The notes beneath the pieces were generated by a model. It saw nothing but the letters and a program-made list of their open reading frames with translations. It was not told where the DNA came from and did no database searches. Positions 1 to 64,000 of a DNA stretch of 64,000 bases are shown here, in pieces (positions within the stretch are counted from its first letter, which is position 1; the number at the start of each line of letters is the position of its first letter). The position numbers were made by a program, and so were the translations under genes. This DNA comes from Candidatus Aenigmatarchaeota archaeon (GTDB lineage: Archaea > Aenigmatarchaeota > Aenigmatarchaeia > QMZP01), in contig JBDRSV010000024.1 in NCBI GenBank assembly GCA_043824495.1, positions 91,056 to 155,055 on the forward strand, written 5' to 3'.

Positions 1-767
1 TTTTCTATCCCAACCACTTTTCTATGCTGGGCGACATCCAAGTAAAAGGCGCCGTAAATGCTATTCCGAAAACGGCTACAGCAGAAATTTGGGTGGCATA
101 TCTCGATTCGAACGGAATCGAAGAGAGACTACGTCCCATCAGATCCGAGCTGAAAAAGGAATTTGCATCAAGCGATTCCAATCTCGCGATCATATTCAGG
201 TCTAGTTCTCGGACTGAGTTTATGGCAGACGAAGTGGCGCATGATGTGATCAATTTTCTCCTGGAGATGCCAGACGGTGTCATTAGCATGTCACTTGATC
301 TGGAGGATGTTCCATACACATCCTCGAATGTTGGAGTCGTGAAAATCGAAAACGACTCTCTGGTTGTGGAAATATTGTCCCGATCCTTCTCTGATGACGA
401 TCTTTCCTGTATGAAAATGGAGATCGATCGCATCTGCCAGAGTCACAGTGCCACTGTAGAGTTCCCTGTAGAATCTTCAGGTTGGGAACCAAACCCTGAC
501 TCATATCTCCTTCAGGTCGCGCAAAAAACATGGGGTGAATGCGTTGGTGAGAATCTCAAACTTGTGGCAGTTCACGCAGGGTTGGAAGCTGGCGCAATTC
601 AAAACCGATGTGAAATCCTGTTTCCTAACAGGATAATGGACGTCATCTCACTTGGCCCCCAAATCGAGAAATCACACACATCAGATGAGAGAGCGTCCAT
701 CACATCCGTCGTCCAACTCTACAATTTCATGAAAGTTTTCGTGCTCGAATTGGTACATGAAAACTGA
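1..767 (+). CDS. pepD: M20-family aminoacyl-histidine dipeptidase (PepD-like), C-terminal part; 5' end outside window
   Basis: Frame is open from nt 3 to the stop at 767. C-terminal HAGLEAGAI...SLGPQIEKSHTSDERASITSV resembles PepD/M20C. Confidence 0.55.
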   Translation, partial: FYPNHFSMLGDIQVKGAVNAIPKTATAEIWVAYLDSNGIEERLRPIRSELKKEFASSDSNLAIIFRSSSRTEFMADEVAHDVINFLLEMPDGVISMSLDLEDVPYTSSNVGVVKIENDSLVVEILSRSFSDDDLSCMKMEIDRICQSHSATVEFPVESSGWEPNPDSYLLQVAQKTWGECVGENLKLVAVHAGLEAGAIQNRCEILFPNRIMDVISLGPQIEKSHTSDERASITSVVQLYNFMKVFVLELVHEN

Positions 768-876
768 TTGAGGTCTGTAGTGAATCACGTAGAAAAAAAG
801 GAACAGAAGAGAATGTTAATTTTTTCAAATCAAGCAGCGAACAACAAAGTTCGCTCAGAAAACTGAGGTGATTTTC

Positions 877-2388
877 ATGACTCAACAGGAAGCCCTCACA
901 AGGCTTACAAAACTCTGGGGAAAGGCTGCACTTCTCGATTCTTGTGGCCAGCTTCTGGGATGGGACGAACGAGTTTACATGCCCAGAAAGGGTGCAAAAC
1001 ATCGCGCAGATCAGCTTGCCATGGTGGCGGGAATGGTGCATGAACTCCAGGTTGATCCCAGAATCGGTGATCTTCTGGGTGCAATCAGCGGAAGTGATCT
1101 GGTTCGCGACCCGAGTTCAGACGCTGACGTCATCGTCCGCGAAATCGGCCGGGCTCACTACCGGCTGGTGAAAATGCCGCAATCGCTGGTCGAAGAGATC
1201 ACGCGCGTCACTACGCTCGCCCAGGGTGCGTGGGGCGAGGCGCGCGCCAACTCCGACTTCAAGTCGTTCAAGCCATGGCTGGAGAAAGTCATCGCACTGA
1301 AGAAGCAGGAAGCCGAAGCCGTCGGGTACAAAGACGATCCATACGATGCCATGCTCGATGTTTACGAGCCGGGCGCAACGGTCACCTCAATCGACGAGAT
1401 CTTCGCCAAGAACCGTGAAGAACTCGTGATGCTCCTCGATAAGATCAAAGGCTCGGGCAAAGGCCCCGACACCACGATCATCACCCGTGAATATCCAATC
1501 GAAGCACAGAAGACATTCGGTCACGAGGGCGCTGCCGCAATCGGTTTCGACTTCGAGCGCGGTCGTCTCGATATCACGACCCACCCCTTTTGCGCCGGCA
1601 TCGGCCCCGGCGATACGCGCATCACCACTCGTTACGATGTCCATCATTTCCCCGGCGCGTTCTTCGGTATACTGCACGAGGCCGGACACGGTATCTACGA
1701 CCAATGTCTGCCCGATGACAAGTTTGGCAGTCCGCTGGGTGAGTATATCTCGCTCGGTATCCACGAGTCGCAGTCGCGCATGTGGGAAAATATGGTCGGA
1801 CGCTCACGCGCCTTCTGGACACGCATGTATCCCAAAGCGCAGAAGGCATTCCCCAAAGCGTTAGGCGATGTTCCGGTTGACGCGTTCTATTGGGCGATCA
1901 ACGACGTCCGTCCGTCGTTCATCCGTGTCGAAGCCGACGAGGCCACTTACAACCTGCACATTCTGCTGCGTTTCGAAATGGAGCGCGCGTTCTTCTCGGG
2001 TGACTTGAAGGTCGATGACATCCCGGGCGCCTGGAACGAGAAATTCAAATCATACTTCGGCATCACCCCGCCCAATGACGCGCAGGGCTGCATGCAGGAC
2101 GTTCACTGGAGCGCGGGACTGGTTGGCTATTTCCCGACCTACGCACTTGGCAATCTCTACTCTGCGCAGTTCTTCGCCAAAGCCAACGAGGATCTCGGCG
2201 ACCTCCACGCCCAATTCGCCAAGGGCGAGTTCGCACCGCTGAAGAAGTGGCTGCAAGACAACATCCACAGCCACGGCCGCCGCTATCTCGCATGCGAGCT
2301 GGTCGAACGTGTCACCGGCAAGCCGCTCGGCTCCGAAGCGGTGATGGCGTACATGAACAAGAAGTTCGGTGAACTCTACGGCTTCTGA
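877..2388 (+). CDS. Carboxypeptidase Taq-type metallocarboxypeptidase (peptidase family M32)
   Basis: HEAGHG (HExxH), HESQSR and DVHWS...GYFPTYALG motifs. GAGG lies 9 nt upstream of ATG 877 (the track ORF starts at GTG 868). Confidence 0.9.
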   Translation: MTQQEALTRLTKLWGKAALLDSCGQLLGWDERVYMPRKGAKHRADQLAMVAGMVHELQVDPRIGDLLGAISGSDLVRDPSSDADVIVREIGRAHYRLVKMPQSLVEEITRVTTLAQGAWGEARANSDFKSFKPWLEKVIALKKQEAEAVGYKDDPYDAMLDVYEPGATVTSIDEIFAKNREELVMLLDKIKGSGKGPDTTIITREYPIEAQKTFGHEGAAAIGFDFERGRLDITTHPFCAGIGPGDTRITTRYDVHHFPGAFFGILHEAGHGIYDQCLPDDKFGSPLGEYISLGIHESQSRMWENMVGRSRAFWTRMYPKAQKAFPKALGDVPVDAFYWAINDVRPSFIRVEADEATYNLHILLRFEMERAFFSGDLKVDDIPGAWNEKFKSYFGITPPNDAQGCMQDVHWSAGLVGYFPTYALGNLYSAQFFAKANEDLGDLHAQFAKGEFAPLKKWLQDNIHSHGRRYLACELVERVTGKPLGSEAVMAYMNKKFGELYGF

Positions 2389-2539
2389 GAAGTACAATAC
2401 ACCGAATAAACCAGAGTCACTAAAACCCGATAACCTTTAATCCCAGTGGCTAGTAGTGTCGGTCGCTGGGCTGTGGTTCGAGGGAGTTCGCCACAAGAGG
2501 CTCGATGTTCAAGGAGACTGGACTCGAAAGGTTGACAAC

Positions 2540-2947
2540 ATGATGAGACGCATGATTTTCTTGTTGCTGTCGCTTCTGCTGGTGATCAGTTGCTCAGACT
2601 CGGATACTTCAGACGGTTTCTTCCCAAGTCTTGACGAGCAGTATGCTCAGGGTCTGGGAATGTCTTCTGACAAACCATTTCAGGGATTTTATGATCTTAG
2701 TAGTGGATGCAAGATCATACCTGGTGGTCATGTCGAAATTTGCTGCAGAATCCAAGGCGGTCTTAGTCTGGCTGTCAAGGACGCAGTGAATCGCTCCGAT
2801 CGACTAAAAATAGAATTCGGTGGTATCGAGAGCGTCTTATTCGAATCTGGTCAGACAGAAGACACCTTGCGATTGACGGCGATTTCCGAAAAACACCGCG
2901 AGAAAAGGTTGTACATTGTGGTGGTGAACAGTGCTGTGGGGACATAG
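2540..2947 (+). CDS. Putative lipoprotein
   Basis: MMRRMIFLLLSLLLVISC is a signal peptide with a lipobox-like Cys. Start chosen at the in-frame ATG 2540. Confidence 0.5.
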   Translation: MMRRMIFLLLSLLLVISCSDSDTSDGFFPSLDEQYAQGLGMSSDKPFQGFYDLSSGCKIIPGGHVEICCRIQGGLSLAVKDAVNRSDRLKIEFGGIESVLFESGQTEDTLRLTAISEKHREKRLYIVVVNSAVGT

Positions 2948-2964
2948 GTTCTCGCCGCGAATCC

Positions 2965-3004
2965 AAACAGGTATTCAAGAAGAGTCAATTCCTTCTGCCT
3001 GTTT
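2965..3004 (+). terminator. Hairpin terminator after the last gene of block I1
   Basis: AAACAGG (2965-2971) pairs with CCTGTTT (2998-3004), with an inner AGAAG/CTTCT pairing, followed by TTTTTAATTT. Confidence 0.55.
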
Positions 3005-3009
3005 TTAAT

Positions 3010-3030
3010 TTGTCTAATTAAAGGGATATA
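3010..3030 (-). repeat. Junction motif copy a (reverse complement TATATCCCTTTAATTAGACAA)
   Basis: Read directly from the sequence. GC-rich block on the left, AT-rich r-protein operon on the right. Confidence 0.9.
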
Positions 3031-3110
3031 GAAAGAAAAAATTAGAAATGTTCAGACATATAAACCTTATAAACTATAATGCTCAATAATTGGTATAATT
3101 CGAAAGGAAA

Positions 3111-3458
3111 ATGACATATATGAAAGCTAAGACAGATATTGGGGTTGGTTTGAAGCCACCTGAGCATAAATGTGAAGAAGAAAACTGTGCATGGCACGGG
3201 AAATTGCCTGTCAGAGGCAGAGTGTTTAGAGGTAGAGTTAGGGCCGCTAAATCTCAGAAAACAGCTATAATCGACTGGGGATTCCATAGATTCGTGCCTA
3301 AATACGAGAGATATGAGAGAAGAAAATCAAGAGTGACTGTTCATAATCCTGGCTGTATGAATGCTAAAGAAGGGGATAATGTTGTAATAGCAGAATGCAG
3401 ACCAATTTCAAAGACAAAGCACTTTGTAATTGTTGGTGTGCAAAAGGAAGGAAAATAA
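3111..3458 (+). CDS. rps17: 30S ribosomal protein S17
   Basis: KCEEENCAWHGKLPVRGRVFRGRV...TVHNPGCMNAKEGDNVVIAECRPISKTK is archaeal S17-like. Operon context. Confidence 0.9.
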   Translation: MTYMKAKTDIGVGLKPPEHKCEEENCAWHGKLPVRGRVFRGRVRAAKSQKTAIIDWGFHRFVPKYERYERRKSRVTVHNPGCMNAKEGDNVVIAECRPISKTKHFVIVGVQKEGK

Positions 3459-3459
3459 T

Positions 3460-3858
3460 ATGAAAGCGATATCAGCCAATATGACAAGGTGTTTGCCTGT
3501 GGGAGCAAGAATTAATTGTGTAGATAATTCAGGAGCAAAAATAATTAGAATAATTTCTGTAAGAGGATTTAAAGGTATACGAAGAACAATTCCTTCAACT
3601 GGTATTGCTGGTTTATTCCAGTGTAAAGTACTCAAAGGAAATGAGAAAGTTCGACATCTGGTTCATAAAGCTGTTATTGTAAGACAAACAAAAGAATTCA
3701 GAAGAGCAGACGGAACAAGAGTGTCATTCGAAGATAATGCAGCTGTATTAGTGGATGACAAAGGGGATCCAAAGGGTAATAGCATCAAGGGTCCTATTGC
3801 AAGGGAAGTTGTTGAGAGATTCCCAACAATTGGTAAGATTGCAAGCACAGTAGTTTAA
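3460..3858 (+). CDS. rpl14: 50S ribosomal protein L14
   Basis: INCVDNSGAKIIRIISV... is L14-like. Start at ATG 3460 just after the S17 stop. Confidence 0.9.
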   Translation: MKAISANMTRCLPVGARINCVDNSGAKIIRIISVRGFKGIRRTIPSTGIAGLFQCKVLKGNEKVRHLVHKAVIVRQTKEFRRADGTRVSFEDNAAVLVDDKGDPKGNSIKGPIAREVVERFPTIGKIASTVV

Positions 3859-4211
3859 TGGTGACTGACATGACAGATAACATAGATTTCAGTGAATTCC
3901 AAAAAGTTAATATAAGAATAGGAACAATTGAAGCAGCTGAGCCTGTTGAGAACACAGAAAAGCTGTTGAGGCTTCAAATAAGTTTAGGCGAAGAGAAGAG
4001 ACAAATTGTTTCTAGTATAGCAAAGGATTTCACACCTGATCAACTCATTGGTAAGCAAATACCAATACTTACCAACCTGGAGCCAAAAAGTTTCAGAGGA
4101 ATTGAAAGTCAGGGTATGATCTTACTGGTCGTAGAGGAACAAGATGGTTCAGAAAAGCTCACATTAATAACGCCTGAAAATAAAGTTCCTACAGGATCTA
4201 CAGTCAGGTAA
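3858..4211 (+). CDS. tRNA-binding domain protein (Trbp111/CsaA/MetRS-C-like)
   Basis: FQKVNIRIGTIEAAEP...KLLRLQISLGEEKRQIVSSI...NLEPKSFRGIESQGMILL matches the OB-fold tRNA-binding domain pattern. Confidence 0.7.
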   Translation: MVTDMTDNIDFSEFQKVNIRIGTIEAAEPVENTEKLLRLQISLGEEKRQIVSSIAKDFTPDQLIGKQIPILTNLEPKSFRGIESQGMILLVVEEQDGSEKLTLITPENKVPTGSTVR

Positions 4212-4216
4212 GAGTA

Positions 4217-4561
4217 ATGTCAAAAAAGAGAACAGTTGCAATATTGGTGGGGATATTAATGTTGTTATTGGTATTCCTGGTCGTACTACCGCTATCATTC
4301 GACTCTTCATTGGGAGCTGACTCATTACCTGATTCAGCTTTTTATGAAATTGAATTAGCAGGTGAGAACATAGCATGTGGTATATCACTTGATAGAAAAG
4401 CATGTTTGCTTGAACTTGCTAATGAAAGAGACCAAGAAGTGGAAGAGTTAAATATAAAACAAAGAAGATTATTCGATGAAGATGAAAAGCAACAGTATGA
4501 ATTGCTCATAATTAAAACTGAAAACGCAGCTTCGAGATTAAGAATCGAGGCACTAAAATAG
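4217..4561 (+). CDS. Hypothetical membrane-anchored protein
   Basis: N-terminal TM helix (VAILVGILMLLLVFLVVLPL) with a charged, coiled-coil-like C-terminus. Confidence 0.5.
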   Translation: MSKKRTVAILVGILMLLLVFLVVLPLSFDSSLGADSLPDSAFYEIELAGENIACGISLDRKACLLELANERDQEVEELNIKQRRLFDEDEKQQYELLIIKTENAASRLRIEALK

Positions 4562-4569
4562 GAGATCAA

Positions 4570-5094
4570 ATGAAACAGACATGGTCTAAAGACTGGTTGA
4601 GTTCAAAACAACCAAGAAAGCAAAGGAAATATAGAGCTAATGCACCGCTCCATATTAGACGTAAGTTTATTTCTGCACACTTGAGTGAAGATTTGAGAAG
4701 ACAATTCAGTAGAAGAGCATTCCCTCTAAGAAAAGGTGATCAAGTAGAAATTATGAGAGGTAGCTTCAGAGGTAAGAAAGGTCAGGTAACTCGAGTAAAC
4801 TTGTCAAAAAGTAAAGTTTACGTTGAAGGTGTAAACGTGAAAAAAGTGGATGGATCTGAAGTTGCAAGAGGAATCCAACCTTCCAACATTAGAATAATCA
4901 GTCTGAACCTTGACGATAAAAAGAGAAGAATCGCTGTAGACAGAACAAGAGACCAGAAAAAATCTGTAAAAGAAACAGTCAAAGAAGTGAAAACAGAAAA
5001 AGAAACAAAACCGGTAGCTAAACCAGATAAATCAAAAGTTCCAGCGAAAGAAGCTAAAACCACTCCTAAAAAATTAACAAAGGAAGGGAAATGA
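4570..5094 (+). CDS. rpl24: 50S ribosomal protein L24 with Lys-rich C-terminal extension
   Basis: KQPRKQRKYRANAPLHIRRKF...KGDQVEIMRGSFRGKKGQV (KOW motif). Operon position. Confidence 0.9.
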   Translation: MKQTWSKDWLSSKQPRKQRKYRANAPLHIRRKFISAHLSEDLRRQFSRRAFPLRKGDQVEIMRGSFRGKKGQVTRVNLSKSKVYVEGVNVKKVDGSEVARGIQPSNIRIISLNLDDKKRRIAVDRTRDQKKSVKETVKEVKTEKETKPVAKPDKSKVPAKEAKTTPKKLTKEGK

Positions 5095-5135
5095 GTTACT
5101 TTATGCTTAAATAGTTAATAATTAAGAGGTTTGAT

Positions 5136-5846
5136 ATGTCACATTTAAAGAGATACGCGATGCCAAGGAACTGGCCAGTTGAGGTCAAGAAGAAAATTTT
5201 TATAGTTAGACCTATGCCTGGGCCTCATGCTATAAATAGATGCATACCTCTAAAAATTCTGATTAAAGATTCTCTAGACTATGCAGATACATCAAGAGAA
5301 GCAAAGAAAATTATCACATCAGGAAAAGTTAAAGTTGATGGTGTGATAAGAAGAGATGTTAAGTTTCCTGTGGGATTGATGGATGTTATAGAATTGCCTG
5401 ATGCAAAGGAAGCTTATAGAGTTGTTCTCAATAGAAGAGGAATAATATTGAAGAAGATAAAATCTGATTCTGATAAGAAATTATGTTTAATCAAAAACAA
5501 AGTGAGTGTTAAAAAAGGACATTTTCAACTAAATCTTCATGACGGTAGAAATATACTCCTAAAAACAGGAGCTGACGCTTACAAAACAGGCGATTCCATT
5601 GTTATCCAACTTTCTGATAATAAAATACTCAAGCACTACAAACTAGAAAAAGGAGTACCAGCTTTCATATACGCAGGAAAGAATATGGGTGTCTCAGGAA
5701 CAATAAAGGAAATCAAAAAGAAGAAAACAATGGTAGAGAAATCTGTTATTATATTTAAGACTGATGAAAAAGAAATGGAAACCCTTAAGGGTTACGTTTT
5801 CCCAGGTTACTTGGATTTGGGTGAATCTGGAAAGGAGAGTAAATGA
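5136..5846 (+). CDS. rps4e: 30S ribosomal protein S4e
   Basis: MSHLKRYAMPRNWPV...GPHA... is S4e-like. Operon position. Confidence 0.9.
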   Translation: MSHLKRYAMPRNWPVEVKKKIFIVRPMPGPHAINRCIPLKILIKDSLDYADTSREAKKIITSGKVKVDGVIRRDVKFPVGLMDVIELPDAKEAYRVVLNRRGIILKKIKSDSDKKLCLIKNKVSVKKGHFQLNLHDGRNILLKTGADAYKTGDSIVIQLSDNKILKHYKLEKGVPAFIYAGKNMGVSGTIKEIKKKKTMVEKSVIIFKTDEKEMETLKGYVFPGYLDLGESGKESK

Positions 5847-6352
5847 CAGAAAACCCAATGAGACAGATAAGAATAGAGAAGGTCACTGTAAACATGGGAG
5901 CAGGTGAAGCCGGAGCTAAGTTAGATAATTCTGTTAAGCTTATTGAAAAATTAACAGGAGCTAAAATTGTTATTACAAAAACACATAAAAGAACCACATT
6001 CGGTGGACCAAAGAAAAAACCTATTGGAGCCAAAACAACTCTAAGAGGTAAAAAAGCTGAAGAATTCTTAGAGCTAATGTTAAAAGCTGTTGAAAATAAA
6101 TTAAGAAAAAAACAATTTGATGTTAATGGAAATTTCTCTTTTGGTATAAAAGAATACATTGATATACCAGGTGTCAAATACGATCCAGATATTGGAATTA
6201 TGGGAATGGATATCTGTGTAACATTACAAAGACCTGGATATAGAGTTAAGAATAGAAAAATAAATCAAAGAAAGATTGGGATGAAACACAACATTAAAAA
6301 AGAGGACTCCATGGAATTCATGAAAACTAGATTTAAGGTAGAGGTAGTTTAG
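5843..6352 (+). CDS. rpl5: 50S ribosomal protein L5
   Basis: NPMRQIRIEKVTVNMGAGEAG...FGIKEYIDIPGVKYDPDIGIMGMD. Confidence 0.9.
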   Translation: MTENPMRQIRIEKVTVNMGAGEAGAKLDNSVKLIEKLTGAKIVITKTHKRTTFGGPKKKPIGAKTTLRGKKAEEFLELMLKAVENKLRKKQFDVNGNFSFGIKEYIDIPGVKYDPDIGIMGMDICVTLQRPGYRVKNRKINQRKIGMKHNIKKEDSMEFMKTRFKVEVV

Positions 6353-6574
6353 ATGTCATTTTTAAAAGTTAGAAAACAGATAGAGAAAAAACCTATCAAG
6401 GTTGCAAGATATGATAAATTTAACAAACCAAAAAAGAGAAAATTCGGAAAAAATATTCATAGATGCGCAAAATGTAACAGAACAGGCGGGATGATAAATA
6501 AGTACGATTTACATTATTGTAGACAGTGCTTCAGAGAACAAGCAGAAAAATTAGGATTTGTAAAATATAGTTAG
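6353..6574 (+). CDS. rps14: 30S ribosomal protein S14 (zinc-binding type)
   Basis: CAKCNRTGGMINKYDLHYCRQCFRE with CxxC...CxxC. Operon position. Confidence 0.85.
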   Translation: MSFLKVRKQIEKKPIKVARYDKFNKPKKRKFGKNIHRCAKCNRTGGMINKYDLHYCRQCFREQAEKLGFVKYS

Positions 6575-6582
6575 GAGTTAAT

Positions 6583-6969
6583 ATGAGACACGATTTAATT
6601 TCAGATGCATTATGCATAATAAAAAACGCAGAATTCATTGGTAAAAAGGAGTGTAAGGTTCCTGTGTCTAAGTTAATTAAAGGTATGTTGACAATCATAA
6701 AAACCAATGAATACATTAAGGATTTCAAGTTAACACATGAAGAGAAAGGAGATTATTTTCATGTTCATCTTGCAGGTAAAATAAATGATTGTAATTCTAT
6801 TAGACCACAATACTCATTCCAAGTAAAAGACGTTGTTAAATGGGAAAAAAGATTCCTTCCAGCAAGAGAGATAGGAATTTTAATTATTACCACATCAAAG
6901 GGCATAATGGATCAAAGACAAGCAGAAAAAGAAAAATCCGGTGGTAGATTACTGGGTTATGTTTACTAG
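6583..6969 (+). CDS. rps8: 30S ribosomal protein S8
   Basis: DLISDALCIIKNAE...ITTSKGIMDQRQAEKEKSGGRLLGYVY. Confidence 0.9.
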   Translation: MRHDLISDALCIIKNAEFIGKKECKVPVSKLIKGMLTIIKTNEYIKDFKLTHEEKGDYFHVHLAGKINDCNSIRPQYSFQVKDVVKWEKRFLPAREIGILIITTSKGIMDQRQAEKEKSGGRLLGYVY

Positions 6970-6977
6970 GTGATTAT

Positions 6978-7241
6978 ATGATAACAAGCAGAGACATTAA
7001 ACATGCAGAAGAGCAAAAAAAATTGTTGATTGGAACAAAAAGTATAGTGAAATCACTAAAAATCGGGGAACTGGAAAGAGTCATTTATGCTTCTAATTGC
7101 CCAGAATCCACATTGAAGGATATAAATTATTATTTAAAATTAACTAAAACTGAAGTGGAATTATTCGATGGAAATTCTTCAAAACTAGGTGAAACCTGCG
7201 GTAAACCCTTTAATATACTTATGATCGCAATAAAGAAGTAG
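6978..7241 (+). CDS. rpl30e: 50S ribosomal protein L30e
   Basis: LLIGTKSIVKSLKIGELERVIYASNCP...GNSSKLGETCGKPFNILMIAIK. Confidence 0.8.
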   Translation: MITSRDIKHAEEQKKLLIGTKSIVKSLKIGELERVIYASNCPESTLKDINYYLKLTKTEVELFDGNSSKLGETCGKPFNILMIAIKK

Positions 7242-7247
7242 ATAAAT

Positions 7248-7652
7248 ATGCCAATAAAACTAGAAACAATGACAATTAGAACTATTGCAACATTTGAAAA
7301 CGTAACGAACGTTCATGCGGTGGATTGCATAATTGCAGACGATTACATGTGTTTTCTTGTTGATCCTGAAAAAGTTGGCTTAGCAATTGGCAAAAACGGA
7401 TCAACAATAAAACAATTAAGAAAAATGTTTAATAAACAAATAAAAGTGTTCGGTTACTACAGAGATCCAGAATCTCTTGTAAAGGGGGTAATACCCGAAG
7501 TAATTGAAATAGAACAAAATAGTGGAGCTTTGGTAGCTACTCTCCCAAGCGGAGAAAAATTATCTATAATAGAGAAAAACAACAAGAATATTAAGATACT
7601 AAAGGAAATATTAAAGAGACATTTTTCCATCAAGACATTAAAACTCAGATAA
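7248..7652 (+). CDS. nusA: Archaeal NusA-like KH-domain protein
   Basis: KVGLAIGKNGSTIKQLRKMF (KH GxxG). Sits in the L30e-NusA-S12-S7 context typical of archaea. Confidence 0.8.
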   Translation: MPIKLETMTIRTIATFENVTNVHAVDCIIADDYMCFLVDPEKVGLAIGKNGSTIKQLRKMFNKQIKVFGYYRDPESLVKGVIPEVIEIEQNSGALVATLPSGEKLSIIEKNNKNIKILKEILKRHFSIKTLKLR

Positions 7653-7657
7653 GATAT

Positions 7658-8287
7658 ATGATTCAAATGAAAATTAAGATAATAAAAAAATCTGGAAATG
7701 ACCTTGAATTCACAGCTGAAAACATCAGTATACCTTTAGCAAATGCACTTAGAAGGATAATGATTTCTGAAGTGCCAACATTATCAGTTGACTGGATTGA
7801 TATTCATAATAATACATCTGTTTTGTTTGATGAGATGATATCTCACAGAATTGGTTTAATTCCAATAAAATTCAACCCTGATAAATTTAACTTTATAGAT
7901 GATTGTAAATGTGAAGGCAAAGGATGTACATTGTGTCAAGCAGTGTTCTCAGTGACCAAGAAAGGTCCATGTATTGTTTATTCGGGGGACATGAAACCTG
8001 CAAACAAAGAAGCAATTTTCACAGATCCTAAATTCCCTATAGTTGAACTTCTAGAAAATCAAGAAATCAAACTAGATGCTATTGCAAGACTTGGAATAGG
8101 ACAAAATCACTCAAAGAATCAAGCAGCTATAGCAGCATATGAATATGATGGTGACGGAAAAGCATTGAAATTTAAATTTAAGATAGAGTCTGTATCAGGT
8201 TTGAAACCTGATTACATTGTTGAAAAAGCAGCACATATATTAGAATTAAAAGCAGCGGAATTTAAGAAGGAAGTCAATAAGATATGA
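7658..8287 (+). CDS. rpoD: DNA-directed RNA polymerase subunit D (Rpo3)
   Basis: IPLANALRRIMISEVPTLSVDWIDIHNNTSVLFDEMISHRIGLIPI, with a Cys cluster CKCEGKGCTLC. Confidence 0.85.
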   Translation: MIQMKIKIIKKSGNDLEFTAENISIPLANALRRIMISEVPTLSVDWIDIHNNTSVLFDEMISHRIGLIPIKFNPDKFNFIDDCKCEGKGCTLCQAVFSVTKKGPCIVYSGDMKPANKEAIFTDPKFPIVELLENQEIKLDAIARLGIGQNHSKNQAAIAAYEYDGDGKALKFKFKIESVSGLKPDYIVEKAAHILELKAAEFKKEVNKI

Positions 8288-8496
8288 GCGCTCAATTGGT
8301 TGTATCCTGGATCCTTGGTAGCATATTCATGCTAGGAGGGGTATGGATAATAACAAACCTCGAGATGAATCTTGGGGTGACCGAGTCCTCTTATATTGTC
8401 GCTCTTATTATAGCATTTATCATGTTCCTTCTAGCTGGTTTCCTATGGATTTCGGTTGCCGTGGGTACAGAAAAACAGCCGCATCACCACCATTAA
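8284..8496 (+). CDS. Small two-TM membrane protein ending in HHHH
   Basis: Two hydrophobic helices. ATGA overlap with the rpoD stop. GC is higher than in neighbouring genes. Confidence 0.4.
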   Translation: MSAQLVVSWILGSIFMLGGVWIITNLEMNLGVTESSYIVALIIAFIMFLLAGFLWISVAVGTEKQPHHHH

Positions 8497-8606
8497 TTCC
8501 GAAATGAGCTATTCCTGCATTTATAAATATTTATATCAATAAGAACCAATATACTCACAAAATCTATATAAATCCTTGAGCTGAATAAGCTCATACAAGT
8601 GATATC

Positions 8607-9029
8607 ATGGGACAATTTGGAGCACGAGAATTAAAGAAAAAGAGGAAAAAGTTTAGATGGAAATCTACAAAACACAAGAGACATCAGCTAAAATTATGGA
8701 AGAAATCACCTCTTAGAGGAGCTCCTATCGGAAAAGGTATAGTTCTTAAGAAGAAGGGTATTGAACAAAAACAGCCACATTCTGGTATTATTAAAGCTGT
8801 CAGAGTACAGATAGTTAAAAACGGTATTAATGTTACAGCATTTGTACCAAAAACAGGTGCAATCAAGCATATAGACGAGCATGACGAAGTAACAATAGAA
8901 GGAATGGGCGGATCTCAGGGTGGAGCTGTCGGTTCTATGCACGGTATCAAGTTTAAGGTTTTCAAGGTGAATAATATTTCTTTGAAAGAAATTCTAAAGG
9001 GGAAAAAACAGAAGTCTAAGGGCGGTTAA
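8607..9029 (+). CDS. rps12: 30S ribosomal protein S12
   Basis: [40 protein letters not shown] is S12-like. Confidence 0.9.
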
Positions 9030-9031
9030 TT

Positions 9032-9622
9032 ATGTCAATATTACTTTTTAATAGATGGGATACGAGCAAAGTTGAAGTCCAAGATCCTAGTCTTAAGAGA
9101 TATGTTAATTTGGAACCTGTTATAGTACCTAGAACTAACGGTAAAATGAGAGGTCAGCACAAATATAAAGTTAATATAGTTGAAAGATTCACAAACAGAC
9201 TCATGGTTAATGGCCATAGAGGAAAAAAACATAAAATCACATCAGGTCATCATGTTGGAAATACAGCAACACTTTTCAATCACATGAAAGCTGCTTTCAC
9301 AGAAATAGAAAACAAGACAAAGAAAGATCCTGTGCAAGTTCTTGTACACGCAATAGAGAATTCTTCAGTAGTTGAAGAGGTTGCTTCTTACAGAATGGGT
9401 GGCATAATGGCTAGAAAAGCTGTTGTAGTGTCTCCTCAGAGAAGGCTAGACCTAGCATTAAGATACCTCACGCAAGGAATCTACAAGAAGAGCTTCAAAA
9501 ACAGGCAACCTCTCTCAAGAGTCATCGCAGATGAGCTCATAGCTGCTGCTAACAACGACACAAAAGTCTTCGCAATCCAAGAGAAAAACAGAATAGAAAG
9601 AGAAGCCGAAGGCGCTAGATAA
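9032..9622 (+). CDS. rps7: 30S ribosomal protein S7
   Basis: NIVERFTNRLMVNGHRGKKHKITSG...VASYRMGG...AIQEKNRIEREAEGAR. Confidence 0.9.
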   Translation: MSILLFNRWDTSKVEVQDPSLKRYVNLEPVIVPRTNGKMRGQHKYKVNIVERFTNRLMVNGHRGKKHKITSGHHVGNTATLFNHMKAAFTEIENKTKKDPVQVLVHAIENSSVVEEVASYRMGGIMARKAVVVSPQRRLDLALRYLTQGIYKKSFKNRQPLSRVIADELIAAANNDTKVFAIQEKNRIEREAEGAR

Positions 9623-9708
9623 TTTTAATGTGCTATTTTTAGTGTCAGTAATTTCGTATAACAGGTAGCTCACACTACTTTTTTCTAAAAATAAAAGAAA
9701 TTGGGTAT

Positions 9709-10134
9709 TTACCCAATGTAATTAGCTTGTCCTGCACCTTGAGGTTTCAAGACTGGGATACCTATTGGTGGTGGTAGCTGTAAATCGTCAGCCATGTAAG
9801 CTATCTTTAGAAGACATCTCCTGAATAAGTGATTCAAGATTTCTATGTTTATTTCTTCTGGTAATTTTTTGTCTTTTTTCCAAGCTTTCATTACTATTGC
9901 TAGTGTTTTTGGAAGATAGATAACTTCTCCGCCTACCTTGATGTCGGCCAAATCAGGTGCATATTTTGTCTCAAACTCGAATGTTACGGACATTCCTTTT
10001 TTGTTAAGTGTTCCGATGTTTACTTCTTTTACACCTATGATTTTTGGTGTTGAGTTTACTTTAATTTCACCCTTAATTGGCTTTGGTTTTTTATTTGCCT
10101 CAAATGAGGTAAATGCGAGTCCTATGATTGGCAT
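9709..10134 (-). CDS. Hypothetical protein
   Basis: 141 aa ORF with backbone composition and no family I can name. A faint SecB-like pattern was not relied on. Confidence 0.45.
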   Translation of the reverse strand: MPIIGLAFTSFEANKKPKPIKGEIKVNSTPKIIGVKEVNIGTLNKKGMSVTFEFETKYAPDLADIKVGGEVIYLPKTLAIVMKAWKKDKKLPEEINIEILNHLFRRCLLKIAYMADDLQLPPPIGIPVLKPQGAGQANYIG

Positions 10135-10248
10135 ACTAATCTCCTTAATATTATGTATACTATTACATATTGTTATTTAAATGCATATTATGCTCTCATT
10201 TACGAATATTTCTTCATATATTTATATTTCCGTACACAAATCTATACT

Positions 10249-10782
10249 ATGAATATTCTCATACCAATGGCAGAGGGCTTTGAGGAAATAGAAGCTATTA
10301 CAGTTATAGATGTTTTCAGGAGAGCTGGAATCAATACTATCAGCGTCGGTCTTCCTGGTACAATGGTCACAGGAGCTCACGGCATCAAAGTTTTTGCTGA
10401 TAAGAGACTTGATGAAGTGAATATAGACGATTTTGATGCTCTTGTTCTTGTTGGTGGAGATCCTGGATACCACAATCTAGGTAAATCACAGAAGATAATA
10501 GAAGCCATCAAGAGGTTTGAAGCAGCAAAGAAACCTGTAGGAGCTATATGTACTGCGCCAGCTATTCTAGGTAAGCTAGGTCTACTAGACGAAAGAAGAG
10601 CAACAATATATCCCGGAATGGAGAGAGAGATACCAAGACCAAGAGGAAACAGAGTCATAGACGATGATAATATAATAACATCACAAGGACCTGGAACAGC
10701 TATGGAATTTGCTATCCAGATTGTGGATAAACTCAAGGGTCCTTCAATAGCGGGTAAGGTAAGAAGGGAACTGGTGGCTTAA
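10249..10782 (+). CDS. DJ-1/PfpI (ThiJ) family protein
   Basis: MNILIPMAEGFEEIEAITVIDVFRRAGI...FDALVLVGG...AICTAP has the nucleophile-elbow Cys. Start moved to ATG 10249. Confidence 0.85.
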   Translation: MNILIPMAEGFEEIEAITVIDVFRRAGINTISVGLPGTMVTGAHGIKVFADKRLDEVNIDDFDALVLVGGDPGYHNLGKSQKIIEAIKRFEAAKKPVGAICTAPAILGKLGLLDERRATIYPGMEREIPRPRGNRVIDDDNIITSQGPGTAMEFAIQIVDKLKGPSIAGKVRRELVA

Positions 10783-11007
10783 ATGAGCGGATTAACTGCA
10801 GCCGAGAAAGAAATTCTAGAAATAATGTCAAAGAGACTTTTAGTAACAACAAGAGAGTTGAACAAATTCTTGAGCTCTGATAAATACAATGGAGGAACTG
10901 ATTTTAGTTTACAGAGACTTGTAGATCAAGGATACTTAGAAAGAGTAGAATCCTTAGGGACAACTGTTGTTGTAACTCAGAAAGGCTTGAGAGCTCTAAA
11001 AGCTTGA
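10783..11007 (+). CDS. Small winged-helix DNA-binding protein
   Basis: 74 aa; LLVTTRELNKFL...LQRLVDQGYLERV is wHTH-like. The start abuts the upstream stop. Confidence 0.5.
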   Translation: MSGLTAAEKEILEIMSKRLLVTTRELNKFLSSDKYNGGTDFSLQRLVDQGYLERVESLGTTVVVTQKGLRALKA

Positions 11008-11070
11008 GTAAAGATCTTTTTATAGTAAAATGACATATATAGAAGTACTTCGATCGAATGATCTTAGAAT

Positions 11071-11234
11071 AGCCCCGTAGTGTAGTGGTCAAAGTTTGAC
11101 AACCTGTGTGCTCGCATGTAGTTGTCTACACGACTAGGCATATCGGGCCTTGGTTTTCGCAACTAAGGATCTGAGCGAGAAATCGCTGTGAAAGAGGATA
11201 CCCGGTGACTGCGGTTCGAATCCGCACGGGGCTA
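11071..11234 (+). tRNA. Intron-containing tRNA, tentatively tRNA-Gln(UUG), with two putative introns (11093-11137 and 11154-11199)
   Basis: The 5' AGCCCCG-TA-GTGT-AGTGGTCAA and 3' TGCGG-TTCGAAT-CCGCA-CGGGGCT-A give acceptor (A1:U72), D and T arms. Removing the two inserts leaves a 73-nt cloverleaf with anticodon loop CCUUGGA. Confidence 0.6.
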
Positions 11235-11266
11235 TCATTTTTATTGTATACTTACAATTATTTCTT

Positions 11267-12952
11267 ATGTATCCACTAGAAAAGTTCAGAGACGATATTA
11301 AATCAGTGATAGCTGAATACAAAAAGATAAAGAAAGATGAAGTTGTTTTAGCAAAACCTCCTCAAGGTATTCCAGCAGATTTAGCCTATCCATGTTTTGG
11401 CTTGGCTAAAAGAGAAAAAAGAGATCCAGTAGAATTTGCTCTCACAACAGTGGAGAAAATAAAACCTAGAGGATTGATATCCAGAATAGAAGCTAATGGT
11501 CCATACATAAACTTCTATGCAGACTGGAGTAAGATGGGAAGCTTAGTTTTGAATGGAATAATAAAAGAAAAAAACGCTTATGGTAAAGGAAAGAAAAAGA
11601 ATAAGATTCTAGTGGAACACACTTCAGCCAATCCAGATGGTCCTTTACATCTAGGTCATTTCAGAAACACTGTTATAGGAGACTCTTTAGCAAGAATATT
11701 ACGATTCTATGGTCATGAAGTAAAAACAGATTTCTATGTAAATGATACAGGAAGACAAATAACTCTAGCTTCTTGGATGTATTTACAAAATGAGCCTAAA
11801 CCTAAAGGTAAGCTAGATTGGTGGGTTTATGACTTGTATTTCAAATGTAACCAGAAATTGAAAACCAATCCAAGTATAGAAAATGAAATAACAGATATGA
11901 TGCTTAAGTTTGAAAATGGAGATAAAGAACTAAGAAAAACACATGAGTTCATAGTTGATCAATGCTTGAAGGGGCATAAAGAAACTCTAGAAAGCATTGG
12001 AATTAAAATCGATAGATTCTCAAAGGAAAGCGAATTCCTATTCACTGGAAAAGTTGATGATGTTTTGAAGAAGATACTCAAAACAAAGGAAGGAAAATCG
12101 TCTGGTAAAAGAGTATGGGTTGACTTGAAACAATTCAAAATAGAAAGAGAATTCACTCTAACAAGATCTGATGGAACAACAATTTATCCAGCAAGAGATT
12201 TGGCATATCATGCAGACAAGTTTGAAAGAGCAGATCAAAACATAAATATTATAGGAACAGATCAGAAATTTTACTTCAAGCAGTTAACATCAACTCTTGG
12301 TTTACTATTTCCAAAGAAAACAGAGAATTATCATGTTTTGTTTTATGAGTTTTTGCTGTTGCCAGAAGGAACAATGTCTACACGTTTAGGTAAATTTATT
12401 TCAGTTGATGAACTTGTAAAGAAATTTACAGAAACTGCAAGAAAAAGTATAGAAATAAAAAATCCAAAATACTCAACTAAATTCAAGGATGATATAGCTA
12501 AGATGGTTGGTATAGGTGCATTGAAGTATGCAATGATAAAAGTTTCGCCTGAGAAAACATATTCTTTCAGTGTGGATGACAGCCTAAATTTCGAAGGTAA
12601 CACGGCACCTTATATTCAATATACTCATGCAAGAGCTTCTTCGATACTTCAGAAAGCTGGTAGTAGCAAACATGTAATCAAGTATATAGGAGAAGAAGAG
12701 AAACAAGTCATGAACAAGTTAATGGAATTCCCATATGCAGTGAAAAGAGCTTCTAAAGAATATAGACCACACATAATAGCTAACTATGCATATGATCTAG
12801 CAACGTCTTTCAATAACTTCTATCACTCGGTTCCTGTACTGAAAGCAGAAAAAGACTTAATAGGAACAAGACTAGCTATAGTAAAAGCTGCTCAGATAGT
12901 TTTGAAAACAAGTCTAGATCTTCTAGGTATAGAAGCACCTGATAAGATGTAG
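11267..12952 (+). CDS. argS: Arginine--tRNA ligase
   Basis: HTSANPDGPLHLGHFRNTVIGD (class I HIGH region typical of ArgRS). 561 aa with a C-terminal anticodon-binding-like region. Confidence 0.9.
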   Translation: MYPLEKFRDDIKSVIAEYKKIKKDEVVLAKPPQGIPADLAYPCFGLAKREKRDPVEFALTTVEKIKPRGLISRIEANGPYINFYADWSKMGSLVLNGIIKEKNAYGKGKKKNKILVEHTSANPDGPLHLGHFRNTVIGDSLARILRFYGHEVKTDFYVNDTGRQITLASWMYLQNEPKPKGKLDWWVYDLYFKCNQKLKTNPSIENEITDMMLKFENGDKELRKTHEFIVDQCLKGHKETLESIGIKIDRFSKESEFLFTGKVDDVLKKILKTKEGKSSGKRVWVDLKQFKIEREFTLTRSDGTTIYPARDLAYHADKFERADQNINIIGTDQKFYFKQLTSTLGLLFPKKTENYHVLFYEFLLLPEGTMSTRLGKFISVDELVKKFTETARKSIEIKNPKYSTKFKDDIAKMVGIGALKYAMIKVSPEKTYSFSVDDSLNFEGNTAPYIQYTHARASSILQKAGSSKHVIKYIGEEEKQVMNKLMEFPYAVKRASKEYRPHIIANYAYDLATSFNNFYHSVPVLKAEKDLIGTRLAIVKAAQIVLKTSLDLLGIEAPDKM

Positions 12953-13083
12953 AGTGATTAAACGGTAAGCATAATCAAGCTAATAGCACTTATTATAATT
13001 ATTTATTTAGTAGTTTCTATTTTCCAATGTTACTGGCCTGCGAGTATGCTTGAAGAAGTCTTATGTATTTATGGTCCACTATT

Positions 13084-13614
13084 CTAGACACTATTCCACA
13101 ATCTCTGAATTAGTTGATTCATTGTAATCTTTTTCTGGAACAGTTCTTTTACATCATTCTTTTCAATCTGCACTCTTATCTGTGCCTTATTCTCTAAATC
13201 ATTCTTATAAGATTCAACTCTTGCAACTAACTCTGGTTTTATCGCTTCATTTTCAGCTTCTACTGCAAATTTTCTTACAAAAGAAGCATCCATAGCTAAA
13301 AGATCATTTGCAATTCGTTCTCTGTAAAGAGACTTAACCATTTTTGTTATTGTAGCTGCTTTTTCTACAGTAGCTGAATCAGATGCTTTCTGTACCACAA
13401 AAGCTTCTACACTCCCTGCACTAACAGGAACAGCTTCTTCTATACCTAAAGTATCTCTGTAAATACTCTCTTTCTGTGCAGATGTTGTAGCTTGATGTTT
13501 TATTACATCAGATGATCTTATGTCTACTAGAGCAAATCTTCCAGAAGCTTGTACAAGAGACATTGATAAAACTAACAAAATTCCAATTATCATCAAAGTT
13601 AATTTATAGTTCAT
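13084..13614 (-). CDS. Hypothetical secreted protein
   Basis: N-terminal signal/TM MNYKLTLMIIGILLVLSMSLVQA. Confidence 0.5.
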   Translation of the reverse strand: MNYKLTLMIIGILLVLSMSLVQASGRFALVDIRSSDVIKHQATTSAQKESIYRDTLGIEEAVPVSAGSVEAFVVQKASDSATVEKAATITKMVKSLYRERIANDLLAMDASFVRKFAVEAENEAIKPELVARVESYKNDLENKAQIRVQIEKNDVKELFQKKITMNQLIQRLWNSV

Positions 13615-14410
13615 TGAACCACTCCGTTAATTTTATTGAGTGTGCTGGATATGTTTTATCCACCACCAATATTTTTTTCTTCTCTAAATTCTTAAGCGCC
13701 GCTGCAAGACTAGATTTTGATATTCCCGATTTCTTTTCCAGTTCACTTCTCCTGATAACTCCTTTATTTTCTACGACTATATTTACAATCTTCTTTTCAT
13801 TCACTGATAATGTTTTTATGACCGATTCCTTTTTGGATAACCCTGGTTTCATTTTGTGTATGATTAATCCAATTCCAATGATTATGATAATACCAATAGC
13901 TGCAAACACGAATATAATTGGGTCGGTAGTCTTTGGTAGTTCCTTTTCAAATGAATATGATATTTCAATTGAGTTTATTCCTGCCCACCGAAGTTCTGTT
14001 ATATCTCCAGTTTGTATGTAAGCTGAAGGATTTGATGAAATTATTTTTGTGTTGTCAGGCATCAAAATAACAATGTTGTTATTTTGTAATCCTGTATCCA
14101 TATTGAATTTCCAGTTACCGTCTGTTTTTGATGTGAGTAGAGATGTTGTGTACAAAACAACAGCTTCTCTAGTTTCTCCAATTGACACTTCTATATAATC
14201 ATCATGCACTAGATGCAACCCGCCTCTTACTAGTACCTCATCCACATCTGCTGGGATTGGTAGACGATAAATACCTGATCCTGTTATTGTTATGCTTACT
14301 AATGTGTTTCCATTATCTTCTATGATTATGTAATATTCGGTTGCTTCTTGCGCATACACTGTCGGTATCAGCGCGAGCAATCCTATCATGATCAGCAATA
14401 CAACTTTCAT
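13604..14410 (-). CDS. Membrane-anchored protein with extracellular domain and C-terminal winged-helix domain
   Basis: Signal peptide, central TM (IIFVFAAIGIIIIIGIGLII), then IVNIVVENKGVIRRSELEKKSGISKSSLAAALKNLEKKKIL (wHTH-like). Confidence 0.55.
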   Translation of the reverse strand: MKVVLLIMIGLLALIPTVYAQEATEYYIIIEDNGNTLVSITITGSGIYRLPIPADVDEVLVRGGLHLVHDDYIEVSIGETREAVVLYTTSLLTSKTDGNWKFNMDTGLQNNNIVILMPDNTKIISSNPSAYIQTGDITELRWAGINSIEISYSFEKELPKTTDPIIFVFAAIGIIIIIGIGLIIHKMKPGLSKKESVIKTLSVNEKKIVNIVVENKGVIRRSELEKKSGISKSSLAAALKNLEKKKILVVDKTYPAHSIKLTEWFNEL

Positions 14411-14475
14411 ACATGAAAGTTAATTTTTGCCTACTTAAATATGACCTGGGGGAAGGGTTCCCCAGGTATATAATT

Positions 14476-15171
14476 TTACCAGTAAAGACCTGGTCCGAAT
14501 GGGCCGATTGGTACTTCTATTGGTTTATTTGGTTTAGGTTGTGGTGTGTTCCACTCTTCAGGGAACCCTGGTCCTATACCACAGTCCCCGCATACTGCTA
14601 TTCGTGGGAATACTTTGTATTCACCGTATGAATAGTCTCCGTAGATATCCATGGCTTTCCAGTGATTTCCACTGTACCAACCAAAGAAGAGCTCATCTTC
14701 ATAGAAGCCAGCGAATTTGTGGTTCTCATAAATTCCCCATACTTTGACTCCATTATTATCTTCACCAACAAAATATCCATTTGCGTATGTTCCCCATATA
14801 ACATTTTCTCCGTCATGTGTCCATAGAATAAATCTATGTGGTCCTGTGTAGTAGGGCATTGTTTCTCCTGTTGTATCAGAAGATCCTGTACTTGGAGCTT
14901 CCATTTTGTCTACTGTAGCTTCGTAACTTGAAGGTATAGAAGCTGTAGCTTCTGTTTTAAACTCTTCTAGCTTATCTGCTACATTCGTTTTCACGATTTC
15001 TATATGCTCTGTGTTCACGCTGTTAGCGAATCCAAATCCCCTCTTCATATCATTCAGTTTCTGAATAAGAGGTTCATAATCCTCGCTTGAAACAGCTTGT
15101 GTTGAGGCAATTCCTAGTGCCAATACTGACACGAAAACAATTGCCATAATATATTTGGTGTCCATTTTCAC
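14476..15171 (-). CDS. Hypothetical secreted protein, Tyr/Gly/Trp-rich repeats
   Basis: Signal peptide MKMDTKYIMAIVFVSVLALGIAS, with repeated GxY/WG motifs. Confidence 0.5.
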   Translation of the reverse strand: MKMDTKYIMAIVFVSVLALGIASTQAVSSEDYEPLIQKLNDMKRGFGFANSVNTEHIEIVKTNVADKLEEFKTEATASIPSSYEATVDKMEAPSTGSSDTTGETMPYYTGPHRFILWTHDGENVIWGTYANGYFVGEDNNGVKVWGIYENHKFAGFYEDELFFGWYSGNHWKAMDIYGDYSYGEYKVFPRIAVCGDCGIGPGFPEEWNTPQPKPNKPIEVPIGPFGPGLYW

Positions 15172-15240
15172 ACCCCCTTGACATCACCAAGGAATGAACA
15201 GGATATAAAGACCATACCGAACAAAAGTGAACAATCATGT

Positions 15241-15264
15241 TATATCCCTCTAATTAGACAATAT
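15241..15264 (+). repeat. Junction motif copy b (TATATCCCTCTAATTAGACAATAT)
   Basis: Read directly from the sequence. AT-rich on the left, GC-richer block I2 on the right. Confidence 0.9.
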
Positions 15265-15267
15265 AAA

Positions 15268-15298
15268 ACAATCAGGTGCCGAGTGCACACCTAATTGT
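15268..15298 (-). terminator. Imperfect hairpin downstream of the last gene of block I2
   Basis: ACAATCAGGTG (15268-15278) pairs with CACCTAATTGT (15288-15298) with one mismatch. On the gene strand it is followed by TTTATATT. Confidence 0.5.
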
Positions 15299-15315
15299 CC
15301 TTGCCAATCCTCTTC

Positions 15316-16422
15316 TCATCTCAGCTTCAAAAACGCTATATGAGGTGCAGGCAGCCACTTGACTAACGATTCAGTCCAAGAGAAAGACCATTTCAGCTTC
15401 TTCTTCATCTCGTGAACCTTCATACATTTCACCGAGACTAGATTCCAGTTCAGGATGCCGAAAGCTGTGCCCAAGAGACCACCGACAAGCATAACGAAGC
15501 CCTGTCCTACAAGATCCATTCCGGCGGAGGAAACGAGAAATTTGTAAGCGAGAAATCCGCCCAAGACTCCGTCAACTGCACACAACACTCTCTGGAAACA
15601 GTGAACCATCTTGATGATGTTCCAGATAAACTGACCGATAAATGTGAGGACCACCGAGATGCACACCAAGACAACGAAAATGACGGTCAGTGCAGTGAGA
15701 ATTGGGTACCAGACAGAAAGTAGAAGCAAACTGAAGAGAATGTATCCCATCGCGTTGAGATACCCGAGTTTTATTTCTCGGCGGTTCTTCTCCTCAAGGA
15801 AATACCTCCTTCTTAACACACCGATGTCGTATTTTTGGTCCGTGTGTCTGCTTATTCCGAGAGCCTCCCCAATACTCTTATAGTTGTACAAAACGTCTTC
15901 CCCGCTAGCGTCTTTCTTATCGACCATCATGAAAGGATAGAAGAACCTTCCGCGATCACGACTTCCAACAAAAGCGAGGAAAGAAAGAACGCCGGAAAAG
16001 ATCACAACACAGGCACCAGAGAGCGCCAACAGAAGAATGCTGCTGAGAGCGAGTTGAAGGATGTTCAGTGTTTCAGCATCTGCGAAAAGACCGGAAAATA
16101 TGTGATGTGCTGGCCACAAGCCGAGCACAAGACTCGGAAAAAGGAACGGGTGTGGCTTCGAGCATAACCAGTCCTTGGCTTTTCCGTAGTTGTCTCTGAT
16201 ATAAAACGGCCAAGTTCCGATATCATCCAACATCTCTCCGAGCATCACTTGGATCGCTTTGGCCACCTCACGGAGGTCGTAACCAAAATAACCAGCTGCT
16301 CCGCCGGCCAGGAAAGCAGCAACCCACATGTACAACTTGTCCGGCATCAGCCACATGGCAGTTGCACAGAACACGATGCCTCCAATGAAGCATCCGATTC
16401 CGATCTTCATCCAATCTTTCAT
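15316..16422 (-). CDS. Hypothetical polytopic membrane protein
   Basis: 368 aa with multiple hydrophobic helices. No family recognised. Confidence 0.6.
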   Translation of the reverse strand: MKDWMKIGIGCFIGGIVFCATAMWLMPDKLYMWVAAFLAGGAAGYFGYDLREVAKAIQVMLGEMLDDIGTWPFYIRDNYGKAKDWLCSKPHPFLFPSLVLGLWPAHHIFSGLFADAETLNILQLALSSILLLALSGACVVIFSGVLSFLAFVGSRDRGRFFYPFMMVDKKDASGEDVLYNYKSIGEALGISRHTDQKYDIGVLRRRYFLEEKNRREIKLGYLNAMGYILFSLLLLSVWYPILTALTVIFVVLVCISVVLTFIGQFIWNIIKMVHCFQRVLCAVDGVLGGFLAYKFLVSSAGMDLVGQGFVMLVGGLLGTAFGILNWNLVSVKCMKVHEMKKKLKWSFSWTESLVKWLPAPHIAFLKLR

Positions 16423-16489
16423 GGCGAAAATCTCCTTCTCGTTGTATTTCTTTGTTTATAGTTATCGTCCTAGAATTAATTCAAAACAA

Positions 16490-17041
16490 TCATATCTGCA
16501 AAGGTTCAAGCAGATACATCAGACTTCGGTCTCGTAATTCTGTCCTCTTATAAGGAGGGAGATCTATGAGACAAAGACTGGAAATACTCACGTGCATGGT
16601 TTGATACTTGGTTTCGTCTGCTTGGTACATTCCCGTAAAGATTATATTATTCAGGACAAACCCGGAAACTACTGTCCAGATCCAGAATGCCATCCATCCA
16701 TCGTACAAGAAGACGCTGGCAATCGCTGAAATGATTGCACCCACTGCGAGAACACCTACCTCAAAGAGAAGCATCGTAAAGATATCTCCCACGGGGTCGT
16801 TTTTGTCCTCTTCCCACCAATCCTCCATGACGAGTTCGTGGATAATCATGTCAATGAGATTCTGCCTGTTCTGCATTTTCTCGTGGTAGGCTATGAAACG
16901 AGTTGGTTGACGAATGTTGTGCCAGATGATCAATCCAATTGGCACCCAGATGACTGCTGTAGTGACAAGCAGCCAGAGAACTACTCTAGTTTCCATGTCC
17001 CCTCCAGGATTGATTGTTAGAAAAAATACTAGTATAATCAC
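16490..17041 (-). CDS. Hypothetical membrane protein
   Basis: 183 aa with about 4 TM helices and a GTG start at 17039-17041. Confidence 0.5.
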   Translation of the reverse strand: MIILVFFLTINPGGDMETRVVLWLLVTTAVIWVPIGLIIWHNIRQPTRFIAYHEKMQNRQNLIDMIIHELVMEDWWEEDKNDPVGDIFTMLLFEVGVLAVGAIISAIASVFLYDGWMAFWIWTVVSGFVLNNIIFTGMYQADETKYQTMHVSISSLCLIDLPPYKRTELRDRSLMYLLEPLQI

Positions 17042-17221
17042 TCTCGTTAATTGACATTTCTGTCTTTCGTTGTCGTAGAGTATTGATTCCTAAATTACAG
17101 ATGATGACTTTACCTCGAACAAGAATCTTGTGCCAGGTGCTAAAAGTTGTCAGCGATGATAAATGTGGAACATGATGCATAGAATTTAACCTAAAATTTT
17201 ATAAACCTATACAAAACCTTT

Positions 17222-17244
17222 TTATACCTCTTAATTGACAATAT
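17222..17244 (+). repeat. Junction motif copy c, divergent (TTATACCTCTTAATTGACAATAT)
   Basis: 18 of 22 positions match copy b in my ungapped alignment. Lies 5 nt upstream of ATG 17250. Confidence 0.65.
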
Positions 17245-17249
17245 ATAGT

Positions 17250-17639
17250 ATGAAGAAAAAAGCAAAGAGGACCACAAAGAAAACAGTGAAAAAACCAGTC
17301 AAGAAAATAAAAATAGAAAAGAGAGTAACACCAAAACCAAAAAAAGAAGAGAAAATTAAATGTCCTTATTGTAAGAGTTCTAGAGTGGTTTGGAGAGGAT
17401 ATAGATACAACGAAAAGACTGACAAGCACTTAAGATTATGTAACAACTGTAAGAGAAAGTTCACAAAAAGAGACGAGTTCTTCCGTATGAGATTCGGTGA
17501 AGAAGAGATAAAAAGAGCTGTGGAATTATACAAGAAAGGTTATTCTTCTGCAGAAGTAGTTCAGAACCTGAAAAGAAATCATGGAATAAAGGTTTCAAGA
17601 TGGACTGTGATCTGTTGGCATAAGAGATACACTAAGTAA
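17250..17639 (+). CDS. Zinc-ribbon plus HTH protein, IS1 InsA-like / transposase N-terminal-domain-like, without a catalytic domain
   Basis: Lys-rich N-terminus, CPYCKS...LCNNCKRKF (CxxC...CxxC), then GYSSAEVVQNLKRNHGIKVSRWTVICWHKRY (HTH-like). AT-rich backbone composition. Confidence 0.6.
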   Translation: MKKKAKRTTKKTVKKPVKKIKIEKRVTPKPKKEEKIKCPYCKSSRVVWRGYRYNEKTDKHLRLCNNCKRKFTKRDEFFRMRFGEEEIKRAVELYKKGYSSAEVVQNLKRNHGIKVSRWTVICWHKRYTK

Positions 17640-17659
17640 TTATTTTTTTTATCAGTTAT

Positions 17660-17681
17660 TATATCCCTTTAAATGGACAAT
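17660..17681 (+). repeat. Junction motif copy d (TATATCCCTTTAAATGGACAAT)
   Basis: Read directly from the sequence. A T-run lies upstream and GC-rich block I3 lies downstream. Confidence 0.9.
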
Positions 17682-17686
17682 GCAAA

Positions 17687-17723
17687 GGGAGAGGTGCAGT
17701 ATTCCACATCTGCACACTCTCCC
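17687..17723 (-). terminator. Imperfect hairpin downstream of the T9SS-domain gene
   Basis: GGGAGAGGTGCAG (17687-17699) pairs with CTGCACACTCTCCC (17710-17723), with mismatches. Confidence 0.5.
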
Positions 17724-17754
17724 ACCACATCACCTTTTCAGGCTTTGCAGATTT

Positions 17755-19629
17755 TTACTTCAGAAGCGTCATCTTTTTGCTTTCCGTCAGGCTGGCCGTT
17801 TGCAACCGATAGAAGTACATACCGGACGCGACGGCCTTACCGTAGCGGTCGGTTCCGTCCCAGCTAACCTGATGTGTTCCTTCGGGCTGGGACCCGTTGA
17901 CGAGAGTGGCAACGTTGCGGCCGAGGATATCAAAGACCTCTAGCTTTACGTCTCCTCCCTGAGTCAACTGATAGGAAATCACGGTTCCGGCGTTGAAGGG
18001 GTTCGGGTAGTTCTGGTTCAAGCTGAATGATGTAGGAACGGCTCCTGTTGTCTTGTACGCGATGTTCAGCGTACCTAATGGAATCCACCCAGCCGGAACT
18101 GTCCGGCTGTTGTTGATCTCGTCAGCTATCGTTTTGGCCAACTCGTGATCGCCGAATGGATCGTCGATCAAGTTGTCGCAGTATGTTACCGCCTGTGACA
18201 CAGTCGCGCCGTCATCGCTAATCACAGCGGTTTGTGCCAGTTTGCCGCTAGCGACATTGAGTAGCAAAGCCATGAGTTGCTGTCTGGCTCGATCAATCAT
18301 GTCAACGCTGCCCTTGAGGTTCAGCAACGTCTTCGCGACTTCGAGCTTGTCTTCACAAAGATCCGACACGGGTGGATCGTACACGACGACCTCGTTCACT
18401 GCGTTCGAGTTGAAGTGGCCCGCGATGAGGTCGAGATAGCTACACAGAGTTGAAGCATCGATTTGCGCGCGGCCATTCCCACCAGTAGCGACGCCGACGT
18501 TGTGTTTCCAGAAGCCGATTGTTCGTTGTTCTCCAGCGTCTGACGGGCATCCCAATTCAAAGTCGATTTGGGCTGTGCCTTCACAATCGAGATCGACGGA
18601 CTGTTCGCTCGGAAATGCCGTATACCCGAGGGGGCCAACAAATGATACCATGTAGCTGGCCTCACCCGGGAGGTTCTCGAAATCGTAGTAACCGGCTTCA
18701 TCAGTCACAGCCGATTCTACAAGTACACCGGTGGCATCGAAGACATCAATCGTGATACCAAGAACAGAGCAGTCAGCACTCAGTGTGCCCTCAATTGCGG
18801 CGAAGCATTCTTCCTCTCCACCTCCGCATGCACACGTTCCATCTTCCACCTCAATGGCGGTGATGGTGTTGTCGTAGGCGTCCTTTGACCAGACGACGGT
18901 CAACGGCGCGAAGTTGATGACGTCGCATTCGAGATCCTCATCCCGACCACCGATCGTCGCGAAGTCACTGAGATACACGCCCGTTGTCTTGTCAATGCGA
19001 ACGATGTTGCCCAGACCATCGCGCCCGATGTAAAGGGTGTTCCCCGTCCCAACAATAACACCACTTATTCGATCCAGTGTATTGCCGGCCGCGTCGGTCG
19101 GATACAACGTTCCCAGATAGGCTCCCGAGCCCGCATCGAAGTGGTCAATGCCCGTTGATACATCATCGGAAACCCAGACACTGTTATCCGTCGCATCAAA
19201 GCCAATGCCGTCGATGAAACAGAAGCCCGGTGTTACCACAGAAAACTGGAAAGTGGCTACGCCGGTGGTGGGATCGATGAGATACACGTTCGCCGGACAT
19301 TCGTTGTCACTGCCTCCCCAGATCATGTTGCGCGTATTGTCCCATGCAATAGCGCCGATCGAAACTGGTGTGCCATCCGGTTTGAAAATGGAAACGAAGC
19401 CGAGATCGGTGCCGAATTTGTCTATCGAGTAGAGAGTTGGGTCGAAAGAGTTGGTGTAGAAAATCACACCATCACATCCAACTGCAACACCGATACCGAC
19501 ACCAGACGAGCTTGGAACAGGAACTGTGACGTTCGTGATGACATCACCGGGAGCTGCCATTGACGTAGCGGTGATAGCGGTGAAGAGGCAGAACACAACA
19601 AGCGCAGTGAAAGCTGTGAGACGCTTCAT
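17755..19629 (-). CDS. Secreted beta-propeller/CarboxypepD_reg-like protein with T9SS (Por) C-terminal sorting domain
   Basis: Signal peptide MKRLTAFTALVVFCLFTAITATSMA. The C-terminal NYPNPFNAGTVISYQL...VFDILGRNVATLV...GMYFYRLQT...KKMTLLK is the classic T9SS CTD pattern. GC-rich. Confidence 0.85.
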   Translation of the reverse strand: MKRLTAFTALVVFCLFTAITATSMAAPGDVITNVTVPVPSSSGVGIGVAVGCDGVIFYTNSFDPTLYSIDKFGTDLGFVSIFKPDGTPVSIGAIAWDNTRNMIWGGSDNECPANVYLIDPTTGVATFQFSVVTPGFCFIDGIGFDATDNSVWVSDDVSTGIDHFDAGSGAYLGTLYPTDAAGNTLDRISGVIVGTGNTLYIGRDGLGNIVRIDKTTGVYLSDFATIGGRDEDLECDVINFAPLTVVWSKDAYDNTITAIEVEDGTCACGGGEEECFAAIEGTLSADCSVLGITIDVFDATGVLVESAVTDEAGYYDFENLPGEASYMVSFVGPLGYTAFPSEQSVDLDCEGTAQIDFELGCPSDAGEQRTIGFWKHNVGVATGGNGRAQIDASTLCSYLDLIAGHFNSNAVNEVVVYDPPVSDLCEDKLEVAKTLLNLKGSVDMIDRARQQLMALLLNVASGKLAQTAVISDDGATVSQAVTYCDNLIDDPFGDHELAKTIADEINNSRTVPAGWIPLGTLNIAYKTTGAVPTSFSLNQNYPNPFNAGTVISYQLTQGGDVKLEVFDILGRNVATLVNGSQPEGTHQVSWDGTDRYGKAVASGMYFYRLQTASLTESKKMTLLK

Positions 19630-20175
19630 GGATTTTTATTCCTTAGGTTGTGAGGGAAATATGACCCTCCGGGTTTGTTTTTCGATTAGTTTCTGATTGT
19701 TTGTCGTTTACCACGTTTCCAAGTTAAGGTCCGCGAATCGCTATTTTCATTGGCATCCTCTCTTTGGGTTAATGTTGTCCGCACAAATTGCGGGATTAAA
19801 AGAAGGAAAGACACAAAAGATAGAGTATGTCTTATGTAGACTGAGAGTAAAATCATTCGAAGAATAAAGCTAATACTATTAAAACAAACATGCATGTTTG
19901 ATGTGTTTCTTTTCATGTTTTTTGTGTTAGCCAATGTACCGTTTCTATGGTTAATTGGATTGATTGAGTTGCAATCAATACAAATTTAAATGATGTTCGA
20001 ATGAGTAGCATGATTTAAATTGTATACAAAAATTGACGTTGATTCATCGTCGTTTTTTTGTGTTTTGGTATTTTTTTTGATTCTAGCTTGTCGCTTTTGT
20101 CAAGTCTTTAACTCAAGTATATAGCTTACAGGTATTTAAATGTTTTCTAACACATTTTTTTTAATTTTCTTTCTT

Positions 20176-20197
20176 TTATCCCTTTAAATAGACATAT
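20176..20197 (+). repeat. Junction motif copy e (TTATCCCTTTAAATAGACATAT)
   Basis: Read directly from the sequence. A T-run lies upstream and GC-rich block I4 lies downstream. Confidence 0.85.
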
Positions 20198-20206
20198 AAA
20201 AAGGCA

Positions 20207-20259
20207 AACGGGCGAAGATTTGGAGCCAAACTCTTCTTGATGTCTCACCTCCGCCCGTT
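20207..20259 (-). terminator. Compound hairpin next to motif copy e
   Basis: AACGGGCG (20207-20214) pairs with CGCCCGTT (20252-20259), with an inner GAAGATTTGG/CCAAACTCTTC stem. On the minus strand it is followed by TGCCTTTTTATAT. Confidence 0.4.
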
Positions 20260-21168
20260 AAATGCCGTTGTCCGGCCTATCAATTTACCCGCCGGTTAGG
20301 TGAGCACATGTGCTCGTGTCCCAGAGGCGCATGTTTTCATGCCCTCCTTTGCCGGGTTCTTACGCGAACGTGCTGCTTGACCGAGATAATGTAGCTGCCA
20401 GATTCCCCACAACCTTGTTATTGGTGGAACCGCGACAGCGGTCGGTCCAGTCCGTATGCATCGTAGCCTCACTTGGTGAAGGACTGCGAATCAAGAGACG
20501 GGGATTCAGAAGAATCCCCGTCTCACGAGTTGACGGTTGGTACGAGATATATCAAAGGAAGTCTTTATGCCATTGGGTGCATTCCGAAACCTTTAGCCTC
20601 GTCCGTCTCCGAGGGATCCTATCAAAGGTTTCATAAAGGAAATTTCATGGACCTCGTTACGATAGGATCGGAGTGGCGTAAAGCCACGGCCAGAACCTCG
20701 AGGTCCCCCAGGATAAGATCACCGTTTGAATATGAGTCAGCGGTGAACGTAAGGGTGCTGGCGATTCTTCTTCGCATTCAAACCCTCCAGGGAACACTTC
20801 GTAATTTGTGTTGTCAGCGGCTGTTTACGAATCGGCGGTGATCGTTTCCACCACGGTACATGTCGGCGTGGTGACAAACGATGAAGAAGCGACTTCAAAA
20901 CGCGCGCGGCCATTGCTCGGCGGCGGCGAATGAGCCCAGGCATTGACGGCGGTCGCGGCGGTATTCATCCAGGAAGCGACCACTGGTGACCCGCGAAGGG
21001 TCGGTAATCGGTTCATAGAGCAAGCTCCATTTCTTCCGATAGGAAAATTCCAATCCACTTTACAAACTCTCGCCTAAACAGAAAGTATTGTCACATAACT
21101 TTCCGTCGCAAAAGAGAATGTGAAGAGGAAACAATTTCGTACACCTCGTCAAGAGATCGTCTCCATTT

Positions 21169-21534
21169 TCACCCTACATGGGCTAGGCGAGAGGATAGAC
21201 CAGTTGCTGATAGAGATGTAGAGGGAACCGTTTTCATCCGAAGATCTCTCCCGTCCCTCAGGGAGTAAGTTGCTCGTCCACCAGGTTCCCATACCAAGGG
21301 AGCTGGCAACTCTGCCATTCTCTCTATCCGACTCTCTGTTGTCATCGCCACTACGGCAACAACTCTTAGCCTATCCGGCGTAGGATTATGAGAGTGTAGA
21401 GCGAATTCCTCGTTCCATGTTTGTTCTGTATCGCTGCCTGTTATGATATCCAATCCTGAAAACGGGATTGGGTCAGCGGTATAAACAATACAGGAACCAT
21501 ATATGAGGTAGCAGAGTGTCATGATTCCCAGCAT
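21169..21534 (-). CDS. Possible small secreted protein
   Basis: AAGGAG lies 5 nt upstream of the ATG, with a hydrophobic N-terminus MLGIMTLCYLIYGSCIVYTA. It is the only ORF in block I4 with a good RBS. Confidence 0.4.
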   Translation of the reverse strand: MLGIMTLCYLIYGSCIVYTADPIPFSGLDIITGSDTEQTWNEEFALHSHNPTPDRLRVVAVVAMTTESRIERMAELPAPLVWEPGGRATYSLRDGRDLRMKTVPSTSLSATGLSSRLAHVG

Positions 21535-23161
21535 GACAACTCCTTACAAGGGCACATGGTTATATGGTAAATGCTCTCTCCGTCAACAAATCGTGCCCTC
21601 TAAGACATGTTTAGGAGAGAAAGGCGACAACTCATGAAGTGTTCTTCAGGTGGACCCGTCATCACTGTTATTGCGTTGACGGCCTTCTCCTTGACCCGGA
21701 CTTAGACGTGTGGCTTTCGGTGTTTTCGCGGCGCGTTTCTGCTGTTTTGGACTACGCTTCTTGTTGCTCGGAAGCCCGTCTCGGGCACCACCGTGACACG
21801 TCATGAAAGACCTCGTTTGTGAGGAGTTCAGTTCAAGCTTGTGCTGGAACTGTTTGGAACGAGGAATTGTTACTCTTTACGGCGAGCGATTGTGTGTCAT
21901 CGTAACTCCTTGACAATGGTTTCCACAAGCTCCAAAATAAAAAAGAGCTGTTGTTTTCAAATTCAGTTGGGAATCTCCTAGCCCGCCCCCAGAACTGACT
22001 AGAGGAGATCCCCAACTTTTGTACAGCGCACCCCGTGCATTGTTTTCAGGGTGGAGGGGCCCGGCGGTCAACTGAGCCCCTCACTGGACGAATCGGTCAC
22101 AGATAACATGTTACGCATTACCGACTCGAAATCTATGCCACGGCAGTAGATGGAAGTGGTCGCATCTACCGCCGGGCTTCACGACGTTGTGCATTTTGTC
22201 GCCTTCAGCCTTACACAACGCCGTTATTTCCCCACCCACAGGGAATTTAATATCGCGGGGCCTCACTCAGGAGACCCCGCTTCCGTTGGGTTTACTACCG
22301 AATTGTTCGGTAGCGTTCTTCCACGACAGACATACGCACATGCGCACGTCTTCATTTCTTTGAGGACCTACTCATCTCCGATTTGAGTAGGTCCTCGGCT
22401 CCCCACAACCCCCCGATCAGCACCGGGAATTTTTTTGAGGGGAAATCTGAGCAGATATCTCAGACTCCCCTCCCGTCAGGTCTACCGACCAGCACTTCCG
22501 GTTGGACGCCGGAAATTCTTTATTAGAAGGGGTTTCCCCTCTCCAAGAAACCCCTTCCTCTTCGGCGTAGCGCGTCTCACGCGCTTTAGTGCATCGATCC
22601 CCACCGATCAGGTAAAACCCTTGGATGGTTCTCTCCCCGAACCCCCACTGAAATATTTTGGAACCCCTCATAGATCCCCGTAATCTCCGAGAGGTTCCGA
22701 CAGCAGCACCATACAAATGGGACTACCGTGACAATCAAAAATACCGGAATCCACCGCGTCAGAAGAGGATTCCGGTATTCTACATCGCTGGTTGTGTTGA
22801 GAGCTTACCCCTTACTGGTCTTAACGAGTATGTTACGTCGGACTTCCTTTCACCAAATATACGGGTCACTACAGAATACCCGATCGATCCGCTTTGTTGT
22901 CTTAATCTCACCAGCGGATAGTGACGCGGTTACAGCCAGCGATTTCGCCTTTATACAACAGGCGTCTCCAAACCAAAATGGAAATTGGAGTTGTTGCTTC
23001 CACACTTCCGGATTTCCCCCTCCGGTAAACTCTAAGGTACTGATAGGTGACCGCTCGTGTTTCTTGTGTTCGCAATTGCCGATTGCATCAAGCTCTTCGT
23101 AGATCTAGATCTGGAAGTAATTAGCAAACGATCACAATAAACAGACAACTGGGAGAAGTCC

Positions 23162-23788
23162 ATTTCTACCAGTACCTGGATTTTCTAACCCTCGGGAGGT
23201 GTGTACAAGCCTAAGCAGAGTTTGTCCTGTTGAATTGGCCCCGAGGGTAAGTGGCCTTCCGGAAGAGAATTGGTGAGGTCCTGTAACAGAACTCTATCTC
23301 ATTCCGGGGTAAAGCTCAAGGCACAGCCAGAAGGAGACGTATTACCTTGAGAAGTTGGTCTCCCGAGTGAAGAAATTCGAGATGTCCCATCGATGAAGGA
23401 CATCTCTTCTCCACTCGGGCTCATTCGTCAGCCTGGAAGGAGAAGTGCAAGAGTTTTCGCGCAATTACTCTCTCTCCTCCCGGGAAATTTATGACCTCCT
23501 GGTCCGAAACTTGTGCCGCGGTAAACCAGAAGGCGTAACTGCTAGGCTATGTGACGGCCACAGCAGTAGGGATCGAATCCAATACACGAAAGACAGCTAA
23601 GACTAACTCTGTCTCGTGTGGTTTACGAGTAAAATTCAGAAATCGATAGTCTTCGGCCTCTTCGAGGGAAACTGCTTAAGCGCTTAATTGCAGCGCGTTA
23701 TGTTTCCTGGTAAGTGACCTGTTCTCTAGGATGTACCGAAGGCTAACTTAGTTAGTCTCGGGAAATTCGCGTGTGATTGGTAGAAATG
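23162..23788. ncRNA. Candidate ~630-nt structured RNA (family unknown, strand undetermined)
   Basis: CATTTCTACCA (23162-23172) is complementary to TGGTAGAAATG (23778-23788). Internal helices include CCCTCGGG/CCCGAGGG and GAGATGTCC/GGACATCTC (23379-23406). No ORF. Confidence 0.35.
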
Positions 23789-23949
23789 AAACATGAAATG
23801 TCCTTATATATAAATGTAATTTAATTACTTAAATAGGTTGATGGATAGCTTTAAAAAGGTACTATTAAAATTATTTTTTTGTGAAGGGATCGATATACCA
23901 AGTGCTTCCAAAAATAAAGAGTAGAAAAAAATAAGAGTGAAAAAAGCAA

Positions 23950-25992
23950 TTAACCAATGAATTCAACCTTTTCAAAACTGCCGTTTTCTTCAAATTTGTC
24001 TAATGTTGATACGAAAATTATTACTTTTTTCTTGTCTTCTTTACAGATTCTAGCTGCTTGTTGTATTACCATGTTCTTGATTCTGTCTGAAGCACATATG
24101 AAATGATTGCTTTGTTTCAAGTCCTGATAAATTAATTCTCTATCATCTGTGTCTTCAACCATTATAGTTAATTCTTTTCCATCGTTCTGTAAATATATTC
24201 TGTTACCTTCTTGTTCACTCTTCCATCCGACTTCATTAAAGGTCTGCATGATACCTGTTAAGTTCAATTCTTTTTTCTGTGTTGAGTTACCAAATTTATT
24301 AGTGAAAACTTTCTCTCCTATATTTGTAAGAAAGTAATAACATAATCTATTCTTCTTAACTTTAGCATCAGCTGAATCAACTAATCCGTTATAAGTTAAG
24401 TTCTCAACCTTTTTCTTGAAAGTTGCTCCTGACATTTTTACATTTGTGTATATCTGAGATGTGTAAGCAGCACTACCATTACCAATGGTTTTCATCATAG
24501 CCCACTCTTGTTCTCCTAAATCCTCAATTGGAAGAGAGTTTATGAATTCTTCTTCCTTTACTGGAGGAGGTGAGTAGCTATCTTCTTTAGCTATTCTGTC
24601 TTTCATGTGCTCTCTGATATCATCATCTACAATAGAGTTCTTAACCAGTTTAGCCTTGTCGAATTTTACAAGGAATGGTTCTGGGAAATTCATAGAGTGT
24701 CTCAAAAGCATGAAACCGTGACCTACTGGCAGTCTTCTTAGATACTTACCTTCTTCTCTAGAATCAAGACCAAGCATGTTTGAAGCGTCTTGAATATCTG
24801 AAGTATGTTTTGTATCCAAACCTAGATTCATGTATATATGAGTAGAAGTATTACCAATTGCTGGATATGAAACTAAAGATGGATGCTGATCTATGTATAT
24901 CATTCCTAATCCTAATTCTCTAATTTCTCTAAATATTAATTCTACAACGGTTTCTGATCCTAATTTGGCAGATTTTTCTCTGTTAAGAACATGATGAGCT
25001 TCTTCCATCACTATACATCCTATGACTTCTTCTTTTCCGCCTTCTACGAGTAACCAATCTCTTATCCACTGTAGAATTATTTCTATGATAAAGCTCTTAT
25101 CATTAACATCAAGAGCATCTAATTCTAGAATTGTTACCTTTCCTTTCTTGAAGAAATCAGATGGTTTTATACCTTCTACACAGTCGAATATATGACCTGT
25201 GTCTTTGAAGCATAATGACTCTAATGGTCTTTCAGCTGTTGCTAACCAGTTTCTTTCTCTTGTTGGCAGCTTACCTTCTGCATATTCTGCTAAGTAATCT
25301 TTAAGGTCAAACAGTGTTGGATTTTTCTTTTCCTTGAAAACTCCATCTAAAGCTTTCAAGATTACGTGTCTTCCACCACCGAGTAACCAGTAAGAATGAT
25401 CGAATATTGAAGAGAACTCTTTCATCCACTGTGTTTGACTAATTCCTTTAGGACCTTTCAGTGGATTGAATTTGAAAGGAGCTACGCCTCTTCCGATTGT
25501 GTAAATATCTATTTTGTCTTTAATTTTAGTTGATAGTAAATCTTTATAATTTCTCTTAGAGAAATCAAATATCAAAACAGGAATATCCTTTTCTGCTAAT
25601 TCTTCAATTAAGTTATATGAAATATTTGTTTTACCATAACCAGATGAACCAAATATTCCTATATGTGTAAGTAAGTTTTTCTCTTCTAGCATGATTGGAT
25701 ATAAACCCTTTCTTCCGTATAAAACATCACCTAATCTAATTGTTCCTTTAGCTGCTGCTTCTTGGCTAGGAGGTTCCATTAGTACTGTATCTCTTAGATC
25801 TTCATCAGCAGAAACTGCGGCTTTTATAACATCAAGTAGTTCGAAGATTCTTTGTCTTACATCTTCGTTTCCAACTAAGTAAGCTTTACTTAATCTCAAA
25901 GCTTTGTCTTTACCCAAGATTGGAGTAAGCTTCTTAATTTCATCTGCAATTAGTTTTTCTTGAATATTAATCATTTGTACCACCCAAATCAT
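23950..25992 (-). CDS. HerA/DUF87-type P-loop ATPase with C-terminal winged-helix-like region
   Basis: Walker A GIFGSSGYGKTN and Walker B-like GCIVMEEAHHV. 680 aa. Confidence 0.7.
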   Translation of the reverse strand: MIWVVQMINIQEKLIADEIKKLTPILGKDKALRLSKAYLVGNEDVRQRIFELLDVIKAAVSADEDLRDTVLMEPPSQEAAAKGTIRLGDVLYGRKGLYPIMLEEKNLLTHIGIFGSSGYGKTNISYNLIEELAEKDIPVLIFDFSKRNYKDLLSTKIKDKIDIYTIGRGVAPFKFNPLKGPKGISQTQWMKEFSSIFDHSYWLLGGGRHVILKALDGVFKEKKNPTLFDLKDYLAEYAEGKLPTRERNWLATAERPLESLCFKDTGHIFDCVEGIKPSDFFKKGKVTILELDALDVNDKSFIIEIILQWIRDWLLVEGGKEEVIGCIVMEEAHHVLNREKSAKLGSETVVELIFREIRELGLGMIYIDQHPSLVSYPAIGNTSTHIYMNLGLDTKHTSDIQDASNMLGLDSREEGKYLRRLPVGHGFMLLRHSMNFPEPFLVKFDKAKLVKNSIVDDDIREHMKDRIAKEDSYSPPPVKEEEFINSLPIEDLGEQEWAMMKTIGNGSAAYTSQIYTNVKMSGATFKKKVENLTYNGLVDSADAKVKKNRLCYYFLTNIGEKVFTNKFGNSTQKKELNLTGIMQTFNEVGWKSEQEGNRIYLQNDGKELTIMVEDTDDRELIYQDLKQSNHFICASDRIKNMVIQQAARICKEDKKKVIIFVSTLDKFEENGSFEKVEFIG

Positions 25993-26515
25993 TAAAGATC
26001 TTTAAGATCTTATTTTCTGTTTGTAGTTGTTCCAGGAGCTCTCTTAGCTCTGTTTTTAATTCTAATCCATCTCTCCAAAAAAGAATATTTTCTTGTCTTT
26101 TTTCTTTTCTGAGAATAGAAACATCAAGTTTGAAATTTCTCTTTTCATCGATGTCTGTGATATGATTCATCATATCGTCTTTTTCTTCGATGTCTTCTTC
26201 AATTTCTTTTAAGAATGTTTTGTGGAGAACTTCTCTTTCTTTCATAGTGTTTTCAATTTCACTAACTCTTATTTGCAAGAATTCTACTTTATCGAATAAG
26301 CTTCCAATAACTAGAGGATCATCTCTTTTTAGAGCAGTGAGTTTACTTTCTTCAAATCTTGGCATTGATCTTTTCTTAATAATTTGAACTTCTCTAACTT
26401 CGGGTTCATCTAGATCAATCTCATCATGTCTAATTAAAGACTCACGTCTTCTCTTTTTTGTAATGTCTTCATACTCGTCAAGAGTTTTATAATAGGGTTC
26501 CATTAATCTGTCCAT
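25967..26515 (-). CDS. Coiled-coil protein, overlaps the start of the ATPase gene
   Basis: 182 aa, highly charged with a heptad-like E/K/L-rich sequence. Confidence 0.5.
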   Translation of the reverse strand: MDRLMEPYYKTLDEYEDITKKRRRESLIRHDEIDLDEPEVREVQIIKKRSMPRFEESKLTALKRDDPLVIGSLFDKVEFLQIRVSEIENTMKEREVLHKTFLKEIEEDIEEKDDMMNHITDIDEKRNFKLDVSILRKEKRQENILFWRDGLELKTELRELLEQLQTENKILKIFNDLGGTND

Positions 26516-27342
26516 AATAATTACCTCGAGTGACCATTTGTCACTATCTGATAGTTAAAATATGTATAAAGGGTTTATAAAGCTTTCGGTTAGCTTGCAG
26601 TGTGCTGTTTTTGAGCGTAAAAATCGTGTACGAAAGACAATTTTCTTGGGTTTCCATGACTTTTGTGCCAACGAAAGACATATTCTGTCTTTAGTAAGAG
26701 AGTTAATAAAGATTTCTGTCTCGCGCCTTATAAAGGATCCGAATTGGATATTTTATATAGTAATTAATTACTATTGTAGAGATCTTTATTTACTTAAGTC
26801 TTTACATAAATAATTCTCAAATACTTTTTGTCTTTGCTAAAGTTTAATGCAGATTTTCCTCGAAACTTTTGTGGAAATTCTTGAAATCAAATGTCTTCTA
26901 GTTTTGCTAGAGCTTTTGAAGACATGGAAACTCTCATAAAACCCCAACCGAAAAGTATTTAAACCCTTTGACTATAATTTCACTATAGATTAGTGACAAC
27001 AAATTAAGAAATGTCTGAGTTATGTGTGGTGTCAAATCCTACATAACTATCTTTACAATCTACGCAACTTTGAATAAAAAGAATTTCGGGTTAAACTCGC
27101 AATTCTAAACTCAGAGAAATTGAGTGCACAGGAATTTAGGCGCGGCCTAAAATCCCCATAAGAAATCCAAAAAAATGACACGCTTTGTGTCAAAAAATGT
27201 GATTTGAGGGGGTTTGATTTCCTTAGCTCTGAGTATCTACTTTTCGAAAACCACGAAGACTCGCGTAACAATTCTAAGCAATAAATATAGTGAAATTCCA
27301 GACTTCTGTAGACTTTCGCTGTCTGACATAGAAATTAACAAG

Positions 27343-27353
27343 TTGACAATAAA
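27343..27353 (+). promoter_or_regulatory. TTGACAATAAAC box (sigma70 -35-like), first of three copies
   Basis: The same box recurs at 29367 (CTGACAATAAAC) and 30278 (TTGACAATTAAC), each 35-55 nt upstream of a start codon. Confidence 0.4.
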
Positions 27354-27377
27354 CGGAAACTTCTGGGAGGGATTGTC

Positions 27378-27740
27378 ATGAGAAATATCATGAGCTGTGT
27401 TTTCCTGCTGCTCACATTATTCCTGGTGAGTTGTGCGAAAAGTGGTCCGGAGCTGGGGAGTGATATCCGGATCAGTGGAACAATCGTCGACATGAGCGAA
27501 GGAGGTAGTAGGGATTTCCTGATCCAGTCCGGAGGAAAACTCTACCATTTCGGTACTCGACTGCAATTTAAATGGAGTAAACTTCGTGCGGGACATTACG
27601 TCACCGTGGATGGGAAGTTTGGGGGACCGTGCGAGGAAGCCTCAATGTTCAGACGCTACATGTACGACGACGAAGGGAACTTCATCAAGTCCCTCGAGGT
27701 CTATGACATCATCCATGTTTCGAACGTGGAGAGGCAGTGA
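27378..27740 (+). CDS. Putative lipoprotein
   Basis: MRNIMSCVFLLLTLFLVSCAKSG (lipobox LVSC), with GGGAGGG upstream. Confidence 0.6.
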   Translation: MRNIMSCVFLLLTLFLVSCAKSGPELGSDIRISGTIVDMSEGGSRDFLIQSGGKLYHFGTRLQFKWSKLRAGHYVTVDGKFGGPCEEASMFRRYMYDDEGNFIKSLEVYDIIHVSNVERQ

Positions 27741-28098
27741 TCCCACTGAGTTCATCCAATTCATCGGGTGGACCCAGATGAGATTATTGTCTAAAGGCTA
27801 AATCAGCAGGCCTTGAATTGTTGGTAGGGATCATTGGAAGATTCCCAAAAACATGGCAAGGAGGGCAACATGTCGCAGGGAACCAAAAACACCAAAGACA
27901 CAGGAACAAGAGCGTTTCTGGTTATCGACGGAACTACAGGAGACCTCATTCCTGTGAAAGCATCGTCTGGACGAAAAGCTGAGCAAATCGCCGGCAGCGT
28001 AACCAGACAATCCCGCAAATAAAATTACCCACTGTGAATTCCCCAGGAGTATCATCCGCCCGGAAGATACTCTGTTCTCCCCCATACTACCATAGGCC

Positions 28099-28138
28099 AC
28101 ACGGAGCTCATCAGGTTTTCACTTGGTGGGCTCCAGTG
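28099..28138 (+). promoter_or_regulatory. Conserved intergenic hairpin element, copy 1
   Basis: CACGGAGCTCAT...GGTGGGCTCCAGTG. Shares the GAGCTCAT / GGTGGGC core with copies 2 and 3 but has a different, still complementary, outer stem. Confidence 0.45.
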
Positions 28139-28240
28139 AGATCTTTGGTGGTTAACGTTCCATAACCGTTTCATTCACAACCTTTTGCCGACCTTGTCTG
28201 CATTGCAGCTCAAGGAAGTGTGTAAAGGAAGGAGAGTGTC

Positions 28241-28942
28241 ATGTTATTGCATGTAACAGTAATAAGCCGCGGAGACAGAACAACGATCGATGTTCCCAGA
28301 ACAGAATTCAACTGGGATACCAATCAATGTCGCGTAGTTGAAGGTGCAGAGGAAGCTGAAAGAAATCTCGGGGTGGCGGAGAATCTCGAAATCCGTAAAC
28401 CCGCGGCTTACCAGGGACCCTATTTATACTGTATTGTAGAGGTGGGGTTCGAGGAAATTTGTTTTCCCCCGACTTTCCTCAAGTGGATCGAGAATGTTCC
28501 CGAGGATGAGAAAAGAGCCATCCTTATCGTTCCCACCAAAACCATCCGAAAGGCCGATGATAGTCACTATATGGGATCTATAGATCGTTATAGGTATTAT
28601 CCTCATGGTGAAGTCTTCCTGATTGGTCGCAGAATCATCGTGAGGAACATCTACCTATCACCTGATAACATCAAGATGGTGGTGGATAAAATCCTTGCCC
28701 GACTGAGTGACGGCCTGTTCCTCCGGTTGGCCTTTGAGTTTCTCCAGGCTACGCCGATCAGTGACAATCCTACGGTGACTGGAGAACATATCACCATGTT
28801 GGATAATCTCTTCACGGGGACGCGTTCCCTTCGGAGAGGAGATTCAACTCGTCGCGAACGGTTCAATCATGTTCGGGCCGTGATTGGACATATGGCCAAA
28901 CACGGGATAGTTCTGTCTGGCAAGATCGAACCCGTGAAGTAA
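28241..28942 (+). CDS. Hypothetical protein
   Basis: 233 aa with AAGGAAGGAGAG upstream. No family recognised. Confidence 0.6.
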   Translation: MLLHVTVISRGDRTTIDVPRTEFNWDTNQCRVVEGAEEAERNLGVAENLEIRKPAAYQGPYLYCIVEVGFEEICFPPTFLKWIENVPEDEKRAILIVPTKTIRKADDSHYMGSIDRYRYYPHGEVFLIGRRIIVRNIYLSPDNIKMVVDKILARLSDGLFLRLAFEFLQATPISDNPTVTGEHITMLDNLFTGTRSLRRGDSTRRERFNHVRAVIGHMAKHGIVLSGKIEPVK

Positions 28943-28995
28943 TCAACGGCTTGGAAACCAAGTCAAATCAACGACAATGAAAGTTGAGGTGTAAT

Positions 28996-29316
28996 ATGAA
29001 TAGGCGAATACAGAGTATGATTGTGATGACTGCGACTTTGATAGCTGTTGCAGTCTTTCTCCAAGTCTCACAGCTTCACGCGGCACATTTGATGGCAACC
29101 GCAATTGCAATTGCGGTTGTGGTGATGATCGTTGTTAACATGGGAAGAGTTCCCAACACTCGGCAGAAGTTTCGGAACTTCTCTGTCGGAGCCGTTTTCG
29201 GGAGCATCTTCCTGTGGGAGTTGTTCAAGGTTACGTTCTTGAATCACCCTGCGGCTCTTTGGAGTGTGGTTGTACTCGGAGCTGCGGCAGTCTCATTTCT
29301 GACGTTCCGCCGGTAG
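28996..29316 (+). CDS. Hypothetical membrane protein
   Basis: Three hydrophobic helices. GAGGTG lies 4-5 nt upstream of ATG 28996. Confidence 0.55.
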   Translation: MNRRIQSMIVMTATLIAVAVFLQVSQLHAAHLMATAIAIAVVVMIVVNMGRVPNTRQKFRNFSVGAVFGSIFLWELFKVTFLNHPAALWSVVVLGAAAVSFLTFRR

Positions 29317-29330
29317 TACTGAAGTTCACC

Positions 29331-29361
29331 GGGGATCCCGATCAATCTGGTTGGGATCCCC
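29331..29361 (+). terminator. Hairpin terminator (GGGGATCCC...GGGATCCCC)
   Basis: 9 bp perfect stem. A homologous copy lies at 30241-30273. Confidence 0.6.
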
Positions 29362-29414
29362 TCAACCTGACAATAAACTGTTGTTAAATGTTCCATTACA
29401 CCAAGGAGGGCGCA

Positions 29415-30233
29415 ATGCGTCACCAACGTTTCATCACCACAGTACTGGCACTCATGTTCTTGACTGTGCCGGCAATGTTCAGCAGTGCGGTTCTGGCCGA
29501 TCCGATTTCATCCGGAGACGGTCAAATGTATGTGGTCCAACAGGGAGATTGGTTGACGCGGCCGATCATCCCGACACTCTACTCGGATGTGTTGAAGCCA
29601 GGCGACTTGAAGAGTGCTCTCTGGATCGCTGACATCTTCGATACACTCAACATTAACATCACCCACCGCGACAAAATTCGGGCGTATGATACCATCATGG
29701 CGCCGTCATTCGCGGCGTTGAAGAAGTACAAACATCTCGCACCCGCCGACGTGGTCATCAACCTGTTCGCCACGTATGATATCGCGTCCATGGAACTTGT
29801 GGACGCCGAGTTTGTAAGAAAGCGCATCGAGGACTTTGAGGGTACTTACTGGTACAAAAATCGAGCCGCGTGGGCCCGAATTTTCGGAGTCGGTAATGGC
29901 ACGTATGTCTGCGGTGACACCGTGATGCCGTTCTCATGGTTCATGAGCTGCAATACGGACGGTAATACGGGAATGACTATCTCCATCTCCATGGACGAAG
30001 GAGATCTCACCGCAGTTCGCAAGGTTCCAGGTACACGTAACGGATTCTGGGGAGCCAGTCGTGACAATAAGTTCACATACGTGGGCTTCGGCAACGACTG
30101 GATCGATCGTTGCGACTGGAATGACGAGACCGAGAGCTGGGACATTCCACCAGTTCTGAATGAGATCGTCGGAACTCTCAACAACTTTCCATTCGTCCAG
30201 TATATGACCGTCGTCGCGTACGAACTGGAATAG
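29415..30233 (+). CDS. Hypothetical secreted protein (paralog of 30334..31659)
   Basis: Signal peptide MRHQRFITTVLALMFLTVPAMFSSAVLA, with AAGGAGGG upstream. The C-terminal half aligns with the next gene. Confidence 0.65.
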   Translation: MRHQRFITTVLALMFLTVPAMFSSAVLADPISSGDGQMYVVQQGDWLTRPIIPTLYSDVLKPGDLKSALWIADIFDTLNINITHRDKIRAYDTIMAPSFAALKKYKHLAPADVVINLFATYDIASMELVDAEFVRKRIEDFEGTYWYKNRAAWARIFGVGNGTYVCGDTVMPFSWFMSCNTDGNTGMTISISMDEGDLTAVRKVPGTRNGFWGASRDNKFTYVGFGNDWIDRCDWNDETESWDIPPVLNEIVGTLNNFPFVQYMTVVAYELE

Positions 30234-30240
30234 TTGTTAC

Positions 30241-30273
30241 AGGGGATCCTGACCAATTCGGTTGGGATCCCTT
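30241..30273 (+). terminator. Hairpin terminator, duplicate of 29331-29361
   Basis: AGGGGATCC...GGATCCCTT, followed by the same CAACTTGACAAT box. Confidence 0.55.
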
Positions 30274-30333
30274 CAACTTGACAATTAACGTAACATGTTA
30301 ACAATGAATACCAACAGAGAAGGAGAAAGTCAA

Positions 30334-31659
30334 ATGTGTAACATCATCATCCGTACCATCGTGGCACTGGCACTCATGGTTCTGATCGTGCCGGCCATCA
30401 CCAACATCGCAATTGCGGACGGAACGCCGTGTGGTCTCACCGTAGGTAATGGCAACGACATCGATCGCGACTTCGTTGCATTCCTCAACAAAGAAGGAAT
30501 CAGATGGTTAACAATCGAGGAATTCGTTGAGTGCTACTCCCAACTGATCGGTCCAGGTAGTACCATGTTGAGCACCACTCGGGGATATGGCTGGGGATAT
30601 ATTGACGTTCCTTTCAAGTTTGGCGATTCGGTCGCGTCTATAGTGAACATGGAGATCATGCCAGGCGTCCGGATCAATATGGCTTGGGATCAAGCGGTCA
30701 TCTTCTACAAATATGCGAATAATCATGGAATGCATATTCTGAAGAAGACGGAGAATGACCGTGAGGTTCCGGCCTGGAGCGGCTTGATTGATGAAGCTAC
30801 GGTGCGTCAACATGTCAACGGCTTCGAAGTGTCCGCGCAGATTCCGAGTGATGTTCTGGAATCGGATGTTGCGATTATCCGGATGCGAGATTTAAAGGAC
30901 GCCTACTTGGCCGAGAACACCGACGTTATCGAGTCTTACCTCATCGAGAAGTTTGACCTCGACGACGATTCCGAGCCGTATTCTGACAATCGGCCAAATA
31001 TATTTCATCGCAGTGGCGAAGTCTTACTGGACTCGGAGATGTTCTTCGTGTATGAAGGTCTGGAAATTCTCAATCTCATCATCAATGATCGGTGGATTGG
31101 TGTACGATTCCCCGGATCGACCTATATCCACTTCATCAACATCGGACCGAGAAAAGTCCACGACTTGAATGCCAACTTCGTCGAGACGAAAACTCCGAAC
31201 AACACCGGCGGTCAGATCAGTATCCCGCAGGATGTGATCGAAAAGATGACGTGGATCGATTCCGTCTATTCGGATAGGATGTCCCCGAATCCGATGTTAG
31301 GTTTCGGAAACGGTGAGTACCTGGCGAGCTCTGGGATCGTTTCGTTCGCGTGGGTTGCCTGGACCAACACCGATGGCAACCTCCAGTTCTATCTCAATGT
31401 TCTCCTTAACATTGATCATCAGGTGACGATCGAGACTGTGTCTCACTACGGTGGGCCTGATGTTTGGAGGGCGTGGAGTCCGAATCAGACCTGCACAGAG
31501 GTGGAGACTGGAAACGGCTGGTGTTATATTCACTGTTCCCAGTCGGAAAGTGGACCTCGAATCTGCGACTATAGACAAGCCTTGGACGATGCAGTCGCGG
31601 CGTTCAATGGCATCGATTTCTTCACGAACATGAAGGTGATCATGTACACGGTGAAGTAA
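30334..31659 (+). CDS. Hypothetical secreted protein (paralog of 29415..30233)
   Basis: Signal peptide MCNIIIRTIVALALMVLIVPAITNIAIA. GFGNGEYLASSGIVSFAWVAWTNTDGN aligns with GVGNGTYVCGDTVMPFSWFMSCNTDGN in the previous gene. Confidence 0.65.
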   Translation: MCNIIIRTIVALALMVLIVPAITNIAIADGTPCGLTVGNGNDIDRDFVAFLNKEGIRWLTIEEFVECYSQLIGPGSTMLSTTRGYGWGYIDVPFKFGDSVASIVNMEIMPGVRINMAWDQAVIFYKYANNHGMHILKKTENDREVPAWSGLIDEATVRQHVNGFEVSAQIPSDVLESDVAIIRMRDLKDAYLAENTDVIESYLIEKFDLDDDSEPYSDNRPNIFHRSGEVLLDSEMFFVYEGLEILNLIINDRWIGVRFPGSTYIHFINIGPRKVHDLNANFVETKTPNNTGGQISIPQDVIEKMTWIDSVYSDRMSPNPMLGFGNGEYLASSGIVSFAWVAWTNTDGNLQFYLNVLLNIDHQVTIETVSHYGGPDVWRAWSPNQTCTEVETGNGWCYIHCSQSESGPRICDYRQALDDAVAAFNGIDFFTNMKVIMYTVK

Positions 31660-31947
31660 AGCCGAACGCCACGAATTACTAATCCGCTCTTCTTCCCAAA
31701 GAAGTGTGGCTAGTGTGAAAGGAGTATGGGAAGGTTCCACAGTAGTAGCATCAACGGCAAAAAGTAAAAGACAAAAAAATGAAGGCCAAACCCGAGGAGG
31801 AACTCGAAGTGAAGACGAAACGAAGGTCATGCCAATATCCCATTTCGCCCATGATGGCGACTCATATTCTCATAGTCTGACCGGCCGCCGGCGACGCCAC
31901 GGGCCTCTTATATAGTTAGCGGGGCCCATCGCCAATGCAGTCAAAAT

Positions 31948-31975
31948 CCCGGGTAGGCTTCAACCCCTACCCGGG
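31948..31975 (+). terminator. Hairpin terminator CCCGGGTAGG...CCTACCCGGG
   Basis: 10 bp perfect stem. Confidence 0.6.
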
Positions 31976-31976
31976 G

Positions 31977-32028
31977 TTCCAAATGAGCTCATCTAGTTCA
32001 GATATTTTCTAGGTGGGCCCATTTGGAA
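31977..32028 (+). promoter_or_regulatory. Conserved intergenic hairpin element, copy 2
   Basis: TTCCAAATGAGCTCAT...AGGTGGGCCCATTTGGAA. Confidence 0.45.
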
Positions 32029-32092
32029 TTGTAAATGATTGTTGACTGTTCAATGAGCGTTCCGAAAGGAACATTGCAAGGAGATTTTTATC

Positions 32093-32557
32093 ATGACACA
32101 GCAGATGACATCAGTACCAGATGGTTGGGGCGGAGCAGGTGGCGACAGTCTCGGCACAGATGCACTCGAGCTTCTGAAGAAAATGGGATTCGACAATGCA
32201 ATGGGACAAGCGTTGCTCGGCAGCTTTAATCCACAGGGTTTCGTGGATGCGCTTCTCACGTTCCGACCGTTCCCGGTTGGCGGAGTCTCTCCCGAAGCTC
32301 GGAACGAGAGCAGAGAAGCTCAGTGGATTTATCTCACATGGATCTTCACCAGTCGGCAGAGAGCCTCCTTTCCCGTCGAAGGGGTGAGTGGCCTTGCTGA
32401 CTTCGTGGATATTGTCCGGAAAGCACAGAGCGATGCGGACGCGAACGAACATGCAGTTCGAATCTTGTCCAGGTTTGGGTGTGTCGATCTCCTCGTTGGT
32501 GAAGGTCGGACCTTCTTGCACACGAAAGCCATCGATTTCGCTAATTCCCAAACGTAA
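32093..32557 (+). CDS. Hypothetical protein
   Basis: 154 aa with AAGGAGA upstream. Confidence 0.55.
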   Translation: MTQQMTSVPDGWGGAGGDSLGTDALELLKKMGFDNAMGQALLGSFNPQGFVDALLTFRPFPVGGVSPEARNESREAQWIYLTWIFTSRQRASFPVEGVSGLADFVDIVRKAQSDADANEHAVRILSRFGCVDLLVGEGRTFLHTKAIDFANSQT

Positions 32558-32579
32558 GTCCGCGACATCACCAACCAAT

Positions 32580-32612
32580 CCCGGGAACAAGACAGTTCAA
32601 TCTGTTCCCGGG
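32580..32612 (+). terminator. Hairpin terminator CCCGGGAACA...TGTTCCCGGG
   Basis: 10 bp perfect stem. Confidence 0.6.
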
Positions 32613-32665
32613 TTCCAAATGAGTTCATGTGGTTTGATTTCTTGACTAGGTGGGCTCATTTGGAA
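32613..32665 (+). promoter_or_regulatory. Conserved intergenic hairpin element, copy 3
   Basis: TTCCAAATGAGTTCAT...(TTGACT)AGGTGGGCTCATTTGGAA, with an 11 bp outer stem. Confidence 0.45.
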
Positions 32666-32757
32666 TTGAGTTGTAGTAGAACCATAACCCATTCACGACC
32701 TTTTGTCGACCCTGTCTGATATCAGTTCAGGGAAGAATCTAAAGGAAGGAGAATTCA

Positions 32758-34749
32758 ATGCATTCACTCCAAGAAGTAAAAGAACACATCAAGACAACGA
32801 TGTGCAAAGCGGTTCAAGTGAATCGCTGGATGATGTGGATCGCGCTCGTCGTCATATGTATTGTGGCGATTGAGTTGTTCGTTTGGTTGCCTTCACTGCC
32901 AGAAGAGGCGCAAGACGTCCTTTCCCCATTCATAGAAGGTGGAAACAGGAATGCAGGCACGTTATTACTCCACTTCTTCTGTTTCATGGGTGCATTGGTG
33001 TCTATCTTCTTCAAAATCTTCGGTCCGATCACAAGATCTTATGATAATACACTTTTCTGGGAACTCCATCTGGGTGGAACAAAAAGGATCGGATTCCGCC
33101 TGGGTGACTGGCCTACTGGTGTGTTCATTGAAGCGGCAGACGTTCTCAGTGATTTACCAGCGAATGTCAGGAAAAGAATTCCGTGCACCCAGTATGCTGT
33201 TTCTCGAATTAAAAGCGTAACGGAATTCGACGACAGCGGTAGAGCCATCGTCCCACGGGATGAGAGTGTGTCTTCTGTGAGATTCGCCACAGTGGATGAT
33301 GGTCGACCGGGAACGCTCGACTTGGATAGGGTGTTCTCCTGGGCGCATAAGTACATCCGAGGCTATTATATCTGCCTGGCCTTTACATGTCTGTTCCTGG
33401 CTTGGCCGGTGATAACCGGCTACTCGATCGCGAGCTTCATGCACGACCTCCCGGTCCAGATCCACGACATCGCTGTTGACCCATCTCAGAATTCGACGAA
33501 AGTAATCGTCAGTTCTGATCGCAATGTCCGGTATGACTCAAGAATCGAGGTTGCAGATGACTGTGTCTGCTCCCGATTCATTCTGAACATATACCCGGCA
33601 AAGTGTGATTTCCTGGAGGAGATCTTTGCCAGTGACTATGTAATGAGAGGGTATTATGGGGCTCGAACCAACACCGGGCAGCTCTCCGAAGCAACTGGAT
33701 GGAATGGTGTCAGGCAAATCAACATCAGACAAGTTGGTGACACCATCAAGATTGTACTCGGCCTGAAAGATATGGTTGAGTACGCAATGAGTCGCTCGTC
33801 AGAGCACGGCACAAAGGATCTGGTCGTTGGTCTGGACACGCCAGTCGAGTCCAAACAGACATCGGGCGAATATTGGACCGCGAACAAGTTCGCAGATCAG
33901 TACGAAGTTCCTGACAACAATGCCCGTCGCGAGTCATCGTGTGGTGAATGGAAGTCGTTCGTCAGATTTGTATCTGCGGATAGTAACAACGTATACTTCT
34001 CTGCCAGATACGGTGGAGTGTACAGAGTGGATATGAATGGATGGATTGACACGATCGTCCCAAACAACGAGGTTGATTACTACCACACGCCAGTGAGTAG
34101 CGGTAATAAACTCGCTGGCATCCATGATGGGAATGATCTCTGTATTGTGGATATGGATACCAGAAAGGTCAAGAACGTCACCCATGGACAAATATGGGAC
34201 GTCGATTGGGTCTCGGACACCGGACTCGTGTTCTGGAGAGATCTTGATGGTGTCTGTTACTACTCCCTCTCTGCGGACTCGTCTTGGTCTTTGAACAAAA
34301 AGGCCAAATTCCCATCTGTGTGTGGGGATAAGATATTCTACCTCACACACTTACGCACCCATCGGGATGAGTGGGATTCCACACTAATCTGGGAGATGAG
34401 CCTTGACGGGTCTTCCAGAACCGTAGCTAGGTTGAAGGGAGGCTACTCACACCTGAGTATGTCTTCGGACTGCTCAATTGCAGTTCTGAAAGAGCCGTAT
34501 AGTTCTGACCGCACGTGGGTCAATAGAATCAAAACATTCTCCTTCAACGACTGCATTATGACAACACTGACGGAGTGTGGTGAGTCTCCAAGGATCACTA
34601 CAGACAATCGAATTGTTTATGTCAAGTTGTATCCTGTGGAGGGGCGTGGGGATTTCAACTCGAACTCAGAAGTCCGGATCATGGATCTGGACGGCAGAAA
34701 CGACACCTTGATTGTCAACAGAGAGGAACTCCGGAAGTTTCCGATGTAA
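32758..34749 (+). CDS. Membrane-anchored protein with C-terminal TolB-like beta-propeller region
   Basis: N-terminal TM helices. The C-terminal half has repeated short beta-strand/Asp-Gly motifs resembling PD40/WD40-like repeats (weak). Confidence 0.6.
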   Translation: MHSLQEVKEHIKTTMCKAVQVNRWMMWIALVVICIVAIELFVWLPSLPEEAQDVLSPFIEGGNRNAGTLLLHFFCFMGALVSIFFKIFGPITRSYDNTLFWELHLGGTKRIGFRLGDWPTGVFIEAADVLSDLPANVRKRIPCTQYAVSRIKSVTEFDDSGRAIVPRDESVSSVRFATVDDGRPGTLDLDRVFSWAHKYIRGYYICLAFTCLFLAWPVITGYSIASFMHDLPVQIHDIAVDPSQNSTKVIVSSDRNVRYDSRIEVADDCVCSRFILNIYPAKCDFLEEIFASDYVMRGYYGARTNTGQLSEATGWNGVRQINIRQVGDTIKIVLGLKDMVEYAMSRSSEHGTKDLVVGLDTPVESKQTSGEYWTANKFADQYEVPDNNARRESSCGEWKSFVRFVSADSNNVYFSARYGGVYRVDMNGWIDTIVPNNEVDYYHTPVSSGNKLAGIHDGNDLCIVDMDTRKVKNVTHGQIWDVDWVSDTGLVFWRDLDGVCYYSLSADSSWSLNKKAKFPSVCGDKIFYLTHLRTHRDEWDSTLIWEMSLDGSSRTVARLKGGYSHLSMSSDCSIAVLKEPYSSDRTWVNRIKTFSFNDCIMTTLTECGESPRITTDNRIVYVKLYPVEGRGDFNSNSEVRIMDLDGRNDTLIVNREELRKFPM

Positions 34750-34830
34750 GCGTGTAGTTATCATTCACACCCCGCCTGGATTCAATTCCAGGCGGGGTTG
34801 ATCATGAAATAAAGAGAAGGGGAGTGTACC

Positions 34831-35835
34831 ATGATAAAAATGTTTGGTAAACTGCTCTGCGGAGTTGCCATGGTTGTAGGCGGGTTGATCGCAGTGCTAG
34901 CGACGATCACTTTCTTCGCAGTCATTGGGAACATGGTAATCGATACTTACAAAATTGGCATGCATTTCTCTCCGTTGTTACCGACAGCCTTCATCAGCCT
35001 TTGGGTCGCCGCCGTCATGCTTTGGATTACCACCCTCGGCGCGAAAGGCCTCGGATGGTCGGTATCATGCCATTTGAAATTCAACATCGGTTACGGTTCC
35101 ATGCTGCTGGGAATCGTCGGCGTAATTGTGATCCTGGGATACTACACATATCTCTTCACCTTTGCTGACATCCCAGGACAACTGGTTGTCCTCAGTATTG
35201 ACGGTATGGAGACGTTCAGTCGGGTGGAAGTTCGTCTCATGAAAATCATGGATTTGGTGCCTCTACTATTCGCATCCATTTGCACCGGATTCACCGGACT
35301 GGCTCTCTGGTGGGGACGAATACAATCAATCCGGTTTCCGTTCTCCCGTTGGTTCGGAATCGCTGTCGCGATGATTCTTGTTATTGTCATGGCAGTGCCT
35401 GTTCTTGGTCAGGCCGATTCCACAGGCTTCACTGAGGCCAAGACCCATCTTTGTGGGATGCAGATGAATTATGCTGAATATTTCGGTGAGTTGTTCGCGG
35501 CGCGTTTCGCATCCCGGGAACTTGATATCAATATCTTCGATGCCGATGAAGAGTGGATGTGGAGAATGGTTGATTCAACATTCTACCGAAGGGATACACT
35601 CTTTGCTGTCAGAGACGGGTTCTCGTCGGTATTTAATATGGCCGAAGAGAAGGCCGAGCTTGTGGCCGCGACTGATCTGGCGAGAATTGTCGGGAAAATC
35701 AGGGGAATCCCGGAAGGTGAACGCGTTCCTTTAAGGTATTGTTTCCGTGGGGGACAGTTCATCAAGAAAGATACAAACAGAGGTTACCATGCGGTTGTAG
35801 TGCAGATTCTTCCGCTGTCTGAGAATCTGGAGTGA
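34831..35835 (+). CDS. Hypothetical polytopic membrane protein with cytoplasmic C-terminal domain
   Basis: 334 aa with about 6 TM helices, and GGGGAG upstream. Confidence 0.6.
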   Translation: MIKMFGKLLCGVAMVVGGLIAVLATITFFAVIGNMVIDTYKIGMHFSPLLPTAFISLWVAAVMLWITTLGAKGLGWSVSCHLKFNIGYGSMLLGIVGVIVILGYYTYLFTFADIPGQLVVLSIDGMETFSRVEVRLMKIMDLVPLLFASICTGFTGLALWWGRIQSIRFPFSRWFGIAVAMILVIVMAVPVLGQADSTGFTEAKTHLCGMQMNYAEYFGELFAARFASRELDINIFDADEEWMWRMVDSTFYRRDTLFAVRDGFSSVFNMAEEKAELVAATDLARIVGKIRGIPEGERVPLRYCFRGGQFIKKDTNRGYHAVVVQILPLSENLE

Positions 35836-35973
35836 AACCAACATTATCCTTTCAACATTTGATGGAGGACGGGTCATGAAACTAGTCTTAAATCGTAGGC
35901 ATCTTATAGATCCCGCCAGTGTCATTGGGCCACGCGTGAACTGGTTGTTCTCCTGAATGGCCAAGAGGTTCAG

Positions 35974-36222
35974 GTGCGTCCTATCGACCAGACGATAATT
36001 CTGATCGGACGCGATCCGGAATGTGACGTAATACTCGATAATCGCGCCGTCGACTTCTTCCATGCTCACATTGATTTCGGCGAGAATTTTGTAGTAATTG
36101 ACAACGTGTCACTCAACGGCACGTTTGTCAACGGAGAAAAGGTCGAGAAAGCGGTTCTCCGTCCTGGTGATGTGATCACAATAGCCAGGTATGAGATTCA
36201 CATCCGGTCCCTCCGGAAGTAG
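35974..36222 (+). CDS. FHA-domain protein (start uncertain; domain extends upstream of the annotated GTG)
   Basis: IILIGRDPECDVILDNRAVDFFHAHI...NVSLNGTFVNGEKV...PGDVITIARYEIHI is FHA-like. The frame is open back to 35899. Confidence 0.65.
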   Translation: MRPIDQTIILIGRDPECDVILDNRAVDFFHAHIDFGENFVVIDNVSLNGTFVNGEKVEKAVLRPGDVITIARYEIHIRSLRK

Positions 36223-36250
36223 ACGACGCGATGGTAGTCTTGTTCCAATT

Positions 36251-36279
36251 CCGTACAGGTGTTTACAAAATCTGTGCGG
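36251..36279 (+). terminator. Imperfect hairpin after the last gene of block I5
   Basis: CCGTACAG (36251-36258) pairs with CTGTGCGG (36272-36279) with one mismatch, followed by GATTTGTATT. Confidence 0.45.
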
Positions 36280-36286
36280 GATTTGT

Positions 36287-36308
36287 ATTGTCTAATTAAA
36301 GGGATATA
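36287..36308 (-). repeat. Junction motif copy f (reverse complement TATATCCCTTTAATTAGACAAT)
   Basis: Read directly from the sequence. GC-rich block on the left, AT-rich DNA on the right. Confidence 0.9.
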
Positions 36309-36316
36309 AGAGTTAA
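36308..36316. repeat. 9 bp target-site duplication AAGAGTTAA (left)
   Basis: Identical 9-mer at 45467-45475, each directly abutting a terminal inverted repeat. Confidence 0.85.
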
Positions 36317-36332
36317 GGCTTTGCACAAAAAC
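36317..36332 (+). repeat. Left terminal inverted repeat
   Basis: GGCTTTGCACAAAAAC is the exact reverse complement of 45451-45466. Confidence 0.9.
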
Positions 36333-36390
36333 TCTGTTTTACACAAAAACTGTGCTTAGCCTAAAAAATTCAAGAAAAAGGAGGTGAAGC

Positions 36391-36609
36391 GTGAAAAAGG
36401 TTAAAAGTTGGAAATCTAAAGATAATAATATGATGATTACTCCAAGATTAGTGTTAATGTTCATTTTTGGACTTATTGCTATTTATGGTCTTTTTGCTGC
36501 TCTTAGTCCAGAAAGGTATATAATTCCTCTAGTTTCAGGTGAATTTGCACAAATTATTGGGTTTATTATATTTATCATAGCAGGTTATTTTTTTGTTAGG
36601 TTTAGATAA
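36391..36609 (+). CDS. Small membrane protein
   Basis: Two TM helices, a GTG start and GGAGGTG upstream. Confidence 0.45.
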   Translation: MKKVKSWKSKDNNMMITPRLVLMFIFGLIAIYGLFAALSPERYIIPLVSGEFAQIIGFIIFIIAGYFFVRFR

Positions 36610-36610
36610 T

Positions 36611-36874
36611 ATGGACAAAATACAACTTAAAAAGAATAAGATAGATCTGGAAGCTAGATATATAATGCAAGAAAGAAATGCTATTTTATTGGCCCTCCCT
36701 GCTTTACCATTAACTTCTTTTAACTTGGGTTTGTTTGTAGGTCAACTTGATCCATTAGTCTCTGCATTCATTGCTTTGGTTGTTTTTGAATATCTTTATT
36801 TTATTAAGCTTCATTTTGATCGAAAATTAAAGGATAAAATAAAAGAAATTGATGATCTGATGAGAATTACCTAA
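36611..36874 (+). CDS. Small membrane protein
   Basis: ATG 36611 follows the previous stop. Two hydrophobic helices. Confidence 0.45.
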   Translation: MDKIQLKKNKIDLEARYIMQERNAILLALPALPLTSFNLGLFVGQLDPLVSAFIALVVFEYLYFIKLHFDRKLKDKIKEIDDLMRIT

Positions 36875-36935
36875 GGCGAATTCTGACCAAAAACCCTTGC
36901 ATTGATTTATATTCCTTTCCAACTAATTCTTTCCT

Positions 36936-37589
36936 ATGACAAAACCAATCGCACTATCGGCAAGTAGCATAAGACTTTTCCTAGAGTGCCCTCGATGCTT
37001 CTGGCTGCATATAAACAAGAAGGTAAGAAGGCCTTCGGGAGCTTTCCCATCGTTGCCAGCGGGTATGGACAAGATACTCAAGATACACTTTGATGAGTAC
37101 AGGGAGAAAGGCAAGATACCAAAAGAGCTAGAAGGCAAATTCAGCGGCAAGCTTTTTGGTGATACAGAAATATTGGGTGTGTGGCGTAACAACAGAAAAG
37201 GGCTAAGACATACAGACAAAAAGAGTGGCATTATTCTCATGGGAGCGTTAGATGACCTCTTTGTCACCAATAATGGACAGTTTGCACCATTGGACTTCAA
37301 AACAAGAGGCTATCCCCTCAAGGAAGACACACATGAACACTATCAGCACCAGATGGACATTTACTCATATCTTCTAGAAAAGAACAACATGAAGACTGCA
37401 GGCTATGCAATACTCATATTCTACCATCCGAAACGTGTTACAAGCACATGCAATGTTGAGTTTAATGCAGACCCTTTGAAGGTGAAGACCAGCATAAAGG
37501 ACGGTGAGAAGATATTTTTGGATGCTGTAAAATGCCTTTCGGGGAAAGAGCCCAATCCTGGCAAGGACTGTGGGTTTTGTAGATGGTGA
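36936..37589 (+). CDS. PD-(D/E)xK nuclease, Cas4/RecB-like with Cys cluster
   Basis: N-terminal ECPRCFW, central LDFKTRGY, and C-terminal C...CGFCRW cysteines as in Fe-S Cas4/AddB-type nucleases. No CRISPR array or other cas genes nearby. Confidence 0.55.
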   Translation: MTKPIALSASSIRLFLECPRCFWLHINKKVRRPSGAFPSLPAGMDKILKIHFDEYREKGKIPKELEGKFSGKLFGDTEILGVWRNNRKGLRHTDKKSGIILMGALDDLFVTNNGQFAPLDFKTRGYPLKEDTHEHYQHQMDIYSYLLEKNNMKTAGYAILIFYHPKRVTSTCNVEFNADPLKVKTSIKDGEKIFLDAVKCLSGKEPNPGKDCGFCRW

Positions 37590-37696
37590 TTCAAATCTAT
37601 TTTCAGTGTCAAACAAACCTATTTAAATAAAACAGACCACTTTCTATTGGAACTAATTAAATATATACCAACTGAAACCAATAATTAATAGTTCAT

Positions 37697-38329
37697 ATGC
37701 TTATGGACGAACGAAAACCAGAAATAAAAATTGTAGATAGGTCATTCTTACTTTACCTTCTATCGAAGGCCCAAGAAGCTAAAGCAGAATTAGGTAGAAC
37801 CTTATTACAGAAATTTGTTTTCGCTACTGAGGTTACTACGAAAGGAAAGGGTGGTGGAGGGCTAAATTATTATATTTATAAATGGAAACATGGTCCATTT
37901 AGCAAAGAGCTTGCACAAGATAGAGAAGTTCTTCTAAAAAACAATTTAATAACAGATAGTAATGAACTTACAAAAGAAGGGCATAAAATATTATCATATA
38001 TTAATCCCATTGTTGATAAAGATTCGGAATCTAAAGCCGTAATAAGTGTAATAACTAAAACTCTTTCTGGGAGAAGCTTGTCTCATATATTAGAAATTAT
38101 TTATAAGTCCGATTTTGATCTCCCAAATGGGAAAAGAATGAAAATAAAGACAATACCAGAGGGGACTCCAATGATTTTCAGATCGGAAGAACGAGATGTT
38201 AAAAACAGATCTCTCTTCACAGAATCTACGATAGAAACACTGGCCATAATGATGAATAAGGAAAAACATTCTTCTCTTAAGAAAGCCATGTCAATGCCGA
38301 TGATAGGAGAATTCAAATATGATATATGA
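37697..38329 (+). CDS. Panacea (DUF4065/SocA)-like putative antitoxin
   Basis: LLQKFVFATEV...YIYKWKHGPFSKEL resembles the KLQKLLY...W.YGP pattern. 4 bp overlap with the next ORF. Confidence 0.4.
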   Translation: MLMDERKPEIKIVDRSFLLYLLSKAQEAKAELGRTLLQKFVFATEVTTKGKGGGGLNYYIYKWKHGPFSKELAQDREVLLKNNLITDSNELTKEGHKILSYINPIVDKDSESKAVISVITKTLSGRSLSHILEIIYKSDFDLPNGKRMKIKTIPEGTPMIFRSEERDVKNRSLFTESTIETLAIMMNKEKHSSLKKAMSMPMIGEFKYDI

Positions 38330-38724
38330 TAAAAAAAAGATTTCTTGAAACTAGCGGATTTCGTGAATTCTTCCAAAGTTTGAGCGATTTCGACAAAAAA
38401 AATGTTAAAAAAATTATAGAAAAAATAAGAGAACGTGTGGAGTATAATATACTTAAACCAGATAGTTTTCTTCGCTATGAGTTTGCAGGCACGCGGAAAG
38501 AAAGAAGAGAAAGACTTAGAGTATTCTATCGCGTGTGTGAGGAATGCCGAAGACTAGGTCATGATAAAATCGAAGGCAGATGTCACGATTGCCCAAGAGA
38601 AGACGATATCATTTGTCTTATATGGGGAGACGATATTCGAGACGATGAAACATATAAAGATAAAACAATGCTTGACAGACCAGGAGCTAAAATAGATAAG
38701 AGGTCAAATGAATTCTGTGAATGA
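38326..38724 (+). CDS. RelE/ParE-like putative toxin with an inserted CxxC...CxxC zinc-ribbon
   Basis: F..FFQSL...KKIIEKIRE...LRVFYRV...IICLIWGDDIRDDETY follows the RelE/ParE pattern, with a CEECRRLGHDKIEGRCHDC insert. Confidence 0.4.
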   Translation: MIKKRFLETSGFREFFQSLSDFDKKNVKKIIEKIRERVEYNILKPDSFLRYEFAGTRKERRERLRVFYRVCEECRRLGHDKIEGRCHDCPREDDIICLIWGDDIRDDETYKDKTMLDRPGAKIDKRSNEFCE

Positions 38725-38761
38725 ATTAATTTTTTATTTTACGGCGATTTTGGCCTAAAAC

Positions 38762-38995
38762 CTATCTATCAACAGTCTCTACCCACGGCGCTTTTCTCTC
38801 AGGCAGTTTACTTCCTTTGATCACTATCTTGAATTTTAGTGGATTAGTAATATGCTTTCTGAATTCGTCTTTCCTCATTTCTGTCAAGTGTCTGACTATC
38901 TCAACAACATTGAGTCTGTATTCTTCGCTGAATCCTTCTTTTGGTGGTTTAGGGTCCTTTATTCTAATGTCTTTTAGAATTATATCTACCATCAT
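38762..38995 (-). CDS. Hypothetical small protein (last gene of the R-M operon)
   Basis: 77 aa, co-directional with and close to the two upstream genes. Confidence 0.4.
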   Translation of the reverse strand: MMVDIILKDIRIKDPKPPKEGFSEEYRLNVVEIVRHLTEMRKDEFRKHITNPLKFKIVIKGSKLPERKAPWVETVDR

Positions 38996-39018
38996 TATAT
39001 TTGGAGCAAAGAAATAAA

Positions 39019-39324
39019 TTAGCTTTCAATTCGCGTGGGGAGCCCCGATTCTCTGAGGCGTTTTATACGTTCCTCATGAGTCATTTTACCTGTGCCTCTT
39101 TCTATAGAGTCCTTTATTTCTGTTTTAGATGCTTTGCATTCAGGACATTTGGTATGGACATCGAGCTTTTCTGGATGATATTTTGGTATCAATTTACTTC
39201 TTCCTGCAGCATGAGCTCTCCCTTCGCTATACCAATCAAGTGTTTTGGTAATATCAATATCCGCCTTTTTACAGAATGGGCACCTGATACTTTCTCTTGT
39301 AAATTCAGGTTTTGATCTTGTCAT
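39019..39324 (-). CDS. Zinc-ribbon protein
   Basis: CPFCKK...CPECK. Starts 6 nt after the R-M gene stop. Confidence 0.5.
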   Translation of the reverse strand: MTRSKPEFTRESIRCPFCKKADIDITKTLDWYSEGRAHAAGRSKLIPKYHPEKLDVHTKCPECKASKTEIKDSIERGTGKMTHEERIKRLRESGLPTRIES

Positions 39325-39329
39325 ATATC

Positions 39330-42056
39330 TTATATTTTCTCTATTATTTTCTTCTCTTCTTCTGTTATCCCGTATATTCTATATATATATGAATCTATTT
39401 CTTTGTCAATTCTTTGTATCTCATTTTCTATATGTACTCTTCTATCCGTTTTTTTGTCACCTATCTCATTTAAACTGTTATTCATAGAAATTATTTTATC
39501 AACTAAGTTAATGACATCTTTCTCTGTTTCTTTACTAACTAGTTTAATAGGAAATTTCTTCGTATTAGCAATTAGTATTTTTTGGAATAGCCTTTTTGAA
39601 GGATCTAAATATTTCTCTTTATGGTAAAAAGTCATTAGCTTTGAGTTTAAAATTGCTAGAATATATTTAATTTGATCAGAACTACCGTTCTTGGGTATTA
39701 TATTAAATCCTATTTGTGTGTTATATAACTCCTTTTCGGTATATCCAGCGTATATTTTTGGAGGTTTACCACTGATAATCTGTCTCACGACTATACGAGG
39801 TTTTAAGAAAAATCTCTGTTCTCTGGGAGCGCCTAGCCATTTCCCATAACTAATATATTCTGTTTGGTTCCATTTTATACCATATCTTATAATGCCTGCT
39901 CCAGATAAGAGGGGTTTGAAAGTTTCATTCTTTTTTGTTTCTGAATGAAAAACTTTATTTTTTATTTGATCTTGTGTATGACCTTTGTATTTATCATAAG
40001 GTGTTAATCCTAGCGAGAAATCGCACAAATCTATCAAAGGTTTTGTACCTTCTTCAATCTTTTTAATTATTTTACTTATAGTAGGATTTCGAGATATATT
40101 GATAATGTTATCACGACTCCAGTCTAGTTGATTAAATGTTGTGTATGTATTGCAATTTTCTTTGTCTATGAAACTTATCTTTTCTTCACTAGGATAAATC
40201 AAAAGTTCACATTTAGTACTTTTTGTTGGCTTCTTTTTTTGGTATATGAGTATTATGGTCTCTACTTTAGCCTTCTCAAAAACATTATCAGGAAGTCTCA
40301 CAATCTTTTTAAGAGTCGCTTCGTTTAATAGTAATTTTCTTATTTTTGAATATGATTGATTATATAGGATTGAATTCGGTATAATAAAACCGAAGTATCC
40401 TCCATTCTTTAGTAGACGGAAAGATTTTTCAACAAAAACTGAGTACAGATTCATTCTATTTTCTACTGTTTCATATGCCGAAAATAAATATTTAACAATT
40501 AGAGGATCTAGCTGTTTTATATCTACATACGGTGGATTACCAATTATAATATCAAAGGAACCTCCTTCAAAATCGTCTATCCATTTAAAAGAGTCTAATC
40601 CAGCAACCTCTTCAGCATCTATTAAACTGTTTCCATGACATATATGAGTATCAATCTCTGTGGGTAGTTTTCTTCCCTTTTCTGCAGCCTTCAGTAATAA
40701 ATTCAGTTTTGTTATTTCTACTGCTTTATTGTCTAAGTCCACACCGTAAAAGTTATTCTTAAGCATGTGTGTTTTAACTGAATAAATTCCCTGATAATCT
40801 AATCTCATTTGTTTTGCTTCTGGTTTTTGCATCATACTATTCAACAAATGATCAAAAGACTTTATTAAGAATGAACCAGAACCACACGCAGGGTCTAATA
40901 TTTTAATTTCTAATGGCTTCGTTTTTTTATCTGTTATTAACTCTCCTAAAGTGTTTCTAATAATATAATCTACTACATAAGTCGGTGTGTAATAAATGCC
41001 TTGTTCCTTTCTATGTAGTCTCGAATCTCTTAATTGAGCTTTCCCTGATTTCTTTTGATCAAGAATTAGACCCAAGTATTGCTCATAAACTTGACCTAGA
41101 ACATCAGCATCTATCCAGTCAAAATTATAAATGTATGTTTTGTCTTTCGATTCGTATAAATAATAAATTAAATTTTTAATTATAGATCCGTTGATATTGA
41201 TTGTATCACAATCATTATCTCTCGATATAGCAAACAAACCACTGTTATATACATCATCATATGTTTTGAATATTTCCTTCAGTTTTGTGTAAGCTTTACT
41301 ATCATGTAGGTGTTTTATATCGCTAAGTATAACACCATCAGGATTTATGTTTATGTCTTCACAGCGTCGAATAAATATAAGTCTGTCTAGAATTCTCTGG
41401 ACTATATCATCCTTCTCATCAATAGAATACTTTTTTGCATAGGTTTTCTCAATGTCGCTAGCAATTAAACTTCTTATAAGCATCAAATCATTAAGCAGGG
41501 TTTTATCGATAGAAACCCTTTTCTTCAATCTACCTTCATCTTCAGCTTTTTTAAGGATAATATTTTCTTCAAAACTGTTTTTTGATAAGAAAAGCAAATC
41601 TTCAAAGCTGTTGATATAATCTTCTGGGGTATTGAAAACTCGGAATTTATTTCTTATAGAATTTTCTTCCTCTACACAAAATATTCTTGTTTCTTCAAAG
41701 TTGGTTGATACTGCAAAAGGTACTCTCTTTGATAGTGCATATGATATTACTTGTTTATCCGCTTCTCTATCTAAAGATACACCAACCTTTTTGACTTCAA
41801 GAAAGAAAACAGTTCTGCCATTAATCTTAAAGGCGTAATCTGCGCGTCCTCTTTGACTTCCTCTATGTGCTTGAGACTGTTTATCAAAATCATTTCGCTC
41901 CCAACCAAGCAACTGAAAAAGAGGTTCAATTAATCTAGTTTCTGTATCAGCTTCTGACAGTTTTTTATATGATTCTTTGTCAGCGTTGAATTCGTTAATT
42001 AATTTTTGAATTTCCTCCTTAATGATCTCTTTATCCATATAATTAGAATGAAACAA
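39330..42056 (-). CDS. Type IIG restriction-modification enzyme (N-terminal PD-(D/E)xK nuclease fused to gamma-class N6-adenine methyltransferase and target-recognition region)
   Basis: GRADYAF...FFLEVKK (D...ExK), LDPACGSGSFL (motif I) and IIGNPPYV (motif IV NPPY). 908 aa. Confidence 0.8.
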   Translation of the reverse strand: MFHSNYMDKEIIKEEIQKLINEFNADKESYKKLSEADTETRLIEPLFQLLGWERNDFDKQSQAHRGSQRGRADYAFKINGRTVFFLEVKKVGVSLDREADKQVISYALSKRVPFAVSTNFEETRIFCVEEENSIRNKFRVFNTPEDYINSFEDLLFLSKNSFEENIILKKAEDEGRLKKRVSIDKTLLNDLMLIRSLIASDIEKTYAKKYSIDEKDDIVQRILDRLIFIRRCEDININPDGVILSDIKHLHDSKAYTKLKEIFKTYDDVYNSGLFAISRDNDCDTININGSIIKNLIYYLYESKDKTYIYNFDWIDADVLGQVYEQYLGLILDQKKSGKAQLRDSRLHRKEQGIYYTPTYVVDYIIRNTLGELITDKKTKPLEIKILDPACGSGSFLIKSFDHLLNSMMQKPEAKQMRLDYQGIYSVKTHMLKNNFYGVDLDNKAVEITKLNLLLKAAEKGRKLPTEIDTHICHGNSLIDAEEVAGLDSFKWIDDFEGGSFDIIIGNPPYVDIKQLDPLIVKYLFSAYETVENRMNLYSVFVEKSFRLLKNGGYFGFIIPNSILYNQSYSKIRKLLLNEATLKKIVRLPDNVFEKAKVETIILIYQKKKPTKSTKCELLIYPSEEKISFIDKENCNTYTTFNQLDWSRDNIINISRNPTISKIIKKIEEGTKPLIDLCDFSLGLTPYDKYKGHTQDQIKNKVFHSETKKNETFKPLLSGAGIIRYGIKWNQTEYISYGKWLGAPREQRFFLKPRIVVRQIISGKPPKIYAGYTEKELYNTQIGFNIIPKNGSSDQIKYILAILNSKLMTFYHKEKYLDPSKRLFQKILIANTKKFPIKLVSKETEKDVINLVDKIISMNNSLNEIGDKKTDRRVHIENEIQRIDKEIDSYIYRIYGITEEEKKIIEKI

Positions 42057-42193
42057 ATTCTAATAAGCTTTATCTTCACCAATAATTTCTGTTTCTCCTT
42101 TTCTGCCGCTGTACAAGTTCTGGTTCAGTGCGGTTCAACTTAGTTCAACTGAACTGTAGAAAACTTTATAAGCCCTATAAACAAGGATAATGT

Positions 42194-43213
42194 ATGCAAA
42201 AAAAATATTCAGCAGATTGGCTTGAAAAAGCTGAGATTGTGAAAAGAAAAATAAAGGACCTACAACTGGATCCAGAAAATGTTAGGTTTAGCCATATACC
42301 ACAAATTCATAAGAGCACAAAAAACATAGAAGAAATAATGAAGGAGGATGACGGCATCTTTGACCTTTATGATCAAATACTTTCTTCAAATGGTATTATA
42401 GAGCCTATTGTAATTGATTCAAATAATATGGTCATCGAGGGTAATCGAAGATTAACTTGTTTGAGGCTCTTGGATGACCAGGCAAAAAAAGGAGAATTAG
42501 ATGATGAAGGCATATCTAGAACCCAGTTTGAAGAGGTGCAATGCAGACTCTTGCCTAAAATAGATGACGAAACAAGGGATCTTTTCCTTGCAACAATACA
42601 TGTGAAAGGCAAGAAGCCTTGGAAAAGATTTAATAAAGCCAAGCATATATACAGGCTTAACAGAATGCACAAAATAAGTTATGACGAAATAGCAAGACTT
42701 CTTGGGATGGGAAAAGCCACCGTCCAGAGAAATGTTTCTGTTTATGTGGAGGTCAGTAAATATCACACAAGATTCTCTGACGATAAAGAATGGTTTAAGA
42801 AATTCATGCTCTATGAGCAGTTTTTTATGAGAAAAGATTTAAGAGATTTTAGAGAAGATCAAGAAAACATAAACATTTTTGCTAAATGGGTTTATTCTGG
42901 AAAATTTCAAAATCATAAAGATATTAGAAGATTATATGAAGTCCTAAATGATGAGGACTCAAAAAATGAATTTGAAAAGACAAATATGGAGAACGCCATA
43001 AAAACATTGGAAACCAAGAATCCTGAGCTCGTAGACGCTGACTTTAAGAAAATAAACGACACTATAAGTGTTTTACAAGAAATTTCAAGAGCTAAGCTCA
43101 ATGATATTGTCTCAAACCCAGAGAAAATAAAACTATTAAATTCGCTTGAGCATGAACTGAAAAACTTACTGATTGATATAGAAAGCAGAAAAGACAGCTT
43201 AAGGAAAAAATAA
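42194..43213 (+). CDS. ParB/sulfiredoxin-domain (ParB-like nuclease) protein
   Basis: LDPENVRF...IVIDSNNMVIEGNRRLTCLRLL (GxRR motif). Divergent from the R-M gene. Confidence 0.65.
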   Translation: MQKKYSADWLEKAEIVKRKIKDLQLDPENVRFSHIPQIHKSTKNIEEIMKEDDGIFDLYDQILSSNGIIEPIVIDSNNMVIEGNRRLTCLRLLDDQAKKGELDDEGISRTQFEEVQCRLLPKIDDETRDLFLATIHVKGKKPWKRFNKAKHIYRLNRMHKISYDEIARLLGMGKATVQRNVSVYVEVSKYHTRFSDDKEWFKKFMLYEQFFMRKDLRDFREDQENINIFAKWVYSGKFQNHKDIRRLYEVLNDEDSKNEFEKTNMENAIKTLETKNPELVDADFKKINDTISVLQEISRAKLNDIVSNPEKIKLLNSLEHELKNLLIDIESRKDSLRKK

Positions 43214-43214
43214 T

Positions 43215-43301
43215 GACCAGGGTGGTGGAAGGGGCGACTGACGGGTGGCCCTCCATAACTTCCTTTGTCAGGAAGCGAACACGGTAAAACGTGCCCTGGT
43301 C
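43215..43301 (+). ncRNA. GC-rich 87-nt multi-helix element (unknown RNA or DNA structure; strand assumed)
   Basis: GACCAGGG (43215-43222) pairs with CCCTGGTC (43294-43301). Inner hairpins are GGA-GGG/CCC-TCC, CTTCC-TTTGTCA-GGAAG and CACG-GTAAAA-CGTG. It stands out in AT-rich surroundings. Confidence 0.4.
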
Positions 43302-43371
43302 TTCATAATCTTAATGTTTGATTAATATTTATATGTTATTTATATATTCTTTTTCTATCTTATTAACTAAT

Positions 43372-43590
43372 CTATAGTTTCCAATAAGTAACTCCACCTC
43401 TGGTTTTACCTCTAGATAAGTACCCGCGTTTAAATAATCTCTTAAGTGTTTTATCTGCACTATGCCAACTCATTTTCGTTCTTTTCGCTATCTTATTTGT
43501 TGTTATGGGTCTCTGGGTTCTTCTAAGAAGATTAAGTATAGCAGATTCCTTTGGACTGAATCTTGAATGTCCGTTTACCATTTTAATCAC
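43372..43590 (-). CDS. Small winged-helix DNA-binding protein
   Basis: ILNLLRRTQRPITTNKIAKRTKMSWHSADKTLKRLFKRGYL is wHTH-like. Confidence 0.5.
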   Translation of the reverse strand: MIKMVNGHSRFSPKESAILNLLRRTQRPITTNKIAKRTKMSWHSADKTLKRLFKRGYLSRGKTRGGVTYWKL

Positions 43591-43849
43591 GCCTTATCAA
43601 CTTGAAGCTGACTTTAATATCTTTCTTGTCCTTAAGTGGAATTGGAGTTTCTACAGTATACTCTAAAAGATCTTCTTCAGAGAATTTTATTGCATCCGAT
43701 ATCTCTCTTGGAAACCTCACGAAAAACAAGTCTCGTGAGTCCTTGCTTATTTTTGCTGATTTTGTTATAATCTCTTTATCATATGGGAGCTCTTTTTCCA
43801 GTGATCTCTTTTTTTCAGGTTTTTCCCATTGTATGTTTTTTCTTCCCAT
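43583..43849 (-). CDS. Hypothetical small protein, overlaps the downstream wHTH gene by 8 nt
   Basis: 88 aa, in a two-gene cassette arrangement. Confidence 0.4.
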   Translation of the reverse strand: MGRKNIQWEKPEKKRSLEKELPYDKEIITKSAKISKDSRDLFFVRFPREISDAIKFSEEDLLEYTVETPIPLKDKKDIKVSFKLIRRD

Positions 43850-44027
43850 ACTTAATATATTGCATGTGTTCTTTATAAAAGTTATGGTGTATTTTTAAAG
43901 CTTTGTATGCAAAATGCAAACCTTTATAAGGATAAACATTCTAAATTACATATGTAACTTACAAACTCATAAAATATAAGGAGGTGATAACGAGACTGGC
44001 GATAAGGTATAACTTCGCCAGTCTCTC

Positions 44028-45038
44028 ATGCTTATGAAAACGAAACAACTTACTTTAGATCGAGACTGGAGCCAATATAACTTGGCCCAAACACAGGAGA
44101 AACTTCTATTCATGAGAATACTGAGTGATGCCGTTAATTCCATGAATATAGAATATACATACAAAGGCAACGGAAGACCAAGCATAGGCATAGAGGACAT
44201 GATAAAAGTCCTCGTGATAAAGGTTTTCAACGGCTTCTCGCAGAGGAGGACAATACCAGATTTGTATATGGCTAAAGGTTTAGGCTACATACCTGAAGTC
44301 CCACACTTCAATTCCATAAGCAACTACTTCAACAGCACTGAATTGACTTATTATCTTGAGCAGCTCTACAGGATATTGGCTATGCCATTCATTCCTATAG
44401 AACAGTACTTTGCTATCGATTCTACTGGTTTTGGTAAATACAATACCAATTGGACTGCCAGCAAATATAAAAACGCAAGCATGAGAAGCTTCAACAAGCT
44501 GCATATAATATGCGGAGTGCGGACAAACATAATTGTGATAGCTAAAGTGACAGATGCACACCAACACGATTCTCTTCAGTTTCCTAAGATGCTTAAGGAG
44601 ACATGCAAAATATTCACAGTAAAAGAGATCTCTGCAGACAAAGGATATCTAGCACTCTATAATGTGAATGCAGCTAAAGAATTAGGCGTAGTACCCTACA
44701 TAATGCCCAAGAAGAACACAAAGTTATATTCCAAAAAGAGATGGGTGGATGGAGAGGCATGGGATAGAATGGTACTCATGTGGAGACATAAAGAGGAAGA
44801 ATTCAGAAAACACTACCATCTGAGATCGAATGTTGAGAGCAGCTTCTCAATGATGAAGAGGAAGTTTCTTCCTTTCATAAGGAGTAAGAACCCTATTGCA
44901 CAGAAGAATGAAATTCTGGCTAAGGTTGCTTGTCACAATATATCCGTTCTTGTCCACTCAATCTTTGAATTGGGTTTAAACATAGATTTTAAAAATATAG
45001 ATTCAACAGATGAAAGGAGGGAATATTATGACGCCTGA
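44028..45038 (+). CDS. DDE transposase, IS4/IS5 superfamily (DDE_Tnp_1-like)
   Basis: FAIDSTGF, ISADKGY and the Y-x2-R-x3-E-x6-K signature (YHLRSNVESSFSMMK). Confidence 0.85.
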   Translation: MLMKTKQLTLDRDWSQYNLAQTQEKLLFMRILSDAVNSMNIEYTYKGNGRPSIGIEDMIKVLVIKVFNGFSQRRTIPDLYMAKGLGYIPEVPHFNSISNYFNSTELTYYLEQLYRILAMPFIPIEQYFAIDSTGFGKYNTNWTASKYKNASMRSFNKLHIICGVRTNIIVIAKVTDAHQHDSLQFPKMLKETCKIFTVKEISADKGYLALYNVNAAKELGVVPYIMPKKNTKLYSKKRWVDGEAWDRMVLMWRHKEEEFRKHYHLRSNVESSFSMMKRKFLPFIRSKNPIAQKNEILAKVACHNISVLVHSIFELGLNIDFKNIDSTDERREYYDA

Positions 45039-45444
45039 AGAAGGGATGAAAATATTAAACCAGTATCTAAGTGATATGAATAAATTAAGGGAGAAAAGAT
45101 ATTATGAGGGTAAAGATGAATTAAACTTACTTGATAGAAAAATAAAAACTTTCATAAATAGAGTTTTCCCAGATTATGAAGAAAGGCAGAAAGACTATTA
45201 TAGAACTGTACATGCTTGGTTTATTGCTACAATGCATGAAGAGACAGAAGAAGAAAAACAAACGGATTACATGAATCAAATAAGAAAAATGACACTATTT
45301 GTCAATACTTTGTTGGATGAATTACAAGTTTTTGGGTTGGCATCAGAAAAATTTGGACCAACAAAAACTGAGACAGAAAAAGAAATAAGCGGTGGAATTC
45401 CAGGCATTCTAAAAGGTAAATACAAACGAACTAAAAGCGAATAG
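45010..45444 (+). CDS. Hypothetical protein inside the transposon right end
   Basis: 144 aa. Overlaps the transposase 3' end and ends 6 nt before the right TIR. Confidence 0.45.
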   Translation: MKGGNIMTPEEGMKILNQYLSDMNKLREKRYYEGKDELNLLDRKIKTFINRVFPDYEERQKDYYRTVHAWFIATMHEETEEEKQTDYMNQIRKMTLFVNTLLDELQVFGLASEKFGPTKTETEKEISGGIPGILKGKYKRTKSE

Positions 45445-45450
45445 TAAAAG

Positions 45451-45466
45451 GTTTTTGTGCAAAGCC
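45451..45466 (-). repeat. Right terminal inverted repeat
   Basis: GTTTTTGTGCAAAGCC. Confidence 0.9.
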
Positions 45467-45475
45467 AAGAGTTAA
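45467..45475. repeat. 9 bp target-site duplication AAGAGTTAA (right)
   Basis: Identical to 36308-36316. Confidence 0.85.
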
Positions 45476-45513
45476 ACATAAACTATAAATAAAAGAAGAT
45501 ACAAGAAGTCCAC

Positions 45514-46281
45514 ATGGAACCAATTATATGTTTTGGGCAACAGCCTAATGGAATATTTCCTAAGAATTTCTTTGTGGCTAAGATAGATTCAGCTAGAAAG
45601 CTTCAGCGGGAAATTGGTGGAAAAATAATATGGTTCTGTCACGATTCAGATCATGATCACAGAGAAACAAAAACAAGAATAGAATCTAATATGCATAAAG
45701 AAGGTTTTGTTGATCTTAACTTCTCGATTAAGAACAAAACCCAAAGGAAATATACTCCTTTATACCTAAAAGAAATAACTCCGGAATGGAAAGAAGAAAC
45801 AAGAAAAATTCTAGAAAGAATTGTTTCACTAGAATTGCTTATAATATTCTATTCTGTGAATGAAACAAGAGTAGCGGATTTCTGTATAGAGATGTATAAG
45901 AGAATGGGATTACTTGATGGTATAGATATTGTAAGAAGTAGTGATCCTAGGTTTAGAGAAGAAGCAGAGAAGCCAGAAGAAGAATTCATAGATGTGGAAT
46001 ATGATGGAGAAATAGTAAGAGCTAGGTGTATGAAAGATGGGTTATATTTACATGAAGGCGGAGATAGTTACAAGAAGATGGCGGATATGTGTGATTATTC
46101 AAAGAAACAAGTCTCCGCTGCTAGAGATTCTAGGTTTCCCTGGATGCAATCTGTAATTAAAGCAACTCATTATGTGTATGGAATGTCAGAGAAAGAATAT
46201 ATAAAGAAACAACAAATAGAGATGGTTCCTAGAGATGAAATAGATAAGAAAGATTTTGCATTTATTCAATTACTTAAATAA
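45514..46281 (+). CDS. Hypothetical protein
   Basis: 255 aa with backbone composition. No family recognised. Confidence 0.5.
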   Translation: MEPIICFGQQPNGIFPKNFFVAKIDSARKLQREIGGKIIWFCHDSDHDHRETKTRIESNMHKEGFVDLNFSIKNKTQRKYTPLYLKEITPEWKEETRKILERIVSLELLIIFYSVNETRVADFCIEMYKRMGLLDGIDIVRSSDPRFREEAEKPEEEFIDVEYDGEIVRARCMKDGLYLHEGGDSYKKMADMCDYSKKQVSAARDSRFPWMQSVIKATHYVYGMSEKEYIKKQQIEMVPRDEIDKKDFAFIQLLK

Positions 46282-46944
46282 ATCTAAATTAAGTTCTAGT
46301 GGTCTATCAACTATGAAGGATTCTCCATATTTAGAACCAATTAGACTACCTACACTTTGTCTATAGAAGCTTAGTCTATCTACAACACCTTCTGTTTGTG
46401 ATTTGTGACAATTTGCTAATTCTTTCCATTTCTCAAAATAGTCTGTTACATCACATACTAGATTAGGTTCTAGATGTCTTGGAATCATGTAATAAATTAC
46501 ATGTGGAACAAAATGATGATCATGGTCTAATTTGATATTCTTGAATTTAGCTAATCTCAGTGCATGTTTCACTATATTTCCTGTAGTGAAATGATCAGAG
46601 TGAGCTACTCCATCGTGATGCCCTGCATTGTTCTCATAATATGGAGCAAATACAATATCTGGTTTATGCTTTCTAATAACGGAAGCTATTTTTTCTCTAC
46701 TTTTATAATTGTCTTCTATTTGACAATCTTTGAAACCGAGGAATTCGAAAGAAGCTCCTGCGAATTTAGCAGCTTCCTCAACCTCTTTTTCTCGTATTTC
46801 AGGAGAACCCTTTGTCCCTGCTTCACCCTTGGTTAGTACAGCTAAGCTAACCTTGAAACCCTGGTCTACTAGCTTGAGTAGGGTCCCACCCATAGCAAAT
46901 TCTACATCGTCTGGATGAGCACCAAAAATTAGAACGCTTTTCAT
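46270..46944 (-). CDS. PIG-L/LmbE family N-acetylglucosaminyl deacetylase
   Basis: LIFGAHPDDVEFAMGGT (AHPDD motif) and HSDH. Confidence 0.8.
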   Translation of the reverse strand: MKSVLIFGAHPDDVEFAMGGTLLKLVDQGFKVSLAVLTKGEAGTKGSPEIREKEVEEAAKFAGASFEFLGFKDCQIEDNYKSREKIASVIRKHKPDIVFAPYYENNAGHHDGVAHSDHFTTGNIVKHALRLAKFKNIKLDHDHHFVPHVIYYMIPRHLEPNLVCDVTDYFEKWKELANCHKSQTEGVVDRLSFYRQSVGSLIGSKYGESFIVDRPLELNLDLFK

Positions 46945-47034
46945 GTGTATTTGTTCTCGTCTGAGTTTATATGCGTTTTTGTATAGAATATAGTGGCATA
47001 GATAGATTCAATAACTTTTGTTACTAATGAAAAT

Positions 47035-49560
47035 TTATTTTATGATATGAATTGCAACTGATTTTTCATATCCTTTTATGAAATCTTCTACCATGTCTCT
47101 TGCTGTAGTGTCTGAATGTTGTATTGGTGGATGCTTCATGAAATAAGCTGATGGACCTTCTAAGTAGCCTCCGATACCTCTATCTTTTGCTATTTTTGCA
47201 CAGCGAATACCATCTATTACTACACCAGCAGAATTTGGAGAATCTTCTACAGAAAGTCTGAGTTCTAAATTAAGAGGAACATCTCCGAATTTTCTTCCTT
47301 CCATTCTAATGAAACAAATCTTGTTATCTTTCTGCCATGGAACATAATCACTTGGTCCAATATGAATATTTTCTGGTTCTAGTGGTATTGGTAATTGAGA
47401 CTGAACAGCTTCTGTCTTGCTGATTTTTTTGCTCTTGAGTCTTGATCTCTCAAGCATGTTTAGGAAATCTGTGTTATGAACTAATATGTTTGAACAAATA
47501 AACCGTTCAAATGGTTTTGTGCTTATGTCATAAACATACACATCTTTTAATTTTATTTTTCTAATGTTTTTTATCTTAAGGAAGCGAGTATCGCCTGTAC
47601 ATAATTGTTTAATTTTTTCTCTTTCAAACTCACTTTTAACTTTATCCAATTGAGAAAGAACTATATGAGTTCTAATTGATCCGTGTTTGTACCACGTTGT
47701 TGATTTTATTTTCCATTTTTTCAAAAGTTTTATATTTGGTATTCGATGTGTTCCATAACGTTTTAATTTATTATTAGTATTGAGCATTGCCTTTTTCTTG
47801 TAATCTTGTAAAAATCCTACTTTATTTATGAACAATTCCATATCAATTTTTGATGATATTAATCCATGCCAAGCATACCCTAGTTTGCTGTTATATGCAG
47901 TTCTAGTGCTACTATATCTTTCCTTGAAAATTGTTGAATTTATTCCTAATCTCAAAAACAATGTCTGTATATCATTCAAAAGGTCACGAGAAACAGATGT
48001 CCATCTTATCTGTTTTCCTGTAACACCACCATCACCACTTAAATAACCTCTTAAAACTAATGATATTTGTCTATCTGATAAATTAAAAATCCATTCTGGT
48101 ATCCGTTTTGTATAAGCATTTCCCCCTAAACCAATAGCTAACTTAAATATTTTAGACAATATTTTTGAATGAATCCTTACACTAATACCGTCATTTCTAA
48201 CGCTATATCCAATATTAAATCTATCTGTTAAACTATCTATAAGGTACATACACTCAGGTTCAGCACCGCATGCAATTTCTATATTAGATGAACCTTCTCT
48301 ATCATAATTACCATCTGCAATCCATAAACCAACCAACTGTAAAAGATCATCTGTAATTGGGAATTTAACAGGAATTTTTATTTCAGGATGACCACGGACA
48401 TTTATATGACCGTCTGATACACCATCAACTAATAATTTATTACTATATGGACTTAGATCTATACTTTCAATTTCTTCTGATTTAGCATGTGGTAACACTC
48501 TAGGAACAGCAATATACGTTTCATTTCCTTTTAGTATTTTTACAGGGATTTCATTTAATATACCGTCATCGCTTAATGTAAAGACATTATGATCCCCTGT
48601 GATTTTTATTGTCCTACCTTCTTCGGTAGTTATTTCATAAATAGGTTCAGATACCTTATGTCGTATTAGTGCATTTATATCTGATAGGACAACGTTATAA
48701 TTATCATTTATAGTAAAACATCGCATATTTTCATTAATTTCTTTCATAATTACAATGTCTTTTCCATCAGATCTTTTCTTACCATAAAGCTCCAAATAAG
48801 AGTCTATCAAATCTCCAATTTTAACCCGCTTTAATTGATTGTTTATAACTACAGGAACCTCCTGATCTCCTGTTACACTGTTCCCCCCAGTATTCAATTG
48901 ATATGTCCTATCAATCTTTATTCCTCTATCAGAGAATAACTTTGTTAAAACTCTATGTGTAATTGTTGCACCTAATTGACTCTTAATATCATCACCAATA
49001 ATAGGAATTCCTTTTTCCTTGAACTTATCACCCCATTCAGGATTTGATGCAATGAAAACAGGCATACAGTTAATGAATCCAACACCTGCATCTAAACAAG
49101 CTTGTGCATAGAACTTAGTTGCTTCTTCACTTCCAACAGGCATGTAATTAATTAGCACATCAGCCTGACTATCCTTCAACACTTGAACAACATCCACATT
49201 TTTTTTCCCTGATTTTTTAAATCTATTATCTTCAGGATAATTATTCATATGATCTGCTACACCATCTAACACAGGTCCCATCTGAACTTCCACTCCAATG
49301 TGAGGAACATCCTTATAAAATATAGTAGTGTTGTTAGGCTTTGCGAATATTGCTTCCGACAAATCTTTATCTACCTTTCTCTCATCAATATCAAAAGCAG
49401 CTACTGGTTTAATATCAGATATTTTATATTCACCTAGAATATTATGCATTAGACCTGATACTGGTTTACTAGAATCTACATCTTTGTAATAGAATAATCC
49501 CTGAACAAGACTAGAACAACAATTACCAACTCCAGCAAATGCAACCTTTATTTCTGTCAT
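47035..49560 (-). CDS. myo-Inositol-1-phosphate synthase interrupted by an in-frame intein
   Basis: Exteins (227 + 145 aa): [16 protein letters not shown]...YQLNTGGN | [23 protein letters not shown]... are typical of archaeal-type MIPS. Confidence 0.85.
47473..48879 (-). mobile_element. Intein (469 aa) with LAGLIDADG homing-endonuclease domain
   Basis: Begins with Ser (SVTGDQ...) and ends ...ILVHN, followed by Thr+1. [12 protein letters not shown] and [11 protein letters not shown] are LAGLIDADG-type blocks. Confidence 0.8.
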
Positions 49561-49626
49561 GTTTTACACCTGTAAAATAGTTGGTCAAGAAAGTATATAT
49601 ACTTTACGTGTGTAAATTATTCAATA

Positions 49627-49938
49627 ATGAAACCTTTAGAGAGACTAGAGAAATTGAATACAAGTGATTGTTTGTGGGTCTACATTCTTAGTATACTGAA
49701 TAAGACTCCTATGCATGCATATGCGGTAAGAAAAGAAGTGGAAAAAAGGTTTGGTTTTACACCAGGAAATGTGACATCTTACAAGGTTTTATATTTACTC
49801 AAAAGAAATGGTTATGTAAGTAAGAGTAAATATGGTAGAACAATTGTATACGACATAACTACAGATGGAAAGAAAGAACTGAAAAAAGCAGCAGGCTTCT
49901 ACAGAAGTCTTGCTCAAAAGCTTGAGGCGAGAAAATGA
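49627..49938 (+). CDS. PadR-family transcriptional regulator
   Basis: PMHAYAVRKEVEKRFGFTPGNVTSYKVLYLLKRNGYV. Confidence 0.75.
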   Translation: MKPLERLEKLNTSDCLWVYILSILNKTPMHAYAVRKEVEKRFGFTPGNVTSYKVLYLLKRNGYVSKSKYGRTIVYDITTDGKKELKKAAGFYRSLAQKLEARK

Positions 49939-50525
49939 CACTGTATAAGAAAAGAAAAAAATTCGATTCACATTCAAAAAAACTAGGATCGTTTTTCTCT
50001 AAGTTTGGTCTATCTCCAAATCAGTGGACTATGGTTGGTTTTATTCCAGCCATAATAACTGCTTATTTTCTGTATGTAGGAAGCTTGTCTCTAGCTGCTT
50101 TATTCTTCATAATTACTATAGTAGTTGATGTGATAGATGGTTCTGTTGCAAGACATATGGGAAAATCAACTAAACTAGGAGCATATTTGGACACTGTGGT
50201 TGATAGATATGTAGAACTCATAATCATCATAGGATTGCTATTCGTATCAATGCCTGTTATACTTCTACCCATGTATGCATGGATCTTCTTGTTCTTATTC
50301 GGATCAATGATGACTACGTATGTAAAAGCAGCTGCAGTTGAAAAGGGTTTAACTACAAAGGAAATCAAAGGTGGACTGCTTGAAAGAACAGATAGAATGG
50401 TTATTCTGCTGATTGGACTTCTTTTGGGTATAGTTAATCCATTATATTTGAGTTATGTTATTATCTTGTTAGCAATACTCACAAACATTTCTGCTTTACA
50501 AAGATTTTCTATTGCAACGAGTTAA
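49935..50525 (+). CDS. CDP-alcohol phosphatidyltransferase (candidate archaetidylinositol-phosphate synthase by context)
   Basis: DVIDGSVARHMGKSTKLGAYLDTVVDR matches D-x2-DG-x2-AR...G-x3-D-x3-D. Polytopic membrane protein next to MIPS. Confidence 0.75.
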   Translation: MTLYKKRKKFDSHSKKLGSFFSKFGLSPNQWTMVGFIPAIITAYFLYVGSLSLAALFFIITIVVDVIDGSVARHMGKSTKLGAYLDTVVDRYVELIIIIGLLFVSMPVILLPMYAWIFLFLFGSMMTTYVKAAAVEKGLTTKEIKGGLLERTDRMVILLIGLLLGIVNPLYLSYVIILLAILTNISALQRFSIATS

Positions 50526-50563
50526 GGATAAATTATTTAAACAGGAACATACATCTTGTTCTC

Positions 50564-50827
50564 ATGACAGATTTAGATCTCAGTGATTATTTAGTAGCTA
50601 GAACATACTTAACGGAATTTCCTGAAGATCCTACACATGAGGATATAGGGACACTTATTCAGCTGGCAGATTCTCATGACCATTTCGTGATAAGAGAAAG
50701 AGCTTATGATATCTTAGGCAGACTTGGATATCCTACTGAGTTACATGTAGCTGCAGTTGATCCTCATCTTGTTGTAAGAAAAACTGGAAATAGATGGTTG
50801 AATGAGTGGAAAGTGTTATATGTCTAG
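50564..50827 (+). CDS. Hypothetical protein
   Basis: 87 aa ORF. Confidence 0.35.
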   Translation: MTDLDLSDYLVARTYLTEFPEDPTHEDIGTLIQLADSHDHFVIRERAYDILGRLGYPTELHVAAVDPHLVVRKTGNRWLNEWKVLYV

Positions 50828-50857
50828 ATATTTAAACCCCTTTTCTATAGTCCTACT

Positions 50858-52045
50858 ATGAGTCAATTCTCAAACATAGAAGATGCTATACATGATGTAA
50901 AACAAGGAAAACCTATCATAGTTGTAGATGATGAACACAGGGAAAATGAGGGAGATTTAATTGTTGCTGCAGAAAAAGCCACTCCAGAAAATATTAATTT
51001 CATGGCTAAATTTGGAAGGGGTTTAATTTGTACTCCTATTACCAGAGAAAGAGCATCAGAACTTGGTTTAGATTTAATGGCTAGAACAACAGATAGACAT
51101 GGTACTGCTTTTACTGTTTCAATAGATCACAAAGATACAACAACAGGAATATCTGCCACTGAAAGATCACTTACAATACAAAAAATTATAGACGAGAATT
51201 CTAAAAAAGAAGATTTTTATCAACCTGGTCATGTGTTTCCTTTAATCAGCCTAAAAGGTGGAGTGCTACATAGAGCAGGTCATACAGAAGCTACTGTAGA
51301 CTTAGCTGTTCTAGCTGGTTTGAAACCAGCTGGTGTTTGTTGTGAAATAATGAAAGAAGATGGAGAAATGGCAAGACTCCCTGATTTATTAGAATTTGCT
51401 AAAACACATGAATTGAAAATCATAACAATAGCTGATTTAATTCAGTATAGAACAAAGAAAGACAAGCTCATAGAAAGAATCACAGAAATCAAGATGCCAA
51501 TAAAATATGGAGAATTCAGAGCATTTGGTTACAAAGACAAAGTGTATGGTGAAGAATTTTTGGTTCTAGTAAAAGGTGAAATTAAAGATAATGTTCTAGT
51601 TAGAGTGCATTCAGGGTGTGTTACAGGTGATATTTTCGGTTCTAAAAGATGTGATTGTGGTCCTCAGTTAGATGCAGCTTTGAAACAAATTTCAGAAGCT
51701 GGCAATGGTGTTTTACTATACATACAACATCACGAAGGAAGAGGAATTGGTTTGCTAAATAAACTAAAAGCTTACGAGCTTCAGGATCAAGGTCATGATA
51801 CAGTGGAAGCAAATGAGAAATTAGGATTCAAACCAGATTTGAGAGATTATGGTTTAGGAGCTCAAGTTCTTGTTGATCTAGGACTGAAAAAGATACGATT
51901 ACTTACAAATAATCCAACAAAAATAGTCGGTTTAGAAGGATATGGACTCGAGATAACAGAGAGAGTTCCTCTCAAAACAGTACCAAATGAATACAACCAT
52001 AAATACCTAGAAACTAAGAAAGAGAAGATGGGTCACGAGTTATAG
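50858..52045 (+). CDS. ribBA: Bifunctional 3,4-dihydroxy-2-butanone-4-phosphate synthase / GTP cyclohydrolase II
   Basis: [18 protein letters not shown] (RibB) and [24 protein letters not shown]...[14 protein letters not shown] (RibA). Confidence 0.9.
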
Positions 52046-52144
52046 CTACTTTTGAACGTATTTAAGTCAAAAAGCTTATAAATCCTATATAAATAATACA
52101 AACCTAAGGGATGAAATCCCTCTTATGGGATGGAGGTAAAAAAT

Positions 52145-52516
52145 ATGGCAAAACCAAGTTTTGTAACATTCGATGTTCCTGCAGATGTAGTAAATAAAAT
52201 ATATGAGGCACTTTCCCTAGCAAACACTACAGGTAAGATAAGAAGAGGAGTAAACGAAGCAACAAAAGCAATAGAAAGAGGAAGCGCAAAGTTTATTGTT
52301 ATTGCAGAAGATGTAACTCCTGAAGAAGTAATCATGCACTTACCGTTGTTATGTAAGGAAAAGAAAATACCTTATGCATTTGTTCCTACAAAAGCAGAAT
52401 TGGGAAAAGCATCAGGAATAGATGTTCCAACATCTTCATTAGCTGTGCTTGAAGAAGGCGATTCTAAGAAAATCTTCGCAGAAGTTAAAGCTAAATTAGA
52501 TGCTTTGATCAAGTGA
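52145..52516 (+). CDS. rpl7ae: 50S ribosomal protein L7Ae
   Basis: TGKIRRGVNEATKAIERGSAKFIVIAEDVTPEEV...IPYAFVPTKAELGKA. Confidence 0.9.
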   Translation: MAKPSFVTFDVPADVVNKIYEALSLANTTGKIRRGVNEATKAIERGSAKFIVIAEDVTPEEVIMHLPLLCKEKKIPYAFVPTKAELGKASGIDVPTSSLAVLEEGDSKKIFAEVKAKLDALIK

Positions 52517-52521
52517 TTGTT

Positions 52522-52722
52522 ATGGTAGTATCAGCAGAAGTAGTTCAAGTCGCAGGTAAATTGGGCGTCAAAGGCGTAAGCAGAGTTAGATGTAAGGTTC
52601 TTGACGGTCGTGATAAGGACAAAATAGTCACAAGAAACGTTTCAGGTCCTATCAGAAAAGGCGATATTATACTATTAAAAGACACCTCAATGGATAGCGT
52701 GTCTTCACTTCAGAAGAGATAG
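52522..52722 (+). CDS. rps28e: 30S ribosomal protein S28e
   Basis: AEVVQVAGKLGVKGVSRVRCKVLDGRDKDKIVTRNVSGPIRKGDIILL. Confidence 0.85.
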   Translation: MVVSAEVVQVAGKLGVKGVSRVRCKVLDGRDKDKIVTRNVSGPIRKGDIILLKDTSMDSVSSLQKR

Positions 52723-52824
52723 ATTCTCTGACTTCTGATAATAAATTCCTTCTTATTAGAAAGAATATCTTTGGATGAGAGGGGGGACTAAACGCTCCTC
52801 GAGGGTTCATATGTCCTACCTATA

Positions 52825-52920
52825 GGCAAAATAGAGCATGTGGGGCACGTAAAAGACGCTCCTATAAGAGAAACCCTAGAAGAAACTGGTATAACTCCCT
52901 TATTTGAGCAAGTTTGGTAG
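52825..52920 (+). pseudogene. Nudix-box-like remnant (short fragment, no intact ORF)
   Basis: Translates to GKIEHVGHVKDAPIRETLEETGITP, close to G-x5-E-x7-REUxEExGU but with Gly at the first Glu. An in-frame stop lies immediately upstream. Confidence 0.3.
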
Positions 52921-52952
52921 GGTCATTTCAGATATTCTTGAAAAGGATAAAT

Positions 52953-53366
52953 ATGAAATTATGTAGTGCTTGTTTGCTTGGAGTTAAGTGTAGATACAAT
53001 GGGAAAGATAAAGCAGACGAAAAAATACTAGAACTATCCAAGAAAGAAGAATTGATACCCGTTTGTCCAGAACAACTTGGTGGATTATCTACTCCTAGAG
53101 AGCCAGCTGAACGGAAGGGAGACAGAATGATAACAATATCAGGTAAAGATGTTACTGAAAATTTTGAAAGGGGAGCTGAAGAGACACTCAGAATAGCCAA
53201 AATGATGGGAGTGAAAGAGGCCATATTAAAACAAAAAAGTCCTTCTTGTGGATGTGGAAAAGTTTATGATGGAACATTCACTGGAAAAATAATTAAAGAG
53301 GATGGTATAACGGCATCTTTATTGAAAAGGAATGGTATTAAAGTGATGTCTGAAGAGGATTTATGA
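52953..53366 (+). CDS. DUF523-family protein
   Basis: MKLCSACLLGVKCRYNGKDK...SPSCGCGKVYDG. Confidence 0.7.
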   Translation: MKLCSACLLGVKCRYNGKDKADEKILELSKKEELIPVCPEQLGGLSTPREPAERKGDRMITISGKDVTENFERGAEETLRIAKMMGVKEAILKQKSPSCGCGKVYDGTFTGKIIKEDGITASLLKRNGIKVMSEEDL

Positions 53367-53427
53367 TAAGTCCCTTCATGTAAACTATATAAATACCCAG
53401 GACAAATAAAACCAGATAGGTGATCAC

Positions 53428-53595
53428 ATGAAGTGTAGTTTTTGTGGTGAAGCAATAAAAGAAGGAACTGGAAAGATGTTTGTTAGAACTGATGCTAGAG
53501 TTTTTCATTTCTGCGGTTCTAAGTGCCAGAAAAACCAGAGAATGGGTAGAGTAGGAAAGAACCTAAAGTGGACTAGTAAGTTCGAGAAGGGTTAA
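53428..53595 (+). CDS. rpl24e: 50S ribosomal protein L24e (55 aa, below the ORF-track cutoff)
   Basis: My translation is MKCSFCGEAIKEGTGKMFVRTDARVFHFCGSKCQKNQRMGRVGKNLKWTSKFEKG. Expected partner of L7Ae-S28e. Confidence 0.85.
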   Translation: MKCSFCGEAIKEGTGKMFVRTDARVFHFCGSKCQKNQRMGRVGKNLKWTSKFEKG

Positions 53596-53601
53596 TTTTG
53601 T

Positions 53602-53793
53602 ATGAGAAAATATACTCTTACTTTCAGAGATGATCCAACATTTCTACTAGAAGAATCCGGTGTTGATGTTCTAGCTAATATGACAAAACCACCTGTACGA
53701 TTTTATCCATCAGGTGATATTAGAAATGACCTTCCTGACTCAAGAGATTTTCTGCTTCAGATGCTTAGAGATCGTGGTTACGGGGACAGGTAA
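53602..53793 (+). CDS. Hypothetical small protein
   Basis: 63 aa ORF. Confidence 0.35.
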   Translation: MRKYTLTFRDDPTFLLEESGVDVLANMTKPPVRFYPSGDIRNDLPDSRDFLLQMLRDRGYGDR

Positions 53794-54543
53794 CTAAACA
53801 GATTCAATAAACTCTTTTTCTAAGAAGTGTAATTCACCAGGAATGAGTATTACTGATGGTGTTGTTTTGATATTTTTAGTTATCAATTCTTTTGCTTTAC
53901 CTGAAACTATTTGTTGTTCTCCACCAATTTGATAAACACCTATAACAAGAGTTTCTTCTGTTATTACGTCTTGTTTCTTTTCTTTTTCCATGTCTATGAG
54001 AATTTCTAACCCTTCTTTGACTGTCATGTATCTGTTTTCTTCTGATTTTACATCAAGCAAAACAAGTGTGTGTAGGCCATTTTTCTTGTTTTTCTGAATT
54101 GTTTCATAACAACTTGTAGGTTTGTAATTATCTTGTGGATAAGCTATAGTTGTGGTGGCTCCGAATTTGTATGGTTGTAAACCACTTTCTCCTATAGCTG
54201 AGTAAATACTAGAACCATGAATTACTTGAGTTTCAATTCCTGCTTTCTTTGCATCAAGAATAATAGATGTGTGTGTAGTTGCTACTAGAGCATCTCCACC
54301 TACTAGAATTCCTACGTTCTTTTCTTTTGCTTCCTTCAGAATTGTTTCAATACCCTCTTCTAAATCACTTCTTTTGATCTCTTTTACTGGTTTTCCTATT
54401 AGCTTATTTAGTTTCTTCTCGTCTATATTCATTCTGGTTGTGTATAGTTCCAAGTAAAGAATGTCACATTTCTGAGCTGTTTCTAAAGCTCTGATACTCA
54501 TATCTTTCTCATCATACAATCCAAGTGAAATTAAGTATAACAT
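53794..54543 (-). CDS. dphB: Diphthine synthase
   Basis: MLYLISLGLYDEKDMSIRALETAQKCDILYLELYT... is a tetrapyrrole-methylase-fold Dph5 pattern. Confidence 0.85.
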   Translation of the reverse strand: MLYLISLGLYDEKDMSIRALETAQKCDILYLELYTTRMNIDEKKLNKLIGKPVKEIKRSDLEEGIETILKEAKEKNVGILVGGDALVATTHTSIILDAKKAGIETQVIHGSSIYSAIGESGLQPYKFGATTTIAYPQDNYKPTSCYETIQKNKKNGLHTLVLLDVKSEENRYMTVKEGLEILIDMEKEKKQDVITEETLVIGVYQIGGEQQIVSGKAKELITKNIKTTPSVILIPGELHFLEKEFIESV

Positions 54544-54642
54544 ATTTATCCCATCTGAGCAAGCAATCCCTTTCTTCTTACTCTCTTAAATGAATAGTAG
54601 TATAACGGTATTTAAAGAATAAGTTTTACCTGTTTAAATGTT

Positions 54643-55014
54643 TCATGTATAAAGTGGTTTTAGATCATCTACAGGATACACACCAAGAGTTTTAATGTAG
54701 GTTCTAGTTCCTTTTAGTGAATAAGCGTGTCTGATGTGGACACCCAATCTTCTTTTAAATCCACCAAGTGTCGACTCTGCGCTAACTAGTTTATCAGAAA
54801 ATTCATCTAGATCATATTCTGTTCCAAATGAAGCCAAATCGTCTCTTAATCTCCTACTTCTCTCTCTAGATGATATATTTATTTCTGCTGGATTTGTGTA
54901 ATCTATTCCATGTTTTCCACAGAAATCGGATATCTGGGTAAGTGTAAGAAGATCATCCAGAAGAACTCCACTAGCTTCTCTTAGAAAAGCTGCTGTGTTA
55001 TCGTTATTTGCCAT
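54643..55014 (-). CDS. Hypothetical protein
   Basis: Start moved to the internal ATG (MANNDNTAAF...) to avoid overlap with the upstream gene. Confidence 0.4.
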   Translation of the reverse strand: MANNDNTAAFLREASGVLLDDLLTLTQISDFCGKHGIDYTNPAEINISSRERSRRLRDDLASFGTEYDLDEFSDKLVSAESTLGGFKRRLGVHIRHAYSLKGTRTYIKTLGVYPVDDLKPLYT

Positions 55015-55055
55015 ACGGAGTAATAATAAGAAATAATTTAAATAAGTTTTCCATG

Positions 55056-55337
55056 CTAAACAGAACCTATAATGATTAGAGCTACTACGATAACCAAAGC
55101 TAGCATAAGCATAAATATCTGTTTCCATGAACTGAAAAAGAATTTTGCCATGAAGAATAATATTATCAGTATTAGTACACCGGCTAGAATAGTTCCTTCT
55201 ATACCTATGTTACTAACAGGGTTGAGAGAACCCATTAATTCTAGAAATAGACCAAAGATACCACTCAGTGTACTCATAGTGTTCCCTATAACAAGTTGTA
55301 TCATTTCAAGTATCACAATCAATGGAGCATCTGCCAT
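55056..55337 (-). CDS. Small membrane protein
   Basis: Three hydrophobic helices. Confidence 0.45.
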   Translation of the reverse strand: MADAPLIVILEMIQLVIGNTMSTLSGIFGLFLELMGSLNPVSNIGIEGTILAGVLILIILFFMAKFFFSSWKQIFMLMLALVIVVALIIIGSV

Positions 55338-55362
55338 TGATTAATAATTAGTCTGAGTGCAT

Positions 55363-56547
55363 TTATTTCTTTGTGAGGATCTCAACTATGTCTCCATCCT
55401 TGAGCTCGTACTCTGCACCCACTTTCTTACGATCTGTCTTCATTCCACCTATGAATTTATCTGCTAAATCTGTGTGGATTTTTCCAGCGAACTGTTTCAA
55501 ATGAGTTCCTCTAGGAACTAAATGTACGTCTGGTAGAACATTTCCATCTTTATCTGTCATTTTACCTATGTTTGTAACTGGATAAACAGCTATCATATCG
55601 AGTGTTTCAAAAACAGTATGATTCAATATATTTTGTATACCAGTAGATTCATATTTAACAAGAATTTTTTCTTTTATGAACTCTAAAGCTGAGATTTGTT
55701 TTGGTGTTAGTCTATGCGCAACAACTATCTCAAAGTCTTTATCTCCTGGATTATATTTGATGAAACCATGCTCATTAGCTTCTCTTAAAGCTAGTTCACA
55801 CTCGGCTGTACATGGAATTATATGTTTATGTTTATCATGTAAAAGTTTGAAATTCTTCTGACCATCCTCTGTATCTATTTTATTTCCTGCTATCACAATA
55901 GGTTTGTTTCTTTTTCTTAGCTCACTTACTAAATGTATTAAATGATCTTCTTTTGTGTGCACTTCTATGTCTAATTTCTTAACTTCGTCTCTAACAGTTT
56001 CATAATCTAATTGTAAACCTGACAATTGTTCGTAAATTAAATCTTCTAGTTTTGCATCAGTTGTTTCAGCTTTTTTAGAGAGTTGTTTCCAGTTGTTTTT
56101 TAATATTTGAAACATCCAATAATCTATTTCTCTAGGTAAGAAATGGATATCTTCTTCAGGATCATGCGAACCTGCTTTTACAGGATTACCTTCCCCGTCT
56201 GTTCCTCCAGATAGATCAACTACATGAATTAGTCCTGATGCTGTCATAATGTCTGTTAGAAATTGATTACCTAAACCCTTTCCCTTATGTGCATCCGGAA
56301 CAAGTCCTGCTATGTCTATAAGTCTGACTGGTATGTATCTAATTCCGTCAATACATTTAGAATTCTTAGGCTTGCAAGTAACTCCTTGTGTCTTACAAGG
56401 ACATTCTGCTGTTACGTAAGCAACACCTTGGTTAGGTTTGATTGTTGTGAATATTCTGTTGCTTATTTCTATGTCTATCAGAGTAGCTGCTTTGAAGAAT
56501 GTTGATTTACCTGTGTTTGATTTACCTACAACCCCTATTTGGATCAT
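55363..56547 (-). CDS. Obg-like GTPase/ATPase (YchF/Drg-type) with C-terminal TGS-like domain
   Basis: GVVGKSNTGKSTFF (G1), DIAGLV (G3), AGNKID (G4) and a C-terminal ...LKDGDIVEI. Confidence 0.8.
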   Translation of the reverse strand: MIQIGVVGKSNTGKSTFFKAATLIDIEISNRIFTTIKPNQGVAYVTAECPCKTQGVTCKPKNSKCIDGIRYIPVRLIDIAGLVPDAHKGKGLGNQFLTDIMTASGLIHVVDLSGGTDGEGNPVKAGSHDPEEDIHFLPREIDYWMFQILKNNWKQLSKKAETTDAKLEDLIYEQLSGLQLDYETVRDEVKKLDIEVHTKEDHLIHLVSELRKRNKPIVIAGNKIDTEDGQKNFKLLHDKHKHIIPCTAECELALREANEHGFIKYNPGDKDFEIVVAHRLTPKQISALEFIKEKILVKYESTGIQNILNHTVFETLDMIAVYPVTNIGKMTDKDGNVLPDVHLVPRGTHLKQFAGKIHTDLADKFIGGMKTDRKKVGAEYELKDGDIVEILTKK

Positions 56548-56582
56548 ATGATATATTTATTTAGTAAATTTAAAAACGATTC

Positions 56583-56951
56583 ATGGGCTTCAATTCCGGT
56601 AACCAGTTCAGAATTGCAGGTATACTTTTGATATTGGAAACTATAGCTCTTCTATATTTCTCTATCGTTCCGTATGCATCTATAGACACTGGGATAGAAG
56701 CATTGCGCCTCGGAGACTTCGAACACTTGATGGCTTATCTCATCTATGCTCTTTTAGCTGAGCGAGTATTAAGTCAGACAAAATTCAAGAAGCATAGAGT
56801 TATACTAGCATTCTTAATTGCAGCAGCTTTTGGTGGAATAAATGAGGTTATACAATCTTTCATTCCTTTGAGAGAAGCAGATATGATTGATTTAGCCTTT
56901 GATACTGTTGGTTCTGTCATCGGTAGCTTTTTGCTTGGTCTTAAGAAATGA
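56583..56951 (+). CDS. VanZ-like membrane protein
   Basis: GGINEVIQSFIPLREADMIDLAFDTVGSVIGS. Confidence 0.65.
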   Translation: MGFNSGNQFRIAGILLILETIALLYFSIVPYASIDTGIEALRLGDFEHLMAYLIYALLAERVLSQTKFKKHRVILAFLIAAAFGGINEVIQSFIPLREADMIDLAFDTVGSVIGSFLLGLKK

Positions 56952-56966
56952 TTTTTTATAACCTTC

Positions 56967-56990
56967 TATATCCCTTTAAATAGACAATAT
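56967..56990 (+). repeat. Junction motif copy g (TATATCCCTTTAAATAGACAATAT)
   Basis: Read directly from the sequence. VanZ stop plus a T-run on the left, GC-rich block I6 on the right. Confidence 0.9.
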
Positions 56991-56991
56991 A

Positions 56992-57032
56992 AAGGGGAAA
57001 GTGTGATTGGTGGTCACACTTTTTCTCCCCTT
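56992..57032 (-). terminator. Hairpin downstream of the last gene of block I6
   Basis: AAGGGGAAAGTGTGA (56992-57006) pairs with TCACACTTTTTCTCCCCTT (57014-57032), with bulges. Confidence 0.55.
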
Positions 57033-57063
57033 GTAGCACCCGGAGAAGCTGCTCGCGTTGCAG

Positions 57064-57528
57064 TTAATCGTCGAGGTCGAGATCCTGAATGGGACCGTCT
57101 GCGGGATCGATCGCCTTGTCGGTACATGTGAACTCATTGCCGTGACCCTCACCGAAGTTGGCTCGGGCCGTGATCTGGAACGTGCCGTCTGTTGACGCCG
57201 CGGGGACAATTGTGGTAGGCGAAGTAACCGCGAAGAACATTGTGTCCTTGGACCCACTGGCAGGAGCAGGTTTGAACTCGATCGTTGTGTCGCTGTCGCC
57301 ATAGTCGAAGCGGGCAGCGGGAGCCAATGAGCGAGTTAAACTGCTACTGCGAAAGGCTTCAATGCCTCCGGACAAACCGAGGTCGATAGCCTTGTCCCTG
57401 GCGATCTTCTCGATTGTTGTGCTTCTTACGTCTACTTTTACATCATTCAGAACTGTGTCCCCGAACTTCAGGTTGATTTTAATGCTGTCGGCCACGATAC
57501 CCCTCCGTTTCTGCGTGATCAATGTCAC
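57064..57528 (-). CDS. Hypothetical acidic protein
   Basis: 154 aa, ends ...DLDLDD. No signal peptide seen. Confidence 0.55.
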   Translation of the reverse strand: MTLITQKRRGIVADSIKINLKFGDTVLNDVKVDVRSTTIEKIARDKAIDLGLSGGIEAFRSSSLTRSLAPAARFDYGDSDTTIEFKPAPASGSKDTMFFAVTSPTTIVPAASTDGTFQITARANFGEGHGNEFTCTDKAIDPADGPIQDLDLDD

Positions 57529-57536
57529 GTCTGTGA

Positions 57537-58082
57537 TTAGTCCTTCTCAGCCTTCTGAAGTTTCAGACAAATGGTCTCACCGTCAGTTGCGTGGTCGTAG
57601 TCAAATGTAGTCGCAAATTTGGCGCTCCCGATCTTGATTCGAGCGTGAATCTGACACTTCTTGGGAATACTCGGGAGAGTTATCTCCCCACGAATGATCG
57701 TAGAGCCGCCTTCAGTGTCCTCATCATCTATCTTGAAGTAGACGATGGTCCCATTCGGAGTTGCGATACAGTCATCGCCGTGGCATACTTCGGCTTTGAC
57801 GGTGACTGAAGCACGAACAAAGTCGAGATCGAAATCGGTGTTCCCATCAGCCGTGTCATAATCCAGACGTGCTTCGTACAACTCGCCGTCGATTGTTACG
57901 AATGCTTCAAGCGATCCAGCCGCGAGGACGCCCATTAAGACGATGATACCGTTTTCTTTCACGGTGGCACGATTTTCTTCGCTTGCGTCGCCTGCGTCAT
58001 TACCAAATAATACTGAGATGCCTTTTGGTATTAGCTCAGTATCTTCGTAATAGGCGGTCAGTTGAAGTGTCGTTTTATCCAT
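57537..58082 (-). CDS. Hypothetical acidic beta-rich protein
   Basis: 181 aa. AAGGAGGG-type RBS upstream (the reverse complement of 58090-58100 contains GGAGGG). Confidence 0.55.
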   Translation of the reverse strand: MDKTTLQLTAYYEDTELIPKGISVLFGNDAGDASEENRATVKENGIIVLMGVLAAGSLEAFVTIDGELYEARLDYDTADGNTDFDLDFVRASVTVKAEVCHGDDCIATPNGTIVYFKIDDEDTEGGSTIIRGEITLPSIPKKCQIHARIKIGSAKFATTFDYDHATDGETICLKLQKAEKD

Positions 58083-58127
58083 TTATCCTTTGCCCTCCTT
58101 GTATGGTTTGCCTGTTCCATATAGGCG

Positions 58128-59030
58128 TTATAAACTGACTGTCACAAGAATGTGGTGTGACTTGTCCCCATATTCACTTTGGCGCATTGGCAAGAGCATT
58201 ACTCTACCAATCTTGCCTCCTATATAGTACCAGGAGGATTTAACACCGAACTCGTATCCGCCTCCGAGAAGAAGGAGGTATTTCCCATGCTGCCAGGCAA
58301 ACGCCTTGTCAGCACCGATTCCAACATTTCCGGATTTCGTATCACCGAAGGTCTCAAAGCCCAGGCCGTGGAAGAGGCCAACAGAACTAGAGAAGACCCA
58401 TTTACCCTTTCTGAAGTTCTGGTAGGCATCGAATCGTGTAGCTTGAATTCTTGCAGATCTCAGAAAACCGAGAACTGATGATTCTTTGTGATTAAGTTTC
58501 CATTCAAACCTGGTTCCAAAGTCCAAGTCCCACATGTTCTGGGATGGTTCGGTGATCCATATGGGACCGCCAGGAATGTACTCGGTTCCGGGAGCAATGA
58601 AATTGACAGTTCTCGTTCTCACCCAGATTCTTCGAGCCCCGATAGCAAGTCGAAATTTTCCAGGAAGAACTCCGAGAGCAAACCGAATATTCGTCGTTGT
58701 GGCGATTTTTTGGAAGTCGGTCTGTGCAGGTGGTACGCCTTCTGATTGAGTGTAACCACCGAGACCCATTAGAGTAAAGCTAGTCTCGGTACCCAGTGGG
58801 CGGAGAAGGAACGGGAGCTTGTACGAGGCTCCAGATTCTATTACCCAGAAATCTGTCCGCGAACCATACATCCCGTCTGTTGGGGTCTTGAGAATGTAGG
58901 TGAAGACTGACGAGTTGTCGTAAATTGGTGGTGGTTTGGCATCCACTTTCACCGGAGACACTACCACCACAAACAGTGTCACTGCTGCGATGATGTTACG
59001 CATCGAGACCCTCGCGATAACTTTATGCAT
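58128..59030 (-). CDS. Signal-peptide protein with alternating beta-strand pattern (outer-membrane beta-barrel-like)
   Basis: N-terminal hydrophobic signal (NIIAAVTLFVVVVSPVKVDA), with an aromatic/Gly-rich alternating pattern throughout. Confidence 0.5.
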   Translation of the reverse strand: MHKVIARVSMRNIIAAVTLFVVVVSPVKVDAKPPPIYDNSSVFTYILKTPTDGMYGSRTDFWVIESGASYKLPFLLRPLGTETSFTLMGLGGYTQSEGVPPAQTDFQKIATTTNIRFALGVLPGKFRLAIGARRIWVRTRTVNFIAPGTEYIPGGPIWITEPSQNMWDLDFGTRFEWKLNHKESSVLGFLRSARIQATRFDAYQNFRKGKWVFSSSVGLFHGLGFETFGDTKSGNVGIGADKAFAWQHGKYLLLLGGGYEFGVKSSWYYIGGKIGRVMLLPMRQSEYGDKSHHILVTVSL

Positions 59031-59263
59031 CGAAACCCCCTTGGCTGAACGCCGTGACCGAGTCTATAGAAATCTCTCTACTTCTATCTCAACACGAAAG
59101 ACGATTTACTTGACTTTCGTGATTAAGTGGTTACCTAAATACAAATACCAGCACTGAGATGAGATTAATCTTCTCAGATAAATGCTGGGTTAAAGGTGTG
59201 TTTAGTTGAAAAACATGAATATAGAGGATTCTTGATAATAAACTTTTAAAAAGTAGGTGAACC

Positions 59264-60091
59264 TTAAAATAGGCCGAATTTCTTCTTTTTGAACTGTTTA
59301 TAGAATTCTGTCTGAGTTTTGATGGTAAATGTTTGTGTTATTGAGATTCCCAATAACATTATTATTGCTCCTATTATTATGCTAACAGATCCTGATTGTA
59401 ATGCTTTGAATAGTTCTGCTTCACTTCCGCCCATCATTGCGGCTGGTCCCAATGCTAGTGCAATTGCTCCTAATAATGGTAATGAGAATATGAATAATAT
59501 TACCAACACAAGAAGTGTGATTATTATCCAAATTAAAATTACACGAAGAGGACTCTTTGTGACTATGTGGTAAGAGTCTTTTAGGGAATTGAGTATTCCA
59601 TTCTTCTTAATGACTAATGACTGTAAGCTGAAGAAGAACAGTATTGAGATTATTACAGATACTATGGTTGATAGAACAGGACCAGCAAATGGTATTGCTC
59701 CGGCTATGGTACTGAAAATCATTGATATTATTGATATTAGTATAACCAAACCTAAACCTGGTAAGAATTTAGAGTAACCAACACTCCAGCTCTTACTCAC
59801 TTCCTTTTCTTTATCGCTCTGATGTATAAGAGCTATTGTTAAGTATAGATTTAGTAATGTCCATACAGCAAACAAGAACACAAGTGAGACGATGAATCCA
59901 CCTAAACTAAACAGAGCAAGTGGGTTTATAGCAGCTTCAGTTATCACAGATAATATTGATTCTAAATTAGTTGCTGCGAGACCAAATGCTACTAAGAAGA
60001 ATACTAAATGGAGTATGAAAAATGGTAACCATCTTCGAGGTGAAAACCCGAATTTGAATCCCTTCTCCAATGCATCTCCATAATTGAGCAT
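59264..60091 (-). CDS. Polytopic membrane protein
   Basis: 275 aa with about 6-7 TM helices. AT-rich backbone. Confidence 0.6.
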   Translation of the reverse strand: MLNYGDALEKGFKFGFSPRRWLPFFILHLVFFLVAFGLAATNLESILSVITEAAINPLALFSLGGFIVSLVFLFAVWTLLNLYLTIALIHQSDKEKEVSKSWSVGYSKFLPGLGLVILISIISMIFSTIAGAIPFAGPVLSTIVSVIISILFFFSLQSLVIKKNGILNSLKDSYHIVTKSPLRVILIWIIITLLVLVILFIFSLPLLGAIALALGPAAMMGGSEAELFKALQSGSVSIIIGAIIMLLGISITQTFTIKTQTEFYKQFKKKKFGLF

Positions 60092-60105
60092 AATTATACT
60101 TTACC

Positions 60106-60441
60106 TTACTTTCTTATAAACATTGATTTTCGCTTATCTATTATTATAATGTAACCTATTATTGCAAAGAATAGCATAACCAATGTATATGGGAATAGTA
60201 TTCCGGTTATGAAAAACAGATAACCTATAAATCCCCCAACAATAGCGAATATGACAACTGTCCACCCATAAAAATTCCCATCAGATGGCATTACAGCTTC
60301 AATTAAAACTAATAGACCGACAACGAAAACTATAGAACTTATGAATAAATCGAGAGCGCCAAATACACCTGAAAAAAGTAAAGCCCCAGCAACAAATCCC
60401 TTTGCTGCACTCTTGGGATGAAAAAATGGTTGTTCAATCAT
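60106..60441 (-). CDS. Small membrane protein (start uncertain)
   Basis: Three TM helices. The track ORF extends to 60513 but would then overlap the upstream gene. Confidence 0.45.
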   Translation of the reverse strand: MIEQPFFHPKSAAKGFVAGALLFSGVFGALDLFISSIVFVVGLLVLIEAVMPSDGNFYGWTVVIFAIVGGFIGYLFFITGILFPYTLVMLFFAIIGYIIIIDKRKSMFIRK

Positions 60442-60445
60442 ATAC

Positions 60446-60961
60446 CTATCCATAAACCCCATGTGAAGTTGGTGTGTCTGTCTTTTCAATAGCAAAATAA
60501 TCTTTGATTCCATTTCTGTAATTGAGTATTAAATTTCTACACTTTGCTATGTAACCTTGTCTAACTCTATCGTAAAACAAATAGGAATACATGTACCATA
60601 TAGGTTTTAAGATAATACTTTTGCCACCAAAACTTGTTCTAATAGCGCCTTGTAGTTGTAAACTAAAATCTCCAGATTTGTCTTTTTTTGATGTGTGCCC
60701 TTGAACTTTTATTTTTATGTAAGCATCAGAATGTCTACTGAGTTTTACTCTCACCCACCATTTAGAGAAAAAAGAAGTTGGATCACTTGAAACGTCCCAA
60801 TTAAGTTGTGTTTGAGCAGTACCTGAGGAACTCACGTGGAAAAATGGCTTTAGACTTCCCGATATTCTTTTAACAACATCAAATGAATTTGGACCTTGGT
60901 ATTTAACATAGCTAAATCTGTCTGGTGCAAGACAGTCATCTTGAATTTGCAACTTTCCCAT
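60446..60961 (-). CDS. Hypothetical protein, paralog of 60969..61508
   Basis: Shared pattern: ...QGPNSFDVV / VGPNVIKLY, WWVRVKL / RWWIHKD, LQGAIRTSF / IRGLLRTEY. Confidence 0.55.
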   Translation of the reverse strand: MGKLQIQDDCLAPDRFSYVKYQGPNSFDVVKRISGSLKPFFHVSSSGTAQTQLNWDVSSDPTSFFSKWWVRVKLSRHSDAYIKIKVQGHTSKKDKSGDFSLQLQGAIRTSFGGKSIILKPIWYMYSYLFYDRVRQGYIAKCRNLILNYRNGIKDYFAIEKTDTPTSHGVYG

Positions 60962-60968
60962 AATTACC

Positions 60969-61508
60969 TCAGCTCGTTTCTACTTTAACATCTTCTGAGT
61001 TCTTGTTTAATTCCTCGAAGAATTCTCTCATTTTTCTTTGTAAATAAACAGTCATGTGTCTACAGTCTTCTGCATACTCTTCTCTTTTTCCGTGATAGAA
61101 TAATCTATGCCAAAGAGTTCTCATCATTTCGTAAAATAATGTTCTTTGCCATATTGTATCTTGTGGATATTCTGTTCTTAATAGGCCCCTGATATCTATT
61201 TTTGCATTCCCCGTCTTCTCATTTCCTTGTGCAGATAGGTCTATTCTAACAAAAAGATATGTGTTCAAATCCATATCTTTGTGTATCCACCATCGTACCT
61301 TTATCTTATCTCCCTCTTTACCTTTTCCGTAAGAATAATCAGTTTCTTGTATATCGCTATCAGCGACTTTGAATATATTTTTCATGCCTTCGTATAGGCC
61401 GTTATAGAGCTTGATTACGTTCGGACCAACAAACTTCATTGTTATTCCACCTGGCTCTTCCTCAAAGCAATTGTCCTCCATAACTAACTTTGTTCTTGCA
61501 AAAACCAT
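60969..61508 (-). CDS. Hypothetical protein, paralog of 60446..60961
   Basis: See the paralog entry. 179 aa. Confidence 0.55.
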   Translation of the reverse strand: MVFARTKLVMEDNCFEEEPGGITMKFVGPNVIKLYNGLYEGMKNIFKVADSDIQETDYSYGKGKEGDKIKVRWWIHKDMDLNTYLFVRIDLSAQGNEKTGNAKIDIRGLLRTEYPQDTIWQRTLFYEMMRTLWHRLFYHGKREEYAEDCRHMTVYLQRKMREFFEELNKNSEDVKVETS

Positions 61509-61532
61509 TAAATCACCAACTTATGTATTTAT

Positions 61533-61742
61533 TTGTCTCTAGGAAATAAATATAAGTATAGGTGTTCTATGTTTGGATTGATAGGTATCATTGTAGGAAT
61601 TCTAATGTTCCTTATTGGAGTATTTTTATTTTTCTTTTTTCCGTCGAATGCGTCTCATCAGTCAAGTAGTTTCGCTCTAACGGGTATTTTAATAGGACTC
61701 TTGTTAATGATTATAGGTGCAGTTTTAATATTTTTACCGTAG
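61533..61742 (+). CDS. Small two-TM membrane protein
   Basis: GIIVGILMFLIGVFLFFFF and ALTGILIGLLLMIIGAVLIFL. Confidence 0.45.
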   Translation: MSLGNKYKYRCSMFGLIGIIVGILMFLIGVFLFFFFPSNASHQSSSFALTGILIGLLLMIIGAVLIFLP

Positions 61743-61749
61743 GTGAATT

Positions 61750-63300
61750 ATGGGATTAATAATAGATGACTTTAGGGATTGGGCAATGGAGTCAGGACCT
61801 TTGACAGGCACAGCTGTATGTGGATCTCCTTTCGAAATGCAGATAATTTTAGATTATACAGGACTTAGGGGAAGCGGTTCTAACATATATTATTCTCTAA
61901 TATACCAAGCACCTAAATGGAACTTCAAGGTCAAAAAAGTAGACGAATGGATAGAAGTTACACCAGCTTTTGCTGATTATTATAATATAACTATTGCACA
62001 AAAGCAAAAGATAGAGGGTGCAATTAAATCTGGGTTAGCTTCTGCTTCCCAATCTGTTGCTGATTATGAACTACTTGCTCACGATGCAAGAAGATATAGA
62101 GAAATAATAGATTATTTCAAGGAGGGTCAAAAAGACGATCATGTTCTACGTTCTCTGTTCCTTGACAGAGTGGATGTGTATACAGGAGATAATTACTCTC
62201 TTGTTACAATGGCTAAGAGGTGGCCAACAATAATAACTGATTTCATAAGAATGGAGAGTGCTTGGACGAATCCAGACATAATTCCGGAGGATAAGCAAGT
62301 TAAGCTCATAATGAATAATCTTGATGTTTCTCAAGCTGAAGCTACTATTCTGAAAACAAAGAATCAGCTGTTCAGAAAGTGGAAAGTAATGTTTTTCCCT
62401 GTTGTTAAGGATAGATATGCAAGAATACAGGCCATGGTTGAAGCAAGAAGAAAATCAATTGACGAATACAAGAACTGGCTTAAACCGTATGTGGCTAAAT
62501 ACAGAATGATAAGAGAGAAAACCGAATTAAATCCAAAAGAATATGTTTCAAATGCTTATATGACTCCTGGTTTTGGTCAATCCCAAGCATCTACAGGAGT
62601 AAGATTATGGTTCTTTAAAGTGTTCCCTCCAGAACAAATGGGTAAATCAGAATCAGTTAGAAGTGACGGAAAATTCATGATAAATCCTTATGATGACTTA
62701 GTCAAAGAGTGGAAAAAGAAAATAGAAGAAAAGTATGGCGTTGAAATAACAGATGACGAAGTAAAAAAACTCCTCAAAGAAAAATCATCAGGAGACAATC
62801 CTGAAATGGATCCTGGTGAGATATATTATATTCTAATAGACCTGAATATAGAACTTGCTCTAACCAAAACACCTCCTCCACAAGGGTCAGAACAAGACAA
62901 TTTGATGTTTAAACCTGTGAGAGCATGGGTAATGTCTCAGAATGTTTTGTTAATTCATTTACTTGAAATATATGCAATAGAGAAAAGTTTTGATAAATAT
63001 GTAAATGAGATGGTTGGAGCTCCTAGTATAGAAAAAAATATTCTAGAAAATATAGAAAAGGAGTTTGAGGAGCCTAAAACAGAGAAAATGACAGGATTGA
63101 AAAACGCTGGAAGAAAGATCAATAGAGCTGGAAGAATATTTAGGAAGGGTGGAGAAAAGATATTTTACGTGTTTGTAAAGAAAGGTCCATATGAAACCGT
63201 TTTCGAGGAAAGAGTATCAAAGATGTATATGCGTGGTGCTGGTGGACAGTATGGTAGGGTAATAGGCTTCATACAACAAAAAATGGGCGTTGGTAATTAG
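61750..63300 (+). CDS. Hypothetical protein (516 aa)
   Basis: Long ORF with backbone composition. No family recognised. Confidence 0.6.
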   Translation: MGLIIDDFRDWAMESGPLTGTAVCGSPFEMQIILDYTGLRGSGSNIYYSLIYQAPKWNFKVKKVDEWIEVTPAFADYYNITIAQKQKIEGAIKSGLASASQSVADYELLAHDARRYREIIDYFKEGQKDDHVLRSLFLDRVDVYTGDNYSLVTMAKRWPTIITDFIRMESAWTNPDIIPEDKQVKLIMNNLDVSQAEATILKTKNQLFRKWKVMFFPVVKDRYARIQAMVEARRKSIDEYKNWLKPYVAKYRMIREKTELNPKEYVSNAYMTPGFGQSQASTGVRLWFFKVFPPEQMGKSESVRSDGKFMINPYDDLVKEWKKKIEEKYGVEITDDEVKKLLKEKSSGDNPEMDPGEIYYILIDLNIELALTKTPPPQGSEQDNLMFKPVRAWVMSQNVLLIHLLEIYAIEKSFDKYVNEMVGAPSIEKNILENIEKEFEEPKTEKMTGLKNAGRKINRAGRIFRKGGEKIFYVFVKKGPYETVFEERVSKMYMRGAGGQYGRVIGFIQQKMGVGN

Positions 63301-63408
63301 TTTAGAATTTTCTTTTCGTAGTGGTTTATATAAACTGAAATCAATATACATTCAGCTATTGGTATAAACTTTATAAACTAATAATTTGTTTATCAAACAG
63401 TGATTTGG

Positions 63409-64000
63409 ATGGCTAAAAATAAAAAAATAACTAAGAGAGCAGTTAAGAAATCGGTTAAGAAAACAGCTGAAAAGCCAGCTAAGACTGCCAAATCAAAATC
63501 TAAACCTACTCCTAAGACCAAGAAACTAACACCAGAACAAGAAGCAAAAGAGCTTGATGATGAAAAGCTAGAAAGAATAGATCTTCTAAAGAAATTCACA
63601 AAGGATGTTTTGAAAGAGTATGGTCAGCTAATTAGAGCTATAGTATTATTTGGTTCTACTGCTAGAGGCGGGTTCAAGAAGCACTCTGATATTGATATTT
63701 TTGTTATAGTTGATGATACAAGAGAGAAAATCACTCCTATGCTTAGAGATAAACTAGAAGACGATTTAGACAAAATAGCTAAGAGCTGCTCAAAGAAAAT
63801 GTCTGTGCAGCAACCTTACATGCTCACTGAATTCTGGAGACTTGTGAGAGAAGGTCATCCAATTGTTTTCAATTTCATAAGAGAAGGAGTTCCCGTATTT
63901 GACAGAGACATGTTTTTACCTATCAAGAGATTACTTCAAATAGGAGAGATAAAGCCGTCTCAAGAAGCTGTTGAGAAATTTATTGAGAGAGGACCTAAGA
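63409..64000 (+). CDS. Nucleotidyltransferase-domain (Pol-beta superfamily) protein with Lys-rich N-terminus; 3' end outside window
   Basis: My translation from ATG 63409 is open to the window end. AIVLFGSTARGGFKKHSDIDIFVIVDD matches GS-x-ArG...SDiDi. Confidence 0.65.
   Translation, partial: MAKNKKITKRAVKKSVKKTAEKPAKTAKSKSKPTPKTKKLTPEQEAKELDDEKLERIDLLKKFTKDVLKEYGQLIRAIVLFGSTARGGFKKHSDIDIFVIVDDTREKITPMLRDKLEDDLDKIAKSCSKKMSVQQPYMLTEFWRLVREGHPIVFNFIREGVPVFDRDMFLPIKRLLQIGEIKPSQEAVEKFIERGPK

Follow-up and report, generated by a model that had tools for sequence, protein, structure and literature searches.

A Candidatus Aenigmatarchaeota tRNA-Gln(UUG) gene with two introns, a cytidine at position 33 and a candidate guide module in its anticodon-loop intron

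The tRNA locus, its exons and its introns

The DNA analyzed here, referred to below as the window, is a stretch of 64,000 nt (39% G+C overall) from a Candidatus Aenigmatarchaeota MAG. It carries a tRNA-Gln(UUG) gene of 164 nt at positions 11071-11234 of the plus strand, followed by an ArgRS gene at 11267-12952 whose product matches a protein from a Candidatus Aenigmatarchaeota archaeon MAG at 100% identity. RpoD, S12, S7, a DJ-1/PfpI protein and a small ORF are also encoded nearby. The order DJ-1, small ORF, tRNA, ArgRS is kept in relatives whose ArgRS is 63-65% identical, and the position of the tRNA gene is conserved among relatives with ArgRS 57-65% identical; ArgRS synteny is lost in part in L046 and is also lost in L047 and L049. 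G+C content peaks over the gene (0.47-0.49 at 11050-11250, against about 0.33 in the flanks). We infer that the T5 run just past the gene may serve as an archaeal oligo-T terminator, and TTTTTATA upstream is a possible candidate for its TATA box. The surrounding TCTTTTTAT is common to the window and to the orthologous loci L003 and L004.

A sequence-only reading of this DNA had placed the gene at these coordinates, with inserts at 11093-11137 and 11154-11199 whose removal would leave a regular 73-nt cloverleaf, and both the sequence and the coordinates were as it described. Joining the three exons in silico gave that cloverleaf, which ARAGORN called tRNA-Gln(ttg). It has a 7-bp acceptor stem with A1:U72, a D-arm, an anticodon arm, a T-arm with a UUCGAAU loop, a 4-nt variable loop, A73, and an anticodon loop of C32 C33 U34 U35 G36 G37 A38 that presents a glutamine anticodon. 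The U that tRNAs in general carry at position 33 is replaced by C at 11149. CCA is not encoded at the 3' end.

Table 1. Features of the tRNA-Gln(UUG) gene, its flanks and the module within intron 2 (window coordinates).
Feature	Coordinates	Strand	Description
Possible TATA box TTTTTATA	11017-11024	+	About 47 nt upstream of the tRNA gene
Exon 1	11071-11092	+	tRNA positions 1-21; collinear with intronless orthologs
Parts of exon 1	11071-11092	+	Acceptor 5' strand AGCCCCG, U8 A9, D-stem 5' strand GUGU, D-loop AGUGGUCAA
Intron 1 (45 nt)	11093-11137	+	D-loop/D-stem junction, after A21 and before G22
Exon 2 (16 nt)	11138-11153	+	D-stem 3' strand GCAU, A26, anticodon-stem 5' strand UCGGG
3' end of exon 2		+	C32 C33 at 11148-49, anticodon UUG at 11150-52, G37 at 11153
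C33	11149	+	Replaces the near-universal U33
Intron 2 (46 nt)	11154-11199	+	Canonical 37/38 site
Antisense ("D' guide") AACUAAGG	11161-11168	+	Pairs with C32-G37 and intron bases +1 and +2 (11148-11155)
Box-D'-like CUGA	11171-11174	+	Always 2 nt past the antisense; GA invariant in 18 aligned introns
Predicted K-turn C-stem hairpin GCGA-GAAA-UCGC	11175-11186	+	Double changes at all four pairs among relatives
Box-C'-like strand	11187-11194	+	3-nt bulge UGU, sheared GA (11190-91), AAG; U-G-A invariant in 18 aligned introns
Exon 3	11200-11234	+	A38, anticodon-stem 3' strand CCCGG, variable loop UGAC
3' part of exon 3		+	T-arm UGCGG-UUCGAAU-CCGCA, acceptor 3' strand CGGGGCU, discriminator A73
T5 run	11238-11242	+	4 nt past the tRNA gene; putative archaeal oligo-T terminator

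[quoted passage not shown] The top motif by far was the one cut after 11153 and before 11200, with a central helix of 4 bp, an inner helix of 7 bp and an outer helix of 7 bp that is the anticodon stem itself. This is a strict hBHBh' motif (central helix CCUU at 11148-51 with GAGG at 11194-97; bulges GG/U and AU/A, the slash marking the cut; inner helix UUUCGCA at 11155-61 with UGUGAAA at 11187-93), and its position at 37/38 fixes the anticodon as UUG and thereby places C at position 33. Intron 1 has a relaxed HBh' motif, which is the usual type for non-canonical introns, with central helix GGUC (11087-90)/GACU (11132-35), a 5' bulge AA/A (11091-93), a 3' bulge AG/G (11136-38), an inner helix of 2 bp (GU/AC) and no outer helix. 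L023 and L045 have this motif at the site used in the window, L004 has three of the four central pairs, and the central helix covaries (GGUC/GACU, GGCC/GGCU, GGUC/GGCU). The internal hairpin noted earlier in this intron, GACAAC (11098-11103) with GUUGUC (11121-11126), is present. Intron 1 (11092/11138) is accordingly a predicted endonuclease-type intron with a relaxed HBh' motif. The sequence-only reading had suggested inspecting both junctions for BHB motifs, and the scan supports both cuts and with them the two-intron structure at its exact boundaries. In the window itself, a simple motif search revealed no EndA; broad-specificity EndA variants occur in several DPANN lineages (PMC5829648).

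Standard detectors do not recover the gene. ARAGORN in default mode found no tRNA anywhere in the 64-kb window; Rfam at gathering thresholds matched neither the tRNA gene nor a C/D family in the window, and at E<=10 it returned T-arm fragments only, again without the gene or a C/D family. These negative results are informative solely on the gene escaping such detectors. With its intron option (-i), ARAGORN called His(gtg) on the raw gene and Pro(tgg/agg) once one intron was removed, and both candidates were rejected on the basis of stem mismatches, the absence of a BHB motif and comparison with orthologs. A T-arm/acceptor scan of the 64-kb window yielded the tRNA gene and one other candidate, AT-rich and inside the RpoD ORF (7908-8218), which is taken to be a probable chance match. 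The rank of the BHB motif, the 66/73 identity to an intronless ortholog described below, ortholog synteny, the T-arm scan and the G+C peak together argue that the gene itself is not a chance match. Through detector failure of this kind, DPANN genomes would seem to lack tRNA-Gln(UUG) or to hold a spurious tRNA-Pro, and a missed or misnamed tRNA-Gln gene distorts estimates of tRNA complement and of genome completeness.

Related genes were collected by exon sequence or by synteny, blind to intron content. Searching species-representative genomes with a neutral probe from the 3' half (ACCCGGTGACNNCGGTTCGAA) returned 31 loci, of which about 22 are archaeal tRNA-Gln genes; an exon-anchored pattern with the intron left free gave nine metagenome loci; and two orthologs, L046 (three introns) and L048 (one), were found by synteny alone. 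Intron content differs widely among them. The L003 ortholog has the 37/38 intron only, L001 has this intron and a T-loop intron of about 78 nt, and L004 has three, in the D-loop (at the site used in the window), at 37/38 and in the T-loop. An intron at the window's D-loop site is found in L004, L023, L045 and L046 and is absent from L001, L003, L006, L007, L009 and L010. D-arm introns occupy at least three different sites among the compared sequences, and T-loop introns come and go. By this sequence comparison, intron gain and loss appear clearly active at the locus, and relatives with one, two or three introns at shifting D-arm and T-loop sites offer a compact model for both processes.

Glutamine identity and the cytidine at position 33

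Aligned without gaps to the intronless Ca. Methanodesulfokora tRNA-Gln(UUG), the spliced 73-mer is identical at 66 of 73 positions. Its layout (A1:U72, A73, D-loop and 4-nt variable loop) is that of H. volcanii tDNA-Gln(TTG) and of L014, L016 and L021, and the D-loop AGYGGYCAA and variable loop UGAC match tRNA-Gln of both H. volcanii and Methanodesulfokora. Earlier inspection had taken the A1:U72 pair and the AGCCCCG start as glutamine-like and had noted the short variable loop; the A1:U72 pair and the variable loop agree with the archaeal tRNA-Gln compared.

The same inspection had assigned the gene to Gln(UUG) with C at position 33, in preference to a Pro(UGG) register of worse geometry, and these assignments hold. 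The proline reading would make the gene a tRNA-Pro(UGG) with a normal U33 and a single anticodon-loop intron, the D-arm insert being something else, and ARAGORN -i does report Pro(tgg) for the window minus intron 1 and for L003, L006, L007, L009 and L010. To hold, however, it must accept a mismatch at C31.A39, a variable region of 6 nt and cut sites (11152/11197) that lack a BHB motif. Relatives with the same tRNA body and U33 read CUUUGG/A (slash, cut site) in the same register, which is unambiguously UUG, and the A1:U72 pair, D-loop and variable loop also speak against proline. On these comparisons Pro(UGG) reads as an artefact of software insisting on U33; it is already refuted as an account of the predicted anticodon, and we consider it the least probable of the alternatives, with next to no chance of being right.

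C33 is carried within GGGCCTTGG by ten distinct sequences: the window, L001, L003, L004, L006, L007, L009, L010, L023 and L034. U33 is found in the more distant L008/L031, L019, L030, L037, L038, L043, L045, L046 and L048. With U33 in the more distant relatives, C33 is derived within a subclade. Both intronic strands that pair with this position in the precursor (see below) have changed with it: a compensating G stands opposite C33 in the guide partner of nine of the ten C33 sequences and in the BHB partner of all ten.

A gene with such a base could be decaying, with C33 and the inserts as degenerative changes and a normal tRNA-Gln(UUG) elsewhere in the genome. U33 is nearly invariant in elongator tRNAs, standard detectors fail on the gene, and the analysis covered part of the genome, all of which would suit a pseudogene. 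All tRNA stems are intact, however, and comparison of relatives shows covariation in the T-stem, acceptor stem and anticodon stem, which indicates that the gene is under selection. The compensating G in both partner strands and the genomic position kept among the relatives also oppose decay, and a pseudogene is highly improbable. We conclude from its sequence that the locus is a real, functional tRNA-Gln(UUG) gene of an uncultured DPANN archaeon, and we hold its identity, its exon and intron boundaries and the reality of C33, taken jointly, with high confidence. A conserved C33 elongator tRNA in Archaea bears on the dispensability of the U-turn uridine.

An antisense element and a predicted K-turn in the 37/38 intron

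Intron 2 contains a compact module at 11161-11194 (AACUAAGG-AU-CUGA-GCGA GAAA UCGC-UGU-GA-AAG), in which an antisense to the anticodon loop is followed by a box-D'-like element, a hairpin and a box-C'-like strand. Within the antisense, A11166 is the fifth base upstream of box D' and pairs with U34. The sequence-only reading had described a hairpin AGCGA-GAAA-TCGCT here; GCGA-GAAA-TCGC is present at 11175-11186, and what that reading overlooked was its role as the conserved C-stem of a predicted K-turn and the adjoining antisense element aimed at the anticodon loop.

One architecture is shared by 20 of the 22 distinct 37/38 introns of related sequences. It consists of an antisense of 6-8 nt (to C32-G37 and intron bases +1/+2), a spacer of exactly 2 nt, NUGA or UCGA, a hairpin of varying sequence but conserved pairing (or, in short introns, a loop of 2-6 nt), a 3-nt NRU bulge, GA and (A/G/C)(A/G). 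Such a pattern predicts a K-turn, or a K-loop in the short forms, that is oriented from D' to C' as in a box C/D RNA and has its guide in the D' position. It has the elements of a box C/D K-turn, namely NUGA, a covarying C-stem, a 3-nt bulge ending in U and GA, and those of a box C/D antisense, namely an 8-bp duplex N3-N10 at constant spacing with U34 at N+5 in all module-bearing introns. The module of L008 is near textbook (CCAAAG-CU-UUGA-AU-UGAUGA). Box D' is mostly UUGA or UCGA, rather than CUGA, and the K-turn bulge is 4 nt long in L003 and atypical in L006. Partial motifs were also seen upstream in two relatives, GGAUGAU in L034 and GAUGAGU in L023.

At only 8 bp, the guide duplex is short, and it would form in cis across a connecting loop of 4-6 nt. 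The module is not bipartite: inspection by eye showed one motif per intron, neither the 5' intron nor the exons offered a further GA/GA pair, and no convincing additional K-turn or box C was seen in the 5' intron, in intron 1 or in the exons, the GUGA of the variable loop included. A box H/ACA guide was considered by inspection and rejected, as both candidate strands pair with the same bases 32-35, leaving no pocket, and there is no ACA box. The module is absent from L026 and L035 (three introns each), from the tRNA-Gln(CUG) introns of Nitrososphaeria and Burarchaeum, and from the 31-nt intron of H. volcanii tRNA-Gln(UUG), the last of which indicates that it is not general to tRNA-Gln introns. 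Among mononucleotide shuffles of the window intron, the antisense with its spacing and GA arose in 1.4% and the full module in 1.5e-5.

The antisense would compete with the BHB motif for the anticodon loop, and an alignment of 18 sequences was examined for both helices. The motifs themselves served as hand-picked anchors of this alignment, which biases its pair counts in favour of the model. In the guide helix 94% of cells are paired, and the pair 33:N4 is CG in 9, UA in 8 and other in 1; in the central helix of the BHB the figure is 100%, and 33:I-4 is CG in 10 and UA in 8. Each fold also has a covarying pair that is unique to it, I+1:N9 in the guide fold (UA 9, AU 7) and I+2:I-7 in the BHB fold (UA 10, CG 6). 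For the guide helix and the K-turn C-stem, whose four pairs all show double changes, the covariation score was 0.424, against 0.222 in shuffles, with none of 500 shuffles reaching it, and dropped to <=0.18 once the partners were slid. Covariation in both helices indicates that both folds are selected. The two are isoenergetic over 11143-11205 (guide fold -17.5, BHB fold -17.6 kcal/mol), and the minimum free energy structure of the whole-gene precursor adopts the guide helix. Because the K-turn strand GAAA also belongs to the inner helix of the BHB, these states would be mutually exclusive. We consider the K-turn and antisense together to be very probably a selected functional module.

A proposed pathway and its relation to known systems

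These observations can be brought together in a pathway. Transcription would give a two-intron pre-tRNA about 164 nt long, whose anticodon loop, together with intron bases +1 and +2, would pair first with the intronic antisense, 2 nt upstream of a K-turn built from CUGA, the hairpin and UGU-GA. L7Ae on this K-turn, with Nop5-fibrillarin, would then 2'-O-methylate the wobble U34 opposite the fifth base upstream of box D'. After methylation the precursor would refold to the equally stable BHB form, from which the splicing endonuclease could excise both introns, the one at 37/38 through its strict BHB and the one in the D-loop through its relaxed HBh', leaving a ligase to join the three exons into the 73-nt tRNA with C33 kept. 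As the best explanation overall, we regard this four-step pathway as probable; protein binding, methylation and the order of events are the inferred parts of it.

By the N+5 rule, U34 is the base predicted to be methylated in every module-bearing intron. This site agrees with independent data from other archaea, as Pyrobaculum sR27 targets U34 of tRNA-Gln (PMC6009581) and tRNA-Gln(UUG) of S. acidocaldarius carries Um34/s2Um34 (PMC7668247); taken with the pre-tRNA-Trp precedent discussed below and the presence of L7Ae, it leads us to propose Um34 formation. L7Ae is encoded in the window at 52130-52516 (PF01248, E=1e-30). Neither Nop5 nor fibrillarin was found in the 370 kb of sequence searched, and a tblastn search with a fibrillarin probe had no match in those 370 kb, too little sequence for the result to carry weight. 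Both proteins belong to a 38-marker archaeal single-copy set (PMC9258230) and are therefore presumed to be encoded in the genome. A regex scan found no canonical C/D sRNA in the window.

The main objection to a guide is the single K-turn, since C/D RNAs in nature have a bipartite build and "hemi" complexes engineered with one motif are poorly active and non-specific in vitro (PMC1635284). The unusual box D' and bulges, the short duplex in cis and the negative searches for Nop5, fibrillarin and a canonical C/D sRNA also weigh against it. The chief rival explanation accordingly keeps the K-turn and antisense and dispenses with 2'-O-methylation: L7Ae and the antisense hairpin would sequester the anticodon loop and break the BHB inner helix, delaying or regulating splicing or chaperoning the folding of an A+U-poor multi-intron precursor. 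Such a structural or timing role for an L7Ae-binding switch would suit two exclusive folds of equal energy that are both supported by covariation, a K-turn strand GAAA that doubles as the 3' strand of the BHB inner helix, and the weakness of hemi C/D complexes. L7Ae also binds K-turns outside C/D RNPs, RNase P RNA being one example (PMC4245976). What it leaves unexplained is the invariant spacing from antisense to GA, with U34 at N+5 in 20 of 20 module-bearing introns, and the coincidence with the site that is guided or methylated in other archaea. A purely structural or timing device seems unlikely to us. That the module's function is to guide Um34 formation has, on present sequence evidence, about an even chance of being correct. 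We put forward with more reserve the full proposition that the tRNA-Gln(UUG) 37/38 intron holds a single-K-turn ("half-mer") C/D-type guide for self-directed 2'-O-methylation of U34, combined with a switch placing methylation before splicing, and that Aenigmatarchaeota and related DPANN lineages have conserved this arrangement; the proposition is tentative and may well prove wrong in part.

If true, this proposition would make tRNA-Gln the second tRNA species known with its own modification guide. It would also break the rule of a bipartite build for all natural C/D guides, except if two precursors come together on one Nop5 dimer, and the clade-specific change from U33 to C33, tracked by both intronic partners, would show pre-tRNA pairing overriding a highly conserved tRNA position. 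An active guide would extend the principle of the self-guiding tRNA intron from tRNA-Trp to tRNA-Gln, and would supply both a minimal natural single-K-turn system in which to probe the need for a bipartite architecture and a two-state RNA switch in which to study the ordering of modification before splicing.

The intron arrangement itself has known counterparts. As predicted for the window gene, M. kandleri pre-tRNA-Glu(UUC) combines a canonical BHB intron with a D-loop HBh' intron (PMC5829648), and the multi-intron pre-tRNAs of M. kandleri and Thermoproteales likewise have a short middle exon ending at G37 and need a broad-specificity splicing endonuclease, as the window precursor would. The window gene differs from these in belonging to a DPANN lineage (Aenigmatarchaeota) and to a different tRNA, and in having close relatives that vary from one to three introns with a shifting D-arm site.

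Position 33 also has precedents, as eukaryotic initiator tRNAs carry C33. The same base is found in Sulfolobales tRNA-Cys(GCA) (PMC7668247), and in both cases, as here, a conserved C replaces U33 in an evidently functional tRNA. In contrast to those tRNAs, the present case concerns an elongator tRNA-Gln in an Aenigmatarchaeota subclade, with the change tracked by two intronic partners. Full-text literature searches, whose coverage was incomplete, returned no description of C33 in tRNA-Gln, nor of a K-turn or guide in a tRNA-Gln intron.

In its predicted target, U34 of tRNA-Gln, the module agrees with sR27 of Pyrobaculum and with the Um34/s2Um34 of S. acidocaldarius. Guides of the sR27 type are free-standing, bipartite and act in trans, whereas the window module is intronic, has one K-turn and would act in cis (or in trans between two precursors).

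The closest precedent for the predicted guide comes from pre-tRNA-Trp, whose intron carries a box C/D guide. That guide occupies the 37/38 intron of tRNA-Trp(CCA) in Haloferax, Pyrococcus and at least 29 archaea (PMC2584109, PMC4090602), directs Cm34 and Um39 with modification before splicing (PMC4090602, PMC2584109), and has been termed "a unique example" (PMC4090602). Like the predicted guide of the window gene, it is located in the canonical intron of its host tRNA, a D-type box directly follows an antisense against the anticodon loop of that tRNA, with position 34 at N+5, a hairpin links D' and C', and intron bases take part in the guide pairing, so that modification must precede splicing. 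The tRNA-Trp introns differ in carrying a full C, D', C', D set with two 12-nt guides, against one D'/C'-type K-turn and one 8-nt guide in the window module; here, moreover, the host is tRNA-Gln, the predicted target is U34 and the boxes are degenerate (UUGA/UCGA; NRUGA-A/G-A/G). Multi-intron archaeal tRNAs are thus a known class, and what is new here is the conserved, doubly compensated C33 together with the predicted single-K-turn self-guide module.

Gene calls on tRNA-Gln and tRNA-like loci

ARAGORN, run in intron mode, misnamed tRNA-Gln genes in several ways. The C33 genes of relatives (loci L003, L006, L007, L009 and L010), which carry C in place of the near-universal U33, were labelled tRNA-Pro(tgg), and the gene of the window was labelled tRNA-His(gtg) at 11070-11236. 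The U33 relatives L038 and L043 were returned as 'Stop(tta)', and the tRNA-Gln of L045 as Arg(cct). The same kinds of misnaming are likely in public annotations of these lineages.

An intron-containing, second tRNA-like gene lies ~1.5 kb from tRNA-Gln in L006 and L010, with acceptor GCGGGGG/CCCCCGC and a long insert. ARAGORN was inconsistent here as well, calling Ala(tgc) at one locus and Pro(tgg) at the other. In the window, an AT-rich segment within the RpoD ORF, 7908-8218 (+), passed the loose T-arm and acceptor filter; we judged this a chance match.

Features of the window and of related loci (L-numbers); tRNA-Pro(tgg) calls are from ARAGORN intron mode.
Feature	Location	Strand	Detail
tRNA-Pro(tgg) call on C33 tRNA-Gln	L003 1453-1577
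tRNA-Pro(tgg) call on C33 tRNA-Gln	L006 5006-5131	-
tRNA-Pro(tgg) call on C33 tRNA-Gln	L007 6269-6395
tRNA-Pro(tgg) call on C33 tRNA-Gln	L009 2379-2501
tRNA-Pro(tgg) call on C33 tRNA-Gln	L010 5652-5775
Second tRNA-like gene	L006 6521-6626	-
Second tRNA-like gene	L010 4145-4250	+
T-loop/T-stem intron	L001 2631-2710
T-loop/T-stem intron	L004 1344-1376
T-loop/T-stem intron	L046 about 2480-2530
T-loop/T-stem intron	L008, L019, L022, L026, L034, L035, L047		3' of GGTTCGAA match
D-arm intron	L019, L030		after GGA, position about 24/25
D-arm intron	L026, L035		after GTCTAG, 5' side of D-loop
D-arm mini-intron	L008, L031		12 nt
Small conserved ORF	window 10780-11007	+	C-terminal end ...VVVTQKGLRALKA
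Ribosomal protein L7Ae ORF	window 52130-52516	+	128 aa; PF01248, E=1e-30

Additional introns and neighbouring genes

In many relatives the T-loop or T-stem is interrupted by a further intron, with lengths between 11 and ~90 nt; in L047, a tRNA-Gln(CUG), the T-loop intron is the only one. The insertion site of D-arm introns varies among related tRNA-Gln genes, with three or more sites in use, and the best BHB register for the mini-intron is 2 nt off.

The small conserved ORF holds a constant position, with the DJ-1/PfpI gene on one side and the tRNA-Gln gene on the other. Its orthologs in L001, L003, L004 and L048 are 71-73 aa, none with a recorded Pfam match. Upstream in L046 (1-1113), a CDC48/AAA ATPase gene contains an intein with a LAGLIDADG domain (precomputed Pfam hits).

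The 37/38 intron module and L7Ae

The 37/38 intron module combines an antisense to the anticodon loop with a K-turn. In the C33 tRNA of L007 / L041, the antisense CCAAAG keeps an A facing position 33, an A.C mismatch, but the BHB strand presents a G to the same position. This tRNA may represent an evolutionary intermediate of the U33-to-C33 switch. Long 37/38 introns occur in L023 (108 nt) and L034 (121 nt), with additional sequence 5' of the module that contains GC-rich hairpins and partial box-C-like strings (GAUGAGU and GGAUGAU, respectively). L7Ae, also encoded in the window, is a K-turn-binding protein, and the intronic element of tRNA-Gln would be its putative recognition target.

Follow-up and report, generated by a model that had tools for sequence, protein, structure and literature searches.

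Solo right ends of an IS6-like insertion sequence and a DDE-less transposase relative beside foreign DNA in an Aenigmatarchaeota genome

Introduction

IS1 encodes InsA, a zinc-finger and helix-turn-helix (HTH) protein that has the IS1 terminal repeats as its binding sites and acts as a repressor of a promoter in the left end, and RAYT is a domesticated IS200/IS605-type transposase that has kept its catalytic domain and is tied to REP elements, which are hairpins. The locus described here lies in a 64-kb stretch of Aenigmatarchaeota DNA, the whole of which was analysed and is referred to here as ‘the window’. It resembles IS1 in that a small Zn-ribbon and HTH protein, referred to here as the ‘head protein’, is encoded beside terminal repeats that hold its own promoter, and this protein has weak Pfam and NCBIfam similarity to InsA and to IS1/IS1595 zinc ribbons. 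Unlike InsA, however, the head protein is the product of a gene that stands alone at a fixed place in the chromosome and is conserved across species by descent, it has no InsB/DDE partner, and its binding and repression are putative. As with REP/RAYT, a transposase derivative that is present once and inherited vertically lies between cognate repeats, and more copies are scattered intergenically, mostly just past gene 3′ ends and by hairpins; in contrast to that system, the head protein lacks a catalytic domain, the hairpins vary while the conserved repeat is not palindromic, and the parent belongs to another transposase superfamily.

The hallmark of IS6-family structures is a set of IS copies in direct orientation around passenger DNA (PMC7986276; PMC4196232). 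The window shares with IS26/IS6 pseudo-compound transposons and translocatable-unit arrays a repeat that is the terminal inverted repeat (TIR) of an IS with a DDE_Tnp_IS240 transposase, direct-orientation ends that divide unrelated passenger segments, outward promoter elements in the ends, and, as we propose below, accretion beside an existing copy (PMC7986276; PMC4196232). In those arrays, however, whole IS copies lie between the segments, whereas the window has solo right ends and no active transposase in view. The window element is also of the archaeal ZnF type, a branch with only a distant relation to IS26 and no experimental work behind it, transposition experiments included (PMC6807381); its family has a TIR of about 24 bp and a target repeat seen as 9 bp, and the passenger genes in the window consistently converge on the end. 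The archaeal IS6 ends that have been published consist of TIRs 18 bp or longer, in which the core is TGT and the tip is often not GG (PMC6807381; PMC7986276).

Archaeal integrons are known, and have been proposed as platforms for cross-domain transfer (PMC9668308). Like integron arrays, including the archaeal ones (PMC9668308), the window has successive unrelated units, each ending in a variable fold by a conserved core, and foreign, possibly cross-domain genes; unlike them, it has no IntI among the ORFs scanned and no attC architecture, its repeat is a transposon end, and its genes lie on the other strand and run towards the repeat.

Results

A position weight matrix (PWM) scan of the 64-kb window found six strong copies (28–34 bits) and one degenerate copy of a repeat of about 24–26 bp (TTATATCCCTTTAAWTAGACAATAT; outer tip GACAATAT; Table 1). 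Allowing up to three mismatches, the 18-mer TATCCCTTTAAATAGACA had 6 matches vs. 0.11 expected, a number reached in 0/100 shuffles of the window. Its matches outside the array lie at 3011–3028 (−), 36289–36306 (−) and 56969–56986 (+), and the array copies are on the + strand throughout (repeat-family search, family D1; sequence). The earlier note, which had proposed four same-orientation copies delimiting unrelated units, was thus right about the copies, and its account of the units (GC content, strands, and membrane, Zn-ribbon/HTH, T9SS and ORF-poor contents) was borne out as well. A partial fifth copy that it placed at 17043–17056, on a start codon, does not hold up: this stretch has 8/18 mismatches, falls under the PWM threshold and lies ~47 nt upstream of the likelier ATG (16996; independent gene call).

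Table 1. Features of the window that bear on the repeat and its surroundings.
Feature	Position	Strand	Evidence
Solo IS6-like right-end repeat	3006..3031	−	PWM 31.3 bits; 0/18 mismatches
Solo IS6-like right-end repeat, array copy 1	15240..15265	+	PWM 29.9 bits; family D1
Terminator-like hairpin of converging 368-aa gene	15265..15301	−	Terminator scan; sequence
Payload unit 1: two multi-pass membrane proteins, 368 aa and 183/168 aa	15316..17041	−	Hydrophobic segments; GC 46%
Degenerate repeat copy just 5′ of head gene	17220..17245	+	PWM 13.9 bits; 4/18 mismatches
Head gene: DDE-less Zn-ribbon + HTH protein, 129 aa	17250..17639	+	Homology, profile search, dN/dS, synteny
Right-end repeat directly 3′ of head gene	17659..17684	+	PWM 31.5 bits
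Hairpin, 13-bp stem, between repeat tip and T9SS-gene stop codon	17687..17728		Sequence; stem survey
Payload unit 2: 624-aa T9SS C-terminal sorting-domain protein	17755..19629	−	Por_Secre_tail + FlgD_ig domains; GC 54%
AT-rich non-coding stretch upstream of T9SS gene	19630..20173		GC 32%
Solo right-end repeat, aimed at ORF-poor block	20174..20199	+	PWM 28.4 bits; 0/18 mismatches
ORF-poor, hairpin-rich 3.6-kb block	20200..23790		GC 50%
HerA-like ATPase (680 aa) + 182-aa protein	23950..26515	−	DUF87
Solo right-end repeat	36284..36309	−	PWM 34.2 bits; GC jump +0.14
Solo right-end repeat	56966..56991	+	PWM 30.4 bits; GC jump +0.17; hairpin alongside

We found that the motif is the right-end TIR of a zinc-finger-type IS6-like insertion sequence of archaea. 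In related archaeal contigs there are complete copies, in which a ZnF-HTH-DDE(IS240) transposase gene has the motif on either side of it in inverted orientation. The complete element in contig L076 encodes a 312-aa ZnF-HTH-DDE ORF between ends that read GATATTGTCAATTTAAAGGGATAT and GATATTGTCTAATTATAGGGATAT (21/24 inverted), and a 9-bp CCGCAAACG outside both ends marks a target duplication in this one copy, vs. the 8 bp of the family, a discrepancy that counts against our preferred explanation. The same end recurs in L100–L102 next to three distinct flanks, and GATATTGT is where contig L102 both begins and breaks off; L074 and L098 hold diverged versions of the end. When the L076 and L102 IS DNA was compared with the window by blastn, motif copies were matched via the IRR terminus (93–96% over 24–28 nt): the copy at 3006 matched the IRR end of the L076/L102 IS, the first array copy matched L076 IS positions 982–1009 (93% over 28 nt), and the copy at 36284 matched the IS end (96% over 24 nt). 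Relatives of the head protein that are 280–315 aa long carry DDE_Tnp_IS240 (profile search) and are annotated in their source as IS6 family transposases, and the identity is further supported by the fit of the ends to the published description of archaeal IS6 ends. What the window itself retains of the element is a set of six solo right ends in good preservation, a degenerate copy and a gene derived from it; neither a complete IS, nor a DDE remnant of the IS6-like element, nor an inverted partner was found by PWM and blastn anywhere in the 64 kb.

The element-derived gene is the Zn-ribbon/HTH ORF. Its product corresponds to the DNA-binding head at the N terminus of ZnF-type IS6-like transposases, of which it is a homolog that stands alone and lacks the DDE catalytic domain. 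The head protein is 49% identical to residues 3–97 of the L074 transposase and has a unique Lys-rich extension of 33 aa at its N terminus; its NCBIfam IS6 and IS1/IS1595 Zn matches are below cut-off. The gene (34% GC) is under purifying selection (dN/dS 0.00–0.11 in close pairs), and between species its synonymous sites are saturated while protein identity is still 70–77%. The copy that follows it is syntenic in relatives, 8–95 nt past the head stop codon (L040, L043, L047, L048, L050–58, L068 and others), and keeps 16–17 of 18 positions across species with saturated synonymous sites. The order ArgRS, head gene, repeat, gene-free gap and HerA recurs in L040–42; in L043/44 and L068 the order from head gene to HerA is kept and ArgRS is not upstream. 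The HerA-like ATPase and 182-aa genes are backbone and form the conserved far anchor of the locus (synteny L040–L043, L068). The head gene with the repeat after it, and usually also one before it, is an old, vertically inherited fixture between ArgRS and HerA in Aenigmatarchaeota, and what had been described as a second payload is the repeat system’s own protein and not cargo.

At the degenerate copy upstream of the head gene, the head ATG lies 9 nt after GACA, and TTTTATAC sits at the 5′ edge, about −30 to −23 of the ATG. This ‘type 1b’ arrangement of degenerate copy and head gene is also found in L047, L048, L042 and L059. In at least nine independent loci the head ATG is 17–19 nt past the repeat, and loci of the IS type have a second TATA directly beside the repeat. 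Archaeal promoter geometry is confined in relatives to the position upstream of the head gene; at other places the repeat has, for the most part, the 3′ end of a converging gene before it, and ~14 copies face converging stop codons 26–130 nt off.

The backbone has 33–35% GC, and each of the six strong ends is directed outward, into a GC-rich (45–54%) block; outer GC exceeds inner GC by 0.08–0.17 at 6/6 of them. Outside the array, the copy at 3006 points left into an island at 1–3000 (M32 carboxypeptidase and others), with the start of the uS17 ribosomal-protein operon on its inner side; the copy at 36284 points left into a 27–36 kb island with genes on the + strand, and the copy at 56966 points right into a 57–59 kb island with genes on the − strand.

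Within the array, the first copy points into the membrane-protein unit, and the T-rich tail of the hairpin beside it extends into the repeat tip (ATATTGTCTA). The two membrane proteins have no Pfam, NCBIfam or PHROG match, and the block at 13084–17222 that includes them, from ArgRS to the head gene, is missing in relatives, in which ArgRS abuts the head gene. The T9SS-tail gene is of bacterial ancestry: its named homologs, matched in the C-terminal half, are from Zixibacteria (50–62% identity), and its best full-length homolog sits in a bacterial context. The AT-rich stretch upstream of it ends in ~30 nt that are similar to the inner, T-rich flank of the copy at 17659 (family D3, 48 nt, 73% identity), and no transposase remnant was detected in this stretch. 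In the ORF-poor block the longest ATG/GTG/TTG ORF is 124 aa and the longest stop-to-stop frame 142 aa; eight of the nine stop-to-stop frames of at least 90 aa between the T9SS gene and HerA have no Pfam match, and the block has no Rfam match. It has 6 perfect hairpins vs. 0.75 expected, with fold z scores for 20195–21100 of −4.1 (+) and −6.4 (−). It occupies the same position as the gene-free gap of relatives (2.1–2.5 kb), and has no sequence similarity to the L040 or L043 gaps. The junctions have one anatomy, in the same order each time: end, A-run, hairpin, stop codon.

Homology between the window and L040 ends 2 nt past the 17659 repeat and picks up again at HerA. Among relatives, L058 has six same-orientation copies ~1 kb apart with tRNA and protein payloads, and L053 has an additional 383-aa gene unit beside a repeat copy when compared with the 96% identical L051. 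An apparent replacement between L060 and L061 was rejected as a cassette swap and reflects rapid divergence of a stem-closed domain. Finally, we found no tyrosine or serine recombinase, IntI included, in the ORFs scanned; however, a DDE_Tnp_1 transposase lies at 44028–45038 and the head ORF derives from the transposase family that owns the repeat, so the earlier note’s statement that the window holds no recombinase stands only for the former class.

Discussion

The earlier observation is partly confirmed. The repeats are part of a mobile-DNA recombination system and, all in one orientation, do mark off segments that are unrelated and of foreign composition, with arrays (L058) and unit gain or loss (L051/L053) in relatives, so its reading of the repeats as mobile-DNA boundaries is supported; the att/attC part of that reading is not, with neither a tyrosine/serine recombinase in the ORFs scanned nor attC architecture. 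We favour, with moderate confidence, the explanation that these are solo IS6-like ends kept with a domesticated head, and that the array was built by transposase-type joining.

The steps that we infer are given in decreasing order of support. The head protein would bind the repeats, as the same domain must in the parent transposase (homology and geometry), and, since TATA-like boxes in the repeat precede the head gene at the spacing of a leaderless mRNA, it probably autoregulates, the repeats serving as promoter/operator or boundary sites to which protein is bound. On its outer side each end may be a hot spot for DNA replacement or addition, which comparative anatomy suggests because every strong end here abuts a GC-rich block, at least one of them bacterial in origin, and payload genes converge. 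Last, the same kind of evidence suggests that the direct-orientation array at 15240–20199 most likely arose like IS26-type arrays, by cointegrate formation or targeted end-to-end recombination with a full-length transposase supplied in trans, and that incoming IS bodies were later lost, which would leave right ends alone; with no complete IS, DDE remnant or second boundary present, accretion by a transposase is an inference. Several results count against parts of this explanation. The full-length transposase that the last step requires was not seen in the window or in the genome data examined, and neither repeat-family search nor PWM found a second conserved boundary of units, which weighs against accretion. 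The L051/L053 break lies ~50 nt beyond the repeat, not within it, and DNA was replaced there rather than cleanly inserted. Most relatives lack the GC jump (mean +0.02), which is specific to certain lineages (window, L072, L047), and the strong bias of payload genes to converge on the end is not predicted by the transposase model.

We consider unlikely the explanation that the former IS ends are only exapted regulatory sites of the domesticated head protein (promoter/operator sites, or roadblocks and insulators) and that the islands came by unrelated routes. Leaderless promoter spacing in at least nine loci and the conservation of the 3′ repeat despite synonymous saturation would be expected of such sites, as would the missing GC jump in most relatives, a window with neither IS body nor transposase of the repeat’s family, and ends that usually lie between the terminator hairpin of a converging gene and the next gene. 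On the contrary, all six strong copies lie exactly at the edges of GC-rich blocks and are aimed into them, homology between relatives stops 2–50 nt from the tip, a promoter antisense to converging 3′ ends has no obvious regulatory logic, and IS6-type recombination gives rise to just such tandem arrays, with payloads that are unrelated, as the window and L058 show.

That the motif is instead the general BRE/TATA promoter consensus of the lineage, as the earlier note had allowed for if copies preceded many backbone genes, we judge very improbable. The motif does include TTTAAATA, with the head ATG at +17 to +19, and in a few cases (L001, L076) a copy faces a sense gene across a leader of ~50 nt; yet not one strong copy is sense-upstream of a backbone gene in the ~45 kb of backbone, ribosomal-protein operon included, the 24–26 conserved bp go far beyond BRE plus TATA, the motif forms inverted pairs around a transposase gene, and ~14 copies face converging stops.

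An assembly chimera, in which GC-rich bacterial or other DNA was misjoined to the archaeal, AT-rich backbone at a short repeat that both have, is scarcely credible. It would account for the sharp 33% vs. 50% GC alternation and the bacterial-type genes of one island, and L072 and L073 are identical up to 53% vs. 70% GC DNA, so that one of these two contigs may be chimeric. However, an independent Logan assembly of SRR26275509 recovers the junctions at the 3011, 15243, 17662 and 20177 copies, which makes the misassembly raised in the earlier note unlikely; the exact word common to copies is at most 18 nt, below assembler k-mers, an archaeal IS end is not expected in a bacterial genome, and every junction has the one ordered anatomy. 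An integron-like or att-site cassette array built by a tyrosine/serine recombinase, as the earlier note had it, is likewise next to untenable and already refuted on its defining features: same-orientation repeats do separate unrelated units, each payload 3′ end does carry a variable stem-closed domain beside a conserved core, and archaeal integrons offer a precedent (PMC9668308), but the recombinase is missing from the ORFs scanned, the conserved 24 bp lie outside the hairpin with no R″/R′ pairing and no GTTRRRY core, the motif demonstrably forms the terminal inverted repeats of a DDE transposon that is flanked by a target duplication, payload genes aim at it from the opposite strand, and copies are dispersed and not limited to one array.

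On the preferred explanation of solo IS6-like ends with a domesticated head, a DPANN archaeon keeps solo IS ends together with a transposase remnant that lacks catalysis, and these ends border DNA that is foreign and, in part, bacterial.

A repeat at the edges of GC-rich islands

The backbone of the window is cellular and archaeal (ArgRS, a ribosomal-protein operon, RibBA, a YGR210-type GTPase, an intein-bearing inositol-1-phosphate synthase and HerA) and has a GC content of 33-35%; the blocks that interrupt it have 45-54%. Four copies of a short motif, all on the plus strand, had been described in the earlier note as delimiting successive units, and sequence inspection and a repeat search recovered all four. 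An 18-mer (TATCCCTTTAAATAGACA, ≤3 mismatches) matched the window 6 times vs. 0.11 expected, a count reached in 0/100 shuffles. A position-weight scan built on the trusted copies returned six strong sites (28-34 bits) and a degenerate one at 17220 (13.9 bits), and nothing else in the window clearly exceeded the shuffled background; the same scan revealed no inverted partner near any copy, and hence no complete IS or MITE. A partial fifth copy claimed at 17043 mismatches at 8/18 positions and is therefore not a copy. The repeat is real and highly non-random. Misassembly is unlikely, because an independent assembly shows four of the junctions again and because the copies share an exact word of at most 18 nt. 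Two Logan contigs of SRR26275509 join, with an overlap of only ~18 nt, where the membrane-protein unit has its upstream edge, a meeting point that reflects a graph branch or a coverage drop; we found no other junctions near window position ~17100.

Every strong copy sits at the edge of a GC-rich block and points inward to it, and, as the block genes lie on the strand opposite to the motif, each copy falls just beyond the last stop codon. Between the repeat and that stop codon come an A-run and then a hairpin rich in GC, which differ from copy to copy. The rise in GC on the outer side was seen at 6/6 strong window copies and at two homologous loci of relatives (L072 and L047), and is absent in most relatives. 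The contents of the units proved to be as first described: two multi-pass membrane proteins (46% GC), a Zn-ribbon/HTH ORF (34%), a gene with a T9SS tail (54%) and a 3.6 kb ORF-poor block (50%). The named relatives of the T9SS-tail gene are Zixibacteria and its best full-length homolog lies amid bacterial genes; at least one payload is therefore a cross-domain acquisition, and its donor could not have supplied the archaeal repeat. A viral origin was rejected (a single motif match in 2.9 M viral contigs, and payloads without PHROG families).

The window holds three more islands of 49-52% GC, each of which ends at a solo copy; one encodes a full-length M32 carboxypeptidase (E = 3e-178), and another contains eight ORFs, nearly all of them without family assignment. 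Elsewhere we noted a PD-(D/E)XK nuclease-like ORF, a 908-aa Eco57I/MmeI-like fused restriction-modification enzyme, an IS4/IS5-type DDE_Tnp_1 transposase unrelated to the family of the repeat, and a myo-inositol-1-phosphate synthase gene (841 aa) split by an intein with a LAGLIDADG homing-endonuclease domain, the ortholog of which at the homologous locus L040 is 360 aa long and intein-free.

Positions of repeat copies and associated features in the window and in homologous loci of relatives
Sequence	Position	Strand	Feature	Remark
Window	3011-3028	-	Repeat	18-mer search
Window	15240-15265	+	Repeat	
Window	17220-17245	+	Repeat	Degenerate
Window	17659-17684	+	Repeat	
Window	20174-20199	+	Repeat	
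Window	36289-36306	-	Repeat	18-mer search
Window	56969-56986	+	Repeat	18-mer search
Window	15316-17041		Membrane-protein gene pair	
Window	~17094-17112		Meeting point of two Logan contigs	
Window	17250-17639	+	Head gene (Zn-ribbon/HTH)	
Window	17250-17348	+	N-terminal extension of head protein	
Window	17755-19629		T9SS-tail gene	
Window	20200-23790		ORF-poor block	
Window	20195-21100		Stably folding segment	
Window	1-3000		Island	M32 carboxypeptidase
Window	27000-36300		Island	Eight ORFs
Window	57000-59100		Island	
Window	36936-37589	+	PD-(D/E)XK nuclease-like ORF	Just within the 36284-36309 end
Window	39330-42056	-	Restriction-modification enzyme	
Window	44028-45038	+	DDE_Tnp_1 transposase	
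Window	47035-49560	-	myo-Inositol-1-phosphate synthase	
L058	3080-6280		Units ended by the ~250 nt module	
L058	5500-5680	-	tRNA-like sequence	
L056	1080-7415	-	2111-aa ORF	
L068	549-2443		LSU rRNA match	

The repeat as the terminus of an IS6-like element

An exact motif scan of species-representative genomes found the same anatomy of motif, A-run and hairpin in several MAGs of Aenigmatarchaeota or uncultured archaea; the bacterial matches were unrelated coding sequence. At two of the archaeal loci the motif adjoins a homolog of the window's Zn-ribbon/HTH protein, hereafter the head protein. An exhaustive profile search revealed that its ~95-aa domain is also the N-terminus of many proteins of 280-315 aa that carry the IS6-type catalytic domain DDE_Tnp_IS240 and are named IS6 family transposases by their sources; PF13610 is carried by the homologous proteins P0152, P0172, P0173, P0175, P0180 and P0194, and P0180 is itself named 'IS6 family transposase'. 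L076 and L074 encode full-length proteins (312 aa and 292 aa, respectively) that align with P0152, P0180 and others in the DDE part, so that complete elements in relatives have a DDE transposase with an IS240-type catalytic domain, which is absent from the window.

At L076 the motif lies at both ends of the gene, inverted and outward-pointing (GATATTGTCAATTTAAAGGGATAT and GATATTGTCTAATTATAGGGATAT, 21/24 inverted positions), and an identical 9-bp sequence, CCGCAAACG, stands immediately outside both ends and is probably a target-site duplication (8 bp being the expectation for the IS6 family). L074 showed no such duplication, and the other IS copies are on contigs that end at the IS. The tip reads GATATTGTC in L076 and GGTATTGTC in L074 and L098, loci with diverged versions of the ends. 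L100-L102 show the same end as L076 beside three different flanks, and contig L102 starts and stops precisely at GATATTGT. In blastn searches, the IS DNA of the relatives matched the window's motif copies via its right-end terminus (93-96% over 24-28 nt) and otherwise only the inside of the head gene, weakly (81-96% over 23-27 nt).

Members of the IS6 family combine an HTH with a DDE domain, with a zinc finger in the long members, and have short inverted repeats with a TGT core as well as passenger DNA flanked by copies in direct orientation (PMC7986276); their terminal inverted repeats measure 15-20 bp with G-rich tips (PMC7986276), and in the archaeal branch at least 18 bp, with tips that are often not GG (PMC6807381). 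What we observed fits both descriptions: the complete elements of the relatives have short terminal inverted repeats of this kind, and the head has a CPxC...CxxC ribbon together with an HTH, as do the N-termini of long members. The complete elements with motif ends, the blastn and tblastn matches and the published family features together show that the motif is an IS end and that the window has solo right ends only.

A catalysis-less transposase derivative kept beside its site

The Zn-ribbon/HTH ORF, counted in the earlier note as a cargo unit, is instead a DDE-less derivative of the element's own transposase: tblastn with the transposases aligned the head gene to residues 3-97 of the L074 protein (49% identity) and, at relaxed thresholds, detected no DDE remnant elsewhere in the window. 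The NCBIfam IS6 profile matches the head at positions 2-52, below its cut-off, and profile A3 matches the N-termini of IS240 proteins (E ~1e-13 to 1e-20). An AF2 model of the head protein comprises a ribbon and a helical bundle (pLDDT 72.5), and a fold search of the PDB with this model gave generic HTH matches only (E > 0.3). The window's head protein is identical to one encoded on a 171.8 kb contig of a Candidatus Aenigmatarchaeota MAG; an exact look-up of the HerA protein gave no record.

Relatives have kept a gene order in which ArgRS is followed by a Zn-ribbon gene of ~95 aa, the onward-pointing motif, 2.1-2.5 kb free of genes, and HerA with a 182-aa gene on the other strand; a metagenome scan that used the protein alignment as query yielded 45 loci, with the motif coupled to the head gene throughout. 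The dN/dS of the head gene is 0.00-0.11 in close pairs, and between species the protein is 70-77% identical despite saturated synonymous sites, with invariant Cys ligands and HTH residues. In those species the repeat after the head gene is kept at 16-17/18 positions, and the surrounding intergenic sequence is not alignable. This conservation marks head gene and repeat as a domesticated gene-plus-site pair and not a decaying IS.

The motif stands upstream of the head gene on the same strand at no fewer than 9 independent loci (L064, L044, L067, L051, L070, L071, L050, L024 and L086), with the ATG 17-19 nt past the motif end, a distance that, as geometry, would correspond to archaeal TATA box spacing before a leaderless mRNA. 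At loci of the window type, TTTATATA lies at the 5' edge of the motif, 22 nt before the ATG, and in a third type of locus the reverse-complemented motif abuts a second TATA box that would serve the head gene. By sequence geometry this would agree with an archaeal BRE/TATA promoter, in which a TATA-like octamer is centred ~26 nt before the start of a leaderless transcript. The window's own head protein begins with 33 additional, Lys-rich residues (MKKKAKRTTKKTVKKPVKKIKIEKRVTPKPKKE), which are missing from all ~95-aa orthologs. With the repeat copy before it degenerate, the head gene may have another start site or another regulation in this genome.

Variation on the outer side of the ends

Homology between the window and L040 ends 2 nt past the repeat and restarts at HerA, and the gene-free gaps of the window, L040 and L043 have no detectable sequence or translated similarity to one another; tblastx 'hits' to L043 and L068 were artefacts of linked-HSP statistics. 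At L058 we found six same-orientation copies ~1 kb apart, and payloads encoded on the other strand: a small membrane ORF, two tRNA genes and two proteins of ~260-276 aa in length. Each unit there ends in a conserved module of ~250 nt comprising TGAAACC, GAGAGTTTGTGAAYATGA, a TATA box toward the payload and then the repeat; its alignment is too weak to claim a MITE with a degenerate left end. No second boundary element of this kind was found for the units of the window. Both tRNA genes lie in one L058 unit, and the anticodon called for one of the two is odd; a further stretch of this locus looks like an intron-containing tRNA and has no ARAGORN or Rfam call.

L053 has one complete unit (a 383-aa gene) more than L051, to which it is 96% identical, and this unit starts ~50 nt past the common repeat and hairpin. 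L072 (at 7100) and L073 (at 3305), from different assemblies, are 100% identical over a 3.3 kb stretch that takes in the head gene, the repeat and the next 268 nt, after which the DNA of the two is unrelated, with 53% and 70% GC; either the payload varies between strains or one join is chimeric. The difference between L060 and L061 is fast divergence of a stem-closed domain; in such a stem, L051 and L053 differ by two compensatory pair changes, and folding energy and G-U asymmetry were split 10 vs. 15 on the strand of these domains. A 2111-aa ORF at L056 runs toward a repeat copy, and 66 nt separate its stop codon from the end of the repeat, so payloads beside ends can be giant genes. At L068, the 828 positions (2146-2973) of the Rfam archaeal LSU rRNA model that are matched extend over 1895 nt, which implies a ~1 kb insertion in the 3' region of the 23S rRNA, perhaps an intron or a homing-endonuclease gene.

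The ORF-poor block

The block beyond the last array copy lacks a convincing ORF. Neither Rfam (gathering and E-value thresholds) nor ARAGORN matched the window or this block, Pfam did not match the block, and decayed T9SS or other genes were rejected on the lack of any tblastn or Pfam signal. The block contains six perfect hairpins of 8-13 bp vs. 0.75 expected, and its proximal segment forms much stronger folds than shuffled sequence does, on either strand (z = -4.1 and -6.4). At its position relatives have a gene-free gap without sequence similarity, and tRNA genes occur in the equivalent region of L058 and L072. Decayed foreign DNA is one possible identity of the block; native or novel structured RNA genes are another, as RNA genes often account for GC-rich islands without ORFs in AT-rich genomes.

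A possible mechanism and its alternatives

The most economical reading has three parts, in which we infer binding, promoter activity and recombination; the identities of the parts themselves are established. The head protein would bind the ends and, given their suitably spaced TATA-like boxes, control its own gene and possibly other ends too. The outer flank of an end would be a hot spot for DNA replacement and addition. Finally, the tandem array would have formed as IS26 arrays do, by transposase-mediated joining beside an existing end, with subsequent loss of the incoming IS bodies. Of movement by cointegrate or targeted conservative recombination, the window preserves the end-state anatomy only, namely same-orientation ends around unrelated segments. 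Several observations weigh against IS26-type accretion: the window lacks a full-length transposase, any remnant of a DDE domain, an inverted partner and a second boundary; the break between L051 and L053 is imprecise; and the bias of payload genes to converge on the end is unexplained. The lack of experimental knowledge of archaeal IS6-like elements (PMC6807381) also counts against it. The accretion between direct repeats that had been proposed for this array is partly right in spirit and wrong in kind, as the repeats are solo IS6-like ends and the second payload is the element's domesticated DNA-binding protein.

The chief competing explanation takes the ends as exapted regulatory or boundary sites and nothing more, with islands that came independently; the ends would then be a neat but ordinary case of IS remnants put to use as promoters or operators. 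The idea that the motif is a general promoter of the lineage fails: no backbone gene of the window is preceded by the motif, and most copies away from the head gene face converging stop codons 26-130 nt off. Promoter function as the whole story is likewise rejected, given that copies make inverted pairs around a transposase gene and mostly face gene 3' ends.

The att-site or integron-like cassette array first suggested for these repeats also fails. An attC site is an imperfect palindrome whose conserved R''/R' cores (GTTRRRY) pair together; the conserved 24 bp here lie outside the hairpin, are not self-complementary, and adjoin a hairpin that changes with every copy, so that no attC architecture is present. 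The integron integrase IntI is a tyrosine recombinase (PF00589) with an IntI-specific domain (PMC9668308), and neither PF00589 nor any other Tyr/Ser recombinase was found among the ~55 window ORFs compared with Pfam, a set that takes in part of the ribosomal-protein operon ORFs and of the short ORFs. A piRNA-cluster-like antisense idea, favoured by orientation alone, was dropped.

Implications for DPANN genomes

IS6-family ends and passenger arrays are known; new here are their occurrence in a DPANN archaeon and the combination of solo ends with a conserved DDE-less head. The single-copy, syntenic inheritance of a transposase derivative alongside dispersed repeats is shared with REP/RAYT systems; however, RAYT is catalytically intact and REPs are palindromic, whereas this protein lacks a catalytic domain and this repeat is not palindromic. 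It is conceivable, although we consider it improbable, that Aenigmatarchaeota have domesticated an IS6-like element as a two-part chromosomal system, in which a catalysis-less head at a fixed locus and dispersed ends at gene boundaries mark, insulate or recruit foreign DNA, bacterial DNA included. Such a system, if true, would be what REP/RAYT or an integron platform is elsewhere, in an archaeal form derived from a DDE element, and would account for the stacking of cross-domain acquisitions at defined sites in a DPANN archaeon that depends on a host.

As markers, the repeat and the head gene make variable or foreign regions easy to find in Aenigmatarchaeota MAGs, and the ~95-aa protein and its 24-bp site form a pair that is directly testable in vitro. 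If the three-part reading is right, it would add a further case of transposase-domain domestication with cognate sites retained, and would extend to archaea the IS26-style building of arrays, so far a story of bacterial antibiotic resistance. IS6-like ends and a conserved, catalysis-less transposase derivative would then provide a sequence-defined handle on how DPANN archaea take up and organise foreign DNA, bacterial genes included.

Follow-up and report, generated by a model that had tools for sequence, protein, structure and literature searches.

A 27-nt motif at the edges of foreign DNA in an Aenigmatarchaeota archaeon, possibly the binding site of a domesticated IS6-type module

Some insertion sequences encode small proteins that bind the ends of their own element. 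IS1 InsA and IS911 OrfA are regulators of this sort, encoded by the element and binding its terminal repeats; the left end of IS1 overlaps the insA promoter. A domesticated case of transposase DNA binding is SETMAR, which binds the Hsmar1/MADE1 repeats. Elements of the IS6/IS26 kind leave a known signature of their activity, namely arrays in which element ends recur in direct orientation and enclose passenger DNA, and the IS6 terminal-repeat consensus has a GG tip, cTGTt and caaa (PMC7986276). In integrons, a platform gene is followed by an array of variable gene-sized cassettes split by a repeated site (PMC9668308, Ghaly et al. 2022).

The stretch of DNA analysed here, 64 kb from a Candidatus Aenigmatarchaeota archaeon and hereafter called the window, carries seven copies of the motif TATATCCCTTTAAATWGACAATAYAAA, where chance would give practically none. 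Scanning the window with the 27-mer consensus at up to 3 mismatches returned five matches against 0.00 expected, and the degenerate 18-mer core of the motif returned seven against 0.23. The copies are spaced 439 to 36792 nt apart:

3004-3030, minus strand: copy a, separating block GC1 from the S17 gene of a ribosomal protein operon
15241-15267, plus strand: copy b, at the 3' end of GC2, with 93% complementarity to copy f
17221-17247, plus strand: copy c (TTTATACCTCTTAATTGACAATATATA), a degenerate variant with 21/27 identity to the consensus, overlapping the promoter of ORF 17250-17639
17660-17686, plus strand: copy d, 21 nt past the stop of ORF 17250-17639; the DNA to its left is conserved, that to its right variable
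20175-20201, plus strand: copy e, between block GC3 and a 3.5-kb non-coding block
36282-36308, minus strand: copy f, at the 3' end of GC5, a block of 9 kb
56967-56993, plus strand: copy g, a perfect consensus, between the stop of a VanZ-like gene and block GC6

The invariant part of the motif is a bipartite, non-palindromic CCC...GACAA core, which lies between the would-be TATA box and the start site. The motif tip, as set by the sharp end of similarity, reads GATAT-TGT-CAAT. Its resemblance to IS6 terminal repeats is weak: counted from the tip, the TGT occupies positions 6-8, which agrees with IS6, but there is no GG and the caaa is displaced. Like IS6/IS26 arrays, the locus shows direct motif copies with passenger DNA and new DNA beside an existing end. 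The repeated unit is different, being a 27-nt site or a ~0.4-kb gene with direct flanking copies, whereas an IS is a 0.8-kb unit with inverted ends; copies c and d, which enclose the ORF, are direct repeats and not inverted like normal IS ends. Inverted motif pairs do occur in the window (a/b, b/f and f/g) and in the related lineages L056 and L016. In the L056 pair, the one pair examined, no target-site duplication was seen by eye, in contrast to the 8-bp duplication of IS6.

Between copies c and d lies a single gene:

17250-17639, plus strand: encodes a 129-aa protein with Zn ribbon and HTH, homologous to the IS6-family transposase N-terminal DNA-binding module but standing alone, without a DDE domain

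This ORF is AT-rich (33% GC), as had been stated in the preliminary description. Its profile aligned with residues 2-97 of ~296-aa DDE_Tnp_IS240 proteins (hhalign 99.9%, E 9e-36, 41% identity), tblastn matched genes annotated as IS6/ISCpe7-like, and NCBIfam gave weak IS6 and IS1-Zn matches (transpos_IS6 E 5e-5, below its cut-off). The first 37 residues are Lys-rich and missing from the homologues, which are 94-98 aa long; the ORF and its homologues end before the DDE domain. The likeness to IS6/IS26 resides in homology to the N-terminal Zn-ribbon/HTH module of that family, while the DDE domain is missing and the gene resembles a host gene in its synteny and in being under purifying selection. 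The latter can be stated plainly, since in the ORF family dS is saturated with dN at 0.16-0.5 and the ArgRS-ORF...HerA synteny is retained across relatives: this is a kept gene and not a wreck. In domain scans of the window ORFs, DDE_Tnp_IS240 was absent throughout. The window has no gene for an IS6-type DDE transposase or other recombinase, and none recurs beside the motif, which counts against the reading favoured below.

As with InsA, OrfA and SETMAR, a small protein with Zn finger and HTH but no catalytic residues is paired with many dispersed sites like terminal repeats, and one of these sites overlaps the gene's own promoter, as the left end of IS1 does for insA. The protein here differs from those cases in that it is chromosomal and conserved across a DPANN clade, with no full-length partner in view. 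Direct kinship to IS1 InsA could not be demonstrated (hhalign 11%, Zn ribbon only). A structure search with a model of the ORF product (pLDDT 72) found no PDB match at E<0.3, and its Foldseek matches to the HTHs of SETMAR and Tc3 were not significant. In the search for terminal repeats of full-length IS6 relatives, a scan of viral contigs gave nothing, and the plasmid matches were distant Clostridium elements. Five motif matches in viral contigs look like chance, since their flanks are not conserved.

The ORF family and the motif occur together in at least 10 loci of Aenigmatarchaeota-like archaea, and it is the only protein family that recurs beside the motif (10 loci). In at least six lineages (L016, L019, L052, L055/57, L056 and L058), a motif copy lies 9-24 nt past the ORF stop. 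A more distant sublineage has the motif back-to-back with the ORF promoter; at six of its loci the nucleotide alignment runs through the ORF, the spacer and the motif, and divergence is complete right past ...TTGACAATATC, so that conservation ends sharply at the GACAATA tip. The DNA beyond the tip in the window likewise differs from what relatives carry there, and the same layout of a motif beside variable DNA was seen in dozens of contigs from other samples. L002 has a solo 45-nt spacer and motif past a single gene. In L058, ArgRS and the ORF are followed by six direct motif copies with segments of 0.7-1.1 kb, roughly one gene each, between them. These segments include tRNA genes, have a host-like composition and hold genes in mixed orientation, which shows that the motif is not bound to foreign DNA in every case. 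L031 likewise has genes in mixed orientation.

About one third of the 64-kb window is compositionally foreign, from at least two kinds of donor. Each GC-rich block adjoins the GACAATATAAA end of one motif copy. The blocks and their conserved neighbour are:

1-2947 (begins left of the window), plus strand: block GC1, with M20-like, M32 carboxypeptidase and 163-aa genes, all toward copy a
15316-17041, minus strand: block GC2, two genes of 368 and 183 aa without Pfam match, toward copy b
17755-19629, minus strand: block GC3, encoding a secreted protein of 624 aa that carries FlgD-Ig and a type IX secretion C-terminal domain, toward copy d
20202-23780, no strand: GC-rich (~50%) non-coding stretch between copy e and the HerA-like gene, without coding signal
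23950-26515, minus strand: HerA/FtsK-type ATPase (680 aa, weak CedD-like match) and a 182-aa partner, the conserved neighbour of the ORF-motif-variable region, with synteny in L016-L019
27378-36222, plus strand: block GC5, ~10 co-oriented genes, mostly without Pfam match, the last one an FHA-domain gene, toward copy f
57064-59030, minus strand: block GC6, three genes toward copy g, among them a 300-aa protein with DPANN (Micrarchaeota) homologues only

GC1 together with an AT-rich methyltransferase gene splits an archaeal ribosomal protein operon between Rpp29 and S17, judging from the operon context and the GC step. The GC1 M32 gene (Pfam E 3e-178) has its nearest named relatives in Zixibacteria (72% identity). 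It bears out the earlier view of the block genes as bacterial-type, whereas the 300-aa protein of GC6, with relatives in DPANN (Micrarchaeota) only, does not; the imported blocks have donors of more than one kind, Zixibacteria-like as well as DPANN-like. No common motif was found at the far block ends, so two-site recombination fails to explain the single-copy blocks. The stretch at 20202-23780 shows no period-3 signal, no Rfam match at E<=1 and no similarity to phages or plasmids. Relatives have an unrelated gene-less stretch in the same position, and the L016 and L019 counterparts share no sequence with it.

Several motif copies sit between two convergent terminators. T-runs flank the motif on both strands, and a hairpin with a T-run lies on the tip side, for example:

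17687-17723, no strand assigned: GC-rich hairpin directly past copy d; on the minus strand, a hairpin followed by a T-run, read from sequence

On the minus strand this hairpin would be the terminator of the GC3 gene. Similar hairpins lie directly past copies a, b, e and g. Over 35 motif copies, the tip-side hairpin fold had a mean z of -1.7, and 37% of the copies fell below -2.

The motif had been proposed earlier as a leaderless archaeal promoter driving antisense RNA across captured bacterial genes. To examine it we used the leaderless promoter pattern of the window's own genes: a purine BRE, a W-rich 8-mer and CC, with the TATA box starting at about -29 to -31. This explicit pattern took the place of an EM model of the upstream regions, which reached no usable convergence. 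The relevant matches are:

17213-17228, plus strand: native-type BRE + TATA + CC (AAAACCTTTTTATACC), at a leaderless spacing like that of other genes in the window; of all motif copies, this pattern matches here alone
20131-20147, minus strand: native-type promoter (GAAAACATTTAAATACC), 28 nt inside copy e, directed toward the GC3 gene in sense
26950-26966, plus strand: native-type promoter (GAAAAGTATTTAAACCC), within a 54-nt inverted repeat (right arm), directed into GC5 in sense

Copy c starts 29 nt upstream of the ATG at 17250 and ends 2 nt short of it, which agrees with the leaderless TATA distance claimed for it. Together with the upstream AAAACC it is the only copy to fit the native leaderless pattern, and it resembles the archaeal arrangement in having a BRE-like run, an 8-mer TATA (TTTTTATA, at -31 to -24) and CC. 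The register is kept in five lineages: in the window, L056, L016, L055 and L019, the first base of the c-like variant (TTTATATACCTCT..TTGACAATATAT) lies 29-30 nt before the orthologous ATG. On the best reading, copy c alone among the motif copies looks like a real gene switch and would double as the promoter/operator of its gene.

The promoter proposal is not supported for the other six. From their TATAT or TTTAAATA parts, transcription would begin at the tip itself or 11 nt past it, which is possible but unanchored, and no purine BRE precedes these TATA-like parts, in line with the earlier remark that no clear BRE is visible. None of these six matched the native pattern (purine run + W8 + CC), whichever strand was scanned. 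They differ from archaeal promoters in lacking the BRE and an extended TATA, in either direction, and in having their invariant bases between the TATA and the start, which is operator territory. Every called gene in the five coding blocks does lie on the strand opposite to the motif, as described before. In other genomes, however, both gene orientations as well as tRNA genes occur past the motif, so that an antisense position relative to captured bacterial genes does not belong to the motif as such. The antisense reading in general is further weakened by the native-type sense promoters at the far ends of GC3 and GC5, and not all blocks are bacterial. The foreign genes appear to be arranged for sense expression from these predicted promoters. 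Antisense transcription from the six copies is possible but less supported than a function as binding sites.

The explanation we favour, and to which we would give an even chance, is that the 27-nt motif is the cognate site of the 17250-17639 protein, a domesticated and catalytically empty IS6 Zn-ribbon + HTH module, and acts as a junction marker. The bipartite CCC...GACAA core beside a gene for a transposase-type protein looks like a protein binding site, and the co-occurrence of the two suggests that the protein binds it. The motif would most likely descend from the terminal repeat of an element of the IS6 kind, and the protein would grip the CCC-N8-GACAA core, probably as a monomer. At copy c, the overlap with the gene's own leaderless promoter would lead to autoregulation. 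The other copies would be boundary elements that mark the junctions of cassettes or islands. IS6-style joining may have left them as scars or may favour them as hot spots, through cointegrate formation or insertion of a translocatable unit beside an existing end; alternatively, they could be sites for a recombinase encoded elsewhere. In either case, whole foreign transcription units would have been docked at the motif with their terminator end against it.

Other than a binding site with the status of a junction marker, every motif copy could be a promoter-operator that fires toward the GACAATA tip, with a start at about position 27-30 and under the control of the Zn-ribbon/HTH protein. Since most neighbouring units end at the motif tip, the products would be mainly antisense or non-coding RNAs, including one from the 2.3-3.5-kb gene-less stretch past the ORF. 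The leaderless register of the c-like copies in five lineages indicates that the sequence can be part of a tip-directed promoter, the distant sublineage has a strong TATA and a purine run (GGTGAAGATATATAAATA) before the motif in the same direction, and conservation stops exactly at the tip, as a transcription start would cause. Of the nearest ORFs past the tip, 29 are antisense and 16 sense, and in three relatives the copy past the ORF faces a non-coding stretch. Against this, the six copies without purine BRE and full 8-mer TATA would have to fire as well, and the 10 nt upstream of canonical copies hold no information (~0.1 bit per position). Constitutive antisense transcription would also counteract the sense promoters of GC3 and GC5 in blocks that hold intact genes, and several copies are enclosed by convergent terminators. 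We regard this reading as possible but rather unlikely. Alternatively, the motif could be a protein-bound roadblock, or terminator-insulator, that stops read-through from both sides between transcription units, mainly beside imported genes. It would account for the T-runs on both strands and the tip-side hairpin with its T-run, the commonest motif contexts are 3'-3' and 3'-5' intergenic, and one tRNA gene has its 3' end 4 nt from a motif copy. It leaves unexplained the c-like copies in promoter register, the divergent-promoter layout and the sharp repeat boundary with solo copies, and hairpins are common but not universal. To our knowledge, no factor of this kind is known in archaea, and we consider a roadblock improbable.

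An integron-like recombination site would serve a different purpose, with circular one-motif cassettes being inserted at the platform-gene copy by a recombinase encoded elsewhere, giving arrays at the platform gene and single cassettes elsewhere in the genome. The layout is suggestive: direct-repeat arrays lie beside a conserved platform gene (L058; b-c-d-e in the window; motif-gene-motif in L002), the cassettes are gene-sized and differ between relatives, the window genes have a fixed polarity toward the site, and the cargo comes from other lineages and domains. Archaeal integrons are known, Aenigmatarchaeota included (PMC9668308). The platform gene here, however, encodes a DNA-binding domain and not an IntI recombinase, and no IntI, tyrosine or serine recombinase was found in the window or recurrent near the motif. 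The site is a non-palindromic 27-mer, whereas attC folds and forms an imperfect palindrome around AAC...GTT cores. Each cassette brings its own promoter and terminator, the gene orientation is not uniform in relatives (L058, L031), single blocks have no second site at the far end, and one block is 9 kb long with ~10 genes. Such a site therefore seems unlikely to us. A misassembly, with the GC-rich blocks being pieces of other genomes joined wrongly to the archaeal contig, would fit the strong composition steps, the bacterial-type M32 gene within an archaeal ribosomal operon and the two Logan contigs that end or start at ~17094-17112 of the window. Random chimeras would not place a non-identical copy of one 27-mer at all motif-side junctions, an independent k-mer assembly (run SRR26275509) recovered the window junctions in contigs of 22 and 48 kb, and the motif stands beside variable DNA in dozens of contigs from other samples. 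An artefact is thus very hard to credit.

Several known categories were also considered and set aside. The motif does not look like attC (RYYYAAC...GTTRRRY boxes), as it is non-palindromic and has no AAC/GTT cores, and the nearby hairpins are one-sided and unrelated in sequence; no integrase domain was found in the scanned window ORFs or in the Logan contig gene tables. Xer/dif sites consist of two 11-bp inverted arms and a 6-bp spacer, with one copy per chromosome (PMC2958812), whereas the motif has no mutually inverted arms and occurs seven times in 64 kb. A CRISPR array, with regular spacers of 25-50 nt, does not fit the motif spacings given above. The Aloposons of Heimdallarchaeia require giant tandem genes and tRNA integration (PMC8813620) and do not fit either. 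No rRNA, tRNA or known structured RNA accounts for the motif or the 3.5-kb block (no Rfam match at gathering threshold or E<=1, no tRNA). A conserved large ncRNA past the ORF was rejected, with no sequence shared with the L016 and L019 counterparts and fold z-scores that are mildly negative, like those of one coding control. We also dropped, as unsupported, a model in which foreign mRNAs are captured at the A-run by target-primed reverse transcription, since no reverse transcriptase is in view, the relatives' islands have mixed orientation and the hairpins are not universal. The geometry for such capture is attractive, with co-oriented genes and a motif tip that meets a terminator U-tract.

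With their very small genomes, DPANN archaea are dependent on other cells, and their acquisition of genes is poorly understood. In the window, every foreign piece is bounded on one side by the 27-nt motif, and one of these pieces lies inside a ribosomal protein operon. A bolder version, which we think very doubtful, is a gene-capture platform in which the IS6-derived protein and the 27-nt site dock foreign units tail first at a regulated promoter; release of the site by the protein would then lead to antisense transcription and so to a switchable silencing or "memory". If this were true, the archaeon would both keep imported genes and be able to transcribe them antisense, an arrangement of an undescribed kind, in a DPANN symbiont. 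Returning to the favoured reading of the motif as the site of the domesticated module, the tie between motif and protein, if functional, would be a prokaryotic case of a domesticated transposase domain with dispersed end-derived sites, and it may mark a route by which foreign genes are taken up and organised in these archaea.

The backbone of the window is archaeal (~33% GC, with genes for ribosomal proteins S17 and S4e, RpoD, ArgRS and a YchF-type GTPase) and is broken up by six stretches of ~50% GC.

GC-rich blocks of the window
left of window to 2947: GC1, coding
15316-17041: GC2, coding
17755-19629: GC3, coding
20202-23780: non-coding GC-rich block
about 27050-36222: GC5, coding
57064-59100: GC6, coding

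The preliminary description called the genes in these blocks bacterial, which is only partly right, because the donors are mixed. The M32 carboxypeptidase in GC1 has 72% identity to Zixibacteria proteins and its gene is an ordinary chromosomal gene in Zixibacteria-like bacteria, whereas a 300-aa protein in GC6 has homologues only from DPANN (Micrarchaeota), where these too are ordinary chromosomal genes. The GC3 protein carries a type IX secretion tail. In the archaeal ribosomal protein operon, GC1 and an AT-rich methyltransferase gene separate Rpp29 (the RNase P p29 gene) from S17. The intervening DNA (window 1-3110; locus L069, 3380-8380) comprises the methyltransferase gene and 3.9 kb of GC-rich sequence with M20-like, M32 and 163-aa genes, and a native-looking TATA, CATATAAACC, lies near 3058, between motif copy a and S17. 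GC5 contains two intergenic 51-nt repeats, 84% identical (29328-29378 and 30239-30289), each a hairpin, GGGGATCC...GGGATCCCC, with TCAACYTGACAATWAAC after it.

The 27-mer TATATCCCTTTAAATAGACAATATAAA has five matches in the window at ≤3 mismatches, against 0.00 expected, and its 18-nt degenerate core has seven, against 0.23 expected.

Motif copies in the window
3004-3030, minus strand: copy a
15241, plus strand: copy b
17221, plus strand: copy c
17660, plus strand: copy d
20175, plus strand: copy e
36282-36308, minus strand: copy f
56967, plus strand: copy g

Each GC-rich block is adjoined by the GACAATATAAA end, or tip, of one copy, and no motif is common to the far ends of the blocks. In the five coding blocks every gene is directed toward the adjoining copy; an RNA transcribed outward from the motif, in the motif's orientation, would therefore be antisense to these genes. 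Two nucleotides separate the end of copy c from ATG 17250, and complementarity within the pairs a/b, b/f and f/g is 89-93%. The invariant bases, CCC and GACAA, are one helical turn apart and asymmetric, and have the would-be TATA on one side and the start site on the other; in canonical copies the 10 nt upstream are without information. An A-run and a GC-rich hairpin often follow the tip and have the look of a terminator for the converging gene. This hairpin is common rather than universal (mean z -1.7, with 37% below -2, among 35 copies). Of the ORFs nearest to the tip on its far side, 29 are antisense and 16 sense across all loci.

Chimeric assembly could in principle produce such junctions. 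However, they are reproduced by 22-kb and 48-kb contigs in an independent (Logan) assembly of SRR26275509, a sequencing run of the source community; the junctions are therefore not assembly noise, and we regard a chimera as very improbable. These two contigs meet at window ~17094-17112, ~110 nt left of copy c, a sign that the assembly graph may branch there, for example at a structural variant or repeat.

Scanning public collections for the motif gave 14 GTDB loci, eight of them archaeal and two named Aenigmatarchaeota, 39 metagenome loci, and five viral matches that are chance-like. When the ORFs of motif-bearing loci were compared all against all, the only protein family recurring beside the motif, at 10 loci, was that of ORF 17250-17639 (+), which lies between copies c and d. 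Gene and motif are arranged in three ways. A canonical copy may lie 9-24 nt past the ORF stop codon, as in the window (copy d) and in the related loci L016, L019, L052, L055/57, L056 and L058; comparison with relatives shows that conservation extends along the TATATCCC side of copy d but not past its tip. A variant copy (TTTATATACCTCT..TTGACAATATAT) may have its first base 29-30 nt before the ATG, as in the window (copy c), L056, L016, L055 and L019. A sublineage farther off, with 45% protein identity, has the motif back-to-back with the promoter of the ORF homologue. There, a nucleotide alignment of six loci, three of them from one metagenome and broken at contig ends inside the repeat, covers the gene, the motif and a spacer of 40 nt between them, and the loci diverge completely directly after ...TTGACAATATC.

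Some loci carry further copies. In L002, a solo 45-nt spacer plus motif after a single gene gives a direct motif-gene-motif order; this contig, from an uncultured archaeon, also has a group II intron D1-D4 match with 63 bits, which exceeds the Rfam gathering score, at 4288-4449, 2.4 kb away from the ORF-motif unit. In L058, ArgRS and the ORF are followed by six direct motif copies separated by 0.7-1.1-kb segments, which hold single genes in either orientation and tRNA genes. One 169-nt tRNA match there (5511-5679, minus strand; Rfam, 42.9 bits), with room for an intron, stops 4 nt short of a motif copy, and the adjacent inter-motif segment has two further tRNA genes. Inverted motif pairs occur in L056 and L016.

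In the 129-aa product of ORF 17250-17639, an HTH comes after a CxxC...CxxC Zn ribbon. Its profile matches 1169 representative clusters, many of which are proteins of 280-300 aa with this type of domain at the N-terminus. All seven such proteins scanned contain DDE_Tnp_IS240, the IS6-family catalytic domain, and one of them has matches among plasmid-borne transposases annotated as IS6/ISCpe7-like. In a profile-to-profile comparison, the ORF family aligned to transposase residues 2-97 with 99.9% probability (E 9e-36, 41% identity). The ORF and its close homologues of 94-98 aa stop short of the DDE domain. Between lineages, dN is 0.16-0.5 with synonymous sites saturated, and the neighbours are kept: ArgRS upstream, a HerA/FtsK-type ATPase and a 182-aa partner downstream. 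The product is a transposase DNA-binding domain, maintained though catalytically empty. The window ORF also has a 37-residue Lys-rich N-terminal extension (17250-17360) absent from all homologues, with no in-frame start codon nearer to the CPYC motif.

The ATPase gene (23950-26515, minus strand; 680 aa) gives weak matches to the DNA-translocating ATPase CedD and to defence-linked HerA models; with its 182-aa partner, whose family is unassigned, it is conserved beside the variable region in every relative examined. A stretch of 2.3-3.6 kb without coding signal separates the post-ORF motif copy from the HerA-like gene, whose 3' end faces it.

Non-coding stretches
20202-23780: window
10327-12613: L016
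10339-12829: L019

The three have no detectable sequence in common and no Rfam, phage or plasmid match; their GC is higher than that of the backbone, and they fold slightly better than shuffles, the minus strand more so.

Other genes of the window include a myo-inositol-1-phosphate synthase (47035-49560, minus strand; 841 aa) interrupted by an intein with a LAGLIDADG endonuclease, the L016 orthologue being 360 aa without intein. A solitary Cas4-like PD-(D/E)XK nuclease gene (36936-37589, plus strand; GC 44%) lies 630 nt from copy f, and the window has no CRISPR array or further cas genes. The region 39330-43213, possibly a small defence island, encodes a 908-aa Eco57I/MmeI-like type IIG restriction-modification enzyme and, next to it, a 339-aa protein that matches the PADLOC candidate-defence models PDC-M38A (E 1e-19) and PD-Lambda-5_A. 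The gene at 44028-45038 (plus strand; GC 38%), for an IS4/IS5-type DDE_Tnp_1 transposase, is related neither to IS6 nor to the motif.

The window's leaderless genes are preceded by a purine run, then an AT-rich 8-mer whose first base lies at about -29 to -31, then CC. As an explicit pattern this finds 15 sites in the window, among them copy c (17213-17228) and none of the other six motif copies on either strand. Two sites point sense into blocks, an arrangement that looks suited to expressing the imported genes in the sense direction.

Native-type promoters directed into blocks
20131-20147, minus strand: 28 nt inside copy e, sense into GC3
26950-26966, plus strand: sense into GC5

A 54-nt inverted repeat (26538-26591 and 26946-26999; 74% complementary) surrounds an 83-aa ORF, with a native-type promoter in each arm, one for the HerA operon and the other into GC5; the arms start TTGTCAC, include TAAAGGGTTTATAA and bear a faint likeness to the motif. 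The preliminary description had correctly placed copy c before ATG 17250 and the block genes antisense to the motif, and its proposal that copy c is a promoter holds, agreeing with the native leaderless pattern and gaining support from the same register of c-like copies in relatives. The long antisense RNAs that it envisaged against captured bacterial genes find no support in the sequence evidence, as six copies fail the promoter pattern. Joined to the ORF protein as regulator, that idea becomes a regulated promoter directed at the tip, which seems to us rather unlikely, though it is the strongest of the alternatives.

Alongside the demonstrated homology, selection, association, sharp tip in the distant sublineage and arrays, our best reading, which as a whole we consider about evenly poised, is that the motif would be the binding site of the IS6-derived protein, probably descended from the terminal repeat of an IS6-type element. 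Copy c would double as leaderless promoter and operator of the ORF, allowing autoregulation, and the other copies would be boundary elements where variable and foreign DNA was joined. Such joining recalls the arrays of IS6/IS26 and their insertion next to an existing end (PMC7986276). Several points weaken this reading: the likeness of the motif to the IS6 terminal-repeat consensus is weak, no target duplication was seen at the pair examined (L056), the blocks have no motif in common at their far ends, and no recombinase was seen in the window or recurring near the motif. An integron-like recombination site served by an enzyme encoded elsewhere is less probable. Less probable still is that a bound protein acts as a roadblock or insulator that keeps transcription units apart. 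These alternatives do not all exclude the binding-site and boundary reading. What is unusual here is a domesticated transposase DNA-binding domain together with dispersed putative cognate sites edging imported DNA in a DPANN archaeon.
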